IMG/VR virus record: IMGVR_UViG_3300032304_001448
Span: 4,207 to 68,206 of that record
Length of the DNA: 64,000 nucleotides
Strand: one strand, 5' to 3'
Source of the DNA: a virus
Taxonomy: Duplodnaviria; Caudoviricetes
Both the position numbers and the translations under genes were made by a program. How positions within the stretch are numbered: the stretch's first letter is position 1; every line of letters starts with the position of its first letter. Positions 1-64,000 of this stretch are shown piece by piece. The notes beneath the pieces were generated by a model. That model had not been told where the DNA came from. It did no database searches and was given only the letters and a program-made list of their open reading frames with translations.

Positions 1-441
1 GCGCCCGGTCTCTCCGGTGTGTATCGCGGCTATCGCTTCTTCACGATCGAGTTCCCGCCTCGCTACGACTTCGTCGGCGGTGCATGGGTTCGTCGTCAGC
101 CGTTCTCCTCCACCCCGACTCGTAAGGGTGACAAGTGGGAAGTTTCGGATGCGTATAAGAACGCTCAATTCACGGACACCGCGATTTATCACGCTGACGT
201 GTTGAAAGTTCTTGTGCCCAAGCCGAAAGCTGTCAGCCCGATGAAGTATAACCCCCAGTATAGCTGGACCGGTGAATTCGTCTGGCGGAACATCCCTGAC
301 CGCGACTGCAACGTCGATGGTAATACAGGGTTCTTCCGTGCGCTGTTCGCCTACGGCCCCAAGGTTGAGCGTCCTGACCTCGGCTTCGTGGTTCGCCACC
401 GCCGCTGCCAGCGTGCCCTCGACCTGGTCGCTTGCTACTAA
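1..441 (+). CDS. probable major capsid protein, C-terminal part (5' truncated by window edge)
   Basis: Frame open from base 1; followed by a strong hairpin and then tail genes; portal lies at the other end of the window, consistent with portal-...-capsid-tail order on a permuted genome. Confidence 0.55.
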   Translation, partial: APGLSGVYRGYRFFTIEFPPRYDFVGGAWVRRQPFSSTPTRKGDKWEVSDAYKNAQFTDTAIYHADVLKVLVPKPKAVSPMKYNPQYSWTGEFVWRNIPDRDCNVDGNTGFFRALFAYGPKVERPDLGFVVRHRRCQRALDLVACY

Positions 442-458
442 GAGGTAGCACCTCACAT

Positions 459-486
459 CACTCTGGGAGCTTCGGCTCCCAGGGTG
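459..486 (+). terminator. 12-bp hairpin with C(UUCG)G tetraloop after capsid gene (terminator or mRNA stabiliser)
   Basis: CACTCTGGGAGC-TTCG-GCTCCCAGGGTG; no U-tract follows. Confidence 0.6.
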
Positions 487-508
487 CCAGAGGCGCTGCA
501 TTTTGAGC

Positions 509-817
509 ATGAACATCCCTTCACCGAACCCTCTCGTTTTCCCTGCCACCCCCGAGGTGGTGTTTTCGAGTCTTTGGATCAAGCGTCTGCTCTTGGAGAG
601 TAACGCCGTCGACCAAGGGAAGATGGAGGCCGAGTTCCTCCCCTACAACGCCGACACCAAACAAATCGCGCCGGACAGCTTTGTGCAGAAAATGTCGACC
701 GACGATTTGTGGACGGCGATCAATGAAGTTCCGGAGGTCGCGGCGGCTTATGCTGCTATATTAGACTCTGTCGCGCCAATGATGGCGTGGCTTGCCAGTA
801 GAAACCAAACACTATGA
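509..817 (+). CDS. hypothetical virion-associated protein (paralog of 63834-64000)
   Basis: ORF in structural operon; PNP..P...V...L and E.LP...D pattern shared with last ORF of window. Confidence 0.65.
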   Translation: MNIPSPNPLVFPATPEVVFSSLWIKRLLLESNAVDQGKMEAEFLPYNADTKQIAPDSFVQKMSTDDLWTAINEVPEVAAAYAAILDSVAPMMAWLASRNQTL

Positions 818-1041
818 AATTCCCTATTCCCGAAGGTATGGTTCCGCCCGATGGCGTGACCGAAGGCTCCACTTTTGACGCGCTGGCTACCCTGCGCCTT
901 GAAGCTGACGGACTCACCTTGGTCGCTGTTGACGGTCTTCCCGTCGCCGAGACCGAAGCTGACGACGCCGAGGACATGGCCGAAGCCGCTGGTGAAGAGA
1001 TGGGCTTCGACGAAGCCATCCGCTCCGGAATGATGGAGTAA
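814..1041 (+). CDS. small acidic hypothetical protein
   Basis: ATGA overlap with upstream stop; natural composition. Confidence 0.7.
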   Translation: MKFPIPEGMVPPDGVTEGSTFDALATLRLEADGLTLVAVDGLPVAETEADDAEDMAEAAGEEMGFDEAIRSGMME

Positions 1042-1045
1042 TCGC

Positions 1046-3892
1046 ATGATCGCCGACACGGAGCGTCTCATCGACGGCTTCCGCGGCCTTCCTGCGGGGA
1101 TGGACGGCTCCAAGGAGCCGCCCCAGACACCAAGCGAAGCCGCTTGGTATGCCACTAACGTCACCTTCCGCGGCGGCAACGGACCGAAGACCCGTCCTGG
1201 GTTTCGTGAGATCCCGCCGACTTACTGGCGCAACCCGCAGCCGCCGAGGACGAGTTCCTCGATTTCCGGTAGCGGCTCACTCGCTACGGTCACGACCACG
1301 GCGAACCACGGCTACGATGACAGCGATGTGGTGACGATCTCGGGAGCTTCGCCTTCCGGATTCAACGGCACTTACCGGATCACCAAAACCGGAGCGACGA
1401 CTTTTACTTACGCCAATGCGACGAGCGGAACGGCAAGCACGCAGGGCTCGATCGTCCGCGACATTGACTCGACTTACGGCGAGGATTTCTACAACTCAGC
1501 GACCAGCCGGACGCGCTACGCCAACGACATCCAGTCCGGCACCTTCCTGCAAGGGACGCTGGTCTACCAAGATCCCCGCGAGGGAAACCCGACCGAGTTG
1601 ATCGTTGTTGTCGATGGCAAGATCATGGCGCTCGATTTCGAAGCACGTTCCGTGATGCGTGTAAATCTGAGCGATGAAATGGATACCACGCTTCCCGTCT
1701 TCATGGTTCAGGCGGAGAAGTATGTCATCATCCAGAACGGGCTCGATGAGCCTCGGGTTTATGATGGATATGTCTGCCGCCGAGCCAGCTACTACGGGAT
1801 CCAAGCGGTGCCGATCGGCAAGCAGATGGCTTATGGTCAGGGGCGGCTTTTTGTCGCGGTCAATGAAGGATCGGAGATTGTCGCGGGTGACTTGGTCTTC
1901 GGGGGATCGACGACCAATGTTGGAATTACCAGTTCGAGCGCGGCCAACCCCACGGTCATTACCACGGCGAGAGACCACGGATTCTCGGTCGGCGATCAAG
2001 TGACTCTCAGCGGGCACAGCAGCACGCCCCCGATCAATTCGACTTACACGATCGGAACAACGCCTGCCGCCAATACATTTACCATCCCGGTCGCCGTGAC
2101 GAGCGGCGGCAGCGGCGGGTTTGTCAGCCGCTTCAATGCGGGGGAAGACAGCGACCTTTTGCGCTTCACGGAGAACACCTACCTCAACGAAGGTGGGGCG
2201 TTGGCCCCGAGCGGGAAGGTGGGTCGGGTCAAAGCCTTGGCCTTCCTTCCGGTGCAAGACACGGCTACGGGGCAGGGGGATCTCATCGCGTTCTGTGAAC
2301 GTGGCGCGGTGACCCTCGCGGTGTCTGGTCCGCGGGATAAGTGGAAAGACACCGAAGGCTTTCAGCGCGTGCTGTTCGACAACATCGGCACGACGAGCGA
2401 GAGCATCCTGTCGGTCAACGGCGATTTGTTCTTCCGCTCCCTGGAAGGCAACGGCATCCGCAATTACCGCAATGCCCGCGCCGAGGCGGCGGGCTACGGG
2501 CAGACCCCGATCTCTGCCGAGATTGATCCCATTCTGAAACAGGATACTTCGTGGATGCTCGATAATGTGAGCTTCGCCCAATTCGACGGACGGCTTTTGA
2601 TGACTTGCTTACCGCAGCGTTTGCCGCGTCGGGCAGCGAACCAGACCGAGGCTGACACCTACGCAGCAGAGCCCATCCCGACAATTTTCAACGGCGTTGC
2701 CGTGTTGGATTTCCAATCAACCTCGGCAGGGCGCGGAAAATCCGCGGCGGTTTTCGATGGTGTCTGGACGGGGATTCGTATTGTGAAACTTATCCAAGGC
2801 ACCTTCGATGGTGATCCGCAGTGCTATGCTTGGTGCTTCCATGAAGACGATACGGGTCGGCGCATCGAGCTTTGGCAGGTGACTAAGGACGATGAATACG
2901 ACACGCCGGTCGAAGGACCGCGGGTCATCCACTCGGGCATCGTGACGGGGGCAATGAACTTCGAGGACAACATGGGCCTGAAAAAGCTGATCCGCTGCGA
3001 CTTGTGGTTCGATGATATCGGCGGTGGGCCGGACAACGAGTTCAACTGTTCGCTGGCTTATCGGCCCGACGACTACCCGAACTTTACGACGTGGCAGAGT
3101 TTCGAGCGCAATTTCAAGACGGAGTTCCTCTTGGAGAGTAAGAACCTTCTCTCTTGGTCTGAGAAGATCAACGATGCGACGTGGACTAAAACCAACAGCA
3201 CAGTCACGTCTGATACGGCCAATGACCCTCTCGGGTTGCTTACTCTAACGGCGGACAGCCTTTTAGAGACCACAGCTACAGGAGAGCACAACATTCTCCG
3301 CGTGACCCCGACGCTTGGATCTCTGACCACTTATACTTTTTCCGTCTACGTAAAACCATCCGGCAGGACTCGTCTTCTGTTGAGGTTATCCAACACAGGA
3401 GGCGCTTATTCCGCAGCCCGCAGTGCCTATTTCACACTGACGGGGACAGGAGCTTTCGACAACGTGACCAGCGGATCTACCGCGCAGATTACGGCTTTGG
3501 AAGACGGCTGGTATCGTTGCTCGCTTACCTCGACCACGACAGGATCGGGAACGACCCAAGCAATTATCGGACTTGTTTCTACTGGAACGACGATCAGCTA
3601 TGCGGGCAACGTATCGGCAGGGGCTATCCTTTGGGGTGCCCAGTTGGAGGCCAATACCTCGGCCACATCTTACGATCCTGACCCGCCGCAGCTTCTCAAC
3701 TACGAGCGAGGCTACGCTCCCCAGGTTCGCTTTCCGGCCCCACCCAGAACGGCGAATCTGGCCACGGACGTTCCGGCTTACTTGGGTTATGATTTCACCT
3801 TGCGGGTCAACTGGTCGGGCCGTGCCCGGCTCGGCCGGCTCATGCTGCACGGAAACCGGCTCACCGAAGCCGTCAACGGAGGAACCCTCTAA
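1046..3892 (+). CDS. tail nozzle / tubular protein B-like with two FCCH-like beta inserts and a C-terminal head-spike-like domain
   Basis: 948 aa in tail position; two TT..NHG/DHG..GD.VT.SG motifs; NLL.WSE...W...GWYRCS...WGAQLE domain. Confidence 0.6.
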   Translation: MIADTERLIDGFRGLPAGMDGSKEPPQTPSEAAWYATNVTFRGGNGPKTRPGFREIPPTYWRNPQPPRTSSSISGSGSLATVTTTANHGYDDSDVVTISGASPSGFNGTYRITKTGATTFTYANATSGTASTQGSIVRDIDSTYGEDFYNSATSRTRYANDIQSGTFLQGTLVYQDPREGNPTELIVVVDGKIMALDFEARSVMRVNLSDEMDTTLPVFMVQAEKYVIIQNGLDEPRVYDGYVCRRASYYGIQAVPIGKQMAYGQGRLFVAVNEGSEIVAGDLVFGGSTTNVGITSSSAANPTVITTARDHGFSVGDQVTLSGHSSTPPINSTYTIGTTPAANTFTIPVAVTSGGSGGFVSRFNAGEDSDLLRFTENTYLNEGGALAPSGKVGRVKALAFLPVQDTATGQGDLIAFCERGAVTLAVSGPRDKWKDTEGFQRVLFDNIGTTSESILSVNGDLFFRSLEGNGIRNYRNARAEAAGYGQTPISAEIDPILKQDTSWMLDNVSFAQFDGRLLMTCLPQRLPRRAANQTEADTYAAEPIPTIFNGVAVLDFQSTSAGRGKSAAVFDGVWTGIRIVKLIQGTFDGDPQCYAWCFHEDDTGRRIELWQVTKDDEYDTPVEGPRVIHSGIVTGAMNFEDNMGLKKLIRCDLWFDDIGGGPDNEFNCSLAYRPDDYPNFTTWQSFERNFKTEFLLESKNLLSWSEKINDATWTKTNSTVTSDTANDPLGLLTLTADSLLETTATGEHNILRVTPTLGSLTTYTFSVYVKPSGRTRLLLRLSNTGGAYSAARSAYFTLTGTGAFDNVTSGSTAQITALEDGWYRCSLTSTTTGSGTTQAIIGLVSTGTTISYAGNVSAGAILWGAQLEANTSATSYDPDPPQLLNYERGYAPQVRFPAPPRTANLATDVPAYLGYDFTLRVNWSGRARLGRLMLHGNRLTEAVNGGTL

Positions 3893-4050
3893 TGGCCGAA
3901 GTCAAAGAACTCTTCAGTTTGGATGATTCACTGACCACGGTTCAGGATTCATGGAGCAGTTTGCCCGCTGGGCTCACACTGCTCATTGAAGATTCTCCAA
4001 CTGCGTATACCTTACTGATCGACGACACCTTTTCTCTTTTGATCGAATAA
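3892..4050 (+). CDS. small hypothetical protein (52 aa, MAEVKELFSLDD...LLIE)
   Basis: TAATG overlap with upstream stop; fills gap before fibre gene; below ORF-track cutoff. Confidence 0.6.
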   Translation: MAEVKELFSLDDSLTTVQDSWSSLPAGLTLLIEDSPTAYTLLIDDTFSLLIE

Positions 4051-4063
4051 TAACTCCGCAACC

Positions 4064-5752
4064 ATGCCATACACCGCGAATAAAAAGATCGCAGGGCTAG
4101 ACCCAGCAACGACGCCCTTGGCTGCGGCCAACGAGGTTCCGCTGAACCAAGCTGGGACGACAGTGCGGGCTTCCCTGACCGCGATCGAGGCCAAGGTGTT
4201 CGATGCCAAGACGGCCCTGACTCCGGTAGCGGGGGAGACGGCAGTGGCCATTGTCCGCCAGACGGACGGGTCACTCCGCCAAGTGGCGCTGAACGACATC
4301 GTCCCGCCGCTGAACATTACCGACGCCAAAGTTGCGGCCGGAGCAGCCATTGTCGACACCAAGCTGGCGACCATTGCCACGGCCGGAAAGGTTTCCAACT
4401 CGGCGACTACGGCAACCAGTGCGAATACGGCCAATGCCATTGTGGCCCGAGATGCCAGCGGTAACTTCGCGGCTGGCACGATCACGGCAACTCTTTCTGG
4501 GGGCGTCGTCGGTAACGTCACCGGCAACGTGTCGGGAACTTCGGGATCCACCACCGGAAACGCAGCCACCGCGACCACCCTTCAAACGGCACGGACGATT
4601 GCGATCAGCGGCGATGTCACCGGAACGGCGACTTCCTTCAATGGTTCGGCCAACATCGCCATTGCTGCGGCGATTACGCCTGACACCATCGTCAATGCCG
4701 ATGTGAACAGCGCGGCGGCGATTGCGGGAACGAAGATCACTCCGGCCTTCGGGTCGCAAAATATCAGCACGACGGGGACGTTGGCGGCTGGAGCGACGAC
4801 CATTACTGGAACGTGTGCGGCCACCGCTTTCAGCGGACCGTTGACGGGCAATGCCTCAACAGCCACGACACTGGCTACCGCGAGAAATCTTTCGCTGACT
4901 GGCGATGTCACCGCAACACTCTCAAGTTTCAACGGGTCGGACAACGTCTCGGCGGCGGCAACCTTGGCTAATAGCGGTGTCGCTGCCGGAACCTACAACG
5001 ACAACGCGGCCCAAGTGCGTCCGTTCACCGTTGACGCCAAGGGTCGAGTTACGGCGGTCGGAGCCGCCGTTCCCATTGCCGTCGACTATTCCGCCGTCAC
5101 TGGGATGCCTTACAAAGGCGCAGCGCGGCTGGCGACCACGGCCAACCTGACCGCGACATACGCCAACGGCACAGCGGGTGTCGGAGCGACTTTGACCAAC
5201 AACGGAACCCTTGGCGCTCTGTCTATCGACGGCGTGGCCGTTGCGACGAATAACCGCATTCTGGTCAAAGATCAGACCAGTGCCGCGCACAACGGCATTT
5301 ACACCGTGACCAACACGGGCAGTGCCGTGGCTGCATGGGTGCTGACCCGGGTCACCGATGCCGATACCAATGCCGAACTCGGCTCGGCGGTGGTCACCGT
5401 GACCTCCGGAACGGCCAATGGCGGTCGCGTCTACATGACTTTCTTCAAGGCGACGGACACAGTCGGAACCACCGTGATGCCCTGGTATCTCGTCCTGACT
5501 GGAGGCCCGAGCGTCATCACCACCTTGATGTTGGATGATGGTGTGGTGACCGAGGACAAGATCGACCCCAACGCCAAAATCCGTGGCGCTACCGGAGGCG
5601 GCACAGATCGTGTATTTTATGAGAACGATAAAACGGTGAACACGAACTACACCATTTCAACCAGCAAGAATGCCATGTCCGCAGGCCCGATTACGGTCGC
5701 CAGCGGAGTGACAGTCACCGTTCCCAACGGATCAACTTGGACAATCGTCTAA
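4064..5752 (+). CDS. tail fibre protein
   Basis: Ala/Thr/Gly-rich; ATTLQTARTI, TVDAKGRVT, RILVKDQT..NGIY, C-terminal NAMSAGPITVASGVTVTVP.GSTWTIV fibre motifs. Confidence 0.8.
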   Translation: MPYTANKKIAGLDPATTPLAAANEVPLNQAGTTVRASLTAIEAKVFDAKTALTPVAGETAVAIVRQTDGSLRQVALNDIVPPLNITDAKVAAGAAIVDTKLATIATAGKVSNSATTATSANTANAIVARDASGNFAAGTITATLSGGVVGNVTGNVSGTSGSTTGNAATATTLQTARTIAISGDVTGTATSFNGSANIAIAAAITPDTIVNADVNSAAAIAGTKITPAFGSQNISTTGTLAAGATTITGTCAATAFSGPLTGNASTATTLATARNLSLTGDVTATLSSFNGSDNVSAAATLANSGVAAGTYNDNAAQVRPFTVDAKGRVTAVGAAVPIAVDYSAVTGMPYKGAARLATTANLTATYANGTAGVGATLTNNGTLGALSIDGVAVATNNRILVKDQTSAAHNGIYTVTNTGSAVAAWVLTRVTDADTNAELGSAVVTVTSGTANGGRVYMTFFKATDTVGTTVMPWYLVLTGGPSVITTLMLDDGVVTEDKIDPNAKIRGATGGGTDRVFYENDKTVNTNYTISTSKNAMSAGPITVASGVTVTVPNGSTWTIV

Positions 5753-5756
5753 CACC

Positions 5757-6320
5757 ATGCCAGCAACCATCAACGGAACTTCGGGATTCGGCGGCAACCT
5801 CACGGGCAACGTGACGGGGAATGCGGATACTGCAACATTTGCAACGTCTTCTCTTACGCTCGACACGCCTCAAGCAACAACGAGCGGAACCAATGTTGAC
5901 TTCACTGGCCTTCCGTCTTGGACGCGGAGGATTACGGTCATCCTCAATGGAGTTTCTCTTAACGGATCGGCACATTTGCTAATCCAAATTGGCGCAGGAA
6001 GTATTACAAACAGCGGCTACATTTCTGGATCAAATTATTTAACTGGAGGCAGTGCCTCTGGATTTGCAAACAGCGGAGCAGGCATTGTCTTGCTTTTAGG
6101 AGCCACTGCTAATGCTCTTACTGGTTCAGTTGTGTTTACGTTGCAAACAGTAAATACATGGGTTGCAGCAGGAACGTATGTTTTCGACAACCTTACCACA
6201 ACAAATGGATTTACCGCTGGAAAGGTTACCTTGTCCGGCACGTTGGACAGACTGCGTATAACCACCACCGCCAGCGACACCCTCGACGCAGGCAGCGTCA
6301 ATATCTCCTACGAAGGATAA
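5757..6320 (+). CDS. short tail-fibre-associated / receptor-binding protein
   Basis: TSGT.VDFTGLPSW..RITV and GTLDRLRITT...D.GSVNISYE motifs common in phage fibre-associated proteins. Confidence 0.65.
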   Translation: MPATINGTSGFGGNLTGNVTGNADTATFATSSLTLDTPQATTSGTNVDFTGLPSWTRRITVILNGVSLNGSAHLLIQIGAGSITNSGYISGSNYLTGGSASGFANSGAGIVLLLGATANALTGSVVFTLQTVNTWVAAGTYVFDNLTTTNGFTAGKVTLSGTLDRLRITTTASDTLDAGSVNISYEG

Positions 6321-6325
6321 CCACC

Positions 6326-6883
6326 ATGCCCATTTCAATCGAAGCAGATCCAACACTCGCCCAAGGCTACATCAAGGTCAACGGGACGACCGCGGCTACG
6401 GTGACGACCGGAGGTATTAGCGGGATTGCTAACGGGGCGGTGACTCAAGCCAAGCTGGCAAGCAATGTGGCAACAACTGGCCCAGCGTTTCGGGCGTATG
6501 CCACAGCCTCCACAACGGCGCTTGTTACTAGCGTTGCTAAAAAAATTGAACTGGCAGGAGAAACATTCGACACTGCAAACTGTTTTGCATCGTCGCGTTT
6601 TACGCCAAACGTGGCTGGGTATTATTTCATTAGCGCAGGAGTTCGCTTTGAAGCTCTGACAAATGCTTCGGCGATTCTTGGAAAAAACGGGGCCATTCAT
6701 TCTGTTGGTTCTACGCCGAACGCCGGAAACTATCATTCGGTTGTCTCTGATCTTATTTATCTCAACGGGACAACCGACTATATTGAGTTGTTTGGTGTCC
6801 AATATTCTGGAACAACCCAAAATACAGGAACAGCAGATTCGCTCGGAACCTTTATGTCCGGCTTCCTCGCCCGCGCAGCATAG
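6326..6883 (+). CDS. C1q/TNF-like fibre tip protein
   Basis: PAFRAY...FDTANCF..SRFTP.VAGYY...YLNGTTDYIELF; start reassigned to ATG 6326 after CCACC leader. Confidence 0.7.
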   Translation: MPISIEADPTLAQGYIKVNGTTAATVTTGGISGIANGAVTQAKLASNVATTGPAFRAYATASTTALVTSVAKKIELAGETFDTANCFASSRFTPNVAGYYFISAGVRFEALTNASAILGKNGAIHSVGSTPNAGNYHSVVSDLIYLNGTTDYIELFGVQYSGTTQNTGTADSLGTFMSGFLARAA

Positions 6884-6894
6884 AAACTTAACCC

Positions 6895-7341
6895 ATGCCA
6901 ACCTCCATCACATCCTCCGGCATCACGTTCAACGACGCCACGACGCAGACGACTTCGGCGACCAAGGCACTCGGCATTGGAACCGCGCAGCTTGCTAATG
7001 GTGCTGTTACGGCGGCAAAGTTGGCGGCGAAGGTTACTTTTCCAAACTATGCGGCCGGAGTTGGAAAGGCTTATAACACCGTTCATCAAGCAGCCGAAGA
7101 CGGTTTCTTGTGTGTTACTCTTAGTGGGGCATTTAGAAATGGTATAAGGGTATTGGTCGGCACAACCAATACTCCCGCTATAGAAATATGGCTGAATGGT
7201 GACGATATAAACAACAACACCAAAGTCGCGGGGTCGGGAATGCTGCCAATACCGAAAGACATTTACTATAAGGTAGAGCCGCATCCGAGCTTTGATGGAT
7301 TTGAGACCGTAGTAATCAACTGGTATCCGGTCGTCACATAA
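6895..7341 (+). CDS. short fibre-associated protein
   Basis: SGITFND.TTQT and ANGAVTAAKLA fibre motifs. Confidence 0.6.
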   Translation: MPTSITSSGITFNDATTQTTSATKALGIGTAQLANGAVTAAKLAAKVTFPNYAAGVGKAYNTVHQAAEDGFLCVTLSGAFRNGIRVLVGTTNTPAIEIWLNGDDINNNTKVAGSGMLPIPKDIYYKVEPHPSFDGFETVVINWYPVVT

Positions 7342-7346
7342 CAATT

Positions 7347-7769
7347 ATGGCACTAATCCCAGGAACACTCCCCAACGGAACCAAGTATCCCAACGACCCG
7401 CAGTCGTTGCTTGATACGTTTGCGTCCTACCTCACGGCACCTGAAGCGAAGAAGAATCGTGCCATCGTCACGTTGCCATCCCCTCCGGCAGCGGGTGGCA
7501 CGCTAAGTGCAGGGTCGAGCGGGATTGATGAGACAGTGGTGCTCAACAACACGACGACCTACGCGACTTTCACATTCACCTTCCCGAGCACGAACAATAG
7601 TGTGGTCGGACAAATCCTCCGGTTTTTTACGCGCAGCATTGTCACGACCCTGACCGTCACGCTGAACGGCAATACCGTGCTGGGTGCGGCTTTGCCGGCT
7701 GGAACGACGGCCGGTCAATCCTTCGCGTGGCAGAAAATCGACGGGACGAATTGGATCCGACTGCAATAA
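7347..7769 (+). CDS. hypothetical virion protein
   Basis: Contiguous ORF in structural operon, beta-rich composition. Confidence 0.6.
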   Translation: MALIPGTLPNGTKYPNDPQSLLDTFASYLTAPEAKKNRAIVTLPSPPAAGGTLSAGSSGIDETVVLNNTTTYATFTFTFPSTNNSVVGQILRFFTRSIVTTLTVTLNGNTVLGAALPAGTTAGQSFAWQKIDGTNWIRLQ

Positions 7770-10700
7770 ATGGCGACTTACCTCGAAGCGCGTAATCTGC
7801 TCGCACCCTACGTCGATAATGGCGTGGCGGTGACCGATACGACGCGCATCGACCAGCGGATCAACGAGGCCCAGCGCCGTTTGATCGACCACTACAATTT
7901 CCTCTCCCGTCGCGAGGAGTTGGAAAAGTCGCCGCTCGTCTGGCAATCAGGTGGCACGACCGGCGTGCCGACCACGGGCGACCTCATCCTCGACAACCTC
8001 GATGCGACCAAGACGATGATCTTGTCGCTCTGGCGCGAGGAGAACAACCAGTTGGAACTGGCCACCGCGCTGGAGACCAAAGCCAATTCCTATATCGAGC
8101 GCAACTTGATGAATGAAGTCGAGCGGGCGCGTCGGACGACCTTTCAATCGCTGGCCACCTCGAACGGGCAGAACACCTTCGGCGGTATGACCGGACGGAT
8201 CGGGCTGGAGACGCTCGTCCAATATCGGCTCCCAGAAAGTCGGCTCAAGAGTTACATCAACCAGGCTTACCAGCAGGCGGTCGATCACTACAATTTTGTC
8301 AGCCGCCGCGAAGACAAGGCCAAGACCAGCCTGACCTTTGCCGCGCTGACTTCGGATGCCGCGCAATTCGACTCCCTGCTTCCAGTCGAAGTGGTCCGGC
8401 TTCTTGCGCTTTCCATTATTGCCGCAGACAACGGGGCGGATGGTGCGGGGCTCAAGACACAAGCCTTGGAATTGATCGAACGCAATGTGACGGCCGACGT
8501 GGAGCGGACTCGGCGAGGACAGTCCGGTGAGGAAGGTCGTCTGCACAACGAGCTTCCGGACGGGGTAAAAATCCCGACAGCGCGGATGACGCAGTATCTT
8601 TCTCAAGCGGCTTCCGATGCTTCGCTGCACTACGACTTCTTGGCCCGGCGCGAGGACTACTCAACAGGGATCAAACCAAATCCATTCACCTTCGAAGTTC
8701 GCAAGAAGTTGGTCGAATCCTACACTGCCACGGCCAATGCCGCCGCCGAGGTCGCGGCTTCGCTCAAGCAGGAAGCCTTTGCCCTGATCGAGCGTGACTT
8801 GATGGATGATGTCGAAACGGTGCGTCGTGCCGCAGGCGGCACGGAAGGCCAGCTTCACAATGAATTGCCGGAAGGGGTGAAGATCCCGACGGCGCGTCTG
8901 ACCACGTATCTCGCCCAGGCCCAGACCGAAGCCTCGGCCCATTATTCTTTCCTTTCCCGCCGTGAGGACTATGCGGGCGGCACGACACCGAGTCCTTTCC
9001 CCTATGAAGTCCGCAAGAAGTTGGTTGAGTCTTACTTGGCCACGACTAGCGGGGCGGTCGACGCGGCATCGGCTTTGAAACAAGAAGCCCTGGCCTTGGT
9101 CGAGCGCAACCTGATGCAGGAAATCGAAGCGGCCCGTCGGGTGGCCGGCGGCGAGGCGGGACGGCTGCACAACGAATTGCCGGAGGGTGTGAAGATTCCG
9201 ACCTCGCGGATGAACGAGTATCTGACCCAGTCGGCCGCGGACGCCGGAGCGCATTGGGATTTCTTGGCCCGACGTGAGGACTATTCCAGCGGCACCAAGC
9301 CGAATCCTTTCCCTTTTGAGATCCGTGAAAAATTAGTCGAGTCATATATCGCGACGGCGGCGGCGGCTCCGGATGTGGCGGCATCCCTCAAGCAGGAGGC
9401 GTTTGCCATTATCGAACGAAACCTCATGGCCCAAGTCGAAGCGGCCCGCCGTGCGGCAGCAGGGGAAGAGGGTAAGCTGCACAATGAATTGCCGGAAGGT
9501 GTGAAAATCTCCACGGCACGGATGACAACTTACTTGGCCCAAGCGGCGACTGAAGCCGGAGCGCACTGGGATTTCTTGGCCCGCCGGGAAGATTACTCCA
9601 GTGGGACCAAGCCGAATCCTTTCTCCTATGAAGTCCGCAAGTCCTTGGTCGAAAGTTATGTCGCCGGGGCGACCGGCGCGGTTGATGTGGCCACAGCGAA
9701 AAAGCAGGAATCCTTGGCCGTCATCGAGCGCGATCTCATGGCGCAAGTCGAAGCCGCTCGCCGAGCCGCCGCAGGGGAAGAGGGTCGCCTGCACAACGAA
9801 CTGACCAATGGCGTGGCCATCTCGACCACCCGCCTGACGCAGCACTTGGCCCAAGCCGCGCTCGACGCCTCGGCCCATTACGACTTTCTTGCCCGCCGCG
9901 AAGATTACTTCGGCGGCACCAAGCCGAATCCTTTCCCGTTCGAGGTCCGCAAGAGGCTGGTCGAATCCTATGTCGCGGCGACCAATGCCGCTTCCGACGT
10001 GGCATCGGCACTCAAAGCCGAGGCTCAAGCGGTGATCGAGCGCGACCTCATGTTTGAGATTGAAGCAACCCGTCGCGGCGAAGCAGGGGAAGAAGGCCGT
10101 CTGCACAACGAACTTCCGGAAGGGGTGAAAGTTTCCACCTCCCGCTTGACCACCTATCTCAGCCAAGCCGCCACGGAGGCTGGCACTCACTGGGACTTCT
10201 TGGCCCGCCGTGAGGATTATTCCAGTGGAACCAAACCCAATCCCTTTACCTATGAAGTGCGGAAAAAATACGTGGAGTCCTATGTCGCGTCCTCAACTGG
10301 TGCGATCGAAGCAGCGTCGGCCCTCAAAGCCGAAGCGCAAGCGTTGATCGAACGTGACCTGATGACTCAGGTCGAGGCGGCACGGCGGGCAGCAGCGGGT
10401 GATGAAGGCAAGTTGCACAACGAACTGCCCGACGGCGTCACCATCCCGACGGGTCGTCTGACGACTTACCTCGGCCAAGCCTCGACGGAAGTCGGAGCGC
10501 ACCAAGCCTTTGTCCAGCGCCGTGAGGAATACAACGGCACCGTCCCCGCGCCGACTTACGAGCAGAAGAAATTGCTCGTCGAGGCATACCTTGCCACTTC
10601 GAAGGGGCAGTCGGACGTGGCCGCAGCCTTGAAGCAGCAAGCGGTCGCCTTGGTTGAGCGTGACGTGATGACTGAGATCGAAGGCACGCGCCGGGCGACC

Positions 10701-11360
10701 CGTGAGGCGTTACTTGCTTCAGCCAATGACACCTTCGGCTACCATTGGGGCCGGATCGGTCTTGAGCTTCCGGAGGCTTACAAGCTCTCGGACTCGGCGA
10801 TCAAACGCATGGTCAACGCGGCCGAGGAGCAGTTGATGCTGGCCGGAAAGTGGGTCGGGACGGTGGCCGAGTATACGCTTTCGGTGAACGCCACGGGCGA
10901 GTTCTTCCTGCCGGCCGAGGTGGAGACGATTCTTTTCATGTCCTTCGACGGAGATCCCAAGCCGGTCCATGACCGACTCAACGAGTGGATCAAAGGCGGC
11001 ACGGGTTACCGGGAGACTGATGACAGTTGGCGTGAAGGCGCGGTCGACCGCGGCGAAGCGATCGATCCGGCCGATGGTTTCCTCAAGCGCAAATACTGGA
11101 TTACCCTACCGAACGTGGTTCCGGTGGTCCGTATCCTGGCCAAACGCCGGTTTGTTCCCCATACGAGCAACTCGGAGAAGATGTATCTCCGCAACTACCA
11201 AGCGGTCTACGAGGCGACCAAGGGGATCCTCCTCGGGGGCGAGCAAATCACCCCGCATATCGAGAAGGCCAAGGAGATGCTTTCCGGCCAGATCGCCCAA
11301 CAGAACTTCACAGGGAACCGCGGAGCCGCGCACACCCGTCGCGTTCTTATGTTTCGGTGA
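7770..11360 (+). CDS. head-tail adaptor (tubular protein A-like) expanded by tandem 104-aa helical repeats
   Basis: N-term IDQRINEAQRRL and C-term VNAAEEQLM..GKW.GT..YTL....GEFFLP.EVETI resemble adaptor proteins; internal repeats. Confidence 0.55.
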   Translation: MATYLEARNLLAPYVDNGVAVTDTTRIDQRINEAQRRLIDHYNFLSRREELEKSPLVWQSGGTTGVPTTGDLILDNLDATKTMILSLWREENNQLELATALETKANSYIERNLMNEVERARRTTFQSLATSNGQNTFGGMTGRIGLETLVQYRLPESRLKSYINQAYQQAVDHYNFVSRREDKAKTSLTFAALTSDAAQFDSLLPVEVVRLLALSIIAADNGADGAGLKTQALELIERNVTADVERTRRGQSGEEGRLHNELPDGVKIPTARMTQYLSQAASDASLHYDFLARREDYSTGIKPNPFTFEVRKKLVESYTATANAAAEVAASLKQEAFALIERDLMDDVETVRRAAGGTEGQLHNELPEGVKIPTARLTTYLAQAQTEASAHYSFLSRREDYAGGTTPSPFPYEVRKKLVESYLATTSGAVDAASALKQEALALVERNLMQEIEAARRVAGGEAGRLHNELPEGVKIPTSRMNEYLTQSAADAGAHWDFLARREDYSSGTKPNPFPFEIREKLVESYIATAAAAPDVAASLKQEAFAIIERNLMAQVEAARRAAAGEEGKLHNELPEGVKISTARMTTYLAQAATEAGAHWDFLARREDYSSGTKPNPFSYEVRKSLVESYVAGATGAVDVATAKKQESLAVIERDLMAQVEAARRAAAGEEGRLHNELTNGVAISTTRLTQHLAQAALDASAHYDFLARREDYFGGTKPNPFPFEVRKRLVESYVAATNAASDVASALKAEAQAVIERDLMFEIEATRRGEAGEEGRLHNELPEGVKVSTSRLTTYLSQAATEAGTHWDFLARREDYSSGTKPNPFTYEVRKKYVESYVASSTGAIEAASALKAEAQALIERDLMTQVEAARRAAAGDEGKLHNELPDGVTIPTGRLTTYLGQASTEVGAHQAFVQRREEYNGTVPAPTYEQKKLLVEAYLATSKGQSDVAAALKQQAVALVERDVMTEIEGTRRATREALLASANDTFGYHWGRIGLELPEAYKLSDSAIKRMVNAAEEQLMLAGKWVGTVAEYTLSVNATGEFFLPAEVETILFMSFDGDPKPVHDRLNEWIKGGTGYRETDDSWREGAVDRGEAIDPADGFLKRKYWITLPNVVPVVRILAKRRFVPHTSNSEKMYLRNYQAVYEATKGILLGGEQITPHIEKAKEMLSGQIAQQNFTGNRGAAHTRRVLMFR
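8529..10700 (+). repeat. seven tandem 312-nt (104-aa) coding repeats
   Basis: LHNEL codons at 8541, 8853, 9165, 9477, 9789, 10101, 10413 (exact 312-nt period). Confidence 0.95.
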
Positions 11361-11388
11361 TATAGTAATAACGCCCTAAAGATGACCA

Positions 11389-11730
11389 ATGACCGCCCTA
11401 CAGATTGCCCGCGATTGGCACCGGAAATACGTCTCGGAGCGGACGTTCGAAATCGCGCTGGAGTATTATCTGCTTCACGGGCTCGTGCATGTGACGCCGA
11501 ACGTCTTTCTGTGCGCGGAGGAATTACATTGGAACGGGGAGAAAGCTGAAATGGATAAAGAACCGAACGCTTGGTTTGTCTATATGGCTGCGGCCACCGG
11601 CACGGAAAATCCGGTGCGCGAGATGGTCCGTGTCGCCCCGAATCCACAACCTTTTGTCATTTGGTCGCGCAACAATAACGGGTTGCGTGTCTATCGCCAC
11701 GAACACCTAGCTAGAAAGGTGGGTCTCTAA
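11389..11730 (+). CDS. putative GNAT-like acetyltransferase of virion assembly
   Basis: 113 aa just upstream of ejection-protein genes, the position of T7 gp13-like GNATs; WFVYMAA motif. Confidence 0.4.
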   Translation: MTALQIARDWHRKYVSERTFEIALEYYLLHGLVHVTPNVFLCAEELHWNGEKAEMDKEPNAWFVYMAAATGTENPVREMVRVAPNPQPFVIWSRNNNGLRVYRHEHLARKVGL

Positions 11731-14132
11731 TGGGCGGTGGAGGTGGAGGAGGTGGAGGCGGAAACCGTGAAGGTGAAGTCACGGCGAGAATGAACCGCTA
11801 TGTCGCGCAGACACAAGACGACGCCAATAGGCTGATTTCCGCCGTTACGAATCTCGGCAACGAGCTAAAGAGTGACGCACAAAATCTAAGCCAAGATTAC
11901 CTCAAAGGAATTTCTGGAGAGGAAAAAACGGCATTAAACCGCCTTGAGCGGGCGAACAACTGGCTCTCCGATGAGACCAATCGCATGAGCGACACGTTCG
12001 CCAGCGAGATGCGTCAAGCTCTTGAAGATCTTGATGTCGCGGCGAAAACGCTCAACCTCGGACAGCGTGATGATATCGTCGCACAGATCGGCGAATACAA
12101 AAAGCAAGCCGACCAGATCGACGCCGGATACCAATCTTCGATCAACACGGCGCTCGGCCGCATGGAGACCGACGCAGGAAAAGCCGTCGGCGATTTCCGT
12201 GCCGAGTCTTTGTCTGAAACAGACCGCTTCGAGCGCGAGGCTCGTGGAGAGGTTTCCCGCTTCGATGCCGACACCCGTTCGCTCGGAGATATCTTCCGCT
12301 CTGAGACAACCGGAGCGACCGATCGCTTCCGCGCCGATGGCTTGGCCGAAGCGAACCAGACGCAGCGCGACAGCCTAGCGTCGACGGGTCGTTTCGCCGA
12401 TGCTTCCCGTGGAGTGGCCGGTGACTTCGACCGGCGCACGACGGACGCGACCGACAGCTTCCGCTCCGATTCGACCAGCCTTGGTGACCGCTACTTGGAA
12501 TCCATCACCAATTCGATGGATGAATACCGCGGGCTGCTCGACCGTGCGGAGAACCTCACACCGGAGCGACTGAACATCTTCACCCAAGCGGCTGACTTTA
12601 TTTCCAATGCCGCAGTCGATACCCGTGCGCGGATGCTGGCCTCGGCCGACCCCCGTGCCTTGGAGCTTTCGGCCGTCGCCGACGAGAACGCCGCTGCCAT
12701 GATGAGCGGTCGGATCTCGGCCGACACCCAAGCCAATCTGGCCCGCTCCTCCGCGATGCGTGCCTTGCAGGGTGGGTTCGGTGCCTCCAGTGAAATGGGA
12801 CGCGGCTTGTCGGCACGCGACTTGGGCCTGACTTCCCTGGACCTCCAACAACGTGGAACGCAGGACTTCGAGCGTCAGCGGATGCTCAACTACAATACCC
12901 GTGTAGCCGGACTTCAGACCGACGCGACCGGTCTCCTCCGAGACAACCAGCAGCTTCTTTCCCAACGTGCAAATACCACGCTTCAGGCTGGACTCGGCAC
13001 GGCAGAGAGTGATCGCAACCAGCGACAGGCTGCACTCGGCACGGAACTGGCTTCACGGACCGGAGCCGCCCAGCAACTTCTTTCCACGCAACAGGGCTCA
13101 CTCGACCGCCAACTGGCCAGCGAACTCGACACGCTGAATCGTGGTTCGGTCGCTCGTCAAGGTGTATTCGGCACCGAACTCACGGCCCGCACCGGAGCCT
13201 CGCAACAGCTTTACAACAATCAGCAGACCGCCGCGACCAACCGCCTTAATGCGAGCTTGGATACGCTCGGCACTGGACTGAACCAACGGCAGAACATCTT
13301 CGACACCGCGCTCGGGGCGCGTCTGGCCACGATCGACACCCGCACCAATGCCGAACTGGGAACGGCAGGCGATCTCTACAACTCGGGCCGTGAACGTGCC
13401 CGCGATGTCCTCGGTTTGAACATGGCCAACACCAGCACGTTTGCCGATCTGGAACGTAGTCGGGCGCAACAGCGGTTCAACACTGGCGCGGGATTGTCGG
13501 CACGCTTGTTCGATGTGGGCATGAGCACGGCCGGATCCTTGTATGGAACCAACGTCAATGCGGCTTCGAATTTCTATACCAATAACGTGAACTCGCTAGG
13601 CAGCGTGTTTAACACGCGGATGGGGGCTTCCGAAAAGGCAGTCAGTATGCGGGACGTAGCCGAGCGCCAGAAACTCGCCAATCTGACGCAGGTTCGATCC
13701 AACGCGGCAACCGCCATCGAAAGTGCAGCCGAAGCCGACTACCAATACCGGATGCAGCAGCAAGCGGCAAACAACTCAATGTGGGGTAACATCATCGGGA
13801 CGGGTGCTACGGTTCTTGGAGGAGTTGCCGGGGGTATACTTGGTTCTGCCGGTGGGCCGATGGGGACTATGGCGGGCGCTTCTTTAGGTTCCTCGCTAGG
13901 AGGAATGGCCGGACAAGCTGCGGCTGGAAGTCTCGGATATGGCGGTCAATACGGAGCCATGATGGGGACCAACCAAGGGATGTCCTCAGTCGGTATGTTT
14001 TCGTCGATGCTCGGAAGTAGAAGCACCAGCGGAATGAGCCGTTCGCAGATGTCGTCGGCAACTATGCCTGGAACAACCGGAACGTATCAGTCGTGGGCGG
14101 GCGGCTACATTCCAAAAGCAACAGCAGCCTAA
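11730..14132 (+). CDS. internal virion / DNA ejection protein
   Basis: MGGGGG N-terminus, long amphipathic helical repeats, C-terminal glycine-zipper hydrophobic segment. Confidence 0.6.
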   Translation: MGGGGGGGGGGNREGEVTARMNRYVAQTQDDANRLISAVTNLGNELKSDAQNLSQDYLKGISGEEKTALNRLERANNWLSDETNRMSDTFASEMRQALEDLDVAAKTLNLGQRDDIVAQIGEYKKQADQIDAGYQSSINTALGRMETDAGKAVGDFRAESLSETDRFEREARGEVSRFDADTRSLGDIFRSETTGATDRFRADGLAEANQTQRDSLASTGRFADASRGVAGDFDRRTTDATDSFRSDSTSLGDRYLESITNSMDEYRGLLDRAENLTPERLNIFTQAADFISNAAVDTRARMLASADPRALELSAVADENAAAMMSGRISADTQANLARSSAMRALQGGFGASSEMGRGLSARDLGLTSLDLQQRGTQDFERQRMLNYNTRVAGLQTDATGLLRDNQQLLSQRANTTLQAGLGTAESDRNQRQAALGTELASRTGAAQQLLSTQQGSLDRQLASELDTLNRGSVARQGVFGTELTARTGASQQLYNNQQTAATNRLNASLDTLGTGLNQRQNIFDTALGARLATIDTRTNAELGTAGDLYNSGRERARDVLGLNMANTSTFADLERSRAQQRFNTGAGLSARLFDVGMSTAGSLYGTNVNAASNFYTNNVNSLGSVFNTRMGASEKAVSMRDVAERQKLANLTQVRSNAATAIESAAEADYQYRMQQQAANNSMWGNIIGTGATVLGGVAGGILGSAGGPMGTMAGASLGSSLGGMAGQAAAGSLGYGGQYGAMMGTNQGMSSVGMFSSMLGSRSTSGMSRSQMSSATMPGTTGTYQSWAGGYIPKATAA

Positions 14133-14135
14133 TTT

Positions 14136-14579
14136 ATGGTCAACTACCAAGCACCTCCCGCCATTGATATCGCACCCTGGGGCTGGAACCCGGCAGCGAC
14201 GTTCCAGAAAGCATATAACGACGCCCAAGAAGAGAAGCGGGCGCAGCAGGAGTTTGAGGTTGGTATGGAGCTAGAACGCTTTTTGCTGCCGATGAAAAAG
14301 CAGCAAGCGCAGTTGGCGCTGGAGAAGATGAACTTGGAGATGGAACGGACTCGCGGGGAGATTGACCGCCAGCGCATCCTCACCCGTCAGATGACTGAGG
14401 TAACCCGCAACACAAACCGTGGGTTCAATAGCGGGCTTTCGGGGGGTGCGGCTACTGGGGCACAAGGATATCAAAGCCAATTCGGGTTTGGACGTGGATT
14501 GCGTCAGCCGACCCAAACATCTTCAGCAAAGACGACTTGGAAGGTCGTAACACCAGCGCCAACTCCAAAAGGACCTTAG
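14136..14579 (+). CDS. putative internal virion protein
   Basis: Coiled-coil Q/E/R-rich ORF in ejection cluster. Confidence 0.55.
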   Translation: MVNYQAPPAIDIAPWGWNPAATFQKAYNDAQEEKRAQQEFEVGMELERFLLPMKKQQAQLALEKMNLEMERTRGEIDRQRILTRQMTEVTRNTNRGFNSGLSGGAATGAQGYQSQFGFGRGLRQPTQTSSAKTTWKVVTPAPTPKGP

Positions 14580-14580
14580 T

Positions 14581-16026
14581 ATGAGCTTACGTATTCAGGT
14601 CGATGGTGTCGGTCTCGTTGAGGTCGATCCAAGTTTTCAGGAGCTTTCCCCGCAAGAGCAGGAAAGTCTCATTGGTGAGATCAAGCAAAGTGTCTCCGGT
14701 GGTCGGATGGCCAGCGATGCCGTAGCTCCCGCTCCGGCGTCCACGCCGATCAATGCTTCGCGGTCTAACTTTGATCTGGACGCGGCTATCCCTGATCCGC
14801 AGCCCCAAGCGGTGCAGAGTGCAGCACCGCAGCAGGCTGGGCAGAATGCTTTGGCCGGAACTCCTTTTGATTACCAGCGTGGATCACAAGTCCTTGAACA
14901 ATTCGCCGCGGATTTCATGGACAAGGAGAACATCGTCACCGGAGCGAAGTATGGTGACAAGGCGATGATCGAAGAAGACTGGATCAACGCCCGGAATCAG
15001 ATCTACGCGCCTGAATTTGAAAGACTTGGCATCAATCCCGCCAAGGCACAAATCGCGGCCGATCAAGTGGTCAGAGGTAAAGCGAGAAACATGCTCGAAG
15101 CTCTCGGGATTCCTGAACCGCAGAACAACCCAACGGTCAACCTTTCACCGGAGCAAGTCGAAGAGGCGAACAAGATCCAAACCAACATACTAAACAACAT
15201 CAATCTGGCCAACGAGACTGAAGACCCAGCCCAAAAGCGGGCGTATCAGCGCCTCGCTTCGGAGGGGACTCAAAAGTTGCGAAGTATGAGTGGAGCACCA
15301 GAGCCCACACCTTTCGAGCGAATCGAAAACATAAACAGCGTCTTGGGTGAGCTTGGTCGTAAGAGAGAGCGCGGAGGTCTTGGCACGGTAGAATACGACG
15401 GAGTGCGTTACCCTGTATCAGGAGCAGCGGAACTCGAAGCTGATTTGGCCTCAGAGCGAGCCGACCTTCTCGATCTTTTGGCAACTAATGCCGAAGCGCG
15501 GGCCTCAATTCGTGTGCGTCCGCAAAACGCGATTGTCTATGAGACCGACAGCAAAGGTAATCCCCGTAAGGGCACGGATGGTAAATTCGTCATCAACCCG
15601 AAAGCGACCGCAGCGAAGTGGGATGAACTGCAAAGCAGTGCACGGGAGGGTGAGCTTATCGAGCGGGAAGACGGGACGATCGGGCCTTTCATGGGGGCAA
15701 AAGAAAAGAGAAAAGGTGGTGAAGGCTATTGGACGCCGGATGTAATGGAGCCGGCTTTGGCTGGTGCTGGCGTGGTCGCCGGGGGAGTTGCTACCGGAGT
15801 CGCCCGTTTAATCCCTAAAGTCGCGAGCGTGGCAGGGGATGCCGTATCTGCTTTTGACTCAATCACCGGAGGTCGGCAGACGCGCAACGCGATCTCTAAA
15901 ATACCGACTGCACTTGGCGGAGGTAGCCCTTCCGTAATGCTGGCTGAACGAGGTTTACGTTACCTTTCCGAGATCGGTCTGAAATCCCAGGAAGCAGAGA
16001 AAAAGAAGAAGCTGGCCGGCCAGTAG
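14581..16026 (+). CDS. putative internal virion protein
   Basis: 481 aa, helical, in ejection cluster. Confidence 0.55.
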   Translation: MSLRIQVDGVGLVEVDPSFQELSPQEQESLIGEIKQSVSGGRMASDAVAPAPASTPINASRSNFDLDAAIPDPQPQAVQSAAPQQAGQNALAGTPFDYQRGSQVLEQFAADFMDKENIVTGAKYGDKAMIEEDWINARNQIYAPEFERLGINPAKAQIAADQVVRGKARNMLEALGIPEPQNNPTVNLSPEQVEEANKIQTNILNNINLANETEDPAQKRAYQRLASEGTQKLRSMSGAPEPTPFERIENINSVLGELGRKRERGGLGTVEYDGVRYPVSGAAELEADLASERADLLDLLATNAEARASIRVRPQNAIVYETDSKGNPRKGTDGKFVINPKATAAKWDELQSSAREGELIEREDGTIGPFMGAKEKRKGGEGYWTPDVMEPALAGAGVVAGGVATGVARLIPKVASVAGDAVSAFDSITGGRQTRNAISKIPTALGGGSPSVMLAERGLRYLSEIGLKSQEAEKKKKLAGQ

Positions 16027-16044
16027 CACAGCCATCCGCCAACG

Positions 16045-16055
16045 GCTATATTAAC
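16045..16055 (+). promoter_or_regulatory. putative -10 element for a leaderless transcript of the giant gene
   Basis: GCTATATTAAC; TATATT ends 5 nt before ATG 16058; identical 11-mer with the same spacing precedes the tRNA at 40167. Confidence 0.45.
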
Positions 16056-16057
16056 GG

Positions 16058-19000
16058 ATGACTTCGGAGCAGCGTCGGCAAGAGAGTGAGGCTTACTGGT
16101 TTCGGTCGCCAGCCGCCCGCAACGTGCTGGAAGATTTCGGGGCAGCCCGTGATGACGAAGAGGAGACGATCATAACTGAGGAAGGTCAGGAGCCGGAGCC
16201 CGTGACCCTGACGCCGGAGACTAGTGTCGAAGACGTGGTCCGCAACGAACCCGAGCCGCCGCCCCGAGAATTTACCGATGTCTATGAGTTCTTCGCTTCG
16301 CAACAGGGCAAGGATTTAACCCAAGAGCGGTATGAAGAGCGGGGGATTGAGGGGTATGAAGTCGGGGAGTTGTTCCCGCGGGAGCAACGTGGGCTAGGTG
16401 GTGAAGCTGGGGCGGGATTTGCCCGTGGTGTCGACCAGACACAGGCGATGGGATTCGGGTTGCTCGGGCTCATGGGTGAGGCGTTGGGGGTCGAGGGGCT
16501 CTCGGACTTGGGGGTCGATGGCTACATCCGCAACATGGAAGAGGCGGCAAAGAACCAAGCCTCGGTGCAGGATCCTTTCGAGGAAATCGGCGGGGCAGGA
16601 GACGCGGCTCGCTACGCGACCGGAATCATTTTCGAACAGCTTCCTCAGTTGGCTCTCTCCCTGGTCGGCGGCGGCATAGGCGGATACACCGCGAGATCCC
16701 TTGCCAGCAAAGTCGTCGCCAATGAGATTGGCCGACGCATCAAGGCAGGCGCAGCCAAAGAGGTCGCCGAAAGTGAAGTGGCGCAAATGGTGGCTGAACG
16801 TATGCTGCGTGGGGCGGGAACCAAAATTGTCGAATCGGCGACGAAGTCCGGAGCTTTTGGCGGGGCCTATGTCGCCAACGTCGGGCAGATTGCGGGTGGT
16901 AGTTTTGGCGAGATCGAGCAGGAGACGGGTCTTCGTGATCCGGTCAACGCGCTCGGCTTTGCTCTTCTCGGCGGTGCGCTGGAGACGGGAGCCGAGGCCC
17001 TCCTCGCCGCGCCGATCGCTGGCAAACTGATGCGGGGCACAACAGCCCCGATGACTGGAGCCACGGAACGGGCATTAGGATTCAACGTCGGTCCGGTTGT
17101 TGGAGCAGCCGGTCGCTTGGCGGGAACCTCCGCCGCAGAAGGCGGAACGGAATACGGTCAGACTTTCACGGAACAAGCAGCGGTCGCATCGGCTGACCCC
17201 AATCGCACGCTGGCCGAAGTAGCGTTTACCCCGGAAGCCGAACGCGAGCGTCAGATTTCGGCAGCAGCAGGCGTCGTCGCTGGCGGCGGTATCGGTGCCG
17301 TGAGCCAAGCAGCAAGCTACTTGATTCCTGAAACAAGTCGCAGGGTTCAAGAGAAGTTGCAGCAAAGGCGAGGGGAGCAGGCTCCCGCTGATATCCCAGG
17401 AGATCCTAAAACCGGCCGGCCGTTGAAGGTCCTCGAAGGGAATTGGTCGGAGCCGAAGGTTGTTGGGGGTTTTGATTTTCGCCGTAATGACGAAGGCAAG
17501 GTCGCGATCTTTAACCCTGATCCGCAAAAGTTTGCTGGGTTGCCAAGATTCTCAACGCCGCAAGGCGATGTCTTCTCACTGCTTGATGGTGTCGAGTATC
17601 TCAATCTCCCGACCCGATCGGAAAAAGCTCTGGCACAGAAAGCCCTTGGGTTCTTCGATGACGATGAGGTCGGATCGACGCAGGTAAAACGCACCCCGGT
17701 CCAGAAACCCAAACCGCGCACCCCGGCCACGGAATCGGTGCTCGATGATGGTCCGGACATGACGCCGGCTGGTCAGGCGGTTGGTTCCAATGTGCGGTTC
17801 AATGGCTACGAGGGGTCACTGGCCCAGGATGGTGCGAGATTTTTGCTGCGGGCCAATGATGGCACGGAGGTCGAAGTTCCTGCGGAGAGTGAAGTCGAGA
17901 TCGTTGCGGCCCCTGCGCTGACTCGTCTAACTGCTACCTCGATCCCGGCAGTGCAGACTCCGCCGGTCGAACAACCGACACCGATGCCCGATCTCGCAAC
18001 GATGGGCGCGGAGGAAATTTCCAAAGCGGCACTGGCCCGTCCTGAAGTCTCGATCGTGGACCAAGCAGCGGAGACCGCTGAGACACTGGACCGCAATGCG
18101 GTGACCTTGCTGCGAGATGCGCGGACCACGCTGGAGAGTTCGATCGGGGAGATCGAGCGCCGGGACCTGGCACCGGAAGCCAAGAGCACGCTGACCGAGC
18201 CGCTGTATCAAAAGCTCGTTCAGGTCGAAGACACTTTAAGCAAAGCGCCGGCCGAGGCGACGGCACTCGATGCGGAGATTCAGAAGAGCAAGCAGACGAT
18301 CGCCGATACCAAAGTCGAGCAGGTCAAAGTCGCACAGCAAACGGTCAACCGTCCTCCGGATCAGTCGCGCCAATTTGTCGAGAGCCTGCAACCCAAGGAC
18401 AAGGTGACGGTCTACCTCTCGGACGAGAAAGCCGATGACTCGCTTTCGTTCGGTGCGACTTTCGAAGCCCGCCGTCCGAATGGCAACGTGGTCGTGGTGA
18501 CCGAGCCGGATGCCGAGGGCAACCAAGAGAAGCTCGTCTTTACCCCGCAGCAATACAACCGGCTCGGGATGTTCAAGCAGCCCACACCGAAGCAGTCACC
18601 AGTCGATGTTGCCGTTAATTCGGTGCTCGGACCGAAGCCGACCAAGGCGAAAGCCGAGCGCGTCTTTGGGACACCTTACCAAGAAGGTCAGCCGCAAGAG
18701 GCGTTCTTCGACGATGGTCTCTACGCCAACCCCGGCAAGACGAACAAGGTGCCGGGCGAGGTGCGCTACTTCGACAAGGAAGGTGAGCCTGGGGTCAAAG
18801 AGGTCGTAAACTTCGGCAAGTGGCAGGGCAACTCCCGGGGCACTCTCTTCACCACAGTGCGTCAGATGAACCTCGGACTCGATGTCCCGGTGCCGGATGA
18901 CCAGCTTCAGAATCTTCCCGAAGGTGTGCAAGTGGAGCAGCGCACGATGAAGAACGGTCAGACCGCCAACGTCGTGACTAAGGTCGTCTACAACGGCAAC

Positions 19001-22000
19001 ACCTATCGCCGCGGGGATGCTGCCTATGACTTTTCGGTGAACGGGGAGAACACCGGCCCGGGGGGTTTCGACAATATCTATTTCAACTCACCCGAGCGTT
19101 TGCTTCGCAGTGAGCGGGCTCGCAAGGGCAAGCAGACGCAGAAAGAGAAGGCGGGCAAAACTGTCGGCTCGGTGCAGGCAAAATTGGAAAGCCTCGACGA
19201 GGCCGACCAATTCTTTGTCGGCGATGCACGGGCACGGGCTGCACGGTTCATTGATCGCCGAAGCGACCTCGATCCCGAGGCCAAGGCGATGGCTTCCGAC
19301 GAAGCCGATGCCTCGATCATCGAACAGGTGGCCGGCCGCGATAAGAAGGGTGTGCCTCCGGTGCGCGATCTCGCGCTCTTCAAAAACTTCAACAGCCGGA
19401 TGCTCGATATCTTCGAGAGCAATCAGGAGAACGAGACGGGAGCCGATACCGGCCGCGATGTGCAGGAGGCAGCGCGTCAGATCACCGAGGAACTCGTGGC
19501 CTCGGGACAGACCGCAGCACAGGCATCGGCCGCGGTCGAGCCGATCGTGAAGCGTTGGCAGAGCTACGGAGATTTCAGTCCGATCAAGACGGCGATGACC
19601 AAGGCGCAGAGCGCCAAGAAATCGGCGGTCCGGACCGGACGTAACCAGCGGGCGGCAGAAGCCGATCTCGCCGCGGGGACGACCGGAGATGCGCGGGCCC
19701 AACAGACTCCGGCTGAGAGGTTTGCCGAGCGGACCAGCGATGCCGCGATGGACGGCCGGGAGCGTCTTGGCCGTGTTGTCGGTGAGGATCGCGACCTGCT
19801 TGATGCCTATTGGGCTGAAGAAGAATTGAGCGAAAGTGACCAGCAGCGTGTCGAAGATCTGCTAGAGTATATCCAAGGCAACAAGACTTATGAGCAAATC
19901 AACCAAGCAACCGAACAAGGTTCAGCAATACTTTCTAGAGAACCCAGAGATGGCGACAATCTTCGCCGGGATGCGGTTGCAGAAGGACGTGCCGGAGGAC
20001 TTGCGGAAAGCCGTGGGCGAGGACGCAATCAAGCGGGCGCTGGACGGGGACGTAACCGTGTGGGCCGAACTGATGGTGGCCAAGCCGGAACTGTTCCGGG
20101 AGCGGCCCCTGTCGCTGGTGGAAGACCTGGCTTGGGAGGAACTCCTGACCAACGGAACGCCAGCACCGCGAGGCGAGCCTTCGTCGGCTCCTTCATCGGC
20201 GACCGCGGTCTAGTTGCCGGCCTCTCCGAGGCAGTCGTCGAGAAGATCTACCAAGCAGTCTCGACCACCCTCGACGCTCTCGCCGCGACCAAGGGTCGCC
20301 GCGTTGTTGCCGCGACCGAGGCGAACATGGCCGACCTGATGGGTCGATCAGTTGAAGAACTCGTCGCCGGATACCAAGAGGAATTTTCCAGTTACATGGC
20401 CAACCGTGAGCGGATCGATGCGATCCGCCGCAATGCCCAAGAGGCCGTGCGTAGCCGGATCTTCGAAGGTCCGAAGGCCGCGCTTGAGTTCATGGCTCAA
20501 GATGGCGATCGACCGGCGTTCATGCGGATGGTTGCCAAGGTCGTCTTGAGCCAGGGTCAGCGGTTCGGTCTCAACATTGATGACATCGCGATGCAGGTCG
20601 GTATCTTCCGCCGCAACTTCGCGACCCAGCCTTTGCGCGGTGAAGAAGTGCGGGCTCGGGTGCAGGAAGTTCAAGGCGAGGAAGGTGAGGGTGTCTTCGA
20701 GGTGACCACTCCGGGTGGCGTGGAGACGTATGCTTTCGGCGGTGAGTCGGGGCGCACCCGCAAACAAGCCGGCAAAGAAGCCCGGGCACGGGCGTTCGAT
20801 CTTGTGACCGGACAGACGCGGACCTCTTGGGCCGGTGTGCTCGGAGTCGACGAGAACGCGACTTCGCCAGTCGGCCGCTACTCGGTCGTGCTCAACCTCG
20901 ATAACTGGCATGAGGCCGATGACATCGGGCTGACCATGTTGCACGAGATCGCCCATGTGTTCTCCAAAACAAAGTTCGCCGGACTGGAAAAACTCAACAC
21001 CGTCGAGAAGGCCGCGATCAAAGGAATCGAAGCCTTCCGTGTGCGAATGCTCAAGGCTGTCGCTCGGACCAATGGACTCGAAGTCCCCGCGGGTAATAAC
21101 CCCACAAACCTTGCCAAGTTGAGCCGTCAGGTCGATGACCTCTCCAACCCGAACGTGGTCGGAGCCGATGCCGATCGGCGCTTTGCCTATCTGGTTAATG
21201 CCGAGGAGACCGCCCGCGGGCTCATGGAGAGCCCGGAATTTCTCAAGCTCGCCCTGCAACTCGGGCTCGGTAAAGCCAAGACCAGGGGCAAGAAGACCTC
21301 GCTGTCCGGACCCGTGGCCGAGGCTTGGGGCGACATCGTCGATCTCAACTCTGGCAAAAAGACCGCGGCAACAAGCCCGCTGGCCAACGCTTTCCAAGAT
21401 GCGTGGGACGCAACCTTCGGTGCTCTCGAAGGCACGACCGAGGGCTATGCCAAACCTCCGATCGGAGCGAACCCCTTGGCCCAGGATCTCGCCGCCCTCG
21501 ACCAAGCAACCAATTTTATTGAAGACCAGATCATCGCCCGGGGATTGACTGGCACGACCGCAGAACGTGAAGCATTGCTGCAAGAGTTCATGGCTGCACG
21601 GAACATGGAACGGGGTGCAGAGGCAGTGGTCGAGGAAGCGGACGCCGATGTCGATACGCTGGCTGATCCGGTGACGATGAGTCGGGCAATTTCTAACGAA
21701 AGCCGCGAGGCTTTGTCTAACCAAGGAGCAACCAATGACAGAAGAAACCAACCTGCCTTACAAGCGACCACCCCAGGGATGGGATCCGCAAGTGGAGGCA
21801 ACCAAGTTCAAAGGCAAGCAGTTCGGCCCAACGCCGAGCCAAACCCCTTCGTCCAAGAAGGAGTCAGTGCCTACAATGCCCGTTACGGGCTCGGCGAAGT
21901 AGTCCGCGGGCACTACGCCCCAGTCGACGAACAACGTGCTCGCAGCATAGCTGCGGCTTATGACGCACTCCCGGTCCTCGATGAAGGTCGGGAGACCCAG

Positions 22001-25000
22001 GACGCCTACCGGCAACTGGGCTTCGAGATCCAGCAGCAGTGGGACTATGCCATCAATACGATGGGAGTCACCTTCGAGCCGTGGACAACCGAGGGGCAAC
22101 CTTACGCCAATTCCCGGGAGATGGTGCGCGATGTCCGGGACAACAAACACTTGTGGTTTTTCACGGGCGGTGAACCGCACCCGCTTCTCAACCAGCCCGA
22201 TGCCGACGGGCTGACGATGAATGACAAGCTGCGTGCGATCCACGATCTCTTCGGTCACGCAGCCGAGGACTACCAGTTCGGAGCCCGCGGCGAGGAGAAC
22301 GCCTGGATCAAGCACAGCCAGATGTTCACCCCGCTGGCCCAGAGGGCACTGACCACCGAGACCCGAGGGCAGAATTCATGGGTCAACTATGGGGCTCACA
22401 ACTACGCGGCTGACGGAACACGGATCAAGGTTCCTGCTTCCGAGCGTCCTTTTGCCACGCAGAAGGTGGCCCTTCTCCCCGAGGAGTTCATGGATTGGCG
22501 GGGTGCCTTGGCTGCGGACACTGTGACGGAGAGTCGGGCGGTGGCGATGGAGTTTGTCTCCCCTAATGAACGGGAGAATCTGACATTTGCACAGGCCCGG
22601 GCGGCGTTGACTGGAACGCAGCAAGAGCAACTCAGGGCGTTTGCCAGTAGGATTCATACGGTTTTCGGGCTAGATCAAAGCCGAGTCAGTGACGCTATCG
22701 GAGATTGGGCAGACGGCGCGGAGCCCACGACGGTAACCGAGCACTACGCTCCGGGACTGACGTATGAGGACGTAGAGGTAATGGCCGCGCTCAAGGGGGC
22801 ACTGAGAAACCAGAAGCAAGTAATTCCATTCCTGAGAGACTCAGAAGGCACTTCTAGACTTTATGATGTCTTTATCCCAAATCAGACGGCAGACCAATCC
22901 CGTGGTATTTTAGAGACAGCCGGGATCCAATTCCGGACTTTGATTGAACAAAACGGAGGGACTCGTGTCTTAATTTTTGATAAGAACGGCTCGCTCTTTT
23001 TGCCCGTCAGAGAGTTAGTCTCAAGTAATAACTATGAAACAAAATATTACAAAGGAACCGGCAACTTCCTCGGCAACGAAGATTCCCGTGAAGCCGGGCG
23101 AGCCGCTTACGCTCGAACAGTGGGATCGGCTATTGCAAGAAGCCGGTTGGCGGGACGCGACACTGGACGGCCCGACAGCGTTCGAGCTACCCGGCTATCC
23201 GAACTCGCAGCCGAAGCAGGACTGATTCTACCAAATGAAGACCTCAACGAAAGCCGCGCCGTCGGTGAAAGCCCGAATCTCATCTACCAAGATGCCGAAG
23301 GAAACCTTCGAGGACGACCGCGAACGGGAAGCCCTGAAGGGAACATCGGAAGGGCTTTACTACGCCTCCAAGAATCCTCCAACGAGGGCCGAGATTTTGG
23401 AGCAGGCGAGACGTTCCGGTTTCGTGCCGACACTGGCGGGCAAGCCGATCAGGCGCTAGAGCAACAGAGAAGGCAGCAAGCGGGCGCAGGGTTTCGCCGC
23501 TTCGTCGAGAACTTGGAGGCTGACGGCCTCGTCCTCGATCCGGAATCTTTCGAGAACACGGTCATCGAAGGGCGAGACCGTATTGGTGACGGGTCCGAGC
23601 ATCAGGTCCACATGGACCGCCCGACCAACCGCGTCATTAAATACACGAACCCGGATGTAACCGGCAGCGGCATCGTCGGGCAGTCGATCAATGTTTTTGA
23701 CTACCTCACGAATCTCAATGCCCACAAAAAACTTTTCAACATCGACATTCGCCTTGAGGGACTTGTCGATCTTGGGGAGCCCTTCCCACGAATCGTCACC
23801 TCGCAACCCTACATTAAGGGAAGAGATTCAACGATCCCCGAAATCAACAGTTACTTCCGCGATGAGTTAAAGTTCACGAAGCAGGACGATGGATCCTGGG
23901 TGCGCGTTCGTAATGGTGAGGTTCAACGTGTTTGGGATGTCGTTCCAGGAAACGTAAAGACCGTCAAGATCGGGAAAAAGAAAGTCGTGGTCCCATTCGA
24001 CGTTCAAATTTCCATACAGTCGAACGCAGCTAGTGGCGCGGTGGACCAACCGAACGAATCCCGAGCCCGCGGGCGAGTCTGGCGTCCGGTAACCAGTCGC
24101 ACTCCGACGGGCGGCACAATCAGCCGCGGCGGCATGTTCGCCGTCGATGAGCTTCTCGATAAGAGAGCCGGTGATCTCTACCGCTCAAGCCGGATGGCGA
24201 TCAAAGTCGATGTGTCGAAGATCCAAGACCTCTCCCGGGTGTTGGAGCGTCAGATTAAAAATTTCTACAAAGGTGAGACACCGCCCCTGGAGACGATCAA
24301 CACGGCGCTCGGTAACTTGGACAACCCGCTCACCGAGCAGCAGATCGGCGAGATTGAAGATTTGCGGGCTCGCGGGCTAACCAATCAAGCCGCCAAGAAG
24401 CGTGACCAATACATCCGCGACAACCGCCGCAACTTTAAGCAGAACAAACAGACGCAAGCCTTGGCCCAGTTGCCGGAAGAACTGGCCGAGACGATCCGCG
24501 AGATGTCTTCGCATATCGAGTCGCTTTCGCGTGAGTTGCCTAACGAAGGTTTGGTTAGTGGCGACTTGGCGATCACAGTTGATGAGGCGCTCGGCACCTA
24601 CCTTAACCGTAGCTATGCGATCTTCGATGATCCGCAGTGGACTGACCGTGTGCGAAAAGATGCCAAGGTCATGGACGCGGCCCGTAAGTATATCCGCAAC
24701 AGCTTGGCTAAAGCGAAAGCCCAAGACCTGATCGCTGATGCTGCCGACGAAGGCCGCACACTTTCCCGTATCGACGCCGAAGCACTCGCCAACGATTCAG
24801 TGATCGACGACGAGGTCGAGAACCTCCTCGAAGGCTATCTCGCGATCGGCGCAGAGGCCCCGACGATCGAAGTGCTCTCCGGCCGCATCCCCGGGCAGAA
24901 GAATCTCAGCATGTTCAACCAGCGCGGCAACATCGCGCCGGAGATCCAAGCCCTCTGGGGACGTTACGAAGACCCGAGCGTCAACTATGCCAAGACGGTG

Positions 25001-26980
25001 ATGAAGCTCTCCAGCGTCATCGCCAACGATAACTTCCTCAAGGAACTGCGGGACCTCGGTATCCAAGAGGGCTGGCTTTGGAGTCGTGAGAACAACCCCG
25101 ACGATACCCGTCACCCGCCCGGCTACGTCCGTATTTCAACCGAGAGAAATCCTTCACTGAGACCGCTCGGTGGGATGTATGTGCATCCGGATCTGGCCGA
25201 GGGGCTCTTCAAGATGTTCCCGGTCGGCTCGACCGAGGAGCACTACGCTTGGCTGCGTGCTTTGATGAAGCTGACCGGCATCTCGATGGCGACCAAAACG
25301 GTCGGATCGGTGGCGTCCCAGGTCCGGAACTTCTTCGGTAACTACATGCCGCTAATCGCAGGCGGGAACTTGGGGTTGGACGACATTACCAGCGGCGACT
25401 TTAAGCGCCGGTTCGCCAACTCTACCGACACTGTGCTGGCCAGCACCTTCGGGAAATATCGCAACATGAGCCGCGCCGAGTGGCGGGTGAAAATCGACGA
25501 CTATATCCGCCGCGGTATTGTCGGCGAGTCGATCACGACGGGACTCCTCGAAGATCTCCTCACCGCGAGCCGCCGCGCCGGGAGCCCTGACTTCGGGGAC
25601 TTCGTTTGGAATAAGGTCGGGGATCCTTTCAAGCGGGTGGCCGACTTCGCGGTCAAGACCTACTCGGCCGGTGACGACTGGTTCAAGGTGATGATCTACG
25701 AGGCCGAGCAGGACAAATACCGGAGAGCCTTTCCTGACTGGGACGACAACAAGATCAAAGAAAAGGCCGCAGTCATCGCCCGGGACATCCACTGGACCTA
25801 CTCACTGGCCCCGGCCATCGTGCAGGACCTCAAGAAGTTCCCCTTCGTTGCCCCGTTCGTGACTTTCACGAGCGAAGTCATCCGCACCACTTACAATCTG
25901 CAAAAGCTGGCCCGCCAGGAGATCACAGAAGGCCGAGCCACGGGCAACAAAGAACTCGAAGCGATCGGCTGGAAGCGCGTGCGCGGTATGACCATTGCCG
26001 CCTTCCTCCCGTTTGCCGTCGGCTCCGCCGCTATGGCGATGGCGGGCATTTCCGGAGAAGACGAAGAAGACCTCCGTCGCTTCCTGCCCGACTGGCAGAA
26101 GAACAGTCAGCTTGTCCTCTTCCGCAAAGCAAACGGCGAGATCGACTTTCTCGATGTCAGCTTCTTGGACCCCTACGAGTATTTCAAAAAGCCTTTGACC
26201 GCATTCATGCGTTCAATGCGCAGCCCCGGTAGTGCTGACGAGATCCTCCTCAAGGGCACGATGGACATGGTGCGCCAAGCCATCGATCCCTTTACCAGCG
26301 AGCAGATCTTCGCCGGAGCAATCATGGACGTGATGCGTAACCGCGATGCAGCCGGACGCCAGGTCTACAACCCGCAGGACAGTGGAGCGAACATCGGTCT
26401 CAATGTAGCCCGCAAGATCTTCTACGATCCTTTCGTCCCCGGCACCGTGAACAGCGCCGAGCGTATCGGTAAAGCCGCCTTCGGTATCGAGAGCGAGACC
26501 GGACGTTCCTACAACCTCATCAACGAGCTTTCCAGTGTCGCACTCGGCCAGCGTGTCTCCTCGGTCGACGCGCAGCAGGCACTCCAGTTCAAATCTTCCC
26601 GCTTCATGCGCGAGATGCGCGATGCCTCGGCCCTCTTCAACCGCGAGTTCACCGCCCAAGGCACCCGCTCGGCCGGCGATGTGATCGACGGCTATGCTCG
26701 GTCCAACGCCGCCCGGCGCAGCCTGATCGACTCAATCCGCAGGGACTACCTCGCCGCGATCCGTCTCGGGGTGCCCGTGCAGCGGGCCAAGGCGATCCTC
26801 CGTGACGGAGGTCTCGGCGGCGACACCATCAAGATGGTGACCACCGGAATCTACAAACCCTACGACGCGAGCAAGCAGAGCATAGACTTGGTTCGGTCCC
26901 GCGGTAAAAACGACCGCGTCTCCGCCTACAACCAAGCCCGCCGCTCGGCCGTGCCCCGCGAAATCCTTGCCGATCGATGA
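16058..26980 (+). CDS. giant internal virion polyvalent protein (zincin HExxH domain, HDxxGH domain, PolyVal-type kinase, LPD-like helical C-terminus)
   Basis: 3640 aa; MLHEIAHV at ~20942; LRAIHDLFGH...GARGEENAW at ~22241; GDGSEHQV...VIKY...IVTSQPYIKG...DVVPGNV...PFD at ~23580-24010. Confidence 0.8.
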   Translation: MTSEQRRQESEAYWFRSPAARNVLEDFGAARDDEEETIITEEGQEPEPVTLTPETSVEDVVRNEPEPPPREFTDVYEFFASQQGKDLTQERYEERGIEGYEVGELFPREQRGLGGEAGAGFARGVDQTQAMGFGLLGLMGEALGVEGLSDLGVDGYIRNMEEAAKNQASVQDPFEEIGGAGDAARYATGIIFEQLPQLALSLVGGGIGGYTARSLASKVVANEIGRRIKAGAAKEVAESEVAQMVAERMLRGAGTKIVESATKSGAFGGAYVANVGQIAGGSFGEIEQETGLRDPVNALGFALLGGALETGAEALLAAPIAGKLMRGTTAPMTGATERALGFNVGPVVGAAGRLAGTSAAEGGTEYGQTFTEQAAVASADPNRTLAEVAFTPEAERERQISAAAGVVAGGGIGAVSQAASYLIPETSRRVQEKLQQRRGEQAPADIPGDPKTGRPLKVLEGNWSEPKVVGGFDFRRNDEGKVAIFNPDPQKFAGLPRFSTPQGDVFSLLDGVEYLNLPTRSEKALAQKALGFFDDDEVGSTQVKRTPVQKPKPRTPATESVLDDGPDMTPAGQAVGSNVRFNGYEGSLAQDGARFLLRANDGTEVEVPAESEVEIVAAPALTRLTATSIPAVQTPPVEQPTPMPDLATMGAEEISKAALARPEVSIVDQAAETAETLDRNAVTLLRDARTTLESSIGEIERRDLAPEAKSTLTEPLYQKLVQVEDTLSKAPAEATALDAEIQKSKQTIADTKVEQVKVAQQTVNRPPDQSRQFVESLQPKDKVTVYLSDEKADDSLSFGATFEARRPNGNVVVVTEPDAEGNQEKLVFTPQQYNRLGMFKQPTPKQSPVDVAVNSVLGPKPTKAKAERVFGTPYQEGQPQEAFFDDGLYANPGKTNKVPGEVRYFDKEGEPGVKEVVNFGKWQGNSRGTLFTTVRQMNLGLDVPVPDDQLQNLPEGVQVEQRTMKNGQTANVVTKVVYNGNTYRRGDAAYDFSVNGENTGPGGFDNIYFNSPERLLRSERARKGKQTQKEKAGKTVGSVQAKLESLDEADQFFVGDARARAARFIDRRSDLDPEAKAMASDEADASIIEQVAGRDKKGVPPVRDLALFKNFNSRMLDIFESNQENETGADTGRDVQEAARQITEELVASGQTAAQASAAVEPIVKRWQSYGDFSPIKTAMTKAQSAKKSAVRTGRNQRAAEADLAAGTTGDARAQQTPAERFAERTSDAAMDGRERLGRVVGEDRDLLDAYWAEEELSESDQQRVEDLLEYIQGNKTYEQINQATEQGSAILSREPRDGDNLRRDAVAEGRAGGLAESRGRGRNQAGAGRGRNRVGRTDGGQAGTVPGAAPVAGGRPGLGGTPDQRNASTARRAFVGSFIGDRGLVAGLSEAVVEKIYQAVSTTLDALAATKGRRVVAATEANMADLMGRSVEELVAGYQEEFSSYMANRERIDAIRRNAQEAVRSRIFEGPKAALEFMAQDGDRPAFMRMVAKVVLSQGQRFGLNIDDIAMQVGIFRRNFATQPLRGEEVRARVQEVQGEEGEGVFEVTTPGGVETYAFGGESGRTRKQAGKEARARAFDLVTGQTRTSWAGVLGVDENATSPVGRYSVVLNLDNWHEADDIGLTMLHEIAHVFSKTKFAGLEKLNTVEKAAIKGIEAFRVRMLKAVARTNGLEVPAGNNPTNLAKLSRQVDDLSNPNVVGADADRRFAYLVNAEETARGLMESPEFLKLALQLGLGKAKTRGKKTSLSGPVAEAWGDIVDLNSGKKTAATSPLANAFQDAWDATFGALEGTTEGYAKPPIGANPLAQDLAALDQATNFIEDQIIARGLTGTTAEREALLQEFMAARNMERGAEAVVEEADADVDTLADPVTMSRAISNESREALSNQGATNDRRNQPALQATTPGMGSASGGNQVQRQAVRPNAEPNPFVQEGVSAYNARYGLGEVVRGHYAPVDEQRARSIAAAYDALPVLDEGRETQDAYRQLGFEIQQQWDYAINTMGVTFEPWTTEGQPYANSREMVRDVRDNKHLWFFTGGEPHPLLNQPDADGLTMNDKLRAIHDLFGHAAEDYQFGARGEENAWIKHSQMFTPLAQRALTTETRGQNSWVNYGAHNYAADGTRIKVPASERPFATQKVALLPEEFMDWRGALAADTVTESRAVAMEFVSPNERENLTFAQARAALTGTQQEQLRAFASRIHTVFGLDQSRVSDAIGDWADGAEPTTVTEHYAPGLTYEDVEVMAALKGALRNQKQVIPFLRDSEGTSRLYDVFIPNQTADQSRGILETAGIQFRTLIEQNGGTRVLIFDKNGSLFLPVRELVSSNNYETKYYKGTGNFLGNEDSREAGRAAYARTVGSAIARSRLAGRDTGRPDSVRATRLSELAAEAGLILPNEDLNESRAVGESPNLIYQDAEGNLRGRPRTGSPEGNIGRALLRLQESSNEGRDFGAGETFRFRADTGGQADQALEQQRRQQAGAGFRRFVENLEADGLVLDPESFENTVIEGRDRIGDGSEHQVHMDRPTNRVIKYTNPDVTGSGIVGQSINVFDYLTNLNAHKKLFNIDIRLEGLVDLGEPFPRIVTSQPYIKGRDSTIPEINSYFRDELKFTKQDDGSWVRVRNGEVQRVWDVVPGNVKTVKIGKKKVVVPFDVQISIQSNAASGAVDQPNESRARGRVWRPVTSRTPTGGTISRGGMFAVDELLDKRAGDLYRSSRMAIKVDVSKIQDLSRVLERQIKNFYKGETPPLETINTALGNLDNPLTEQQIGEIEDLRARGLTNQAAKKRDQYIRDNRRNFKQNKQTQALAQLPEELAETIREMSSHIESLSRELPNEGLVSGDLAITVDEALGTYLNRSYAIFDDPQWTDRVRKDAKVMDAARKYIRNSLAKAKAQDLIADAADEGRTLSRIDAEALANDSVIDDEVENLLEGYLAIGAEAPTIEVLSGRIPGQKNLSMFNQRGNIAPEIQALWGRYEDPSVNYAKTVMKLSSVIANDNFLKELRDLGIQEGWLWSRENNPDDTRHPPGYVRISTERNPSLRPLGGMYVHPDLAEGLFKMFPVGSTEEHYAWLRALMKLTGISMATKTVGSVASQVRNFFGNYMPLIAGGNLGLDDITSGDFKRRFANSTDTVLASTFGKYRNMSRAEWRVKIDDYIRRGIVGESITTGLLEDLLTASRRAGSPDFGDFVWNKVGDPFKRVADFAVKTYSAGDDWFKVMIYEAEQDKYRRAFPDWDDNKIKEKAAVIARDIHWTYSLAPAIVQDLKKFPFVAPFVTFTSEVIRTTYNLQKLARQEITEGRATGNKELEAIGWKRVRGMTIAAFLPFAVGSAAMAMAGISGEDEEDLRRFLPDWQKNSQLVLFRKANGEIDFLDVSFLDPYEYFKKPLTAFMRSMRSPGSADEILLKGTMDMVRQAIDPFTSEQIFAGAIMDVMRNRDAAGRQVYNPQDSGANIGLNVARKIFYDPFVPGTVNSAERIGKAAFGIESETGRSYNLINELSSVALGQRVSSVDAQQALQFKSSRFMREMRDASALFNREFTAQGTRSAGDVIDGYARSNAARRSLIDSIRRDYLAAIRLGVPVQRAKAILRDGGLGGDTIKMVTTGIYKPYDASKQSIDLVRSRGKNDRVSAYNQARRSAVPREILADR
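19890..20213 (+). CDS. nested +1-frame ORF inside giant gene (107 aa)
   Basis: Globular-looking sequence (QQYFLENPEMATIFAGMRLQ...WAELMVAKPELF) where host frame turns R/G-rich; TGcTAGAGT extended -10-like at 19860. Confidence 0.55.
   Translation: MSKSTKQPNKVQQYFLENPEMATIFAGMRLQKDVPEDLRKAVGEDAIKRALDGDVTVWAELMVAKPELFRERPLSLVEDLAWEELLTNGTPAPRGEPSSAPSSATAV
21735..21902 (+). CDS. nested +1-frame ORF inside giant gene (55 aa, MTEETNLPYKRPPQGWDPQVEATKFKGKQFG...)
   Basis: Preceded by AAGGAG (21723-21728); host frame low-complexity here. Confidence 0.5.
   Translation: MTEETNLPYKRPPQGWDPQVEATKFKGKQFGPTPSQTPSSKKESVPTMPVTGSAK
23034..23225 (+). CDS. nested +1-frame ORF inside giant gene (63 aa)
   Basis: Immediately preceded by the phage GTAATAAC motif (23025); LTLEQWDRLLQEAGW helix. 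Confidence 0.45.
   Translation: MKQNITKEPATSSATKIPVKPGEPLTLEQWDRLLQEAGWRDATLDGPTAFELPGYPNSQPKQD
23235..23459 (+). CDS. nested +1-frame ORF upstream of kinase domain (74 aa; alternative start 23292)
   Basis: PPTRAEILEQARRSGF helix; host frame R/G/Q-rich over same span. Confidence 0.45.
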   Translation: MKTSTKAAPSVKARISSTKMPKETFEDDREREALKGTSEGLYYASKNPPTRAEILEQARRSGFVPTLAGKPIRR

Positions 26981-27597
26981 TAGTAACCGATACCAGAGTG
27001 ACCCCGCCCGGCGGTTGGCGTTATGTTCAACCGGAGACGGGCTTCGAGTTTGCCGCTTCGACCTTGCGCGAACTGGTCAAGAAGGTAGCGACCCATCGTA
27101 AGTCCAATAGTCTTGCGGCGGGTGATCCTTCGGCCGACATCCAAGACTTTGTCTGTGCCCAGCTTCCGGTCGGCAGCGAGAGTTGCAGTCACGTCATCGA
27201 GGGTGACTACGCACTCAAGACCCACTTCACGATGGAGGACGTTAAGCGTTTCATCCAAGCCGCGGTCTCCGCACTTAGGGGCAGGGGACTCGTTGATCAA
27301 CCCGAAGCCGAACGCCGGGCCGCGCTCTGTGCCTCATGTCCCCTGAACACAACGGTCAAGGGGTGCTGGCGGTGCAAGGGGTTGGCCGAATGGCTCTTCA
27401 ACCTGATCGGTGCACGGACCACGGCTTATGCTTCACGGCTCAACCAATGCGGGGTCTGCGGGTGCGCGATCAAAGCAAAGATCTGGTTGCCGCAGGATGT
27501 CGCTCAAGAGGTCAGCCAAGGCTACACCTTCCCATCCTGGTGCTGGCTCAATGAGAAACCACTCCCGACGGGAATCGAACCCGTATCGCAGCCTTGA
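26977..27597 (+). CDS. Cys-rich putative zinc-binding protein
   Basis: CASCPLN, CWRC, CGVCGC, P.WCW motifs; ATGA overlap with giant gene stop. Confidence 0.7.
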   Translation: MIVTDTRVTPPGGWRYVQPETGFEFAASTLRELVKKVATHRKSNSLAAGDPSADIQDFVCAQLPVGSESCSHVIEGDYALKTHFTMEDVKRFIQAAVSALRGRGLVDQPEAERRAALCASCPLNTTVKGCWRCKGLAEWLFNLIGARTTAYASRLNQCGVCGCAIKAKIWLPQDVAQEVSQGYTFPSWCWLNEKPLPTGIEPVSQP

Positions 27598-27631
27598 GAG
27601 GGCTGTGTCCTAACCGTTAGACGACGAGAGC
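27560..27631 (-). tRNA. tRNA-Glu (CTC), no encoded CCA
   Basis: GCTCTCG/CGGGAGT acceptor, CAGCC-CT-CTC-AA-GGCTG anticodon arm, GGGTTCGATTCCC T arm. Confidence 0.9.
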
Positions 27632-27648
27632 AGACTACCCCGATGAAA

Positions 27649-27957
27649 TCACCGGAATCGGTCTGGCACAATAAGTTTCGACTCCTCTTGCAGGGGCTCC
27701 TCCGGAAGCTCTTCCCCCTTCATCTTCGCGACCTCCCGCTGGAGAGCGCGATTAACCTGGTTGGACAGGCTGATCGAGGAATTGATCGCATTAAGAAGAA
27801 GCGTCTGCTGGAAAAAGACCTGCTGTAGGAGGGCATCGCCCTCGGACATGCCTTCGTTTTTAGTCTCTTCGATCTTCTTACCGAGGTAAGTCGCCACGGC
27901 TTTCAGGCTGTGGCTGTGGATGGGGGCGTCGATTGGTTGTGTGTTTTCTTCAGTCAT
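27649..27957 (-). CDS. hypothetical coiled-coil protein
   Basis: Start MTEENTQ overlapping upstream stop. Confidence 0.65.
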   Translation of the reverse strand: MTEENTQPIDAPIHSHSLKAVATYLGKKIEETKNEGMSEGDALLQQVFFQQTLLLNAINSSISLSNQVNRALQREVAKMKGEELPEEPLQEESKLIVPDRFR

Positions 27958-29144
27958 AGTTTTTCCAAGACAACGCCCCACGAGTAGTCGGCGAAGTCTT
28001 CTTCAGCCACGACACGGGCGCGGATGTTGCCGGTCTTGAGCACTTTCTTTTTGAAAGTCTTGAGTGAGTAGTCGGCCTCTTTGTGGTTGTCGTTGATCGA
28101 CTGACCCGTGGCCGCGCAGTGGGCCAAGAACCGCTGTTGGTCGGGGGCGAGAATGAGGAGCTTGCCGCCCGGCTTGAGCACGCGCATCCACTCCTGCACC
28201 ATCGGGATCTGATCGCCGTAGGTGAAGTCCTCAATCAAGTGTGAGTTGTAGAGCCAGTCGAGAGTGTCGGCTTTAAGCGGAATCTTGCGGGCATCGCCGC
28301 CAAGATGTTGCACCGAAGTCCCGACCGAGGTGTAGGGCTGGGGCATGTCGAGGGTAATACAAGTTGTCGTCAGGGCATCGCCGCCGAAGCCGACATCCAT
28401 CCCGTAGCCCTGGGTGTAATGCAGAAACCAGTCGCGGTGTTTGCTCGTTTCACTCATGTCCGGCGGGGTCGCGCCCTCGCAGGGCAGGGGAGCAGGCTGT
28501 GAATCCGGCCCGACCCACTTCGACACCGTGCCATAGGCATCCTTGTGGAAGATAGCCGCGCCACGGCACATCTTCTCGAAGTGCGCCCGTGATCCAAAGG
28601 CGTGGTAGCCGATCAGGTCGGCCCCTTGGTAGATGCCGTAACTGTGCCGGATGAGTGGAGTCTTCGAGACATACTCCGGTCCGAGGGTTCCGATCCATTC
28701 GTCGAAGGCAGCGCCTTCACGGACCCAAGTGCGGAACTCGTTGTAGGTCTTGGGCAGCGGCAGCTTCTTTGCATCGTAGATCCCGATGCCGCCGACCGTA
28801 TCGTGTGGCGGGTGACAGGATGCAGTGACCAATGCCGCAGGGTTCCCCCGCTGTGCGTAGTCCGCGGCCAAGACCTCATACCAGTTCGGGGCACAGGGCC
28901 AGGCGTCGGTCTCCAAGTAGAGCACGGGTTCACGCAACACGGTGCACGCTTCATGCCACATGTGGGTGCAGACCTCGGGATATCCGTAGGGCGATACAAA
29001 GACGCGGTCGATCTTGTGGTCGACCTTCACGCCGGGCTCGGCCCAGACGACCATCTCGGGGAACTGACCAAGGCCGCGAGCATGACGCAGCCACTTCGCG
29101 AAAAATCCTTCATCGCGTTTACAGACATGGACAAATGGAATCAT
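27954..29144 (-). CDS. glycosyltransferase-like domain fused to class I SAM methyltransferase
   Basis: N-term YLETDAWP (ExD); C-term MDVGFGG...GDA..IPL...LDWLYNSHLIED...RVLKPGG. Confidence 0.7.
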   Translation of the reverse strand: MIPFVHVCKRDEGFFAKWLRHARGLGQFPEMVVWAEPGVKVDHKIDRVFVSPYGYPEVCTHMWHEACTVLREPVLYLETDAWPCAPNWYEVLAADYAQRGNPAALVTASCHPPHDTVGGIGIYDAKKLPLPKTYNEFRTWVREGAAFDEWIGTLGPEYVSKTPLIRHSYGIYQGADLIGYHAFGSRAHFEKMCRGAAIFHKDAYGTVSKWVGPDSQPAPLPCEGATPPDMSETSKHRDWFLHYTQGYGMDVGFGGDALTTTCITLDMPQPYTSVGTSVQHLGGDARKIPLKADTLDWLYNSHLIEDFTYGDQIPMVQEWMRVLKPGGKLLILAPDQQRFLAHCAATGQSINDNHKEADYSLKTFKKKVLKTGNIRARVVAEEDFADYSWGVVLEKL

Positions 29145-29401
29145 TCGTTTACCTCCAAAAAGATCGGGGTCTTCTCGCCGACCCAAGCGCCTTCGACGTT
29201 GAATTGGAAATACTCTTCGGCGACTTCGTGATCCATCTCGTCGCGCATCAAAATCTGAATGCACTTCGCCCGGTCATAGACCGCCATCGGCCGGCCGAAC
29301 TGACGGCCAATCCCGACGAAGGCATCCTCAAACCCATCGGCGAGGAGCACGGTTTCGTCGTCGCCGATCAAGTCTTCGATCTTTTTCTTCAGGTCAATCA
29401 T
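29141..29401 (-). CDS. conserved phage hypothetical protein
   Basis: ADGFEDAFVG...AVYD...A.EYF.FNV.GAWVGE.TPIF motif. Confidence 0.75.
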   Translation of the reverse strand: MIDLKKKIEDLIGDDETVLLADGFEDAFVGIGRQFGRPMAVYDRAKCIQILMRDEMDHEVAEEYFQFNVEGAWVGEKTPIFLEVNE

Positions 29402-29637
29402 TGCACCCAATCCTCCGGTATCTCGACATCCCACTCTCGCCCGTCCATCGGATTTCCGTAGATACGAATATCCTCGGAGAAGAAGTGCTTAACTATGCCA
29501 GTATGGTGAAGGCGCACTACCCAGACGGAGTTTACCCCAGTGCCGGCCGAAACAATTCCATAGTCCACAAACAGAAAAGCATCACCCTGGCCGAGCGGAG
29601 TGTGGACTGAAATCGGTGCTTTGAACTCGTGGATCAT
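29398..29637 (-). CDS. hypothetical protein
   Basis: Coupled ORF; TPLGQGDA, NSVWVV motifs. Confidence 0.65.
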   Translation of the reverse strand: MIHEFKAPISVHTPLGQGDAFLFVDYGIVSAGTGVNSVWVVRLHHTGIVKHFFSEDIRIYGNPMDGREWDVEIPEDWVQ

Positions 29638-29901
29638 CTAATCCCAATACTTCTGCGATCCGGTCAGCTTCCCGCCCATCATGCGTTCGAGCACCGCCTC
29701 GGCATCCCACGCATAGACCCCACCCGCGTAGCACGTCTGGACCCCGAAGAGATCGCTAAACCGCTCACGGTCCAATCCTGCCCCGTTGATCGCTTCATCC
29801 AACTCGGTCCACGGAACATGGTCCATCGGTTCACGCTTCACGTTGCAGCCGATCTGGTGCAGCCGGGGATATTCGGTTGCGGTGTTATTACTCACAGTCA
29901 C
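29638..29901 (-). CDS. hypothetical protein (start uncertain)
   Basis: Natural composition from VSNNT to YWD; GTG overlaps upstream stop. Confidence 0.55.
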   Translation of the reverse strand: MTVSNNTATEYPRLHQIGCNVKREPMDHVPWTELDEAINGAGLDRERFSDLFGVQTCYAGGVYAWDAEAVLERMMGGKLTGSQKYWD

Positions 29902-30407
29902 GCGGCTTTCTTCTTGAGACTCGCGGCGAAACCGCGAGGGCGCTTGTTGTTGCAGTTGACCGCGTGGGTTACCCATCGGCAATTCTTCGGTGAGTATGGG
30001 CCGTATGGATCAATGCGATCTAATTCCAACTCGGGTTTGAATCCGTGCTTCAAAGCCCATTTACGAAAAGGCTCATATTCGGCCCACACCGAATCTACGT
30101 AAATGCCAGTGTTGTAATACCACGTAGCATGATAAGAATCTGGGGCGCACCTCCGGTGAATCTTTTGCCACCGAGAGTAAAGGGGATTCCACGGGTTACG
30201 CTTGTTGTTGGACCAGTCGAGCTTGTCGAAATCAAATACTTTGCGGGCCGTGTCTTGGTATACCTTGTGGTTTTGGCTGCACGGTAAGCAATAAAAAGGG
30301 CGATCCGCTTTTACTGTCCTTGCATACTGGTCAGACCGCATCGGCCGGCGGTGTCCGCAGTCGGGACAAGAAACCGAAACGTATTGGCGGCTCTTCTTAG
30401 GTTTCAT
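29898..30407 (-). CDS. HNH-type endonuclease with N-terminal CxxC zinc ribbon
   Basis: CPDC..CLPC; LELDRIDPYGPYSPKNCRWVT...N.NN. Confidence 0.75.
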   Translation of the reverse strand: MKPKKSRQYVSVSCPDCGHRRPMRSDQYARTVKADRPFYCLPCSQNHKVYQDTARKVFDFDKLDWSNNKRNPWNPLYSRWQKIHRRCAPDSYHATWYYNTGIYVDSVWAEYEPFRKWALKHGFKPELELDRIDPYGPYSPKNCRWVTHAVNCNNKRPRGFAASLKKKAA

Positions 30408-30673
30408 CACCAAAGGTATTTACACGAATAGTATCGAGCGGTTGTCTTATCCGTGGCGGTGTCACACTTGTGACGCGCACGAAAACTAGCGCGGCGTTTC
30501 GGGTTCTTGTGCTTGGTGAAGTCCGACATCGAGGAGTCCCCGAAGTGGACGACTTTCGCGGTGCCAGCCTTCTTGCCCGGCACGAAGACCGACTTCTTCT
30601 TCGCAGCCGGAGTGATGCCCGCCATCTTGCGGGGCTTATACAGCGTGACCTTCTTGCCTTTGTAGGTAGCCAT
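30407..30673 (-). CDS. small basic conserved phage protein
   Basis: VHFGD......KNPKRRASFRARHKC...ARYYSCK motif. Confidence 0.75.
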   Translation of the reverse strand: MATYKGKKVTLYKPRKMAGITPAAKKKSVFVPGKKAGTAKVVHFGDSSMSDFTKHKNPKRRASFRARHKCDTATDKTTARYYSCKYLW

Positions 30674-30810
30674 TAGCGGCGTTTCTTGGCTGCAAAACCC
30701 CCGCGCTTATTTTTCATCTTCGCGTAGGTCTTGGGGTCGACGGTGGACTTGGACTTCGGACGGGACGTGCCCGCCTTCCGACGTTTATTGATGTTTTCGT
30801 ATAGGCTCAT
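30673..30810 (-). CDS. small basic phage protein
   Basis: MSLYENINKRRKAGTSRPKSKST. Confidence 0.6.
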   Translation of the reverse strand: MSLYENINKRRKAGTSRPKSKSTVDPKTYAKMKNKRGGFAAKKRR

Positions 30811-30889
30811 AAGAAATACCGAAAGAAAATGACCGTGGCAAAAGCGGCCCATGCGACGAGCAGAACCAGCGTGATGTCGCGGGGCTCCA

Positions 30890-31114
30890 TCATGCCAATA
30901 GCTCCTTGGTCTCTTGGTCGTGGCGGTCGATGACTGACTGCACCATCGACTTGGCATCGCCGTAGTTGAAGAGGTCGATCAGACCGACGGCGACCCGGAG
31001 GTTGTCGACGATCGAGAGTTCGCGGTCGTAGCTTTCCACGAAGCGATTCTTCCACGCTTGTGCGCCGTCGCTCTCCTCTTTAGTCAGCTTTCTTCTTGTT
31101 CGCTTTTTTAACAT
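30890..31114 (-). CDS. hypothetical protein
   Basis: MLKKRTRR start; coupled to neighbours. Confidence 0.5.
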   Translation of the reverse strand: MLKKRTRRKLTKEESDGAQAWKNRFVESYDRELSIVDNLRVAVGLIDLFNYGDAKSMVQSVIDRHDQETKELLA

Positions 31115-31388
31115 AGATCTTCTTGGTCTCGACGGCCGGCCCGAGGAATGCGGCCAACGCTTCGGCGATCGCGTCGGCAACCGTTTCATCGGCTTTCGCT
31201 TGCGCTTGTTCCGGAGCCCCGCCATCGATCTCGCACTCCCGCTCGGCCATGTCCTCGGCCCCGGCTTCGTAGGCGGCATTCCATGTCAGGTCGAAAAAAC
31301 GGCGCAGCGCCTCCGGGTTCATTTCCGGTTCGGTAGCGAGCCGGGGATTATTGTGCAGGAAAATAGCCCAGAGCTTTTCTTTATTCAT
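31080..31388 (-). CDS. hypothetical protein
   Basis: MNKEKLWAIF start overlapping upstream stop. Confidence 0.6.
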   Translation of the reverse strand: MNKEKLWAIFLHNNPRLATEPEMNPEALRRFFDLTWNAAYEAGAEDMAERECEIDGGAPEQAQAKADETVADAIAEALAAFLGPAVETKKIYVKKANKKKAD

Positions 31389-31762
31389 CGGGATTTCCTC
31401 CGGTTGTTGAGTTTGTGTTCGATCTCGTCGACCAAGTGCTGCACCAGGTAGCAGCATGTCTCCTCGGCTTTGCGGATGTCCTCGCGGACATGGTCACGCA
31501 GGAAGCTCATGGCGACATGGACGCACTCGTGGGTCAGGGTCTTGCTGTTCCCTTTTCTCCGCGACTCGGGCCAGGACTTGAGCCAGACGAAAGCCCGGTT
31601 TGCGTTGGATAGCGCCCAACCCGCATCGGATTCGTCGTCATCCCCGTCAGTAGATAAGGTGTCGGTGAACTTGGTCGCCGAGCGCCAAGCTGAGAGCGCA
31701 TCGCCCCCGACTTTGACCCTGACCTTCAGACCGAAGGTCCGCTCGGTTACCGTCACTTGCAT
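31385..31762 (-). CDS. small zincin-like metallopeptidase-fold protein
   Basis: LTHECVHVA (HExxH) plus downstream EE.CYL. Confidence 0.6.
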   Translation of the reverse strand: MQVTVTERTFGLKVRVKVGGDALSAWRSATKFTDTLSTDGDDDESDAGWALSNANRAFVWLKSWPESRRKGNSKTLTHECVHVAMSFLRDHVREDIRKAEETCCYLVQHLVDEIEHKLNNRRKSR

Positions 31763-31804
31763 AGGAGCAATGTATGGCGTTATTAAACCAAGGCAAGTGG
31801 AGTA

Positions 31805-32047
31805 TCATCGAAGGGTCTTACCAAAGGAGGGGTTGCGGCTGATGATTGTCCGCATGTGCTTACGCAGGACGGCATTAAGCTCATCAAAGATCTCCGAGTC
31901 GACCCGGCTGAATTTGTGGTGCCGGGTCTGGTCGGCATAATCCATGAGATACTGTTTGCAGGCGGCTTTGTTGATGAACTGGGAGACCCGGGTCCGGATC
32001 TGGTCGCGGACAAAGGTGTCGGTAGTGGGTTTTTCAGGAAGCGTCAT
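31805..32047 (-). CDS. hypothetical protein
   Basis: Natural composition; in operon. Confidence 0.6.
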   Translation of the reverse strand: MTLPEKPTTDTFVRDQIRTRVSQFINKAACKQYLMDYADQTRHHKFSRVDSEIFDELNAVLRKHMRTIISRNPSFGKTLR

Positions 32048-32049
32048 GG

Positions 32050-32490
32050 TTAGAAGCTATACGGGTTTTCGTTAATGGACGGCAGGGTCGGAGGTGCCGG
32101 CAGTTTCTTGCCGGGGAGCGGCTGCACCCAGACAAGGCTATGGATCTTGCTATCGGTGCTGACCCGATGGGCCAGAGGGATAAGATGATCCGCTGGCGGG
32201 TCAGCCAGGGGCAGGAAAGCCGCCGCGATGATGAGCGGGGTAGCCCCGATAAGCCAGTGCCAAAAGCGGCGGGGCCAGCGGGTTGCGGGTTTGTCCTGCT
32301 CGGCCAAGGCCAAGGCCAGATAGGGGTAAGCCTCGGTAGGGAGGCAAGCATTATTGGGATCGAATTCTCTATAGTTCATGGTGTTTGGTTCCTTCTTTCT
32401 TTGGTTATGGGTGACGAGACGCGGACGGAAGCGCATACCGTCCTTTGTGACTTCGACTCGCGTTTGGGTCCGCGTCTCGGGTTTGCTCAT
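32050..32490 (-). CDS. hypothetical membrane protein (start may be 32379)
   Basis: Hydrophobic WLIGATPLIIAAAFL segment. Confidence 0.5.
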   Translation of the reverse strand: MSKPETRTQTRVEVTKDGMRFRPRLVTHNQRKKEPNTMNYREFDPNNACLPTEAYPYLALALAEQDKPATRWPRRFWHWLIGATPLIIAAAFLPLADPPADHLIPLAHRVSTDSKIHSLVWVQPLPGKKLPAPPTLPSINENPYSF

Positions 32491-32539
32491 GGTTAATACG
32501 ACAGTGTGTGGTTATTACTCGTTCAAACGAATGTTTGGA

Positions 32540-32770
32540 TCATCCGTTGTCGGGGTGGCTGGCGTGGACTAGCAAGGCATTGAGGATGCCGCGCTTGGTG
32601 GGCTCGACTTCGATTTCGAAGATATCTGCGTCTGCGAAACTGTCGCCTTCGCTCATATCGAAAAAGGTTTGCTTCGCTCGCTCCGCTTCGGCCTTGCTTG
32701 TCGTGTAAGTGTATCCTTGGTGACCGTTGCCGTCAGTCGTGGACACTTTGTAGTATTTGAATTTTTTCAT
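32540..32770 (-). CDS. hypothetical early protein
   Basis: MKKFKYY start after A/C-rich leader. Confidence 0.6.
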   Translation of the reverse strand: MKKFKYYKVSTTDGNGHQGYTYTTSKAEAERAKQTFFDMSEGDSFADADIFEIEVEPTKRGILNALLVHASHPDNG

Positions 32771-32824
32771 TGGTTTTGGGTTCTTTCTACTTGGTTCATG
32801 GTTCAACGCTTCAATGCGTCATAC

Positions 32825-33502
32825 CTAAGAGGCCAGCACATCCTCTTCGGCCTCTTCGCGGGTCTCGAAGGGGCCGTTGGCCTCGCCGTCCGGGAGGCAT
32901 CCCGGTTGGCAGGACCACCAGTAGAAACCGGCGAGTTCCTTCGCGGCCTCTTCGGTAGCCGGGTCGACTTCGGCTTGGTCGTAGTCCCCGGTGAGCGTGT
33001 CTTTGACTGACTCGGCGAGTCGGGCAGAAAGCCAAGTCTCCTCGCCGGCTTCAAGAAACTCGTCAGCCGTTACCTCGAAGATCTCGATTCCGGCGAGTTT
33101 TTTCGCCCGGTGCTTCTCTTGCCACTCCTCGAAGACATCCTCGGCATGGTCGTTATACCATTCGTGGACTTGCTCTTGGATGTAGCTGTAAATCGCAGCG
33201 GGTTTCCACCCGAGTGGCCAGTCCTTATCGTCTTTGCTGTCGAAGCCGGCGTTGTCGAACGCCTCTTCTACTTCTGATCCGTGGAGGTAGAAGATGTCCC
33301 GGATCTCGTTGTTGTAGATCGGCACCGAGCCGTCGACGATCTCGTGAATAGTCCCCGAGTAGTCGAGGTCGTTGCCGAGATCGGGCAGCTTGTCCGGTTC
33401 GTTGTCGTCGCAGTAGCGAAGGAGTTCGTCTTTCACGTCCTCGATCGTGCTGTCGACGCGGTCTTGCAGGGTGTCTTCGATTTCGATGGTTCTTTTGCTC
33501 AT
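32825..33502 (-). CDS. Ocr-like acidic DNA-mimic (anti-restriction) protein with C-terminal extension
   Basis: Very acidic; IHEIVDGSVPIY and AAIYSYIQEQVHEWYNDHAEDVFEEW align by eye with T7 Ocr IHMAADNAVPHY and [22 protein letters not shown]. Confidence 0.55.
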   Translation of the reverse strand: MSKRTIEIEDTLQDRVDSTIEDVKDELLRYCDDNEPDKLPDLGNDLDYSGTIHEIVDGSVPIYNNEIRDIFYLHGSEVEEAFDNAGFDSKDDKDWPLGWKPAAIYSYIQEQVHEWYNDHAEDVFEEWQEKHRAKKLAGIEIFEVTADEFLEAGEETWLSARLAESVKDTLTGDYDQAEVDPATEEAAKELAGFYWWSCQPGCLPDGEANGPFETREEAEEDVLAS

Positions 33503-33531
33503 GGTATTTATGGTTTCTTTTTGTGGTGTTA

Positions 33532-33711
33532 TTACTCACCATCAATTTCGATGGGGAGGGTGAGTTGCGGGTCGGCTTGCTCTTTCCGGGCAAGCTGAAC
33601 GAGGTGAGCGTGACGCATGACGACCGATGTCAGGTGCAGTGCTGCGTCGATGTCGTAGTCATGGGTCGCATTGAATTGCGCGGCGGTGTCGAGGATTAGG
33701 TTGGTTTTCAT
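33532..33711 (-). CDS. small hypothetical early protein (59 aa)
   Basis: ATG just downstream of motif copy 33723; MKTNLILD... Confidence 0.55.
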   Translation of the reverse strand: MKTNLILDTAAQFNATHDYDIDAALHLTSVVMRHAHLVQLARKEQADPQLTLPIEIDGE

Positions 33712-33739
33712 AGTTCACTTCTAAGAGGCCAGCACTTAG

Positions 33740-34168
33740 TCAGAGATACCGGCAGAGGGCATACTCGGCCTCGGTTTTATCGGTAGTGGTAAAAAGGATC
33801 TCGTCGCTCGGTGCCGGTGTTGTGGTTAGCCAGATCCCCTCTTCGTCACTGATGATGTAATGGTTGGTTGTGCCGGTGTTACGTATTGGTTTAGTTATAC
33901 GTGGTGAAGCCACCGCCCGATCGATGTCGGCTAATTGTATTTCGGGAAACAATGTCTCTTCTTCCAGGGTAATCCGGACAATCTCGTCCGCCGGGACATT
34001 GAAGCCCCATCCAGTGTTCCAGCGAATCCGAGGCGACTTCGGGTTATGCTCGCCCCGGTAAGGGACGACGACACCATATTCGTGACGCTCCCCAAGGATG
34101 TTTTTACTCGGCCGGGTAATGCAACGCACCCGGTCGCCGATATTGAATTTGATGAGGTTCTTTTTCAT
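33740..34168 (-). CDS. hypothetical early protein, SH3/KOW-like N-terminus
   Basis: FNIGDRV..; start downstream of motif copy 34182. Confidence 0.6.
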   Translation of the reverse strand: MKKNLIKFNIGDRVRCITRPSKNILGERHEYGVVVPYRGEHNPKSPRIRWNTGWGFNVPADEIVRITLEEETLFPEIQLADIDRAVASPRITKPIRNTGTTNHYIISDEEGIWLTTTPAPSDEILFTTTDKTEAEYALCRYL

Positions 34169-34179
34169 AGTCTTCACTA

Positions 34180-34365
34180 TTAAGAGGCCAGCACTTGATG
34201 ATAGTCCCCTTCCGGAATCCCGGCCCACTCAGCGAGCAGGGGATCACCGAAAAACAGTTCGGGGTTTGATTGCGCGAGGTCTTGAAGCTCGACGATCTCA
34301 GCATAGGAAATGTATTCCTCTTCAATCGCCTCACGTAGTTCCTGAAGTCGGGTTGCGGGGTTCAC
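34180..34365 (-). CDS. small acidic hypothetical protein
   Basis: ISYAEIVELQ...L.EWAGIPE; ends VLAS in motif. Confidence 0.6.
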   Translation of the reverse strand: MNPATRLQELREAIEEEYISYAEIVELQDLAQSNPELFFGDPLLAEWAGIPEGDYHQVLAS

Positions 34366-34673
34366 GGTTTCAGTTTGGCGAGGAGCGCCCGGGCGCGGGT
34401 GATCTCCCCGAGTTCGGAGTCTTTGACACTGCCGGTTGATTTGAGGAGCCGGTCGTCGAGACGTTCGAGGGCGGCAACGCACTCGCGCAGGGACGCGACG
34501 AGTTCTTTATGCTCTTCGAGGATTGCCGGCAAAAGTTCCTCCGCTTCACGGACCAGTTCGATCGCATCATCGATCGGGTCGGGATGATCTTCGTTGGCCT
34601 CCGAATCGAAGAGCGCGACAGCGCCTTCTACCGTGATCCGGAGTTCGTCTAATATGGGTGTTGGTTTGTTCAT
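34362..34673 (-). CDS. hypothetical early protein
   Basis: Helical, ends ARALLAKL. Confidence 0.65.
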   Translation of the reverse strand: MNKPTPILDELRITVEGAVALFDSEANEDHPDPIDDAIELVREAEELLPAILEEHKELVASLRECVAALERLDDRLLKSTGSVKDSELGEITRARALLAKLKP

Positions 34674-34690
34674 GGTTCCTTTCGTTTGGG

Positions 34691-35230
34691 TTAAAGAAGT
34701 TCTCCCTTCTCGTTGAATTCGTAGTCATTGATCTCGCAGTGCTCGGCGAAGTTCTCGTCTTCGTATTGCCCCTCGGCTTCGTTTTGCGCGTCTTCGAGCC
34801 ATGACCGGAAACCGGCTTCGAGGAGTGTTTTGAGGTCAGTCTCCCCGGCGAAGAAGGCTATGCGGAAGCCATCGAGCGCGGACTCATCGGCGCAGTAGCC
34901 GGTCAGCTTGCACTCGCCGGTCCCGCGCAACGTCTCAGGATCATAGGCCCCGAGTTTCTCCAGCCGGGCGGCGATCTCTTCGCGGGTTAACTCGGGAAGT
35001 TCTTCAACTTGTTTACCGATAAAGTTGGCCCAGCTATGCGAGCCCCCGAAGAAGTCGATCGAGTAGTCATGCAGCTTGGCCTCGAAGGCATTGGCGAAGA
35101 CTTGCAGGACGGCCAAGTATTCATCGTCAGACGAAAATCCGACATCGGCTTTGTAATCATACTTCGCCTTCTCTTTGGCGGAGGGACTGAGTTCGTTGAA
35201 TTGGTAGGCTGTCGCTAAGTATTGTCTCAT
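34691..35230 (-). CDS. acidic early protein of a family common in phage early/anti-restriction regions
   Basis: Y.F.ELS..AKEKA N-term, LTGYC.D, N.YEF.E.G C-term. Confidence 0.7.
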   Translation of the reverse strand: MRQYLATAYQFNELSPSAKEKAKYDYKADVGFSSDDEYLAVLQVFANAFEAKLHDYSIDFFGGSHSWANFIGKQVEELPELTREEIAARLEKLGAYDPETLRGTGECKLTGYCADESALDGFRIAFFAGETDLKTLLEAGFRSWLEDAQNEAEGQYEDENFAEHCEINDYEFNEKGELL

Positions 35231-35277
35231 GGGTGTGTTTCGTTTGGGTTAGGTGTTCGTAATTAAGAGGCCAGCAC

Positions 35278-35367
35278 TCAGGTCGGGATGATCCAGTCGA
35301 CGAGTTGCATGAAGACAAGGAGCAGGGAGAGGCCGGCGATGAGGTGATCGAGGGTTGGGTTTTTCAT
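35278..35367 (-). CDS. small membrane peptide
   Basis: MKNPTLDHLIAGLSLLLVFMQLVDWIIPT; ATGA overlap, GGAGG SD. Confidence 0.45.
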   Translation of the reverse strand: MKNPTLDHLIAGLSLLLVFMQLVDWIIPT

Positions 35368-35657
35368 TCGGCACCTCCTTCGGCCTTGGCGATTGCTGCG
35401 CGGATTTGCGCGGCCAACTCTTCGGGAGCATCCCCGCCAGCCCAATATCCATCGACCGCTTCTAATGCCGCGAGTAGGTCGGGCGCGGCGGCGATGAGAT
35501 GCGTGTTCGCTGTCCACTCTTTCAGAGGTATGCGGTCAGACGTGCAGCGTTCGGTGGATCGTTCCGAGTCGACGGTTGCAACGTCCAAGCCGTCACCGTT
35601 GCGGATGTTTTGCCCTTCGTAAAACCAAGGGCCGGGAGTGTGTTGGTTGTTGCTCAT
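35364..35657 (-). CDS. HTPGPW...ANxxLIAAAPDLL family phage protein (paralog 2)
   Basis: Signature motifs present. Confidence 0.75.
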   Translation of the reverse strand: MSNNQHTPGPWFYEGQNIRNGDGLDVATVDSERSTERCTSDRIPLKEWTANTHLIAAAPDLLAALEAVDGYWAGGDAPEELAAQIRAAIAKAEGGAE

Positions 35658-35974
35658 TCGGCACCTCCCACTTTGGCGATCGCGGATTTAGCCCGTTCGA
35701 GCCATGATGGGTCGCCGTCATCTCCCCAACTTCCAACCACTTCGATCGCCTCTTCGAGCGCATCGAGGAGGTCGGGGGCGGCGGCGATGAGTCGGGCGTT
35801 GGCAACGCCACCGTCATCCTCGGCAACGTATTGCCCAGATCCCCGGGGGAATGCGTTGCTTGGGACATTGTGCGCGTGCACGTTCGGGACGATCGTCCGG
35901 CCTTGCAGGTCAGTGATTTGCCCCTCGGAGTTCACGGTCCAAGGGCCGGGAGTGTGTTGGGTGTATTTGTTCAT
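35654..35974 (-). CDS. HTPGPW...ANARLIAAAPDLL family phage protein (paralog 1)
   Basis: Signature motifs; start MNKYTQ downstream of motif copy 35981. Confidence 0.75.
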   Translation of the reverse strand: MNKYTQHTPGPWTVNSEGQITDLQGRTIVPNVHAHNVPSNAFPRGSGQYVAEDDGGVANARLIAAAPDLLDALEEAIEVVGSWGDDGDPSWLERAKSAIAKVGGAE

Positions 35975-36009
35975 CGAATTAAGAGGCCAGCAGTGTGGTG
36001 TTATTACGT

Positions 36010-36519
36010 TTAGTGAAGAAGTTCCCCGGCATACCCGGAGAAGTATTTGCCCCGGGCGCATCCGAGGAGGTCGGCATAGTTGTGGAAATCGAATTGGTTT
36101 CCGTGATCCCGGATATACTCCACCCGGTCGCGGTCGCTGTAGCAGTCGCACCACACTCGTTGGGCGGTCTCGTCTTCGAGTTCCGAGAAGTCGTCTTCGT
36201 CGACGACCGGGTAGTCTTCGAGCTTATCGGCGATCTCTTTCGCCTTCTCATGCTCCGGGGACCCGGCGCGGACCGACAACGATTCCCACCATCCGCAGGC
36301 CCAATGGCCAAACCGGTCGATGGATACGTTGTCACTCTCGCCGCCGAGTTCCCGGAGCGCCGAACGAAAGTTGCTCTCGGTCAGGCAATCCGAGTCCCGG
36401 GACTGGGTGAGTAGGCAAAGCCACTCAGGTTCCGGAATCGCGCCGGCATAGTTGTCGAGCGAGTCCCAACCACTCGGGTTGGAGACGATTTCTTTCAGAG
36501 GAGTAAGGTAGTTGGTCAT
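36010..36519 (-). CDS. acidic hypothetical early protein
   Basis: RDSD.L.ESNF, FGHWACGW.E, LEDYPVVDE motifs. Confidence 0.7.
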   Translation of the reverse strand: MTNYLTPLKEIVSNPSGWDSLDNYAGAIPEPEWLCLLTQSRDSDCLTESNFRSALRELGGESDNVSIDRFGHWACGWWESLSVRAGSPEHEKAKEIADKLEDYPVVDEDDFSELEDETAQRVWCDCYSDRDRVEYIRDHGNQFDFHNYADLLGCARGKYFSGYAGELLH

Positions 36520-36591
36520 GAGTTTTGTGGTGTTATGCGGTTACGGAGTTAATACTGTCAAGATTAAGAGGCCAGCATTGCGAGAGGGAGG

Positions 36592-36789
36592 TCAGATGGC
36601 ATCGCGGAGAAACTTGCCACTCCAGTGCATACGATCTTCAACGTCCCACATTCCGGGACCAACACGGACAGGTGTGTAGATATACCAGCCAGTGTGCGAG
36701 TCGCAGATTCTTGCGTTGCGCCCGTATTTGGCTTCGATCTTTTTTGCATAGCGGCGGGACTCGTTGATGCGCTGTAGTTTGATATTCAT
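36592..36789 (-). CDS. hypothetical early protein
   Basis: Start downstream of motif copy 36800. Confidence 0.55.
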   Translation of the reverse strand: MNIKLQRINESRRYAKKIEAKYGRNARICDSHTGWYIYTPVRVGPGMWDVEDRMHWSGKFLRDAI

Positions 36790-36797
36790 GTTCAATA

Positions 36798-37190
36798 TTA
36801 AGAGGCCAGCACTTCGTCGGAGGTCTCAGCGTGATAGTGCTCTAAGGCCCAGTCCAGATGGAACCGGACCTGCTCCTCGCCGAACAAATGCAAGGCATCC
36901 GTGAGCAAATCGATGAACGCTTCCCGGGCATCTTCGCCGGGCGTGTAGTCCAAGATCACTCGGGCCACTTTCCTCGTGCGTTTGATTCTCTGGTCCTTGG
37001 TTAGGATGTCCGGGTCGACCAGTTCGTATTCGATCCATCTGTCTTTAACCGCTTCAAACCAGTCGTTTTTGTCATAGGCTTGCCAGTCGTCGGACCGGTC
37101 ACGGTTTATCTCTTCAAGGATCTGGTCCAGTGTCCACTCCTCGATCTGCCCGGTCGGGATATATCTGAGCTTGTATGTTTCAAGGTTCAT
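36798..37190 (-). CDS. hypothetical early protein
   Basis: WTL..ILEEINRDRSD.W..YD..DW; DLLTD.LH; ends VLAS in motif. Confidence 0.65.
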   Translation of the reverse strand: MNLETYKLRYIPTGQIEEWTLDQILEEINRDRSDDWQAYDKNDWFEAVKDRWIEYELVDPDILTKDQRIKRTRKVARVILDYTPGEDAREAFIDLLTDALHLFGEEQVRFHLDWALEHYHAETSDEVLAS

Positions 37191-37200
37191 GGTGCGTGAT

Positions 37201-37419
37201 TCAGGCTGCGGTTCTCGGATCAAATCCAAGTTCGTCAATGATCCGGATGCGGTCTTCGTCGTGTAAATTGTCGAGATCGAGGTATTCGACGAGCCAATCA
37301 GTTTGATTCGGCGTTTGTTCGATGATCCAATCAGCCCAAAATTCGGGTTCATTGGTGATGTCGTAAATGAGTTGCCGTCTCACGAGGCTGGATATTTTGT
37401 CTTGCTGTTCAGGTGTCAT
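37201..37419 (-). CDS. acidic hypothetical early protein
   Basis: MTPEQQ start after A/C leader. Confidence 0.6.
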   Translation of the reverse strand: MTPEQQDKISSLVRRQLIYDITNEPEFWADWIIEQTPNQTDWLVEYLDLDNLHDEDRIRIIDELGFDPRTAA

Positions 37420-37466
37420 GGTAGTTTTAGGTTGGAGGTTTAAGTTCACTATTAAGAGGCCAGCAC

Positions 37467-37694
37467 TCAGCGCGGCCAGCGGTCCACCGCCGCCTGAAAG
37501 CGTTCGTTGCTCACTCGGGCACCGTTCGGGTGCACCGCTTGAATGGTGCGTCCCCGGGCAGTGATCCGGACGAATCGACTCGGCTTGTCGCCGGGATAGC
37601 ACCGGACCCATTGCCCGGTCTGCAACCGGAGTTGTCCATTGTAGAGCGCCACAAGGACACTGTTCGAAAGTAGGAGTGTAGGTAGGTATTTCAT
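37467..37694 (-). CDS. hypothetical early protein
   Basis: GQLRLQ.GQWV...PSRFV motif. Confidence 0.6.
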   Translation of the reverse strand: MKYLPTLLLSNSVLVALYNGQLRLQTGQWVRCYPGDKPSRFVRITARGRTIQAVHPNGARVSNERFQAAVDRWPR

Positions 37695-37698
37695 GGGA

Positions 37699-38007
37699 TT
37701 ACTTGTGGTCGCTTTCGAGGAGATCCCATCCGCCCGAGTTACGGAACCGGCGCGAGATCCAGTGAATGTGCGATGCGAGATCATAGGTGAGAAACTCGTA
37801 AGGCCGGTCGTCGAGATCCTGCACGGCACTCAAAGGGATCCCGGCGAGGATGAGATCCTTGGCGATCTCGTCGATGATGTTGTCGGGTAGCTTGATCGGT
37901 CCGTCTTCAGGGTAGTTGTCGCCGTGGTTGCGGAAAACCTCCGCCGCCGCCCGGGCCAACTTGGATTTGCTTCCAGTTTCTTTGATCGCTTTACCGTATT
38001 TGTTCAT
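37699..38007 (-). CDS. hypothetical early protein
   Basis: ORF with AACCATG start context. Confidence 0.6.
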   Translation of the reverse strand: MNKYGKAIKETGSKSKLARAAAEVFRNHGDNYPEDGPIKLPDNIIDEIAKDLILAGIPLSAVQDLDDRPYEFLTYDLASHIHWISRRFRNSGGWDLLESDHK

Positions 38008-38015
38008 GGTTTCGA

Positions 38016-38201
38016 TTAATGTTGGTTGAAGGTGAAGGTTTCGGATTGCTCACGGACGAAGCTGAAATCCCATCCGCATCCCCGGCACCGGAGGTGAATC
38101 CGGTTGCCAAGTTGCCCGAGGATCTGAGCGTCCGCGCTGTCGCACACCGGGCAATAAGCCGGGTCAGTGTCTTGTTCGTATTGGAGTGTTTCGATGTTCA
38201 T
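38016..38201 (-). CDS. small zinc-ribbon protein
   Basis: CPVC...LGQLG....RCRGCG. Confidence 0.65.
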   Translation of the reverse strand: MNIETLQYEQDTDPAYCPVCDSADAQILGQLGNRIHLRCRGCGWDFSFVREQSETFTFNQH

Positions 38202-38210
38202 GGTTCGTAA

Positions 38211-38396
38211 TTAAGAGGCCAGCAGTATCGCGTTCATGCGTTCCTTCAGAAGATCGGCGGCGAGCCGGGCATCGTAGTAAGCGTCGACGCAATCGACCGT
38301 GATACCTTTGCGGAGTGTATCTTTGACCAAGCTGCGAGCGCCATTGGAGGCGAGCACCTCTTGGATCTCCCGATCGATTTCAGTGAGTGATTTCAT
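38211..38396 (-). CDS. small hypothetical early protein
   Basis: Bounded by motif copies; ends LLAS. Confidence 0.6.
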   Translation of the reverse strand: MKSLTEIDREIQEVLASNGARSLVKDTLRKGITVDCVDAYYDARLAADLLKERMNAILLAS

Positions 38397-38423
38397 GGTT
38401 CGTAATTAAGAGGCCAGCAGGGT

Positions 38424-38825
38424 TTATTCTTCCAAGGCACCTTGGGCGCTGGCCACTAAGCCGTCCCAAAAGGCTTCGCTCGCCGCATTTTCGTAGGCCT
38501 GGCAGATTTCGTCCTCCTCTTCAGGCTCTAAGTCTGAAATGTCGTGACGACTCTCGAAGCAATCGGCCAGCAGTTCGCGGGGCGTATATCCGTCCGCATA
38601 CTCTCCGGACAGATTCGGCGCGGCATAGGCATCGGCGACTTCCGGATCCCCTTCGTCGTAGCCTCGCAGGAATTCCCGGGCGGCATCTTTCCCGCCCCGA
38701 CTCGAAGCGCGACCGCCCCAAGTGTCTTGCGAGACCCATTCCGCGCCATTCTTTCCGTCACGCTTTCCGATTTTCTCGGCACGTTGCAAAGCTAGTGTGA
38801 ATTTTTGGTCAGTGATTGTGTTCAT
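38424..38825 (-). CDS. acidic hypothetical early protein
   Basis: PNLSGEYAD..TP..L; EIC.AYE. Confidence 0.65.
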   Translation of the reverse strand: MNTITDQKFTLALQRAEKIGKRDGKNGAEWVSQDTWGGRASSRGGKDAAREFLRGYDEGDPEVADAYAAPNLSGEYADGYTPRELLADCFESRHDISDLEPEEEDEICQAYENAASEAFWDGLVASAQGALEE

Positions 38826-38850
38826 GGTGTTCATCTTTAAGAGGCCAGCA

Positions 38851-38927
38851 GGTTCTTGTTTCAGGGTTCTTGTTTCAGGGTTCTTGTTTCAGGGTTCTTG
38901 TTTCAGGGTTCAGGGTTCAGGGTTCAG
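38851..38927. repeat. tandem repeat (GGTTCTTGTTTCAG)x4 + (GGTTCAG)x3
   Basis: Read directly from sequence. Confidence 0.95.
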
Positions 38928-39151
38928 GCAATTTTAGCCGCAATCTCGGGAAGAATTTCGCGCCAATGGTTCGCGATCCAAGCCGCCGCAATATCAGCCG
39001 CCGCAATCTCTTGTTCGTGAGTTTCGGCTTTATTCAAATGGTCCCAACAACCGAAAACTGCCGCCGAATTGAATAGCCGATCGGCTTCAAAGTCATCGCA
39101 AGAGAGGTCAAAAGGGAGAGCCGAATTGAGGATGTATTGATTGAGTTTCAT
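38924..39151 (-). CDS. hypothetical early protein
   Basis: Start downstream of motif copy 39166. Confidence 0.55.
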   Translation of the reverse strand: MKLNQYILNSALPFDLSCDDFEADRLFNSAAVFGCWDHLNKAETHEQEIAAADIAAAWIANHWREILPEIAAKIA

Positions 39152-39193
39152 AGTGTTCAAATATAAAGAGGCCAGCGGTCCGGGCTTAGTGGT

Positions 39194-39445
39194 TCAGGCT
39201 ACAAAAACTGCCGGGTAGTCTTTGGGGTATTGGCCTTTCACATATCTCCCGCCTGACGGTCCGTTTTCCCCGGCGATATATCCAAGCCAGCGTTCCCGGT
39301 TGAAGTTGGGATTCTCTTTCGCGAAGTATTCGGCGAAATCGTTGATGATTTCCCGGACGTGACGTTCAGGTGATGCCGGGACATTCGTCGCTTCCAAGGA
39401 TGCTTTGAGAATCTCGGCGATTTTGATGAAGTGTTTCTTGGTCAT
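39194..39445 (-). CDS. conserved small phage early protein
   Basis: MTKKHFIKIAEIL...FAKENPNFNRERW motif. Confidence 0.7.
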   Translation of the reverse strand: MTKKHFIKIAEILKASLEATNVPASPERHVREIINDFAEYFAKENPNFNRERWLGYIAGENGPSGGRYVKGQYPKDYPAVFVA

Positions 39446-39505
39446 TACATAAACAAGAGGCCAGCAGTCGGTTGAAATAACACCATAACAGAGTAAACTG
39501 GAGCG

Positions 39506-40012
39506 ATGGGTAAACCCTCTCTCCCGGTCGATTGGGATGTCGTCAAAGGTCTTTATTTGCAAGGCGTCCCGGTTGCGACTCTTTCGGAACGCTTCGGGAT
39601 CAACGCAAATACCTTACGTGCAAAAGCTTCCAAGAAAGGATGGAACGCGATCGTCGGAACAGAGAAGGAACGCAAAGAGCAGATTACAGAGAAAAGCACG
39701 GCGATCGCTCGGGACATTTGGGCAGAGCGCCGGGAAGCTATCCGGGAAAACATCCACACCATTGGAAGCCGAATGACTACCTACGCTTCGCAACTACCTG
39801 AAGACCAACTGCTTGCCAAGGCTGATAAGGTAAAGATAGCGACAGAGATAGCGGGGAAGATTGTTGGCCTCGATCGACAAGAGGACAAGAACGTCGTAAA
39901 CATCGCACTGTTAGGGAGTTACACCGATTCAGGGAACATGGTGCAAGGTATACAAAGTGACACAATAGAGGGGGATTACTCTGTCGGACACAAAGATTCC
40001 GAACCCTTGTGA
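39506..40012 (+). CDS. terS: terminase small subunit
   Basis: N-terminal HTH (DWDVVKGLY..G.....LSERFGI...TLR..ASKKGW), helical middle, GLD...NVVNIALL tail. Confidence 0.65.
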   Translation: MGKPSLPVDWDVVKGLYLQGVPVATLSERFGINANTLRAKASKKGWNAIVGTEKERKEQITEKSTAIARDIWAERREAIRENIHTIGSRMTTYASQLPEDQLLAKADKVKIATEIAGKIVGLDRQEDKNVVNIALLGSYTDSGNMVQGIQSDTIEGDYSVGHKDSEPL

Positions 40013-40166
40013 CACCACCACCCACCCCACCAGAGTAGGGGGCCAGGCCGCGGTTCGCCCCTAGATCTATCATTATCATGGCTTGTAAATTTTTTGGCCC
40101 AAAATGGAATTATTAACTTTTCTCGGGGCCGGCAGGAAACTCCCCAGCGTGATGCTATATTAACAA

Positions 40167-40235
40167 CGCAGGAAAGGCTGGTGCCCCGACGGGTCTCATA
40201 AGCCTGTTGTCCGAGTTCGATCCTCGGTCCTGCAA
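40167..40235 (+). tRNA. tRNA-Met(CAT)-like, initiator-type C1:A72 mismatch, reduced D arm
   Basis: GCAGGA/TCCTGC acceptor, CTCATAA loop, CCGAG-TTCGATC-CTCGG T arm; TGcTATATT extended -10 upstream. Confidence 0.65.
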
Positions 40236-40312
40236 AATGATGGGGGTCTGAGTTCCGGAGAGATAAACCGGGTGGCCAGTTTACTGGGGAAACCCAGACC
40301 CCATCCCACTTT

Positions 40313-40531
40313 ATGAAAGCTACCCTGGAGTTCAATCTACCCCAAGACGACGAGGCCCTGACCGACGCCCGAAAGGGCTCCGACTGGCGATGGGCGGTCG
40401 ACGACCTCTTCAACTACCTCAAGTCGGAGACCAAGCACGCCGACCACTCGGCCGAGGAATACGCGATCTTCGACAAGGTCCGCGAGAAACTGGCAGAGAT
40501 CCTCGAAGAGCGGGATCTGAGGCGTTGGTAA
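40313..40531 (+). CDS. conserved small phage protein
   Basis: MKATLEFNLP.D...A..G..W motif. Confidence 0.75.
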   Translation: MKATLEFNLPQDDEALTDARKGSDWRWAVDDLFNYLKSETKHADHSAEEYAIFDKVREKLAEILEERDLRRW

Positions 40532-40680
40532 TGTCCGGCTGGCTGATCGCGGCGACCGGCGTGGCCTACGCTTGGGTTGCGATTGAGATGGCATTATCCG
40601 GTAAGTGGCCGTTGGCGATCGTGTGGGCCGGCTATGCTTTCGCCCAGATCGGGCTCTATATCGTCAGCCGGCAGGGCTGA
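40531..40680 (+). CDS. small two-TM membrane protein
   Basis: MSGWLIAATGVAY...WAGYAFAQIGL; TAATG overlap. Confidence 0.65.
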   Translation: MSGWLIAATGVAYAWVAIEMALSGKWPLAIVWAGYAFAQIGLYIVSRQG

Positions 40681-40693
40681 AAGCTCGATTTCA

Positions 40694-41010
40694 AGGGAAC
40701 TTCCTACCAAGTTCCCTAGGAGTTCCCAGGGAAGTTCCCACAGTTAAGTCGTTGATTTTCTTCATACTTACACCGAAAGGGAACTTGGGAACTTCCCCTA
40801 TACTTTTTCTTTTAAGAAAAGTATATAGGAGGGGACGCCCGTCCCCCCCGCGAGCGCGGACGTATACTCCCCGCGGGGAGGGCTCTTCCCCCCTTTTTGA
40901 GTTCCCAAGTTCCCATCGGGTCACAAACTGTTGTCCGACAGGGGTTTAACTGTGGGAACTCCCCCCTGGAACTTCGAGGGACGGGGAACTTCCCATACCC
41001 AGTTCCCCTG
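40694..41010. repeat. nested inverted repeats of GGGAACT units; putative replication origin
   Basis: 40729-40747 vs 40946-40964 (18/19 inverted); 40779-40793 vs 40900-40914 (perfect inverted); non-coding, between convergent operons. Confidence 0.6.
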
Positions 41011-41289
41011 CACCTTGTAGCCCTGTATCATGTTCCTCTGTATCCTGCCCCGAGGAGTAGAAAATGCTGAGAAGTTTTTGCGACTAAAGGGCAAATGAGA
41101 ATAACAACTCAGCAAAAACTATGCGTCGGACGTTTTCCACTTAAATAAGATCTCCTCTGTCGGGAGCCTATCTGAGTCCTTCCGGATGGGTTTGGCTTAA
41201 ATAAACCTGACACAAAACACCCTTAGTTTCTTACAAGACCGTCTCTGACGCTACACTGTGGCAGGGTTCCCGAAGCCCGTTTCGGGAAC

Positions 41290-41715
41290 CTAGACCCACC
41301 GGACCATGATCCCCGCTTCATGGAACATGGTGCGTGCTGCGGAGAAGCTCTCCTCCCATCGGGGAACCGTCTCGGCCGGGCAGTAGACTTCTTTGATGCC
41401 TGCTTGGACGATAGCAGCCGCACAGTGGGCGCACGGCTGGAAGGGGTAGACGAAGATCGAGTGGCCCTGGAGGGGCTCCTTGGCCCCGAGGATGGCATTC
41501 ATCTCGGCGTGCAAAGTGAACAACAGTTTTGAAGATCTATCGCTAATTCTATCCACCCGATCCTCGACCCCGCGGGGGAACCCGTTGAAGCCGACTGAGG
41601 CGATCGATCGATCTGGCCGGACGATGACGGCCCCGACTTGGCTACTCGGGTCCTTGGACCACGTTGCTACATGGCTGGCTAAGTTAATAAACCTCGCGGT
41701 CCATTTGGCGTTCAT
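41290..41715 (-). CDS. dCMP deaminase
   Basis: SKDPSSQVGA, GFNGFPRG, HAEMNA, PCAHC zinc motifs. Confidence 0.9.
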   Translation of the reverse strand: MNAKWTARFINLASHVATWSKDPSSQVGAVIVRPDRSIASVGFNGFPRGVEDRVDRISDRSSKLLFTLHAEMNAILGAKEPLQGHSIFVYPFQPCAHCAAAIVQAGIKEVYCPAETVPRWEESFSAARTMFHEAGIMVRWV

Positions 41716-41828
41716 AGTTTTGAGGCGGCGGTGGCAGGACTCGACACCTGCTTTTGTCACATATTCTCGTGTTATTTTGTGACGCTCCGTTGTCCGGCCG
41801 CGTGTCCATCCACGCCGCACCGCCATAT

Positions 41829-44150
41829 TTAATAAGGGTCGTTGTCCACCTCGACCGTCTCCGGCGTCGGCCGGGTCAGCCGGTATTTGTTCAGCTTGGC
41901 CGCTCCGCACCTTTTCTTGATGATCTCGATGTTCGGGTCTTGGCGGGAGACAAGCTGACTGAGTCGTGTTGAGAGAGTCCGCACCGGCCAATCGCGGATA
42001 ATCAGGGTGTTGTCGAAGGTGTCGTTAAGCGCCTGGAGGAATTCGACGGCGGTGCCCTCCCAGACATCGGTGGCGCTATCGACGCGCCGCCACCATGCGT
42101 TGATAAGGTCGCGCAGTTCCGCGTGCTTCCCGCCGGCATCAATCTTGTCCCGCACTTCTTGGGCGATGATCCCGCGGACGATGTAGCGGTTGGCCGCGTC
42201 GATATATTTGACCGGCACCTCCCACGCCTTGAGCCAAGCGAGGAAGGCGGGCAGTTCGATCTCCACGTCCTTGAGTTCTTCGACCGTCGGGCCTTCGTCG
42301 TAGGTTCTGAGGGCCAGAGCGATGATCTTATCCTCGTTCGAGATATCGAGAGCGGGGACGGCCTTGATCGAAACCGGATCGTCGTTGGCTGCGATGACGA
42401 CTCGGCCGCGCCACTCGACCATGATCGGGGTCAGATACTTCTCATGGTATTTGTGCTTCCCGTGGGCCACGAGCTTCTTCACGTAGCTCGCGTAGCGTTG
42501 AAGGGCTAACTCAGACTCGGCGGCACGGGAGTCATCGATGATGGCGAGCGGGGACTGGAAGAGATCGGCGTTGAATCCATTGCCTTCGCCCGACACAACC
42601 GAGGAGAGATCGGCGTAGCCGCCCATTGCCGGGGCGAGGAGGCGTTCGAGCAGGAAGGTCTTAAAGCAGTGCACCGGACCCACCAGGATCATGGCTTGTC
42701 CCATGCAGAGTTTCCCTTGTTCCGCGCTTTCGTAGAAGCGTTTCAGCCAGAAGAGGAAGATGTCCTTGTAGTCGAGGTGGGCGAAGACGTTGTCCAAGAT
42801 GGCGGCGTAGCGGGGAAAACCGACGCCCCAATCGTCTGCGGTCTCAGCGGCCTTGGTGATCTTCACGTTCTTCGCGGTGTTGAGGTATTTCTTACCGCCC
42901 TCGAACCAGAGTTCGTTCGGGTTGTAGAGGCTCGGGCCGGCACCGTCCACGCGGCGGTGGGTGCGAATGAAGGCTTTGGCTTTGTCCATCGGCGACATGG
43001 CCGCACCTTTCGGGGCGCGGTCGGAGATGTTGCGGCATTTGAGTTCGCTGGACAGCATCGCGACCATCTCGTAGCGCCAGATCCCGTCGCCCGCTTTCAT
43101 AAAGAAGGTCTTCCCGTCGTAGTAGATGTCTTCAAACTGTCCGCTCTTGCTGGCCGAAGTGAATGGTTTGCTAGAATCTGTCGAATCCTGACAGTTGGTA
43201 TCGTCGTCCGATACCTCCGCGTCGGATTCTAATCCCGTGGATTTCGACGGGTTCACGCGCCCAGCCTCCGGATTGAAGTAGATCAAGGTCTGAGCTTTGC
43301 CCGTATCCTTGCGAACGCACCCAGGAACCCGGGTCAGTCGCACCGCGGACATGGCGGCGGGGTCGGCTCCGAGTGGGACGACGAGGTCGGCGATCTCCGC
43401 GGCACGGGCCAAGTAGCCTTCGCGGTCTTTCTGGCCAACGCGCACGAGAGCGTGAGCGGACTTCGAACCCGAGGTAGTGACGGCGACGATTGGGAGATCG
43501 AGCTTGGTAAGGACACGGAGCCAGAGTTCCATTTCGACCGAATCGGATTCGATCAAGAGATACTCATAGGCGACCAAGTTCTCCTCGGCGCGTTGAGACT
43601 TCTTACCGAGCCGCGGAATCGGGAGAAACTTCCCGTTCACCGGGTTGACCATGATCCACGCACCTTCGGTATTGTTCGCAATCGCGCTGGTCACGAGTTG
43701 TTCGGGCATCGTATCGTTCCAGACGAGCTTCCCCTGGGACTGTTGGTCGGTGAAGATGATGTTCGCCTGCTTTGGGTAGAGGCAGCGAAGGAACTCGGCA
43801 GCGGTGATATCGGCGACCGCGACAGGCGAGGACTGGAGGAAATCTTCCACCGGAAGCGGGCCTTCCGCGGTCAGGGCCTTGAGCTTCTCGGGATCAAACG
43901 CCCGTTTGAGAGAGACACGGGCCTTGGGCTCGATCAGCCCCTCGACCTCGGCACGCACCTTGGAGACAGTGTCAACGATCTCGCGGGGTTGGGGTGGGCG
44001 CTCAAGGTAGTGGGTGATCCACTGGTCGATGAATTGGTCATCGTAAGAGTTAGCAACCAGCGCGTGCGCTGCGCCATACATCCATGAGTGGCATCCTTGG
44101 CCGGAGGCTGGGCATGGGTTTATTCCGAGTTCTTCAGGTGTGGGGTTCAT
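41829..44150 (-). CDS. primase-helicase (primase domain + superfamily-3-like helicase)
   Basis: LIESD, SGSKSAHA, RLTRVPG primase motifs; degenerate Walker A GPVHCFKT, IIDD Walker B. Confidence 0.75.
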   Translation of the reverse strand: MNPTPEELGINPCPASGQGCHSWMYGAAHALVANSYDDQFIDQWITHYLERPPQPREIVDTVSKVRAEVEGLIEPKARVSLKRAFDPEKLKALTAEGPLPVEDFLQSSPVAVADITAAEFLRCLYPKQANIIFTDQQSQGKLVWNDTMPEQLVTSAIANNTEGAWIMVNPVNGKFLPIPRLGKKSQRAEENLVAYEYLLIESDSVEMELWLRVLTKLDLPIVAVTTSGSKSAHALVRVGQKDREGYLARAAEIADLVVPLGADPAAMSAVRLTRVPGCVRKDTGKAQTLIYFNPEAGRVNPSKSTGLESDAEVSDDDTNCQDSTDSSKPFTSASKSGQFEDIYYDGKTFFMKAGDGIWRYEMVAMLSSELKCRNISDRAPKGAAMSPMDKAKAFIRTHRRVDGAGPSLYNPNELWFEGGKKYLNTAKNVKITKAAETADDWGVGFPRYAAILDNVFAHLDYKDIFLFWLKRFYESAEQGKLCMGQAMILVGPVHCFKTFLLERLLAPAMGGYADLSSVVSGEGNGFNADLFQSPLAIIDDSRAAESELALQRYASYVKKLVAHGKHKYHEKYLTPIMVEWRGRVVIAANDDPVSIKAVPALDISNEDKIIALALRTYDEGPTVEELKDVEIELPAFLAWLKAWEVPVKYIDAANRYIVRGIIAQEVRDKIDAGGKHAELRDLINAWWRRVDSATDVWEGTAVEFLQALNDTFDNTLIIRDWPVRTLSTRLSQLVSRQDPNIEIIKKRCGAAKLNKYRLTRPTPETVEVDNDPY

Positions 44151-44160
44151 TACGGCGTTA

Positions 44161-45537
44161 TTACTTGGTATATTGTTTAGAGATGATCGCTTCGGCTCCG
44201 AGGGGGAGGTCGCTACACCACGAGGGCGGTGTGCACATGATTTTCTCGACGGCTTGGCGATGGGCTTCGGCGTCGGATTCGTCCACCAGCAAAACTACTT
44301 CGTCGTGGACTCTTAGCAAAATTTCATAACCCGCGTCTTCCAGCGCCATGACGCGATCCATGAAGACATCACGGGCGAATGCCTGAGTGGCATTTTCTGC
44401 GAGGAGACCGCCATACAGTTTGACCTCCATCATTTTGCCGAGACGGGGCAGGAGTCCGGTGATCTCGCCGTTGTGGCGCTTGATCTGTCGGTAGACGAGT
44501 TCGCGGCCGGAGGGTAGGGGGATGGTCAGTTCGCGGTCATTCGGATCGGTGGAGACACGCAGCGCCCGGTCGAGCTTCTTCCACAGCGCGATGATCTTCG
44601 GACTGGCCTCGCGATACGACTGCACAATCGATGTCGCTTCCTGCAAAGTTATGTCGAGTCCGGCCAGCATCTTGGCGACGACGACGAACTTCGCGGGTCC
44701 GCAGCCATAGCCGAGACCCAAGACACGGGCCTTGGCGAGAAAGCGCATCTTCGGATCCACTTCCTTGAGCGGTCGCGGATCGTTGTAGCCCATTGTGGCA
44801 CGAGCGTGCGCTTCGTAGATGTCAACGCCGCTGGCGATCAGATCAAGGAGTTCACGATCCTTGGCGAGGTAGGGCAGGCAGCGTGCTTCGATCTGGGCAA
44901 GGTCACAGATGACGAGCGTCTTGCCGGCCGGAGCTTCGATCAGCTTGCGGATGTCGACGCCGGCCACTTCACCCTTCGGGATGTTCTGACAGTTCCAGCC
45001 GCCACCGCCCGAGTCGCGTCCGGTCGTCGCGCCGAAGAACTTCAACTCATAAGGCATACGCCCATCGGGGCGGGTGCGAGCGATCATTGTGGTCACCGTG
45101 TTGAGGTGTTTATTCGCTTTGCGGTAATCCCTGACCGCCCGCACCCACTTAAATTTATCAGAAAATTCAGCCTCCCATGCCGCGCCTTCGGGATCCTTCT
45201 CGGCAAAAGACTTGGGGGCCCGGATACCTTCCTTCTCGCACTGGTCGCGGATCGCTTGCAGCGAGAGCGGAGGATACTCGCCACCGATCCACGGAAGCAG
45301 GGCTTCGGCACGGCGCTTCTCCAAGATGAGTTTATCCCGCGCCTCGATCAGCCGGTCCATGTTGACCGGCACCCCGCGCATTCCCATCTGGCGCGTCATG
45401 GCCGAGATCCGCCATTCACGGTCGGGCATCTTCTCGGCGAACTGCTGCCAAAGCATGAAGGTCGCTTTAATGTCCAGCAGCGCGTAGCGGGCGACTTCTT
45501 TTTTGAAGTCGTTGGTCATGTAAGGGGATTTAGGCAT
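44161..45537 (-). CDS. family A DNA polymerase, ExoIII + polymerase domain (C-terminal part of split gene)
   Basis: YALLD; TTGR.SG; DLAQIEAR (motif A); R..AK...LG.GYG (B); VHDE (C). Confidence 0.9.
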   Translation of the reverse strand: MPKSPYMTNDFKKEVARYALLDIKATFMLWQQFAEKMPDREWRISAMTRQMGMRGVPVNMDRLIEARDKLILEKRRAEALLPWIGGEYPPLSLQAIRDQCEKEGIRAPKSFAEKDPEGAAWEAEFSDKFKWVRAVRDYRKANKHLNTVTTMIARTRPDGRMPYELKFFGATTGRDSGGGGWNCQNIPKGEVAGVDIRKLIEAPAGKTLVICDLAQIEARCLPYLAKDRELLDLIASGVDIYEAHARATMGYNDPRPLKEVDPKMRFLAKARVLGLGYGCGPAKFVVVAKMLAGLDITLQEATSIVQSYREASPKIIALWKKLDRALRVSTDPNDRELTIPLPSGRELVYRQIKRHNGEITGLLPRLGKMMEVKLYGGLLAENATQAFARDVFMDRVMALEDAGYEILLRVHDEVVLLVDESDAEAHRQAVEKIMCTPPSWCSDLPLGAEAIISKQYTK

Positions 45538-45772
45538 CGGGCTTCTTCAATACAAAGGGTCTTGGTAGCAGGATCGGCCGCTGTCCCGCCTTCCGGCTGG
45601 TTGTCTTGCGGCGGTAGCCGATCAAGGCCAGGTCGTCGCCCGACTTCGCGATGATCGGGATGAGCCGGCCCTGCTTCACGAGGCGCTCGATCTTCGGCAT
45701 ACCGTGGCGTTGTTTTGCTTGGTTGGTGGCTGTTCGTTGCACGACAGACCCGTCTTTCAGTCCGTAGCTCAT
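45530..45772 (-). CDS. small basic protein inside polymerase insert
   Basis: Coupled ORF (ATGA overlap). Confidence 0.6.
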   Translation of the reverse strand: MSYGLKDGSVVQRTATNQAKQRHGMPKIERLVKQGRLIPIIAKSGDDLALIGYRRKTTSRKAGQRPILLPRPFVLKKPDA

Positions 45773-46179
45773 TGTTCAGATAACTCCTTTAAGGTCTTGA
45801 GGCATTGGTTCATCTGCATCCCGTCCATGACGCGGCAGGACGAAATCTTGTTCGGACGAAATACGGTTCCGCTGTCTGATTCCTCCTCGATCTCCAATAG
45901 CCGGATCAGTTCACGGACGGTGTCCCGGTATTCCTGATTGAGTTCGGCGGCGGGCTCACAGGCATAACAAGTGCCTTGGTATCCTTTACGAATACTTTCC
46001 AGCTTCGATCGCAGGTCTGCTTCCCGCTCCGCGCTCATCCCAAGCAACCGGGCCTGTTCTAAGCACTCGGCTTGAGCGGCATCTCGCTGATCCTCAAACT
46101 CGGCCAGCGCGTCGAAGACGTTAGTCTTGCCCTGCCGCCACCGTTCGATGGCTTCTCGTGTGTGGGGATGATCCTTCAT
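45769..46179 (-). CDS. coiled-coil protein inside polymerase insert
   Basis: ECLEQARLLGMSAERE..L; C.ACE; EESDSG..F.P..ISSCR. Confidence 0.65.
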   Translation of the reverse strand: MKDHPHTREAIERWRQGKTNVFDALAEFEDQRDAAQAECLEQARLLGMSAEREADLRSKLESIRKGYQGTCYACEPAAELNQEYRDTVRELIRLLEIEEESDSGTVFRPNKISSCRVMDGMQMNQCLKTLKELSEQ

Positions 46180-46379
46180 CGTCTGACAAATGTTTGCCCG
46201 CCCAGCCACATCGCGTTGAGATGCTCGTGGGAGTAGTCCGGTTTCCAGAAGAAAGCCGAACGGCAGTGGGTTTTGCGGTCTTCCTCGAACGTGACATAGC
46301 CATCGTTCTCGTGGCCGAATTCTTCGGGTGTGCGCCATCCGGAGATGGCTTGGAATACTTTTAAGAGTCCTTGGTCCAT
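46176..46379 (-). CDS. small protein inside polymerase insert (MDQGLLKVFQ...)
   Basis: ATG overlaps Lys-Trp codons of exo gene, AAGGA upstream. Confidence 0.55.
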   Translation of the reverse strand: MDQGLLKVFQAISGWRTPEEFGHENDGYVTFEEDRKTHCRSAFFWKPDYSHEHLNAMWLGGQTFVRR

Positions 46380-46846
46380 TTCATTCCTTTCATGTTGTCT
46401 CGGGTGGATTTGCTCATCTCGATCCCGAGGAGATGTTTGGCTGCTTCTTTGAGCGACCTGGGGTAGCCCATGTAGGCGGCAAGGTCGGCTGTATCGAAGA
46501 CGTAGCGAGGCGCAACCCCAGGCACCTTGCCGGTCTCGACGAGGGCCTCGAAGAGCGTCAGGTCGAAGGCTGCGTTGTGCATTATCCAATCTCGAAAGTG
46601 ACATTCAGACCAAGGGGCATCTGCTGGCTGGCCGACGTAACACGTCCCGTCGTCGAAATACATCGCGACCATATAGATGTCGGTTTCGCGAGCATACTTC
46701 CAAGCGCCCATAGTGGTGACGCTAATGTCCTTGTCATAGTAGGACTCGAAGTCGATCGCGACAGAAGGGTGCCGGGGGAGGACTAGTTGACGCCCCGCCT
46801 CCCCAGACGGGTTGTTTGATGAAGTGGTCTCCCCCGGCGAAGTCAT
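46361..46846 (-). CDS. family A DNA polymerase 3'-5' exonuclease fragment (ExoI + ExoII; N-terminal part of split gene)
   Basis: IDFESYYD (ExoI), HNAAFD (ExoII), DTAD, PRSL. Confidence 0.85.
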   Translation of the reverse strand: MTSPGETTSSNNPSGEAGRQLVLPRHPSVAIDFESYYDKDISVTTMGAWKYARETDIYMVAMYFDDGTCYVGQPADAPWSECHFRDWIMHNAAFDLTLFEALVETGKVPGVAPRYVFDTADLAAYMGYPRSLKEAAKHLLGIEMSKSTRDNMKGMKWTKDS

Positions 46847-47034
46847 AGCTCGTAAACCTCCACGGGCATGTGGTCTTGCGCCCAAAGGATTTCAGTTAGT
46901 TGATTCCCTGCGAAGACGCAGAGGTCTTCGACTAGTTCCTCTTGGGCGGCGATCTCGTCGATCAGTTGTCCGAGCGTTGTAAAAGAGTCACGCGGTCCGA
47001 AATTGATGCGACCGATGGTGTAGTCAGTGTTCAT
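46843..47034 (-). CDS. small hypothetical protein
   Basis: MNTDYTIG start; ATGA overlap with exo gene. Confidence 0.55.
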   Translation of the reverse strand: MNTDYTIGRINFGPRDSFTTLGQLIDEIAAQEELVEDLCVFAGNQLTEILWAQDHMPVEVYEL

Positions 47035-47281
47035 AGAATTGTTTGAGGATCGCCCGTTTTCGCAGGGCTTTGACCCGCACCTCCGTTCGCCTGCGATGTT
47101 TCTGCGCGAGTAGTCGTTGTTTGAGGTGGGGTCGTGAGGATCGGTGCCACTTGTTGCAGTATTGGCATCGATAAACTCGGAAGTCCTCCGACCGTTCGGC
47201 TGATGCCGCTTCCTTGGAGTCGAACGGCCGCTTCCGTAAACAAGCTCGGCCGTAAGCGAGATTCTCCGAAACGTGCGGCAT
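47024..47281 (-). CDS. small zinc-finger protein
   Basis: C.RK..F.S...A ... YRC.YC..WH. Confidence 0.65.
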   Translation of the reverse strand: MPHVSENLAYGRACLRKRPFDSKEAASAERSEDFRVYRCQYCNKWHRSSRPHLKQRLLAQKHRRRTEVRVKALRKRAILKQFYEH

Positions 47282-47284
47282 AAC

Positions 47285-47458
47285 TCATTCTTCCTCCTTG
47301 GCCGCTTCACGCTTTTCTTCGCAGTCACACTCTCCGTAAAAGCCTTCGCAGTATTCGCAATACTCTTCCATTGGGTCGCTGCGTCTGGCCCAGTAGTGAG
47401 CCTCTTCAGCGTCCATGCCTTGCGCTTCGTCGCGGTCTTGATCGGGATCACTCGGCAT
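47285..47458 (-). CDS. small acidic Cys-rich protein
   Basis: MPSDPD...CEYC......CDC. Confidence 0.5.
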   Translation of the reverse strand: MPSDPDQDRDEAQGMDAEEAHYWARRSDPMEEYCEYCEGFYGECDCEEKREAAKEEE

Positions 47459-47569
47459 CGTCGTCTTCCCTCCCGCGTTTGATAGCCCAGGCGAACATCG
47501 CTCCGTAGGTTGAGAGCCCGCCGAGCAGCAGCCCGAAGCCCATCCCGACAAGAAAGAATCCTTCGGGGT

Positions 47570-47872
47570 TCATTGTAACCTCCAGAAGCGAAGCCGATCC
47601 ACGCCTTCACTGTCGGTGACGGCTCGGGTCGCGAACTTCTTCTTTCCACGCCGGCCGATGCTGTGAGCGATCGAGCGCAGTCCGTTGAAGTGTTCGTGTG
47701 TCGAAGCCGGATAGATGAACGAGTCGCCGACGTTCAGATTGCCCAGCAGGTAGGAGAGCGGGTGTTGATACCGCGACTGTTCGCCCGGTTTCTTGTCTGC
47801 GAGAGGAACGTCCTCGTCGATAACGACAGTGTAAGTCCTCACTTCGCGTCTCCTCCCTTGGCGGCGAGCCAT
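47570..47872 (-). CDS. small putative DNA-binding protein (start uncertain)
   Basis: IDEDVPL...L.VGDSF...KFATR......RFWR motif. Confidence 0.6.
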   Translation of the reverse strand: MARRQGRRREVRTYTVVIDEDVPLADKKPGEQSRYQHPLSYLLGNLNVGDSFIYPASTHEHFNGLRSIAHSIGRRGKKKFATRAVTDSEGVDRLRFWRLQ

Positions 47873-47924
47873 GCTCCGAATCCGAATAGACCGACCCAAG
47901 AGACGAAGAGTCCGACGATCGGGA

Positions 47925-48251
47925 TCATTTCCACTCCTGACGGTGGCAGAGCAGGCCGATGACTCCGTAGTTGGTGATGTCCAACCACGTATCGCTGACC
48001 TTTTCATGCTCCGGCGAACGGTCATTCCAGACCAGCGTTTTCAATCGTTCGACCTTGTCGTTCATGCGAACGACGATGCCGCGCTCACCGAATGCCGAGA
48101 TGTTGGCGCTACCGTAGTCGCGCTGCTTGGTGTCGAGGAGAACAGCAGCCTCACAGAAGGACCGGAATGCTTTGCGCCCCATCTCGGTCTGGATGCCGAG
48201 AGCTTCGGCCGTCTTCTCGACGTAAGTTAGAACTTCAGTATTTGTATCCAT
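47925..48251 (-). CDS. nucleotide-modification-associated (DUF1599/MazG-like) protein
   Basis: K.RDYG..N...G..VRM.DK..RL...E...DT..D..NY. Confidence 0.75.
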   Translation of the reverse strand: MDTNTEVLTYVEKTAEALGIQTEMGRKAFRSFCEAAVLLDTKQRDYGSANISAFGERGIVVRMNDKVERLKTLVWNDRSPEHEKVSDTWLDITNYGVIGLLCHRQEWK

Positions 48252-48260
48252 AAAAGTGGT

Positions 48261-48316
48261 CCCCGGCGGGAGGAAGAACCCGTGGCCCACGAGCGGCCGA
48301 AAACCTCCCACCGGGG
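48261..48316 (-). terminator. 13-bp GC stem with internal mini-hairpin downstream of SSB gene
   Basis: CCCCGGCGGGAGG / CCTCCCACCGGGG; the mismatch is a G-U pair on the minus strand; followed by ACCACTTTT. Confidence 0.5.
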
Positions 48317-48323
48317 AAATGCA

Positions 48324-49082
48324 TTAGAGGAGTCCTTTGATCTCGGCTTGCAGTTCCGCGGGAACTTCGCCGGCCGTCTTCATGGACGGGATCCACCAGG
48401 TGCCCTTGTCTCCGGTCTTCAACTTCGACCCGAGCGAGTAGAAGCCGCCGAAGAGGCCCGTCTTGTTCAGGTGACCCACTTTGAAGTCCGAGTAGAGGAT
48501 CGCCGCCGTCTCCGCGTAAGCGGTCGAAGAAGCGGTGTAGATCACGCGAGCGTAGCGTTTCTCGCCGAGGACGTAGAAGAACGTCGTGGCTGCTTCCTCG
48601 CTCAGTGTCTCGGGTTCCTGAATGAGAAACTCGATGTGACCGACCTTGGCAAATTTGCCTTCACCACGGCCGTAGGCGACTTGGCCACCAGCCAGTCGAA
48701 CTTCTTCCGCAGTCTGAAAGGTGCGGGGACGAACGTCCGGATCGAAGGCGAGCGACTCCTGGTATTCGACCTTGAGTCGAACCGCGATGACCTTGAGCGG
48801 GTTACCCAGCCCCTTGTTCTTCGGGTCGATGTCATTGATCTGATGCTCCTTGTTGATGACATAGGTGCCCGGAGTAAACAGATTCGAGAGATCGCCAACT
48901 TTGTTCACGAGGTTCAGGCGCGGCAGCTTGATGTCGTCGGCTCCGAACTCTCCGTAGATTCCTTTTGCTTGGTCTTCGCCGATGATGGCGACCTGTGCTT
49001 CGGGGCGGACGGCAACGGCTTTGCTGCTGACTTCCTCGATGACTTGGGCCTCAACGGCCTCTTCAAACGATACTTTTCCCAT
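48324..49082 (-). CDS. putative single-stranded DNA-binding protein
   Basis: DIKLPRLNLV..VG motif; position between nuclease and polymerase. Confidence 0.55.
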   Translation of the reverse strand: MGKVSFEEAVEAQVIEEVSSKAVAVRPEAQVAIIGEDQAKGIYGEFGADDIKLPRLNLVNKVGDLSNLFTPGTYVINKEHQINDIDPKNKGLGNPLKVIAVRLKVEYQESLAFDPDVRPRTFQTAEEVRLAGGQVAYGRGEGKFAKVGHIEFLIQEPETLSEEAATTFFYVLGEKRYARVIYTASSTAYAETAAILYSDFKVGHLNKTGLFGGFYSLGSKLKTGDKGTWWIPSMKTAGEVPAELQAEIKGLL

Positions 49083-49100
49083 AATTGGTATGTGGCGTTA

Positions 49101-51512
49101 TTACTTGGTTTTCTTCAGGTAGTGATAAGTCCCCTCGGACTTGGCCGCATCGGCATCCACCAATGCGTCACGAAGATGTTCTTTGGCGCGGGCCATCTCG
49201 CCGCGCTTGGCGGTCCGGGCGATGGCTTTCTCCAGTGCCCCGATTGAGACCTCGGCGCAGGCGGCAAAGGCTTCAGGGGTAATTTGATCTTTGACCGTCT
49301 CCCACGCGGCTTGGGCGTTGGTGATCTTGAAAGGGGACTTCCGCTCGGCCAGTTCGAACCCAGGAATTTCGATCCCTTCCTGCATCCGCATTTCGAGAGC
49401 GCGAGCGTCGACCTTGTCCGCCCACGAGCGCATGATCGGTGCCGCCTTCTTGGCGAACGCTATGACGTTCGGGTCGCTAATATTGGCCGGATCGTATTGC
49501 GCCGGCAGCGTGAGTTCGTCGGCTTTGTATTCGGAAGCGATCGTCAGTGCGAGTGACGACAGTTTCGGGCAACTGGCTTGGCGAGCGCACCAAGCGCAGT
49601 GTGCCCCGGTTAAATAGGTCGAGGGGTCATCCCGCCTCGCCGAAGCGATGATGGCGGCAGTTTGCGCTGACAGACGATCGTAGTCACTTTCCCGGTGCCA
49701 CGTCTCTCGGTCGATGACCCCCCGGAAGGGGAGAAGAACATGAACAGTCAGTTGTTCGACTTCAGGATGGGCATCCCACAAGCCGACGGCATAGGCCCAG
49801 AACTGCGGCGAATCCGCTACATATTCCCCGAAGGCAAACTTGTAATCAACCAACTCGGCTTTGTCGCCGTGCAGGATGATGTGGTCGATGTGCCCGAACT
49901 GATCGAGGACGTTGTAACGCTGCTCCCGAAGCTCCTGCGCGTTTACGAGGGGCTTGCGGAGAGCCGACAGATACCGCAGGCACATTTCGGCGGCTTCGCG
50001 CAGCTTCGGGTCGTCCGGAGGGATAACGTCGAGGTTCTCTTTCTCCACCGCAAGGTGGCCGAGAGTTCCGCGGTTGGCCGCGGTGTTGTCGCGAGTCTGG
50101 TCGTTGCGGAATCCGGGGCATTTGGCTTTCTCCTTCAAAGAGCTTGGCGAATGTTCGCTGTGCTCGGTGTTATGCTCTTGCGGCGTTATTACCTGCATGG
50201 AAGATGAGACCGGGGTAACCACCCCATTGTTCAAATTATTTTTTCCTGCATTCAAAATTCCTACATTCTCCCGTTTTTCCTCAGTCAGACGCAGGGCTCC
50301 CTGCTCCACGGTGCCTGGTGCGTAGAGCCTTAAAGCGAGTGCGCGAGACTTGGCCCCGACCCGTCGTATCCGTCCAAGAGCCTGCTCCTCCACGAGGCCG
50401 GAGAATTGCGGACAAATAAGTGCAACACGTGGGAACTCTCCGACCACGTCGTGTAGGTCGATGGATTGCCCACCCGCCGCGATCTGGACGATGACACAAC
50501 GGAGTTCGTTTTCTTGGAACCGGCGCTGGGTTTCCGCTCTGGCTTTCGAGGTTTCTCGCCCGTCGATGACACCCGCGTCTTCGAGGAGCTTCCGTGCTTG
50601 GTCGATGGATTCATGGAAATTTAGGAAGAGAACCACCGACCCGCCCGATTCGACGATCTCTTGGGCACGCTCCACCAGATACGCGACTTTGACCGTTTCA
50701 AGGGCTTGGCGCTGCCGGAGGTTTTTGACACCGCCCGGATCATCCGGATCAGCCATTTCGTCATAAAGCGCCTTTACAGTAGCGCGGTCTTTATCTGAGA
50801 GCCAAAGGGGCTCATCTGAGAGCATGAGATCCGGCAACTGCTCGCGTAGCTCCTCCTCAGATACCCGATATCCGCGGTTCGCGAATACCGAATGGTGGAG
50901 CCGCTCCATCTTCTTTTTGTTCTCCGGCCGGCGGGGATTCCACTCAAGGCCACCCCAGCGCCCTTCCTCGGCCCCCATCTCGCGCACCCATTTCCAGAAG
51001 TAGCCCGAAGTGAAGAGCCGGAGGTTTACCCCGATCGCTTTCATTTTCAGAGGGGACTCCGCGGCCGTGGCACTCAACATCAGGACGGCATGGTTCCCCG
51101 CAGCGGATTCGAGCATCTTCCCGTTCTGGCTGTTATAGGCCCCGAACATGTGCGTTTCGTCGAAAATCAAAAGGCACCGCTCGGGAAGCTGCCACTCGAA
51201 GGCGACCTTCTTCCCTCCTTTGGAAGTCTTTTTAAGCCAAGGCGTGTTCCCGACCCGTAACTTTTCGGGATTAAGGACAAATAGGGGGTTCACCCCGAAG
51301 CTGGACAGGGTTTCTGTCCATTTGAAAATCACCGATTTAGGACATACAACGCACACTTTTAACGCATATCGTGCAGCAAGGGCACTCGCGATGACCGTTT
51401 TCCCGCCTCCGCACCCGGTCCCGTCCAGGCTGGCCCCGACCGAGTCGAGGATCTTCAGGTGCCGTTCGACGGCTTTCTCTTGATATGGGAAGAGTTTGAA
51501 CGCTGTGGGCAT
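49101..51512 (-). CDS. SF2 helicase fused to PD-(D/E)XK (Cas4/DUF2800-like) exonuclease
   Basis: GCGGGKT, DETH, SAT, QALGRIRR; then HSPSS...CPG, RGT..H, GHID, DYK, CAWC.....CP. Confidence 0.8.
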   Translation of the reverse strand: MPTAFKLFPYQEKAVERHLKILDSVGASLDGTGCGGGKTVIASALAARYALKVCVVCPKSVIFKWTETLSSFGVNPLFVLNPEKLRVGNTPWLKKTSKGGKKVAFEWQLPERCLLIFDETHMFGAYNSQNGKMLESAAGNHAVLMLSATAAESPLKMKAIGVNLRLFTSGYFWKWVREMGAEEGRWGGLEWNPRRPENKKKMERLHHSVFANRGYRVSEEELREQLPDLMLSDEPLWLSDKDRATVKALYDEMADPDDPGGVKNLRQRQALETVKVAYLVERAQEIVESGGSVVLFLNFHESIDQARKLLEDAGVIDGRETSKARAETQRRFQENELRCVIVQIAAGGQSIDLHDVVGEFPRVALICPQFSGLVEEQALGRIRRVGAKSRALALRLYAPGTVEQGALRLTEEKRENVGILNAGKNNLNNGVVTPVSSSMQVITPQEHNTEHSEHSPSSLKEKAKCPGFRNDQTRDNTAANRGTLGHLAVEKENLDVIPPDDPKLREAAEMCLRYLSALRKPLVNAQELREQRYNVLDQFGHIDHIILHGDKAELVDYKFAFGEYVADSPQFWAYAVGLWDAHPEVEQLTVHVLLPFRGVIDRETWHRESDYDRLSAQTAAIIASARRDDPSTYLTGAHCAWCARQASCPKLSSLALTIASEYKADELTLPAQYDPANISDPNVIAFAKKAAPIMRSWADKVDARALEMRMQEGIEIPGFELAERKSPFKITNAQAAWETVKDQITPEAFAACAEVSIGALEKAIARTAKRGEMARAKEHLRDALVDADAAKSEGTYHYLKKTK

Positions 51513-51529
51513 GTGCTGAGTCTTACCTT

Positions 51530-51772
51530 ATGATGAAAATTATTAACTCAATACTTGTAGCGGGTCTCCTTTCGGGAACCGCATTAGCTGACGACGGGAA
51601 CTTCTACGTGATCGACCTGAATACCCCGAACGGCATTACCTATGTCCAGAGACAGGGCAATCGGTATTACTATTCGTCTGATCAGTCAGACGCGGTGATG
51701 GAACGAATCCGGTCGAATAGAGAACGGCGGGCTGAACGGAATCGGGAGTTGCTGGGGAGTCTACTGGACTGA
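51530..51772 (+). CDS. small secreted protein on the opposite strand (moron-like)
   Basis: Signal peptide MKIINSILVAGLLSGTALA-D. Confidence 0.6.
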   Translation: MMKIINSILVAGLLSGTALADDGNFYVIDLNTPNGITYVQRQGNRYYYSSDQSDAVMERIRSNRERRAERNRELLGSLLD

Positions 51773-52091
51773 CCCAATCGGAGTCGTTCACGAGACGAAG
51801 CCAATCAGCGGCGAGCATGGTGACGAGCCAGGGCTCGCCGTTTTTCTTGTGCGCCACGACGGGTGTCTTATCCCCGGCGTCATTGATCGCCTGCTTCATC
51901 GCGGCGAGCACGTTCAAGTTCTGCACTCCCTTCACTTCGAAGTGCAGCGACGGCAATTCAGGACAAACAACATCGGCATTGCCGGCCGCACCGCAATACT
52001 GCTGACCGCGGAACGACTTGAGGAATCCTGCCTCGCGAAGTTGGTCGCGCCAAAGGCGCTCGACCCGTTTTCCTTTTTGCCTGGAGTTCAT
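51636..52091 (-). CDS. Holliday junction resolvase (Hjc-like)
   Basis: MNSRQKG.R.ER, RGQQY.G....DV, HFEVK. Confidence 0.8.
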   Translation of the reverse strand: MNSRQKGKRVERLWRDQLREAGFLKSFRGQQYCGAAGNADVVCPELPSLHFEVKGVQNLNVLAAMKQAINDAGDKTPVVAHKKNGEPWLVTMLAADWLRLVNDSDWVSPVDSPATPDSVQPAVLYSTGFVPSPRLTDQTNSNTDCPVSGHR

Positions 52092-52375
52092 AGAATCGAA
52101 GCTCCCAGTCCTTGCGCCCATCGAGTGATGGCGACCTCGTGGTAGATAAATTTCCGGTCGCCAACTTGGGTGTAGGGCAGACCGCGTGCTCGCCAATATC
52201 CGAGCGAGTGCTTCTGCACCGGCTTGCCGAAGAGTGTGCTTAACCTCTCAGCCGCTTCGCGAGGGCCGAGTGTTTCCTTGGGCCGCTCGACCGGAGCCTT
52301 GATCTCCAGGCGCAGCTTCCCACTTTCGAGCGGAGTCGCAGTGAAGGACTCACACTCCAAGATCATCGAAGTCAT
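52088..52375 (-). CDS. MerR/excisionase-like HTH protein
   Basis: LGPREAA..L...L.YWR.RGLPY..VG....Y. Confidence 0.65.
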   Translation of the reverse strand: MTSMILECESFTATPLESGKLRLEIKAPVERPKETLGPREAAERLSTLFGKPVQKHSLGYWRARGLPYTQVGDRKFIYHEVAITRWAQGLGASIL

Positions 52376-52388
52376 TATGGTGTTATTA

Positions 52389-52577
52389 CTACAGCCCGAA
52401 GAATTTCCGCAGAGCCAGCCGGATGACCGCGCTCATCGAGCGCCCCGAACTTTCGGACTCAGCTTTTAGCCGGTCTTCAAGTTCGGGGTCGCTGGCGAAT
52501 GAGCGGATCAACTTCGGGTTGCGAAGGTTAGCTATCTTCGTGGTCAAGGGAGTCTCGGAGTTCGTCACGAGAGTCAC
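52389..52577 (-). CDS. ribbon-helix-helix regulator
   Basis: RSF..DPEL..RL.......GRSMSAVIR.AL. Confidence 0.65.
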   Translation of the reverse strand: MTLVTNSETPLTTKIANLRNPKLIRSFASDPELEDRLKAESESSGRSMSAVIRLALRKFFGL

Positions 52578-52695
52578 GATAACTCCTTAACCCGTCTTCG
52601 ACAAATAAGCAGGCAAGTTTCTCCGGGGGGATCGAACAATGATGGGCGGTCTGTTCGAGTTCGGACATGGCGGTTTCGGTGAGGTGGATTGTCAT
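52528..52695 (-). CDS. small RHH-like protein
   Basis: MTIHL.E.....L...A......PE.LA...VE.GL. Confidence 0.5.
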   Translation of the reverse strand: MTIHLTETAMSELEQTAHHCSIPPEKLACLFVEDGLRSYRDSRDELRDSLDHEDS

Positions 52696-52759
52696 TACTT
52701 CGGTTTTTGTTTTATGTTTATGTGGGTGTTTCCTTTGTTGGTATGTGAGCAAATATTTA

Positions 52760-52773
52760 GGGGGGGGGGGGGG
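52760..52773. repeat. G14 homopolymer
   Basis: Read directly; intergenic. Confidence 0.9.
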
Positions 52774-52803
52774 TATGTGCCTATTACTTGTGGTCATAAA
52801 GAA

Positions 52804-52826
52804 GCCGCGGGGAATGAACCCCGCGG
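52804..52826 (-). terminator. intrinsic terminator-like hairpin after regulator gene
   Basis: GCCGCGGGG-AATGAA-CCCCGCGGC followed by TTCTTT on minus strand. Confidence 0.65.
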
Positions 52827-52833
52827 CACCGCG

Positions 52834-53139
52834 TCACCCTTTCCGGTGTTTCCGGAGCAGGGCAGCTATGGTTTTCTGCATTTGTGGATCGAGGCTGTCG
52901 GCAGCGCGTTCTTCCTTGGTGTCGGCCTTGTAGACAGCCAATTCTTCGGCTACGCGGGACAGCGTCCCGTCTTTGTCTTCTGCGGCTAGGTAGGCGGAGG
53001 TCGCTTCGCGGATCAGTGAACTGACATTTGTCTGCTTGGCTGCGGCCAAAAGGCGCAGGGCAGAAGAGGTCATTTTACTCTCTACGTAGCTCACTCGTTC
53101 AGTGCTGGCCTTTAATCGACCGTGTTTTGTTGTGCTCAT
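52834..53139 (-). CDS. RHH-like regulator (candidate repressor) downstream of integrase
   Basis: RVSY.E......L..LA......VSSLIREA. Confidence 0.6.
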   Translation of the reverse strand: MSTTKHGRLKASTERVSYVESKMTSSALRLLAAAKQTNVSSLIREATSAYLAAEDKDGTLSRVAEELAVYKADTKEERAADSLDPQMQKTIAALLRKHRKG

Positions 53140-53192
53140 GGTTATTTGGGTTCTTTCTTTCTCTATGTTCGACAACGAACATGCGTGGTTGT

Positions 53193-54419
53193 TCACCACT
53201 TTATTAAAGAGGACAAGCCATTTTCTTCGGCATAAGCTCGCACTGATATTGGGTTGATATTAAACCACTCGTCGGCTTCCGCCGTGGTTACGAGGCCGCG
53301 GTAGTGCTTTTGCAGGGTCTTCGGGCTGTTACCTGCGAGGTAGGAGGTCTCGTTGGCGTTGCGGTATTTGGCATAGTGGTAGGTGCAGAACGAGTGCCGG
53401 AGCACATTGTTCTTCCACTCAACCCCGACGGCTGAGAGACGGGCCTTGTTCCGGCTCAGTGCCGCCACCCGGCGGTGGCTGGTCAGGCGACCCTCTTCGG
53501 GGATCTCGGCGACTGCGAGCCAGGCTTTCATCTGGTCGGTGATGTCCAGAGTCCGGCGAGCCGCAGTCTTGGCGATCGTCTCGTCGATGACCGCATGGTG
53601 CTCATCGAACTTGAGTTGAGCCGCCGTCATCCGCTGGAACTCTGCCCGACGCGAACCGGCGAATGCCATCGTCGCGATGTAGGGGATCTCGTCCGGCTTG
53701 GCGATCAAGAGGAGGTGCATAAGCTCCCAAGGCTTGAAGGTCGGCACCACTCTGCGGTCGAGGGAGGGGAGAGCCAGGTCCGCGGTGATGGAGTCGGCGT
53801 CCTTACCGAGGTAGCCTTTTTTCTTGGCGAACTTTTCCATCATCTGCCAATGGCGCACCAGATTGCGGTAAGTGAATGGCGACCACTCGCCCTTGCTGAT
53901 GTAGCCCTGGAACTCCTCATGGGTCACACTGTTAAGTTGTCGGTGTCCGATCCAGCGCCGGATGTGGTTTGAATCGGTCGAGAGCCCGTTGAGGTAGGAC
54001 TTCGAGAGCCCCTTCAATTTCTGTCGCTCCCGCATCGCTTCGACGAATTCGACCGACACTTCTTTTACTGTCCTCCGACCAGCCCCGATCGGGTTCTTGG
54101 CTACGTATTGTTCCACGGCTTCAAGCAGGCGACTTTTGCCGCCCGCTTTGCGTAAGCACTCGCGAAGGAATAGAGTATCCTCCGGATGAATTGTAGTCTT
54201 CTCGCCGAGGGCGCTGGCCAAGTCAGTGACGATCCTTTGAGCCTCCTCTATCGCTTTGTCGCGTTTGGCAAAGACGCGCCTCATCGTCTTCCGCCCTACC
54301 TTCCAGCGGATGAGGAACTGGCGGTAAGCTCCATTGCGGACCTTGGCGATGTGCGCCTTGGCCCCATTGAGCCGGACGACAACGCCCTCGTTTCGGGTGT
54401 CAGTAATTTCGATTTTCAT
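53193..54419 (-). CDS. int: tyrosine recombinase / integrase
   Basis: FAGSRRAE (R), AKT (K), N.LRHSF, GNS......HY catalytic motifs. Confidence 0.9.
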   Translation of the reverse strand: MKIEITDTRNEGVVVRLNGAKAHIAKVRNGAYRQFLIRWKVGRKTMRRVFAKRDKAIEEAQRIVTDLASALGEKTTIHPEDTLFLRECLRKAGGKSRLLEAVEQYVAKNPIGAGRRTVKEVSVEFVEAMRERQKLKGLSKSYLNGLSTDSNHIRRWIGHRQLNSVTHEEFQGYISKGEWSPFTYRNLVRHWQMMEKFAKKKGYLGKDADSITADLALPSLDRRVVPTFKPWELMHLLLIAKPDEIPYIATMAFAGSRRAEFQRMTAAQLKFDEHHAVIDETIAKTAARRTLDITDQMKAWLAVAEIPEEGRLTSHRRVAALSRNKARLSAVGVEWKNNVLRHSFCTYHYAKYRNANETSYLAGNSPKTLQKHYRGLVTTAEADEWFNINPISVRAYAEENGLSSLIKW

Positions 54420-54678
54420 GGCTGTTAATTGTGACCAGATTTTGTGTCAAAATGTTCAAAAATATTCATAAGCGCATAATAATAACGAAAATGATAATAG
54501 GCGTAACTTCGCTTCGAACAGAGTAAGTCGAGTGACTTACAGAAGTTAAATAATGCCCTAAACCCGTAAATTCGAACCCATGATACGGTTGTCATAAAGT
54601 GTTGGTAATGAGGTGATTGCGAAGTATCAAAAACGATTGTGTCCGCTTGTATAACTCTGTAGCAGAAAAATTTCCAAA

Positions 54679-56451
54679 ATGACCCCGATTTTTGCCTCTG
54701 ATGCGACGACTCCTCCTGTTGGTTACCGACTGAAATACGGGGTCTATTTTGTGCCCGGAACGGCCGATTGGGCGATCGAGCTTTACTGCTTCGTGAACCG
54801 AGATCGGCGGTCGCCGGAGATGTTGCCGATCGAAGAGCACTTCAAAAACGCGGCCCAGATTTTCTTCAATAAGAAAACCGAGAACTTTATCTGGCACCCT
54901 TGGGCCGATGACATGTTGTATGAGTGCTGTCACAATAAGTTCGTCGGTTTCGCAGGCTGCGGCTCAAGCGGCAAGTCGGAATTCATGGCCATCTGGGCTC
55001 TCCTGAATTGGATGGCTGCGCCGTTCCACACGCTCTCATTGGTCACGTCCACAAGCATTCGTGACGCCAAGAAGCGGGTCTGGGGAGCCATCCAGCGTTA
55101 CTGGCCGTGCATCAAGCCCGTGGCTCCAGGGAAGCTCGCCGATACTCCGACTCCGGCGATCTACACGATCCGGAACGGCGAGCGGATGGAGCAGGCGGGG
55201 GTGTATTTGATTCCGGCCGAGGCGAAAAAGACCTCGGAAGTTACCGGCAAAATGAGAGGCATGAAGGCTCCGCGGGTCATCGTCGCGGCGGACGAGTTGA
55301 GTGAGTTGGGTCATGCCTTCCTCGACACGGCGATGTCGAACCTTTCGAACAACCCGTTTCTCCACATTTGTGCCGCGGCAAACCCTGTCTCTTACTACGA
55401 CCCCTTCGGCCGCTTCGTCGAGCCGACGAACGGGTGGGGGAGCATCACGGTCAATGATGAGAAGTGGGAGACGAAGCTGGGTGGGGTCTGTCTGCACCTC
55501 GATGCCCTCAAGAATCCGAACTACTTGGCCGGCGAAAACAAATGGCCGATCCAAAAATGGGAGAAGATCGATGAGGCGCGTGAACGACTCGGTGAGGACA
55601 ACCCGATCTTCTGGCGTGACTATCGGGGGTTCTGGCCACCCCAAGCGGTCAGCAAAGCGATCTACAGCGAGGCCGAAATCATCCGCTTCCAAGCCGACCA
55701 GAAGCCCGTGTGGAGGGGCCGCGTCGAACGAATTGTCGGCATCGACCCCTCCTTTGTGAGCGGCGGGGATAGGTGTGTCATTTATTTGGGCTCGTTTGGC
55801 CAGAATAAAGATGGGGTCGATCAGGTTTCGTTCGATGAGTTCCACTACCTCGACGAGGAGGCGAGCAACCCCGAGCCGCGCACCTTCCAGATCGCCAAGA
55901 AGATCAAAGACATCGTGGTCAAAGCTGGGGTGCCGTGGCGCAACATCGGGGTCGACGTGACGGGCGGCGGTGTGCCCTTCTGCGATGCGATGGCCACGGT
56001 CTGCGGGTCCAACGAGTTTCTGCGGGTCCACTTCGGCGGGGCTCCCTCGGGGCGCTCACTCTCGGCTTACGATGCGACTGCGGCCCAGGATAAGTATGTG
56101 AACCGCGTCACCGAGCTTTGGTTCGGGGCGAAGGAGTTTTTGCAGAATAATCAACTAAGAGGGATCGGTCCGGATCTTGCTCGGGAGATGACCAGCCGGA
56201 ACTACGACACGCGCAAATCCGGATCGATGAAGGTCGTCGTCGAGAGTAAGACCGACATGAAAGCCAGGATCGGCCGATCGCCCGACGTAGCCGACGCGGC
56301 CTTCGTCATGCTCGATGTTGTCCGCGAGCGGTTCGGGCTTCGTCCTCCCCAAGAGACTGGTGGGAGTCGCCGCGGCATGAGCAGTTGGAAGTCGACGATG
56401 ACTTCGAAGTATGCCCCGCGCCGGTCAGGTCAGTTGCTCCAGTCTTTTTGA
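54679..56451 (+). CDS. terL: terminase large subunit
   Basis: GCGSSGKS Walker A, VAADE Walker B, AAN P, GIDPS...GGD and SPD.ADA RNase H-like nuclease motifs. Confidence 0.9.
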   Translation: MTPIFASDATTPPVGYRLKYGVYFVPGTADWAIELYCFVNRDRRSPEMLPIEEHFKNAAQIFFNKKTENFIWHPWADDMLYECCHNKFVGFAGCGSSGKSEFMAIWALLNWMAAPFHTLSLVTSTSIRDAKKRVWGAIQRYWPCIKPVAPGKLADTPTPAIYTIRNGERMEQAGVYLIPAEAKKTSEVTGKMRGMKAPRVIVAADELSELGHAFLDTAMSNLSNNPFLHICAAANPVSYYDPFGRFVEPTNGWGSITVNDEKWETKLGGVCLHLDALKNPNYLAGENKWPIQKWEKIDEARERLGEDNPIFWRDYRGFWPPQAVSKAIYSEAEIIRFQADQKPVWRGRVERIVGIDPSFVSGGDRCVIYLGSFGQNKDGVDQVSFDEFHYLDEEASNPEPRTFQIAKKIKDIVVKAGVPWRNIGVDVTGGGVPFCDAMATVCGSNEFLRVHFGGAPSGRSLSAYDATAAQDKYVNRVTELWFGAKEFLQNNQLRGIGPDLAREMTSRNYDTRKSGSMKVVVESKTDMKARIGRSPDVADAAFVMLDVVRERFGLRPPQETGGSRRGMSSWKSTMTSKYAPRRSGQLLQSF

Positions 56452-56474
56452 AGCGGTATCATAACAGCATAACA

Positions 56475-56660
56475 ATGTCGTATCGCGTCACAGTTGAGGA
56501 GTTGCGAAAGAATGCACCGCCGCTGCGGATGATTTCGCTGACCGCGCCGGATTGGCTTCAGGCCGTCGATGCGGTGACTGAGGTGCTCTCGAAGGAGGAC
56601 ACCATGTTCCAACAGGACGAGACCGAAACACGCGAAGAATCTAACGACGATTGGTCGTGA
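56475..56660 (+). CDS. small acidic protein
   Basis: MSYRVTVEEL; coupled to next gene. Confidence 0.55.
   Translation: MSYRVTVEELRKNAPPLRMISLTAPDWLQAVDAVTEVLSKEDTMFQQDETETREESNDDWS

Positions 56661-64000: not shown

What the first reader, a model, noticed from the sequence alone, without database searches (positions are those of the whole stretch)
19890..23459. Protein-like genes overprinted in the +1 frame of the giant polyvalent gene, next to effector domains (candidate built-in antidotes)
Seen: four ORFs (19890-20213, 21735-21902, 23034-23225, 23235-23459), all +1 relative to the 3640-aa frame. Over these spans the main frame collapses to R/G/Q-rich linker (e.g. GRGRNQAGAGRGRNRVGR), as expected when reading a normal gene out of frame, while the +1 frame looks globular. 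Three have their own signals: extended -10-like TGcTAGAGT (19860), AAGGAG SD (21723) and the phage GTAATAAC motif (23025). They sit before the HExxH zincin, before the HDxxGH domain, after an unknown domain and before the kinase. Inference: nested inhibitor/immunity genes that travel with each toxic domain and protect the producing cell, analogous to polymorphic toxin-immunity pairs but embedded inside the toxin ORF.
Basis: partly seen in the sequence, partly recalled or inferred. Interest (0 to 1): 0.82.

Follow-up and report, generated by a model that had tools for sequence, protein, structure and literature searches.

The report
Small genes nested in giant phage gene
Inside a 3640-codon phage virion gene, at least three short stretches also encode conserved small proteins in a second reading frame, exactly where the giant protein is only a floppy linker; what the small proteins do is unknown.

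Summary
All four +1 ORFs exist as described. ORF length alone is not beyond chance: 13 +1 ATG-ORFs of 55 aa or more, against 11.2 +/- 2.2 in synonymous shuffles.

Other evidence shows that at least three are real genes.
- Of 14 alternative-frame ATG-ORFs of 50 aa or more in the giant gene, only the four flagged ones have better codon usage than the main frame.
- ORF1 (19890-20213) has 12 homologues of 83-153 aa among 1.8 billion proteins. It folds confidently. It sits in the +1 frame at the same position of giant genes in all 9 distant phage contigs. The same domain also occurs un-nested, inside a Sel1-repeat protein.
- ORF3 and ORF4 each have about 10 conserved database homologues.
- ORF2 has none and stays doubtful.
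- The main frame is kept open by selection.

Best reading: the giant protein's Arg/Gly-rich linkers were overprinted on pre-existing small genes, which are still translated. The closest analogy is the hepatitis B polymerase spacer.

The antidote idea is untested. It is weakened because the ORF1 domain, and perhaps the ORF3 family, occur away from the adjacent domains. The scan made the same note on another genome (e1-6173920).

The parts
16058..26980 (+). Giant 3640-aa gene (main frame). N-terminal part, residues about 650-1856 and C-terminal residues 2668-3640 are conserved; the middle (about 1860-2667) is a set of variable cassettes.
   Evidence: C-terminus matches PHROG 22602 'virion structural protein' at E 1.5e-32. 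Conservation map against L006-L014.
19890..20213 (+). ORF1: nested +1 gene, 107 aa, acidic (pI 4.8), all-helical. Member of a conserved small-protein family.
   Evidence: 12 homologues of 83-153 aa. Nested in +1 in 9 of 9 distant loci. 0 of 3 substitutions against L001 change it, while 3 of 3 change the main frame. AF2 pLDDT 77.9. Codon log-odds +0.155 over the main frame.
21735..21902 (+). ORF2: doubtful nested +1 ORF, 55 aa, P/T/S/K-rich.
   Evidence: Codon log-odds +0.070 over main. Open, with the same AAGGAG-6 nt-ATG, in L001, L002 and L003. But no database homologue; not flagged by the 60-codon scan; main frame is more conserved (39/75 against 21/51).
21723..21728 (+). AAGGAG, 6 nt upstream of the ORF2 ATG. 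It also encodes part of the conserved main-frame LSNQG motif.
23025..23032 (+). GTAATAAC, the phage's recurrent gene-junction motif, ending 1 nt before the ORF3 ATG.
   Evidence: 13 copies against 0.43 expected; mostly 0-25 nt before gene starts.
23034..23225 (+). ORF3: nested +1 gene, 63 aa, acidic (pI 4.9). Conserved core around WDRLL..EAGWRDATLDGPTAFELP.
   Evidence: 10 homologue clusters at 59-75% identity, 18 invariant columns. Codon log-odds +0.074. Absent from L001, where the cassette is replaced.
23235..23459 (+). ORF4: nested +1 gene, 74 aa, basic (pI 10.2). Starts 9 nt after the ORF3 stop. Model shows three helices plus a hairpin.
   Evidence: 10 homologue clusters besides its own, 34 invariant columns. 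Kept open in L001 despite 52 substitutions in 222 nt, 23 of them on the +1 wobble position. AF2 pLDDT 69.
20942..20956 (+). HExxH motif of the region downstream of ORF1 (main frame, residue 1629).
21698..21709 (+). Main-frame ESRE motif (residue 1881): border of the first variable cassette. The L001 insertion and contig breakpoints lie at 21687.
22529..22540 (+). Main-frame ESRA motif (residue 2158): cassette border.
23249..23260 (+). Main-frame ESRA motif (residue 2398): cassette border, inside the 5' end of ORF4.
24056..24067 (+). Main-frame ESRA motif (residue 2667): start of the conserved C-terminal block.

Best explanation
ORF1, ORF3 and ORF4 are real, selectively maintained small protein genes embedded in the +1 frame of the giant virion-protein gene. 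ORF2 may be a fourth.

Shown: over these stretches both frames are constrained. The main frame must stay open and encodes only Arg/Gly/Ala/Ser-rich linker between domain cassettes. The +1 frame encodes a conserved small protein with genome-typical codon usage.

Inferred mechanism: the giant gene's mRNA is read by ribosomes that also initiate internally. They start at ATG 19890, and at ATG 23034 with coupling to ATG 23235 only 9 nt after the ORF3 stop. This gives free proteins of 107, 63 and 74 aa alongside the giant protein.

Inferred origin: the small genes came first. Neighbouring cargo genes were joined into one polyprotein-like ORF by reading through the small genes in another frame, so the linkers are the overprinted, younger frame.

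The small proteins then have functions of their own, which remain unknown. ORF1 is an acidic helical domain. The ORF4 model looks like three helices plus a hairpin. They need not be antidotes of the neighbouring domains.
For: Real coding sequence.
- ORF1 has 12 hits at E<=1e-3 (best 1.3e-37; 41% identity at 7.5e-9), all 83-153 aa, with invariant PEL.R..ED.A..L columns.
- It gives a confident AF2 model: pLDDT 77.9, about 90 over residues 20-80.
- ORF4 has 11 of 13 candidates at E<=0.01, one of them its own cluster. ORF3 has 10 of 10.

Conserved nesting.
- In 9 of 9 IMG/VR loci other than the near-identical L001 contig, the ORF1 homologue (40-46% identity) lies +1 inside an open run of 2884-3412 aa, about 3.9 kb into the gene. 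It has an ATG 1-20 codons after a +1 stop, and AGGAG or AGGA 8-9 nt upstream in most.

Selection on +1.
- Against L001, ORF1 has 3 substitutions, all on the +1 wobble position; +1 amino-acid changes are 0 and main-frame changes 3.
- In 225-nt control windows nearly all substitutions change +1 and few change the main frame (for example 19 against 2).
- In 13 of 15 pairs of diverse sequences the +1 peptide has fewer differences than the main-frame peptide over the same columns.
- In metagenome contigs, 6 of the 8 listed differences inside ORF1 fall on +1 third positions. 7 of the 8 listed in 20214-21687 fall on main third positions. The table shows only 40 of 510 differences.

Codon usage.
- Only the ORF1 and ORF3/4 spans are flagged in 180 windows. 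The self-trained scan flags the same segments in L001, L006, L008, L013 and L014.
- The ORF ranking splits 4 against 10.

Main frame is also selected.
- Given the nested peptides and genome codon usage, it would be stop-free by chance with P = 0.015 (ORF1), 0.11 (ORF3) and 0.025 (ORF4).

Small genes came first.
- The ORF1 domain occurs in frame in a 767-aa Sel1-repeat ORF, with no giant ORF over it.
- The junction motif GTAATAAC abuts the ORF3 start.
- The codon-usage criterion for the ancestral frame, and the hepatitis B spacer precedent, come from PMC8227390 (passages and section 8 read).
Against: Translation was not observed: no RNA holder or proteomic data.

The Shine-Dalgarno sequence before ORF1 in the window is weak (AAGG, 11 nt away), as is the one before ORF4 (AGGA, 13 nt).

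For ORF4 the two frames differ from L001 almost equally (24 of 74 against 26 of 73).

DNA context of the ORF3 and ORF4 database homologues could not be fetched. Some may simply be +1 ORFs called on fragments of related giant genes; most ORF1-family hits come from contigs of 1-5 kb.

In L016-L018 the frame corresponding to the giant gene is also open for 118-168 codons and shows similar short motifs. These loci may therefore derive from a giant-gene fragment rather than from an independent ancestor.

No function could be assigned: Pfam, PHROGs, NCBIfam, PDB fold search and the Atlas were all blank.
Confidence: 0.7

Rival explanations
1. Each nested protein binds and silences the effector domain next to it in the producing cell, or chaperones it for packaging. 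In effect this is a toxin-immunity or effector-chaperone pair built into each cargo cassette.
For: - The nested ORFs sit at cassette borders.
- ORF4 stays with its downstream domain when the upstream cassette is exchanged, in L001 and in a metagenome contig that joins 21687 to 23270 through 874 other letters.
- ORF3 disappears together with its upstream domain in L001, where another +1 ORF takes its place.
- The ORF1 homologue always precedes the conserved HExxH region (9 of 9 loci).
- Precedent for an embedded +1 gene whose product is the partner of the host gene's product: lambda Rz/Rz1 (PMC6139136, passages read).
Against: - None of the adjacent domains is recognisable as a toxin.
- The ORF1 domain also occurs fused to Sel1 repeats beside an N6 methylase, with no HExxH region in the locus.
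- ORF3-family proteins are called as 60-65-aa proteins elsewhere, including on a 386-kb contig.
- In a lytic late gene the host is already doomed, so self-protection is of doubtful value (inference).
Confidence: 0.15
2. The +1 sequences are relics. Small genes were swallowed by a gene fusion and are no longer translated. Their apparent conservation reflects shared ancestry or nucleotide-level constraint, for example recombination joints between cassettes.
For: - Cassette exchange clearly occurs at these borders.
- Start-site signals are weak for ORF1 and ORF4 in the window.
- Translation has not been observed.
Against: - The ORF1 frame stays open, with a conserved ATG, in 9 of 9 loci at only 40-46% identity. 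Its substitutions concentrate on the +1 wobble position and its peptide is better conserved than the main frame. Decay would have introduced stops.
- ORF4 stays open through 52 substitutions, while the +2 frame acquires 4 stops.
Confidence: 0.08
3. The +1 segments are reached by ribosomal frameshifting from the main frame. This would give truncated giant-protein isoforms with alternative C-termini rather than free small proteins.
For: Frameshift-derived alternative C-termini are common in phage structural genes (general knowledge; PMC5009743 seen only in a search listing).
Against: - A +1-frame stop lies 1-20 codons before the conserved ATG. It is only 1 codon before in L006-L012, and 3-8 codons before in the window's ORF1, ORF3 and ORF4, so there is almost no room to shift.
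- N-termini beginning M-K/S-x-S-T are conserved.
- No slippery site was looked for.
Confidence: 0.03
4. For ORF2 alone: a chance open frame over a compositionally odd linker, not a gene.
For: - No database homologue, not even of itself.
- The peptide is P/T/S/K-rich.
- The main frame is more conserved than +1 against L002 (39/75 against 21/51).
- AAGGAG is explained by the conserved main-frame LSNQG motif.
- P(main frame open) is 0.11, which is not compelling.
- Not flagged by the 60-codon scan.
Against: - It groups with the three supported ORFs in the codon ranking (+0.070).
- The ORF and the AAGGAG-6 nt-ATG spacing are kept in L002 and L003, whose giant genes otherwise share only this cassette.
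- 3 of 5 substitutions against L001 fall on the +1 wobble position.
Confidence: 0.6

Closest known systems
Hepatitis B virus polymerase spacer over the preS/S gene (model reviewed in PMC8227390, section 8; read)
   Same: A disordered linker that joins the domains of a long multi-domain protein is encoded in a different frame over a small gene. The small gene is proposed to have lain between formerly separate genes. The nested frame has the genome-like codon usage.
   Different: This is a dsDNA phage of 68 kb with no need for genome compression. There are three or four separate nested genes in one host gene. The nested products are soluble-looking small proteins of unknown role, not envelope proteins.
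Lambda Rz/Rz1 embedded spanin genes (PMC6139136, passages read)
   Same: A phage gene lies wholly embedded in the +1 frame of a longer same-strand gene, with separate initiation. The embedded part overlaps a less structured segment of the host protein.
   Different: The nested proteins here contain no cysteine, hence no lipobox, and the locus is not a lysis cassette. Whether they bind the host gene's product is unknown.
Polymorphic toxin-immunity and type II toxin-antitoxin pairs
   Same: Small ORFs sit directly beside variable enzymatic-looking domains and are exchanged as cassettes.
   Different: They overlap the large ORF instead of following it. No toxin family is recognisable, binding has not been shown, and the ORF1 family occurs without the neighbouring domain.
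Polyvalent proteins of phages and conjugative elements (Iyer and colleagues, recalled; three searches found no paper describing genes nested in them)
   Same: A giant protein with conserved ends (its C-terminus matches a PHROG family labelled 'virion structural protein') and a variable series of enzymatic-looking cargo domains.
   Different: No Pfam domain was detected here, so membership is by architecture only. Nested genes in the linkers have not been described, to my knowledge.

Membership tests
Same-strand embedded overlapping gene pair (Rz/Rz1-type architecture) | The short ORF lies wholly inside a longer gene, on the same strand and in another frame. | tested here: met
   all four lie in +1 of 16058-26980.
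Same-strand embedded overlapping gene pair (Rz/Rz1-type architecture) | Both frames are under constraint across relatives. | tested here: met
   ORF1. ORF4. ORF3: protein-level conservation only. ORF2: inconclusive.
Same-strand embedded overlapping gene pair (Rz/Rz1-type architecture) | The embedded ORF is translated independently. | not testable with these tools
   Only indirect evidence: a conserved ATG just after a +1 stop, AGGAG upstream in relatives, and the GTAATAAC junction motif before ORF3.
o-spanin (Rz1-like) | Lipoprotein signal with a lipobox cysteine. | tested here: not met
   0 Cys in all four peptides.
Toxin-immunity / effector-antidote pair | The adjacent domain belongs to a recognisable toxin or effector family. 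| tested here: inconclusive
   No Pfam or NCBIfam hit for any adjacent segment. PHROG 3170, of unknown function, matches residues 1926-2113. HExxH is invariant in 6 of 6.
Toxin-immunity / effector-antidote pair | The small protein always co-occurs with its cognate domain. | tested here: inconclusive
   For: ORF1 with the HExxH region in 9 of 9 loci; ORF4 with its downstream domain in L001 and in one contig. Against: the ORF1 domain in a Sel1 protein without that region.
Toxin-immunity / effector-antidote pair | The small protein binds and neutralises the domain. | not testable with these tools
   Needs an experiment. The single modelling job gave no verdict (see Tried and rejected).
Linker overprinted on a pre-existing gene (HBV spacer type) | The nested frame has genome-typical codon usage and the long frame does not. 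| tested here: met
Linker overprinted on a pre-existing gene (HBV spacer type) | The nested family is distributed more widely than the overlap. | tested here: inconclusive
   ORF1 domain in L017 without a giant ORF, but the giant-like frame is open for 168 codons there and shares short motifs. The context of the ORF3 and ORF4 homologues was not retrievable.
Polyvalent protein | A giant virion-packaged protein with several distinct enzymatic domains. | tested here: inconclusive
   C-terminal PHROG 'virion structural protein', a cassette structure and HExxH, but no Pfam domain and no PDB sequence match.

The most novel reading that the evidence does not exclude
Cargo cassettes of giant phage virion proteins carry their own partner gene hidden in the linker. 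Each nested protein would be a dedicated inhibitor or chaperone that keeps the neighbouring effector domain inactive or packaging-competent in the producing cell. Domain and partner would then be exchanged between phages as one indivisible unit, because they share the same nucleotides.
Probability: 0.13. Interest if true: 0.88.

Novelty: new variant of a known kind. Interest (0 to 1): 0.7.

Why it matters
Gene finders never call ORFs nested in a long gene, so these three conserved protein families are invisible in phage annotation.

The case shows, with comparative evidence down to about 40% identity, that a dsDNA phage with no obvious need for compression keeps several dual-coding stretches in one gene.

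It also suggests how giant multi-domain ("polyvalent") virion proteins are built: neighbouring genes are joined by reading through the small genes between them. This was previously proposed mainly for the hepatitis B polymerase spacer.

If the nested proteins prove to be partners of the adjacent domains, this would be a new way of linking an effector to its regulator.

Tried and rejected
- Pure chance ORFs: rejected for ORF1, ORF3 and ORF4, but ORF length itself is not significant.
- By-product of DNA conservation. Alternative-frame BLAST hits abound in the conserved C-terminal third, so such hits alone are not evidence. In the centre of the gene only ORF1's run hit all 9 loci, and there the +1 peptide is better conserved than the main frame.
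- Function searches were blank: Pfam (only a 13-bit DUF6538 hit below cutoff), PHROGs and NCBIfam for the four peptides; PDB fold searches for ORF1 (best E 5.5) and ORF4 (best E 8.6); Atlas scores no higher than 0.82; PDB sequence search for the giant protein, 0 hits.
- GenBank phages: no DNA match for the gene; three short 'lysin' hits at 70-72% for window 22241-22393; no tblastn match for ORF1, ORF3 or ORF4.
- Context of homologues: IMG/VR scans for ORF4 found only the L001 contig. ORF3 found none in IMG/VR or in genomes. ORF1 found none in prokaryote genomes. The metagenome scan gave 4 short loci.
- No paralogues of the four peptides elsewhere in the window.
- Complex prediction of ORF1 with the HExxH region: no verdict. 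This is not evidence either way.
- The look-up of sequencing runs: no RNA holder listed. The four runs laid are contigs and are probably DNA; they say nothing on expression.
- Supplementary files of papers were not consulted.

Full report
**Setting.** The window is most of a 68,206-bp virus record with direct terminal repeats, estimated complete. ORF 16058-26980 encodes 3640 aa. Pfam finds nothing in it. PHROGs match the C-terminal part to 'virion structural protein' (E 1.5e-32) and residues 1926-2113 to a family of unknown function. No PDB sequence matches it.

- The +1 frame of this 60%-GC gene has only 92 stops in 3640 codons. Twelve of its ATG-ORFs have 55 aa or more, and the longest (137 aa at 21135) was not flagged.
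- In 1000 synonymous-codon shuffles the numbers of such ORFs are matched (13 against 11.2 +/- 2.2 at >=55 aa; 3 against 3.8 at >=107 aa).
- Open frames alone therefore mean nothing here.

**What singles the four out.** GC by codon position in the whole gene is 0.648/0.455/0.677. Over ORF1 the main frame reads 0.759/0.648/0.435, which is the normal pattern shifted by one base.

- A codon-usage log-odds model trained on twelve other genes flagged 9 of 180 windows as '+1 better than main'. All 9 lie in 19898-20197 or 23018-23497.
- Fourteen alternative-frame ATG-ORFs in the gene have 50 aa or more. The four flagged ones score +0.155, +0.074, +0.070 and +0.028 relative to the main frame. The other ten score -0.34 to -0.71.
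- A scan trained on each gene's own main frame flagged the homologous ORF1 segment, and nothing else, in L006, L008, L013 and L014. In the window and L001 it flagged the ORF1 and ORF3/4 segments.

**ORF1.**

- A full HMMER pass over 1.84 billion representatives gave 12 hits at E<=1e-3. All are 83-153 aa, and they share a conserved motif block.
- Scanning IMG/VR with that alignment gave 10 loci. One is the contig of the close relative L001.
- In all 9 others the homologue (40-46% identity) lies in the +1 frame of an open run of 2884-3412 aa, about 3.9 kb from its start.
- Each has an ATG 1-20 codons after a +1-frame stop, and most have AGGAG or AGGA upstream.
- Those giant proteins share residues about 650-1856 and 2668-3640 with the window's protein. 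ORF1 therefore sits in the conserved backbone, ahead of the region with an invariant HExxH.
- Against L001 (about 95% nucleotide identity here) the block 17429-21687 has 226 substitutions: 36, 29 and 161 at main-frame positions 1, 2 and 3. Inside ORF1 all 3 fall on main position 1, which is the +1 wobble. The nested peptide is unchanged and the main frame changes 3 times.
- In 225-nt control windows the +1 translation changes with almost every substitution.
- Across six diverse sequences the +1 peptide differs less than the main-frame peptide in 13 of 15 pairs. It is roughly equal in the other two.
- Related contigs in four runs show the same switch. Of the differences listed, 6 of 8 inside ORF1 are on +1 third positions, and 7 of 8 in 20214-21687 are on main third positions. 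The table is truncated to 40 of 510 differences.
- AlphaFold with the 13-row alignment gives seven helices and a mean pLDDT of 77.9. No PDB fold matches.

**ORF3 and ORF4.** They are adjacent in the same frame, with 9 nt between the stop and the next start.

- ORF4 has 10 homologue clusters besides its own (57-88% identity, 34 invariant columns). The N- and C-terminal extensions vary.
- In L001, ORF4 is kept open with the same start and stop despite 52 substitutions in 222 nt. Of these, 23 are on the +1 wobble position, and 9 of the last 14 (23369-23456) are; the +2 frame acquires 4 stops.
- ORF4's model has three helices and a hairpin, with pLDDT 69. It has no PDB match.
- ORF3 has 10 homologue clusters (59-75% identity, 18 invariant columns).
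- ORF3 is absent from L001. The whole preceding cassette is different there, and another protein-like +1 ORF takes its place.
- GTAATAAC occurs 13 times against 0.43 expected and mostly lies just upstream of gene starts. One copy ends one base before ORF3's ATG.

**ORF2.**

- For: the codon ranking; the ORF and the AAGGAG-6 nt-ATG spacing are kept in L001, L002 and L003; 3 of 5 substitutions fall on the +1 wobble position.
- Against: no database homologue; a proline/threonine/lysine-rich peptide; greater main-frame conservation (39/75 against 21/51); and AAGGAG is explained by the conserved main-frame LSNQG motif.
- I give it about 40%.

**Both frames matter.** I back-translated the nested peptides with the genome's codon usage. 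The main frame stayed stop-free in only 1.5% (ORF1), 11% (ORF3) and 2.5% (ORF4) of 20,000 trials. It is nevertheless open in every relative. The main-frame product there is G/R/A/S-rich (0.43-0.56 against 0.34) and poorly conserved. That is what one expects of a linker.

**Which frame came first.**

- The +1 frames have genome-like codon usage and the linkers do not. That is the criterion reviewed in PMC8227390 (passages read).
- The ORF1 domain also occurs in frame within a 767-aa Sel1-repeat ORF (Pfam E 2.8e-63), next to an N6 DNA methylase, on a 47%-GC contig. It also occurs downstream of a Sel1 gene on another contig, with no giant ORF over it.
- Caveat: in those loci the frame corresponding to the giant gene is open for 118-168 codons and shows short similar motifs. 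A derivation from a giant-gene fragment is therefore not excluded.
- ORF3-family proteins were called as 60-65-aa genes, one on a 386-kb contig. Several begin with an extension reading LASYKE. This recalls the LAS-encoding early-region motif GCTGGCCTCTT, which has 13 copies on the minus strand. That link is an inference from peptides only.
- Together this fits the model proposed for the hepatitis B polymerase spacer, in which a linker frame is born over a small gene lying between two genes and joins them (PMC8227390 section 8).

**Cassettes.** The main-frame motif ESR[AE] occurs at residues 1881, 2158, 2398 and 2667.

- The last marks the start of the conserved C-terminal block.
- L001 carries an extra 563-nt cassette inserted at 21687.
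- Several metagenome contigs diverge at 21687 and at 22570. One contig joins 21687 to 23270 through 874 other letters.
- ORF4 therefore travels with the downstream domain, and ORF3 with the upstream one.

**Function.** Nothing could be assigned. The antidote idea is neither supported nor excluded. It is weakened by the occurrence of the ORF1 domain without the HExxH region, and perhaps of the ORF3 family without its neighbouring domain. Frameshift-derived isoforms are unlikely, because a +1 stop lies just before each conserved ATG.

**Literature.** Three full-text searches found no report of genes nested in polyvalent or giant virion protein genes. Embedded +1 genes in phages are known, for example Rz1 in Rz (PMC6139136, passages read). 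A first-reader note records the same pattern in another genome (e1-6173920). Its ORF lengths match those I see in L001.

**Verdict.** At least three of the four ORFs are real nested genes. The immunity interpretation remains unproven.

Noticed in passing
window 11365, 21093, 23025, 58017, 61718 (+); 29891, 32518, 33535, 36007, 44164, 49104, 50192, 52389 (-): GTAATAAC occurs 13 times against 0.43 expected. It usually lies at gene junctions, 0-25 nt before a start codon, and often contains the upstream gene's TAA. The extended consensus is roughly aaGTAATAAC(a/g)cc(a/g)(c/t)a. Its role (translation signal, RNA-binding site or promoter element) is unknown. The copy at 21093 inside the giant gene has no supported ORF after it.
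   Followed up: partly
window 21698, 22529, 23249, 24056 (main frame); L001:8288-8851: ESR[AE] motifs bound the variable domain cassettes. L001 has an extra 563-nt cassette between two such motifs. Metagenome contigs break at 21687 and 22570, and one contig replaces 21688-23269 with 874 other letters. The motifs could be recombination joints or protease cleavage sites, perhaps for the protein's own HExxH domain.
   Followed up: partly
L001:10082-10237: In the close relative, a different +1 ORF of 51 aa with a protein-like sequence occupies the linker where the window has ORF3. The segment is flagged as '+1 better than main' by the codon scan.
   Followed up: partly
L017:2076-4379 and L016:382-2298: The ORF1-family domain is fused to, or lies downstream of, Sel1-repeat proteins on 47%-GC contigs. 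One of these is next to an N6 DNA methylase and a bPH-domain protein. This may be a cellular or defence-island context for the domain.
   Followed up: partly
N-terminal extensions of ORF3-family database proteins read LASYKE, which would fit a similar motif upstream of those homologues. This is an inference from peptides only.
   Followed up: partly
window 20348-21751 (- strand): A 467-aa antisense ORF is the longest alternative-frame ORF in the giant gene. It has no Pfam hit and lies in the antisense frame that has few stops along the whole gene (39 stop-free runs). It looks like a GC-composition artefact.
   Followed up: partly
window 22640-23000: GC drops to about 0.47-0.50, and the codon-position pattern flattens, over the 'unknown domain' cassette upstream of ORF3. 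This suggests a recently acquired cassette.
   Followed up: no

Follow-up and report, generated by a model that had tools for sequence, protein, structure and literature searches.

Two described phage systems resemble the array reported here. Promoter-early stem-loop (PeSL) cassettes of T4-type phages (Arbiol et al. 2010, PMC2839356) hold genes without known function, located in a hyperplastic region and flanked by short repeated regulatory elements that bound insertions, deletions and replacements between close relatives; exchange is proposed to occur by recombination of one copy with another, no dedicated recombinase taking part. The PeSL element, as described there, is about 100 bp and combines a sigma-70-like -35/-10 promoter, a stem-loop terminator and a Shine-Dalgarno sequence (PMC2839356). 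The present array shares the arrangement, but its element is 24 nt long, with no sigma-70 boxes, stem-loop or Shine-Dalgarno sequence. Start-associated sequences (SAS and ESAS) of Cluster K mycobacteriophages (Pope et al. 2011, PMC3203893; PMC12699233) are likewise asymmetric, occur in about 10-20 copies of one orientation just before ATG codons, only in the non-structural half of the genome, and sometimes contain the stop codon of the upstream gene. SAS function is still unverified as of 2025, and a comparison with stoperators is drawn (PMC3203893). The SAS is described as having a Shine-Dalgarno core, AGGAG, 3-7 bp from the start and as being conserved across subclusters (PMC3203893; PMC12699233), whereas the present core lacks complementarity of the Shine-Dalgarno kind, is 6-59 nt away from the start and gives way to unrelated elements in sister phages.

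The window, a stretch of 64,000 nucleotides, makes up most of the 68-kb genome of an uncultured freshwater (lake) phage. A scan of the window found 13 exact copies of GCTGGCCTCTT, on the minus strand only, from 32827 to 39465; this reproduces exactly the coordinates in the preliminary description, which had reported 13 conserved copies of single orientation within 6.6 kb. The full 68,206-bp record also holds 13 copies on the minus strand and none on the opposite strand. With one mismatch permitted there are 15 matches against 1.5 expected, and 15 was reached in 0 of 100 shuffles. All 13 copies lie at gene boundaries, usually close before an ATG as previously described: core end and start codon are 6-14 nt apart at nine sites and 34-56 nt apart at four. 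Four genes do end within the motif as (V/L)LAS-stop (ORFs ending at 32825, 34180, 36798 and 38211). The earlier label of an early region was assumed; in position, the array shares its strand with the replication genes and lies downstream of them. Its genes have no informative Pfam or PHROG match and, in the first set of relatives, are common only to the sister phage with the same motif. The features are given below, with the present phage as G000, the sister phage as G001 and further relatives as G002 and G003; for copy 3 the distance was counted from the second in-frame ATG, the putative start.

32540..39468, minus strand: cassette array, 13 junction elements and about 16-20 small genes without known function
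39455..39465, minus strand: copy 1, first in the array; core present, AAT..GAAC box absent
39194-39445, minus strand: copy 1 gene, 83 aa; ATG 9 nt past the core
39166..39176, minus strand: copy 2; ATG at 14 nt; gene 38924-39151, 75 aa; cassette private to the present genome relative to G001
38839..38849, minus strand: copy 3; preceded by a 14-nt tandem repeat; gene 38424-38834, with in-frame ATGs 4 and 13 nt from the core
38408..38418, minus strand: copy 4; ATG at 11 nt; gene 38211-38396, 61 aa, terminating inside copy 5; metagenome joints at 38420/38421
38213..38223, minus strand: copy 5; ATG at 11 nt; gene 38016-38201, 61 aa; metagenome joint at 38224
37454..37464, minus strand: copy 6; 34-nt leader without Shine-Dalgarno; gene 37201-37419, 72 aa; upstream flank as in G001, downstream flank different from it
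36800..36810, minus strand: copy 7; ATG at 10 nt; gene 36592-36789, 65 aa; preceding gene terminates within the motif; cassette absent from one metagenome contig (joint 36539>36792)
36566..36576, minus strand: copy 8; 46-nt leader; gene 36010-36519, 169 aa, whose G002 orthologue has a hairpin and a Shine-Dalgarno in place of the motif
35981..35991, minus strand: copy 9; ATG at 6 nt, on the conserved purine position
35654-35974, minus strand: copy 9 gene, 106 aa; first of two tandem paralogues, with the N-terminus conserved among paralogues from that Met
35265..35275, minus strand: copy 10; 34-nt leader; gene 34691-35230, 179 aa, product 98% identical in G001; metagenome joints at 35253-35257
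34182..34192, minus strand: copy 11; ATG at 13 nt; gene 33740-34168, 142 aa; upstream flank common to G001, downstream gene different
33723..33733, minus strand: copy 12; ATG at 11 nt; gene 33532-33711, 59 aa, whose G002 and G003 orthologues have a Shine-Dalgarno and no motif
32827..32837, minus strand: copy 13, last in the array; core only, overlapping the stop codon of a 225-aa gene (32825-33502); GAACCAT repeats and then gene 32540-32770 lie downstream

Computed over 32 sites in three genomes (G000, G001 and G009), the full element is asymmetric, about 24 nt long and reads A-S-T-GCTGGCCTCTT-AAT-W-N-Y-GAAC, a fully invariant 11-nt core joined at fixed spacing to a second conserved box. The core is preceded by A at -3 (28/32) and T at -1 (31/32), and followed by A11 (29/32), A12 (24/32), T13 (23/32) and Y16 (29/32); the GAAC part is conserved at G17 (28/32), A18 (24/32) and A19 (25/32). 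Ten extra sites in L155 and L156 all have G17, and the GAAC box is kept even where the ATG is 30-46 nt off. One further site departs from the pattern.

53100..53116, plus strand: reversed near copy with one base missing, inside a 121-aa gene; G000 only

This near copy, previously placed at 53101 in opposite orientation, is real but not conserved beyond the present genome, being absent both from G001, which shares the array, and from G002, where the 121-aa protein is 96% identical. It is probably not part of the motif system. The gene had been called repressor-like, a label that is not supported: it matches nothing in Pfam or PHROG.

The relation of the element to start codons is constrained. 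Among the 32 sites, none of the 21 with an ATG within 16 nt of the core has a Shine-Dalgarno, and 4 of the 11 with leaders of 23-59 nt have an ordinary one between core and ATG. In the arrays of G000 and G001, a Shine-Dalgarno precedes 0/17 motif-proximal ORFs vs 9/24 others (Fisher p = 0.005). Two genes that follow a motif copy have orthologues in G002, G003 and G008 with a AGAAAGGAA-type Shine-Dalgarno instead, which means that Shine-Dalgarno sequences are in use in the host and that the motif makes one unnecessary. Most other genes of the present phage also lack a Shine-Dalgarno, which weakens any argument from its absence at motif genes.

These data bear on a translation start signal, which is what the Cluster K start-associated sequences have been proposed to be. 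The preliminary description had offered a phage-specific promoter or start-associated signal, and the part that stands is a signal tied to gene 5' ends. A direct role in translation would suit the 21/32 sites just upstream of an ATG and the substitution for the Shine-Dalgarno of orthologues, but it fits poorly with the 23-59 nt spacing at 11/32 sites and the Shine-Dalgarno sequences lying in between at four of these. In one gene family the spacing between motif and ATG is 6 nt in G000 and G001 but 27 nt in L156, other genes of the phage have neither Shine-Dalgarno nor motif, and the CCTCTT of the core is not complementary to the anti-Shine-Dalgarno end of 16S rRNA, being of the same sense. We regard this reading as highly improbable.

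The distance also has a lower limit. The smallest confirmed value, supported by N-terminal conservation among paralogues, is 6 nt, which puts the A of the ATG exactly on the conserved purine at position 17. No confirmed start codon lies upstream of that purine, and the closest ATG at the L155 and L156 sites is no nearer than 9 nt. Most likely the motif also marks where the mRNA of each gene begins. We tentatively favour, ahead of the alternatives though with less than even confidence, a compact promoter unlike sigma-70 that gives leaderless or short-leader mRNAs and that, as in PeSL cassettes, doubles as a recombination crossover point. The element would set the 5' end of every cassette mRNA, most likely as such a promoter, with transcription starting on the conserved purine 6 nt past the core; on that start, the 17 nt upstream would read GCTGGCCTCTTAATWNY. 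Such mRNAs would carry no leader or one of 0-10 nt, and would need no Shine-Dalgarno. Both the promoter role and the start position are what we infer from sequence.

Promoters of T7-like single-subunit RNA polymerases have a conserved block some 17 nt before a purine start. The likeness extends to a contiguous block, a few conserved transcribed bases and many copies of one orientation before genes; the difference is that no single-subunit polymerase gene was detected in the present genome. Profile searches of the genome, Pfam and PHROG included, detected no phage RNA polymerase, as had been remarked from the letters, and no sigma factor, DNA-binding protein or motif-binding factor. Against a promoter, and as the preliminary description had noted of its dissimilarity to a sigma70 box, no -35 element is conserved and positions -12 to -7 relative to the proposed start read CCTCTT. 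The geometry is like that of a single-subunit polymerase promoter, yet no such enzyme was detected in the genome. A search of RNA runs for the array sequence found 0 runs containing it.

At the same junctions, other relatives have hairpin palindromes that are particular to each genome. Junctions within any one genome are uniform and of its own type, G009 having two types arranged in blocks, and the core genes of the sister phages with hairpins are nearly identical. Hairpins at these junctions are not obviously compatible with one shared transcription mechanism. They are, on the other hand, typical RNA-processing or stability elements, as would suit a signal acting in RNA, whereby an endoribonuclease or RNA-binding protein of phage or host reads the motif in a polycistronic transcript and cleavage near Y16/G17 frees monocistronic mRNAs with very short leaders. 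Such a signal would cover the same positional facts (a fixed purine, no ATG before it, no proximal Shine-Dalgarno) and would need no unusual polymerase. Folding of motif RNA gave no consistent structure (z-scores of -0.63 to +1.51 at 12/13 sites, with a significant hairpin at copy 13 only), and a single-stranded, unstructured motif is like many endonuclease sites. No candidate nuclease was found in the genome, however, and an invariant, GC-rich 11-nt core would be unusually specific for known general RNases. Processing of this kind is rather unlikely.

The junction elements could instead be operators, at which a phage DNA-binding protein silences or times cassette expression. The L5 repressor of Cluster A mycobacteriophages binds 13-bp stoperators, which are asymmetric, of one orientation to transcription and located in short intergenic gaps, and whose sequences differ between related phages. 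The present sites are similarly asymmetric, of one orientation and intergenic or overlapping stop codons, and the different, partly palindromic elements of sister phages are as expected of heteroimmune binding specificities. Stoperators, however, are genome-wide and have a known cognate repressor; here the sites occupy 6.6 kb only, no copy lies at a recognisable promoter, and no helix-turn-helix or repressor-type protein was detected in the genome. The region beside the integrase is 96-99% identical in the motif-free G002. Operators would also leave the Shine-Dalgarno absence and the lower limit on ATG distance unexplained. We consider them quite unlikely.

The motif marks the edges of cassettes that are swapped, lost or reordered among related phages. 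The evidence can be summarised as (i) flanks in G000 and G001 agree on one side of a copy and disagree on the other, with 10/22 homology-block ends of the two arrays within 6 nt of a copy (about 1 expected); (ii) cassettes found in a single genome sit between two copies (after copies 4, 7, 9, 15 and 16 in G001, after copy 2 in G000); (iii) lake metagenome contigs have cassettes deleted, replaced and reordered at the motif, 7 of the 30 joint ends listed from four runs lying within 10 nt of a copy (5% expected) and two back-joints reordering cassettes there. Comparison of relatives for gain or loss at the motif, suggested in the preliminary description, placed breakpoints at the copies in both G001 blocks and metagenome joints. 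Some exchanges within the array fall at junctions without the motif. In mosaic phages generally, breakpoints are expected at gene boundaries anyway.

In integron attC arrays, cassettes of one gene each follow one another in a single orientation, with a repeated site between them. The small cassettes here share that layout, and the phage encodes an integrase-like gene (PHROG integrase family, E = 1e-11); a joint in an integron-like array had been suggested, with the encoded tyrosine recombinase as agent. The joint for cassette gain, loss and reordering stands; the agent does not. The integrase is 99% identical in G002, with 0 motif copies, and 44% identical in G001, with 17, so its identity does not track the motif and it does not drive the exchange. 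Integron-like action of the encoded recombinase on the motif is contradicted by these identities. The sites lack an attC-like folded structure, no IntI-type integrase lies beside the array, and the integrase gene is 14 kb away. Every copy being on one strand would also suit a programmed nick as in T5/phiKMV-like phages, but a nick site gives no reason for a fixed distance to start codons. An attC-like site or a nick is scarcely credible.

The element is the only sequence common to otherwise unrelated cassettes. Within the promoter and crossover reading, general homologous recombination between copies, in one genome or in co-infecting relatives, would delete, insert, replace or reorder cassettes. 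The same breakpoints, the uniform junction type of each genome and the two types in blocks in G009 could reflect a passive linker with no part in expression, which would persist because copies are the only places where cassettes can be exchanged and would be kept uniform by gene conversion. This is very unlikely, since the invariant 11-nt core, the second box at fixed spacing, the strict relation to start codons and the missing Shine-Dalgarno would not arise from a pure homology patch. Two more arrays from a metagenome contain new and reordered cassettes.

The junction motif (type A) is a real and highly non-random feature of this phage genome (G000). An exact search for GCTGGCCTCTT recovers 13 copies in the window, all on the minus strand and confined to 6.6 kb, as the preliminary description had it, and the full 68,206-bp record likewise holds 13 copies on the array strand and none on the opposite strand. 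Tolerating one mismatch raises the number of matches in the window to 15, against 1.5 expected. When 32 sites, taken from three genomes, are aligned, they yield an asymmetric consensus of 24 nt, A-S-T-GCTGGCCTCTT-A-A-T-W-N-Y-G-A-A-C, in which a pyrimidine-purine step stands at a constant 6 nt past the invariant 11-nt core (Y16 at 29/32 sites, G17 at 28/32); G17 is kept in 10/10 further sites from two metagenome arrays (L155, L156). Four upstream genes enter the motif and terminate at its TAA or TAG, again as had been noticed. The first and last array copies contain the core and lack the AAT..GAAC box, both in G000 and in the sister phage that shares the array (G001). The array copies, asymmetric and in one orientation, lie within the non-structural part of the genome. 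The reversed near copy at 53100 is indeed present, but only in G000 among the genomes compared. Literature matches to the motif strings occurred only as primers in unrelated papers. The ends of the 68,206-bp IMG/VR record, of which the window covers bases 4207-68206, overlap by 123 bp, and the array is placed as follows.

Genome layout around the array
Plus strand: terminase, tail and head-decoration-like genes, with the gene for a 3640-aa protein
16058-26980, plus strand: the 3640-aa protein gene, a large polyvalent virion protein
Minus strand, beyond the small-gene region: conserved distal block of methyltransferase-domain protein, HNH endonuclease and tRNA-Glu
27559-27632, minus strand: tRNA-Glu (CTC; 61 bits with Rfam), which closes the minus-strand cluster
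32540-39468, minus strand: the array of small cassette genes
40167-40235, plus strand: candidate tRNA-Met-like sequence, called by ARAGORN only, inside ORF 39976-40413
Minus strand, between primase and the small-gene region with the array: non-coding block of GGGAACTTCCC repeats
Minus strand, after the integrase-like gene: helicase/DUF2800 gene, split DNA polymerase A and primase
53193-54419, minus strand: integrase-like gene (PHROG integrase, E = 1e-11; no Pfam match)

No match to the array came up among 50,697 phage records (INPHARED) searched at the nucleotide level. Alignments of the DNA polymerase and the terminase, used in two scans across 185,579 species genomes, revealed no prophage relative. 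Lake-water metagenomes contain G000 sequence, and its weak similarities point towards cyanophages. Relatives were drawn from IMG/VR (13 loci by a DNA polymerase search, 49 by a terminase search); the genomes examined were G000-G003, G008 and G009, all six complete or nearly so, along with several fragments. G001, whose polymerase is 98% identical, carries 14 exact and three one-mismatch copies in the syntenic region. The motif has no copy in G002, G003 or G008, and G009 has two copies, downstream of six palindromes. At the corresponding kind of junction the other relatives have hairpin palindromes, peculiar to each genome, which share a TTGTyCG...CGrACAA outline and whose stem changes compensate between genomes. 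These palindromes are perfect and their copies nearly identical within a genome; some lie 5-7 nt before an ATG without a Shine-Dalgarno sequence.

Junction palindromes and hairpin-junction regions in related phages
L010 palindrome: TTGTCCGGAATTCCGGACAA
G009 palindrome: TTGTCGGAATTCCGACAA
G003 palindrome: GTCCGatcACCGGAC
G008 palindrome: TTGTTCGCATCCGAACAA
G002 palindrome: GTCCGTTAACGGAC
G005 palindrome: GAGTCGCAAACGCGACTC
L010, 17211-20768: hairpin junctions
L017, 16670-20412: hairpin junctions
L020, 16225-20231: hairpin junctions
G009, array: hairpin junctions

Since one gene family can have the type-A motif upstream in one genome and, in another, a hairpin, a Shine-Dalgarno sequence or both, junction type is a property of the genome or array and not of the gene. 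Across IMG/VR, 17-mer matches come from G001 only, plus three single-copy matches with an identical flank, and blastn matches none of these three contigs to G000. Only 3/54 stretches, all of them G001, have more than one copy of the 14-mer, and the other 51 have one copy each. A stricter 23-nt pattern retrieved two more arrays from one JGI metagenome, with three copies (L155) and seven copies (L156).

Comparison of G000 with G001 places gene exchange at the motif. At the pairs G000 copy 6/G001 copy 6 and G000 copy 11/G001 copy 13 (G000 copies numbered from 39465 down to 32827), one flank is identical and the opposite flank unrelated, and cassettes private to one of the two genomes are bounded exactly by two copies; gene gain and loss at the motif, as looked for in related genomes, is found. 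Of the 22 homology-block ends in the array, ten are no more than 6 nt from a copy and 14 no more than 23 nt, where random placement would put about one of the 22 within 6 nt. Motif-free junctions also host some exchanges, for example around gene 34362-34673. When contigs of four lake-metagenome runs were aligned to 32000-40000, 7/30 ends among the 15 joints listed of 36 lay within 10 nt of a copy, against 5% expected. One listed joint deletes the cassette between copies 7 and 8, and two listed back-joints put gene 32838-33586 ahead of copy 10 or copy 6. Such contigs are assemblies and so show arrangements, not mechanisms; the two back-joints, which recombination into mini-circles could give, may equally be reordered genomes. 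In L156, known cassettes occur in changed order together with new ones. Judged from these comparisons of sequence, the assignment of the motif as a cassette boundary is well supported.

The preliminary description had offered the motif as a recombination joint on which the encoded tyrosine recombinase might act. The joint stands as regards the cassette boundaries, and integrase-mediated shuffling is contradicted by the distribution of the integrase, whose identity to that of G000 is 99% in G002, a genome without copies, and only 44% in G001, which has 17. An integron has an integrase specific for its repeated site, and attC sites that form folds from imperfect inverted repeats; here, in contrast, the integrase does not follow the motif and the sites have no attC-like fold. 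Variation in the motif is not mirrored by the genes next to the integrase; the neighbouring 121-aa protein is 96% identical in G002 and 80% in G001. This gene had been called repressor-like, a label that the domain searches do not bear out, as neither it nor 34 small minus-strand ORFs gave a helix-turn-helix, sigma-factor or polymerase match.

Strong Shine-Dalgarno sequences (GAAAGGAGGTGA, AGAAAGGAA) stand ahead of several genes in these phages, including internal array genes, and the host therefore employs them. At type-A sites with an ATG no more than 16 nt from the core (range 6-16 nt) a Shine-Dalgarno sequence is present in 0/21, compared with 4/11 sites with leaders of 23-59 nt. Counted by ORF in G000 and G001, it precedes 0/17 motif-proximal genes versus 9/24 others (p = 0.005), and two motif-preceded genes have orthologues in motif-free genomes that do possess one. 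This argument is weakened by the fact that most other phage genes lack a Shine-Dalgarno sequence too, yet the contrast within the array persists despite the genome-wide scarcity. Across the whole window almost all late and replication genes are without one and many starts lie in an (A)ACC-ATG context, yet a few genes have a very strong one (GAAAGGAGGTGA).

The shortest verified distance from core to ATG is 6 nt, at which the A of the ATG coincides with purine 17. Five paralogues support this start through their conserved N-terminus (MNKYTQHTPGPW / MSNNQHTPGPW); the same family has a 27-nt leader in L156, which implies that the distance is not set by translation. RNA folding gave z scores of -0.63 to +1.51 at 12/13 sites, the sole folder being copy 13 (z = -3.27), and no consistent structure across the 13 sites. 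Among RNA runs, no match carrying the array stretch is listed. Together, the Shine-Dalgarno pattern, the start distances and the absence of consistent RNA structure suggest that the motif would place the 5' end of the mRNA at position 17 or immediately before it, giving predicted leaders of 0-10 nt for which a Shine-Dalgarno sequence would not be needed. A promoter is the simplest cause of this 5'-end pattern, and a sequence-specific RNA-processing site, the main rival, fits it almost as well. We consider it plausible, though not quite probable, that the motif is a compact promoter, one whose mRNAs have a short leader or none, and that it doubles as a recombination linker.

The minus strand at 35364-35974 encodes two paralogues in tandem (three in G001), which have in common the N-terminus M..QHTPGPW and, centrally, an ARLIAAAPDLL motif. 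For the second paralogue, the Shine-Dalgarno sequence, GGGAGGTG, lies in the stretch that encodes the conserved C-terminus of the first (...VGGAE).

The motif had been said to resemble neither a sigma-70 box nor a Shine-Dalgarno sequence, and this is borne out: the core has no Shine-Dalgarno sequence, and neither of the two sigma-70-like sites that a consensus scan finds in 27000-42000 (6.5 expected) is at a motif. No conserved -35 element was seen upstream of the copies. The large ORFs of the genome gave no RNA polymerase family match, which agrees with the earlier remark that no phage RNA polymerase is visible. Readings as sigma-54, ECF or extended -10 promoters were rejected on misfitting spacings, judged by eye against consensus sequences. 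What we take to be likenesses to boxA (antitermination, ..CTCTTA..), Chi (GCTGG..) and the cyanobacterial Pho box were also set aside, as none accounts for 13 gene-start copies or for the absence from sister phages.

The closest known system is that of the PeSL cassettes of T4-type phages. In these, repeated early promoter and stem-loop elements flank genes of unassigned function, and recombination between these elements gives rise to indels and mini-circles (PMC2839356). The type-A motif is alike in flanking uncharacterised genes in a hyperplastic region and in bounding differences between close relatives, and differs in having no sigma-70-like -35/-10 promoter by consensus scan and no adjacent stable stem-loop terminator at 12/13 sites. 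The start-associated sequences of Cluster K mycobacteriophages have a Shine-Dalgarno core 3-7 bp from the start and a function still unverified (PMC3203893, PMC12699233). Both elements are asymmetric, in one orientation and just upstream of an ATG, the type-A motif being also restricted to the non-structural region; its core, however, has no Shine-Dalgarno sequence and lies 6-16 nt from the start at 21/32 sites and 23-59 nt at 11/32. Stoperators of Cluster A (L5-type) phages, bound by a known repressor, occur across both genome arms, including at the early lytic promoter. They share asymmetry and orientation with the motif, whereas all 13 motif copies lie within 6.6 kb; no helix-turn-helix protein that could serve as cognate repressor was recognised in G000, a search that a protein of novel fold would escape. 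In promoters of T7-like single-subunit polymerases, a purine start is immediately preceded by a conserved block of some 17 nt. The 11-nt core and 6 nt preceding G17 resemble this in geometry alone, the start at G17 being predicted, but no single-subunit RNA polymerase gene was recognised in G000.

An N4-type virion RNA polymerase, first suspected because of the 3640-aa protein, was rejected on sequence evidence. This protein has no PDB sequence match and no informative protein-atlas match; tblastn against phage records matches only in a lysin-like domain of about 210 aa (residues 1930-2141) common to cyanophage polyvalent proteins, and Pfam gives weak Kinase-PolyVal and LPD38 matches and nothing else. 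Its homologues number 20 among 1.84 billion representatives, all giant proteins, and a HEXXH metallopeptidase-like motif lies in the conserved core near residue 1630. Among relatives, both ends of the protein are conserved and the central ~2000 residues are exchanged as a block, being 96-100% identical between G000 and G001 and below 40% or absent in six relatives that lack the type-A array. Outside the array this is the only co-variation with motif type found, and it may reflect a single event of shared ancestry. The same co-variation underlies a further reading, to which we give very little credence: that the motif is an immediate-early promoter whose reader, a specificity factor or polymerase activity, would be injected within the 3640-aa protein, with lineage-specific pairs of reader and element. 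If this were true, anti-defence cassettes would be expressed leaderless before translation of any phage gene, and cassette exchange would be limited to phages with the same junction element.

Accessory regions of phages hold many anti-defence and host-takeover genes, and their fast turnover is only partly understood. The array is a clean natural example, in which a 24-nt element with no attached recombinase marks exchange points among lake phages, and at these same positions sister phages have other junction elements, each specific to its genome. Should the motif be a promoter for leaderless mRNAs, it would be a compact expression signal unlike sigma-70, with a reader worth finding. It can also be used to extract uncharacterised cassettes from metagenomes, a single pattern search having yielded two further arrays.

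A second junction motif, TAATAACNCC, consists of a double stop codon followed by CNCC and occurs 12 times in the window against 0.08 expected, always on the local coding strand, mostly between a stop codon and the following ATG, in the late and replication modules. Its fourth base is relative-specific (CTCC in G003, CGCC in L010, CCCC in G009).

Copies of the second junction motif
4048, 11366, 21094, 58018: plus strand, TAATAACNCC
29881, 31776, 33525, 35997, 44154, 49094, 50182, 52379: minus strand, TAATAACNCC

The non-coding block at 40690-41000 has about ten GGGAACTTCCC / GGGAAGTTCCC palindromic repeats flanking an AT-rich centre, with two-way terminator-like hairpins at 40828-40891, and looks like a replication origin or complex operator; its repeat word also occurs in three related contigs (L013, L014, L017). 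ORF 39976-40413 is about a quarter to a third conserved among relatives. The HNH endonuclease gene at 29898-30413 on the minus strand (PHROG, E = 1e-23) is without a counterpart in G001, G002 and G003, in which its neighbours are 86-99% conserved, and probably represents the insertion of a free-standing mobile endonuclease. Directly upstream of copy 3, in the region 38851-38925, there is a tandem repeat of 14 nt in 5.4 copies, which reads CTGAAACAAGAACC on the coding strand. GAACCAT heptad repeats follow the last type-A copy in the region 32770-32800, and a similar run, GAACCATGAACCATG, follows one junction element in every relative.

What the first reader, a model, noticed from the sequence alone, without database searches (positions are those of the whole stretch)
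44161..46846. DNA polymerase split inside its proofreading domain by an 859-nt, three-ORF insert bounded by an in-register direct repeat
Seen: ExoI/ExoII are in 46361-46846 and ExoIII (YALLD) plus polymerase in 44161-45537, in different frames. The first half ends TGG ACC AAG GAC TCT TAA AAG; the second resumes ATG ACC AAC GAC TTC AAA AAA. GACCAA(G/C)GACT is repeated in codon register 859 nt apart, and joining at it yields in-frame ...MKGMKW-TND-FKKEVARYALLD. The insert holds three ordinary coupled small ORFs with no intron core, intein or homing nuclease visible. Inference, alternatives: excisable DNA element acting as a replication switch (integrase present), RNA-level splicing, long ribosomal bypass with matched take-off/landing codons, or a heterodimeric polymerase with an exonuclease site assembled in trans.
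Basis: partly seen in the sequence, partly recalled or inferred. Interest (0 to 1): 0.8.

Follow-up and report, generated by a model that had tools for sequence, protein, structure and literature searches.

The report
Phage DNA polymerase in two genes
An uncultured 68-kb lake-water phage, like a whole group of its relatives, encodes its only DNA polymerase as two separate genes cut inside the proofreading domain, with a changeable set of small genes between them; split phage polymerases are already known, but not with this cut point.

Summary
The sequence facts hold. ExoI/ExoII lie in 46846..46361 and ExoIII plus the polymerase in 45537..44161, on the minus strand in different frames. Three coupled small ORFs lie between, and an 11-nt repeat with one mismatch sits 859 nt apart in codon register.

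The repeat does not mark a removable insert:
- Joining at it gives a loop three residues shorter than in intact relatives. Plain end-to-end apposition of the two products restores the spacing seen in 45 of 47 distant intact loci.
- Relatives are cut at the same loop, but the gap runs from 350 to 3446 nt with mosaic content.
- 15 of 46 stand-alone exo parts and locus L004 lack the repeat-bearing tail.
- No contig joins the two copies.
- No intron, intein or nuclease was found.

Both halves are under purifying selection and keep all three Exo motifs. A complex model scores 0.91 against a best control of 0.01.

Best reading: a stable gene fission giving a two-chain polymerase with a composite proofreading site, and a cargo slot between the halves. 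Split PolA is in print (PMC10201439), so this is a new variant. Trees show the split state changed at least twice. This scan reached the same conclusion earlier on related phages (e1-6031182, e1-6031201).

The parts
46361..46846 (-). Exo part of the split family A polymerase: 161 aa with the ExoI and ExoII motifs. Native sequence runs through K-W-T-K, followed by two extra residues and a stop.
   Evidence: ORF. PF01612 at E 1.2e-4 and phrog_17 DNA polymerase at E 4.5e-10. 46 stand-alone homologues. dN/dS 0.15-0.34.
46366..46376 (-). Repeat copy 1 (GACCAAGGACT). It straddles the native exo codons W-T-K and the first codons of ORF-A.
   Evidence: Sequence. L004 has neither this tail on the exo part nor M-D-Q-G at the start of ORF-A.
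46176..46379 (-). ORF-A, 67 aa. A conserved small protein of unknown function whose start codon lies inside the exo K-W codons.
   Evidence: Conserved in split and intact relatives. dN/dS 0.09-0.29. Model pLDDT 88.8 with no PDB fold match.
45769..46179 (-). ORF-B, 136 aa. Variable cargo gene that overlaps the ORF-A stop (ATGA).
   Evidence: Full-length in L008, nearly so in L009; only the frame-overlapped first ~55 codons match in most others. No PHROG match; as part of the longer 189-aa frame it gave only a weak sub-threshold Pfam match (DUF745).
45530..45772 (-). ORF-C, 80 aa. It precedes the pol part and its stop overlaps the pol ATG.
   Evidence: dN/dS 0.05-0.44. In L012 it is nearly identical to the window's copy while the pol part is 83% identical, a sign of mosaic exchange.
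45507..45517 (-). Repeat copy 2 (GACCAACGACT), covering codons M7-T-N-D-F of the pol part.
   Evidence: Sequence. These codons are conserved in all 12 loci examined.
44161..45537 (-). Pol part, 458 aa. Six new residues (M-P-K-S-P-Y), then native sequence from the conserved Met, with ExoIII and the polymerase domain.
   Evidence: PF00476 at E 3e-28. 34 split-type homologues, all with ExoIII. dN/dS 0.05-0.19.
41829..44150 (-). Context: a 773-aa DUF5906 primase/helicase-like gene that starts 10 nt after the pol stop.
   Evidence: Pfam DUF5906 at E 3.9e-7. Syntenic in split and intact relatives.

Best explanation
This is a stable gene fission of the phage's only family A DNA polymerase. The cut lies in a loop of the 3'-5' exonuclease domain, between ExoII and ExoIII.

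The two parts are translated as separate proteins from one co-oriented, translationally coupled gene string. They associate non-covalently, so the proofreading site is built from two chains: ExoI and ExoII from the 161-aa chain, ExoIII from the 458-aa chain.

Nothing is removed at the DNA, RNA or translation level. The space between the halves serves as a slot in which small accessory genes of unknown function are gained, lost and exchanged among related phages.

Shown here:
- the split, its conservation and the selection on both halves;
- the variable gap;
- the exact complementarity of the two parts to intact relatives.

Inferred: physical association, which rests on a model only, and co-transcription.
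For: 1. The genome is complete and holds one copy. It is a 68,206-bp virus record with direct terminal repeats, rated 100% complete, with a single exo match.

2. All 28 closest full-length relatives of the pol part (66-97% identity, P0001-P0028) are of the split type. Intact proteins of 580-607 aa appear only from 65% identity down.

3. There are 46 stand-alone exo parts, all ending 2-7 residues after the conserved W. In 12 of 12 IMG/VR loci that hold both parts, the cut is at the same loop.

4. The catalytic motifs are kept. ExoI is present in 44 of 46 exo parts, and the two misses are N-terminally truncated records. ExoII is present in 46 of 46. ExoIII is present in 34 of 34 split pol parts.

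5. Selection is purifying against nine relatives with dS up to about 1.2: exo 0.15-0.34, pol 0.05-0.19.

6. The parts are exactly complementary. Intact relatives have two residues between the W and the conserved Met in 45 of 47 distant loci (alignment). The exo part carries W plus two residues, and the pol part resumes at that Met.

7. The complex model gives ipSAE 0.91, 0.91 and 0.90 against a best of three controls of 0.01. The runs share at least 93% of contacts and the partner pLDDT is at least 82. The tool's mark was reached by 58 of 80 solved complexes and 2 of 110 mismatched pairs, and these counts hold only roughly because my own alignments were used. The interface puts pol residues 18-30 (ExoIII) against exo residues 30-34 and 88-93 (ExoI, ExoII). 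Intact PolA structures are solved, so this pass may reflect likeness to them.

8. The genes are coupled by overlapping start and stop codons. No terminator-like or promoter-like site lies in 44000-47800 (weak evidence).
Against: - There is no protein, RNA or biochemical evidence. Association rests on a model that may simply recall intact PolA structures.
- Only contigs could be laid on the locus, not raw reads, so a rare joined DNA form cannot be excluded.
- The 11-nt repeat is somewhat rarer than chance (1.3% of random pairs), and most close relatives keep it: 11 of 12 loci have T-K-D or T-K-D-S. It is therefore not fully explained.
- Polymerase motif A or C patterns were missed in 4 of 34 split pol parts (P0002, P0003, P0104, P0108). 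I did not follow these up.
Confidence: 0.85

Rival explanations
1. The 859 nt are an excisable DNA element. Recombination between the two repeat copies, perhaps by the phage integrase, restores an intact polymerase gene and so acts as a replication switch.
For: The repeat is in codon register and its removal is in frame. It is rarer than chance at 1.3% of random pairs. An integrase gene lies at 53193..54419.
Against: - The join would leave the loop three residues shorter than in intact relatives.
- The gap ranges from 350 to 3446 nt with mosaic content in 12 loci.
- L004 lacks copy 1, and 15 of 46 exo parts have other tails.
- Copy 1 is partly made of the ORF-A start.
- No contig of four runs joins the two copies. 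The joints that were seen lie at gene borders inside the gap.
- No recombinase gene was found in the gap.
Confidence: 0.03
2. The gap is removed from the RNA by a self-splicing intron or trans-splicing, or from the protein by a split intein.
For: Phage polymerase genes often hold introns and inteins (recalled). Relatives carry about 300-aa intein-like in-frame inserts elsewhere in the pol part.
Against: - No Rfam intron match in 43500-47500 at E up to 1.
- The gap is filled by coupled ORFs under purifying selection.
- Only 4 non-conserved residues follow the conserved W in the exo part (the first two stand where intact relatives also have two residues), and only 6 extra residues precede the native sequence in the pol part. 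That is too short for intein halves.
- No Hint or nuclease domain was found.
Confidence: 0.02
3. Ribosomes hop from the T-K-D codons of the exo part to the T-N-D codons of the pol part, a long translational bypass.
For: Take-off and landing codons are similar, and a stop follows the take-off site.
Against: The known bypass in T4 gene 60 spans 50 nt (recalled). Here the distance is 859 nt, and up to 3446 nt in relatives, across translated genes. The take-off codons are absent in L004 and in 15 of 46 exo parts. The product would be three residues short.
Confidence: 0.01
4. The exo part is a leftover that no longer works with the polymerase. The pol part acts alone, without proofreading, or with another partner.
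For: Exo-less PolA enzymes exist. The passages I read in PMC10201439 describe CCPol.
Against: The exo part has dN/dS 0.15-0.34 at dS up to about 1.1. ExoI and ExoII are kept in all complete records, and ExoIII is kept in 34 of 34 pol parts. The model interdigitates the two chains.
Confidence: 0.05

Closest known systems
Exo/pol gene fission in S-SBP1-like T7-type cyanophage PolA (Czernecki et al. 2023, NAR, PMC10201439; I read the abstract, section 32 and passages)
   Same: A phage family A polymerase is encoded as a separate exo gene and pol gene on one strand. It is interpreted as a fission giving two interacting chains, and a predicted complex superposes on an intact relative.
   Different: In that case a frameshift makes two overlapping adjacent genes with nothing between them. 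Here 350-3446 nt of other genes lie between. The cut is between ExoII and ExoIII, so the pol chain carries ExoIII. The lineage is different: the best cultured-phage matches are only 25-27% identical. I could not determine where the S-SBP1 cut lies relative to ExoIII.
Split DNA polymerase of OM43 phages MEP401/MEP402 with a small unknown ORF between the parts (PMC10580990; passages read)
   Same: A family A polymerase is split into two genes with inserted ORFs of no known function. The authors raise the same intron question.
   Different: Relatedness and cut point were not compared here. That paper reports one small ORF, not a variable multi-gene slot.
[quoted passage not shown]
   Same: A temperate-looking phage of similar size with an integrase and a split PolA.
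   Different: Described as clustering within the T7-like cyanophage polymerases. No sequence comparison was made here, and the genome-contig scans found no relative.
T4-type phage Aeh1 gp43, split by a mobile endonuclease gene
   Same: A replicative polymerase made of two chains, with an intervening gene.
   Different: That enzyme is family B and the insert is a homing endonuclease gene. No nuclease domain was found in 13 insert ORFs here.

Membership tests
Family A DNA polymerase with 3'-5' proofreading domain | Polymerase domain (PF00476) with the motif A and motif C acidic residues | tested here: met
   PF00476 at E 3e-28. The D-L-A-Q-I-E and V-H-D-E patterns are in the window's pol part. 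Motif names are recalled.
Family A DNA polymerase with 3'-5' proofreading domain | ExoI, ExoII and ExoIII motifs present | tested here: met
   ExoI and ExoII are in the 161-aa chain and ExoIII is in the 458-aa chain.
Family A DNA polymerase with 3'-5' proofreading domain | Exo and pol on one polypeptide | tested here: not met
   A stop follows K-W-T-K-D-S and the pol part is in another frame 823 nt downstream.
Split PolA by gene fission (S-SBP1 type) | Separate exo and pol genes conserved in a clade, both kept under selection | tested here: met
Split PolA by gene fission (S-SBP1 type) | Adjacent overlapping genes made by a frameshift | tested here: not met
   Three genes lie between the parts here, and one to about ten in relatives.
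Split PolA by gene fission (S-SBP1 type) | Membership of the T7-like PolA cluster | not tested
   No comparison with T7-like sequences was made.
Self-splicing intron in a phage polymerase gene | Group I or group II ribozyme core | tested here: not met
   No intron family at E up to 1 in 43500-47500.
Intein or split intein | Hint-domain blocks flanking the break | tested here: not met
   Only 4 and 6 non-conserved residues at the break, counted from the conserved W and up to the conserved Met. No Pfam intein family on either part.
Free-standing homing endonuclease gene splitting a host gene | A nuclease domain (HNH, GIY-YIG, LAGLIDADG or similar) in the insert | tested here: not met
   The three window ORFs and ten ORFs from L004, L006 and L008 give no such Pfam or PHROG match.
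Site-specific excisable element | Conserved direct repeats at both ends and a joined empty site in DNA | tested here: not met
   The repeat is absent in L004 and in other lineages. No joint at the repeat in contigs of four runs (contigs miss rare forms).
Programmed translational bypass (T4 gene 60 type) | Matched take-off and landing codons conserved, with a short untranslated gap | tested here: not met
   The gap is 350-3446 nt of translated genes, and the take-off codons are not conserved.

The most novel reading that the evidence does not exclude
The loop between ExoII and ExoIII is a reusable breakpoint. The split state has arisen, or been undone by re-fusion, at least twice at the same residue, and the intact sister clade's 11-residue longer linker at that exact spot may be a re-fusion scar. 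Placing cargo between the two halves of an essential enzyme would guarantee its expression and retention. Making the ExoI/ExoII chain a separate, earlier cistron could let the phage tune proofreading, and so its mutation rate, through subunit stoichiometry. ORF-A, a conserved 67-aa protein of unmatched fold that always sits beside the polymerase gene, could be a third subunit.
Probability: 0.15. Interest if true: 0.7.

Novelty: new variant of a known kind. Interest (0 to 1): 0.4.

Why it matters
The locus shows that a family A polymerase tolerates a break inside its proofreading domain, not only between domains, so the exonuclease site is assembled from two chains. This state is stable across a large group of uncultured freshwater phages.

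It gives a natural system for three questions:
- how the exo and pol parts of PolA hold together;
- whether proofreading can be dosed separately from synthesis;
- how phages create protected slots for accessory genes.

For annotation, short "exonuclease" and "exo-less polymerase" calls in such phages should be read as one enzyme.

Tried and rejected
Searches and steps that led nowhere:
- The exo part against cultured phages gave no match. The pol part's best cultured matches were only 25-27% identical.
- Two genome-contig scans, one with the single protein and one with alignment A2, found no relative, so the host stays unknown.
- The metagenome scan with P0030 and the viral scan with P0107 did not retrieve those proteins' own contigs. 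The gaps of the two more distant split lineages could therefore not be read. Their exo partners are inferred only from equal longest-contig lengths: P0162 with P0107 (46,127) and P0166 with P0033 (5,270).
- No RNA holder was listed for the stretch, so expression could not be examined.
- All four runs laid were contigs, which cannot show rare joined forms, starts or ends.
- The PDB sequence search aligned only the pol domain, so the cut could not be mapped on a solved structure by sequence.
- For ORF-A, the ESM Atlas gave no usable hit, Foldseek against the PDB gave a best E of 1.1, and there was no PHROG match (Pfam was run only on the longer overlapping 142-aa frame).
- The roughly 300-aa in-frame inserts in P0009, P0022, P0026 and P0113 gave no Pfam intein match at E 1e-3. 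I call them intein-like only from their end residues.

Ideas considered and dropped:
- That copy 1 of the repeat is a relic of the pol 5' end. The part from C-T-C-T-T-A-A-A-A onward is ORF-A coding sequence shared with intact phages. In L004, where ORF-A is not fused to the exo part, it starts differently and the exo part ends right after W.
- A microhomology origin. The 8-mer ATGAAATG occurs at the exo M-K-W codons and also at the pol stop / ORF-A start of L027, L028 and L030, but not L031. This fits a rearrangement that moved ORF-A from behind pol to behind the exo part, but I could not test it.
- Lateral transfer of the junction alone as the cause of the patchy distribution. The exo-part tree and the pol-part tree agree that the P0033/P0166 lineage is sister to the intact P0092.

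Supplements of the papers were not opened.
Full report
What is there. The window is most of a complete 68,206-bp virus record with direct terminal repeats. It carries tail and virion genes, a helicase-nuclease and a tyrosine integrase. On the minus strand the order is as follows:
- a 161-aa gene, 46846..46361, with ExoI and ExoII;
- ORF-A, 46379..46176;
- ORF-B, 46179..45769;
- ORF-C, 45772..45530;
- a 458-aa gene, 45537..44161, with ExoIII and the PF00476 polymerase domain;
- a DUF5906 primase/helicase-like gene, starting 10 nt further on.
Every junction in the string is an overlap of stop and start codons. The record holds one exo copy and no intact polymerase.

The repeat. In 3000 random pairs of windows from this sequence, 38 had an equally long match. 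The repeat is therefore uncommon but not striking for a feature picked out after the fact.

Copy 1 is a chimera. Its first bases are the exo codons W-T-K, and its last bases belong to ORF-A, whose ATG sits inside the K-W codons. In L004 another gene is attached at that ATG. There the exo part ends right after W, and ORF-A, further downstream, starts with other codons.

Does the join restore the enzyme? Intact relatives have W, two residues, then the conserved Met and T-x-x-F (alignment A1). In 45 of 47 distant intact loci exactly two residues separate the positions matching W170 and M7. The exo part ends W-T-K plus two extra residues. The pol part has six extra residues and then resumes at that Met. 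The two products together therefore hold every native residue once.

Relatives. Of the 120 best homologues of the pol part, the 28 closest full-length ones (66-97% identity) are all of the split type. Intact proteins of 580-607 aa start at 65% identity. In all, 34 of the 120 are split-type and all 34 keep ExoIII.

A search with the exo part found 46 stand-alone proteins of 100-177 aa, each ending 2-7 residues after the W. The tail is T-K-D or T-K-D-S in 31 and something else in 15. ExoI is present in 44 of 46, and the two misses are truncated records. ExoII is present in 46 of 46.

In 12 IMG/VR loci that hold both parts, the distance from exo stop to pol start is 350, 350, 350, 419, 419, 685, 742, 742, 789, 1334, 1833 and 3446 nt, against 823 here. 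A thirteenth locus starts too close to the pol part to show the exo part. ORF-A follows the exo part directly in 11 of the 12 loci, and in the twelfth (L004) it lies one gene further on. ORF-C-like sequence precedes pol in most, and the middle differs between loci. ORF-C of L012 is 98.75% identical to the window's, while the pol parts are 83% identical. That points to module exchange.

Thirteen insert ORFs (three here, ten from L004, L006 and L008) show no nuclease, intein, transposase or recombinase family. Rfam finds no intron.

Selection. Against nine relatives, dN/dS is 0.15-0.34 for the exo part, 0.05-0.19 for the pol part, 0.09-0.29 for ORF-A and 0.05-0.44 for ORF-C, with dS up to about 1.2 (1.46 for ORF-C against L010). 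The exo part is a working gene, not a remnant.

Reads. Twenty runs hold part of the stretch, all as contigs, mostly lake-water metagenomes. One may be the source of this DNA. On four runs laid at 85% likeness, no joint links the two repeat copies. The joints near the gap are 45537 to 46182, 45658 to 46175, and 46181 to 46353. Most of their ends lie at the borders of ORF-A, ORF-B and the pol start, which fits relatives with other cargo. Contigs cannot exclude a rare joined form.

Association. A two-chain model built from alignments A4 and A3 scored ipSAE 0.91, 0.91 and 0.90, against 0.01 for the best of three controls. The runs share at least 93% of contacts and the partner pLDDT is at least 82. 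The tool's mark was reached by 58 of 80 solved complexes and 2 of 110 mismatched pairs, and these counts hold only roughly here. Pol residues 18-30 pack against exo residues 30-34 and 88-93. In the model, then, ExoIII sits next to ExoI and ExoII. Intact PolA structures are solved, so the pass shows likeness to them rather than proof of binding.

Origin and history. In eight loci of an intact sister clade the order is exo-pol (one gene), ORF-A, a roughly 500-aa gene, a small ORF, then the primase-like gene. ORF-A directly follows pol in 7 of the 8, and the eighth locus ends inside pol. In split phages ORF-A directly follows the exo part, and pol abuts the primase-like gene. Relative to intact phages, the pol segment and the ORF-A block have swapped places. 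How this happened is not shown.

That intact clade has an 11-residue longer linker at exactly the cut point.

In a tree of the pol region, a well-supported clade (SH-aLRT 96) holds 13 split and 6 intact rows. At least two changes of state are forced by the starred branches. Holding the split rows together costs 135.7 log-likelihood units, p-AU 1e-50. Two caveats apply: the group was named after a first tree had been seen, and no mixture model was used. A tree of the exo region agrees that the split P0166 is sister to the intact P0092 (SH-aLRT 99). Fission at this loop has therefore happened more than once, or has been reversed.

Comparison with what is known. Czernecki et al. 2023 (PMC10201439; abstract, section 32 and passages read) describe exo/pol fission in S-SBP1-like T7-type cyanophages. 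It arose by a frameshift, leaves overlapping adjacent genes, and has a predicted complex. They call it the first such case in PolA. OM43 phages MEP401/402 have a split polymerase with a small unknown ORF between the parts (PMC10580990, passages). A temperate cyanophage lineage with a split polymerase is reported in bioRxiv 10.1101/325100 (passages). I found these with searches. None of the passages I read describes a cut between ExoII and ExoIII or a variable multi-gene gap, but I did not read the papers whole or open their supplements.

This scan has already followed up the same arrangement on related phages and reached the same conclusion (e1-6031182, e1-6031201). First-stage notes on two more genomes also describe it (e1-6173919, e1-6197492).

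Verdict. The exotic mechanisms are not supported. The trans-assembled heterodimer is the best reading, at confidence 0.85. It is a new variant of a known kind and of moderate interest.

Noticed in passing
window 46176-46379 (-); L027:7800-8015, L031:7813-8022: ORF-A is a conserved 67-72-aa protein that always lies next to the polymerase gene. It comes right after the intact gene in intact phages and right after the exo part in split ones. The model is confident (pLDDT 88.8; two helices and four strands), with no PDB fold match, no PHROG match (Pfam run only on the overlapping 142-aa frame) and no usable Atlas hit.
   Followed up: partly
P0009, P0023, P0024 (after G-G-G-G-W-N); P0022, P0026 (after L-L-A-E-N); P0113: Split-type pol parts of relatives carry in-frame inserts of about 300 aa at two different sites. 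Each insert begins with Cys. Those of P0022 and P0026 end in H-N before Cys, and that of P0009 ends in G-N before Cys. They are intein-like by these ends, but there is no Pfam intein match at E 1e-3.
   Followed up: partly
L027:6360-6450, L031:6360-6460 (and P0037, P0044, P0045, P0054, P0064): The intact sister clade has an 11-residue longer, proline- and lysine-rich linker at exactly the cut point of the split phages. Its P-K...M end resembles the six extra residues at the start of the split pol part. This could be a re-fusion scar.
   Followed up: no
L027:8020-9561, L028:3572-5086, L031:8006-9553: Intact relatives hold a 445-515-aa gene between ORF-A and the primase-like gene. It has a P-C-Q motif typical of cytosine-5 DNA methyltransferases (motif recalled; no family search was run). 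The window has no such gene at this place.
   Followed up: no
window 45530-45772 (-) versus L012:5766-6005: ORF-C is 98.75% identical between the window and L012 (dS 0.11), while the adjacent pol parts are 83% identical (dS 1.05). This is a recent exchange of a single small gene between diverged phages.
   Followed up: partly
L009:5297-5500; L001:5240-5632: ORF-A has an in-frame stop in L009. In L001 it runs on into a 130-aa frame. ORF-A is therefore not intact, or not of constant length, in every relative.
   Followed up: no
window 46377-46384 (-); L027, L028 and L030 at the pol stop: The 8-mer ATGAAATG occurs at the exo M-K-W codons of split phages and also at the pol stop / ORF-A start of three of four intact relatives checked. 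It may be microhomology used in the rearrangement.
   Followed up: partly
window 27559-27632 (-), 40167-40235 (+): The phage carries tRNA-Glu(CTC) and tRNA-Met(CAT) genes.
   Followed up: no
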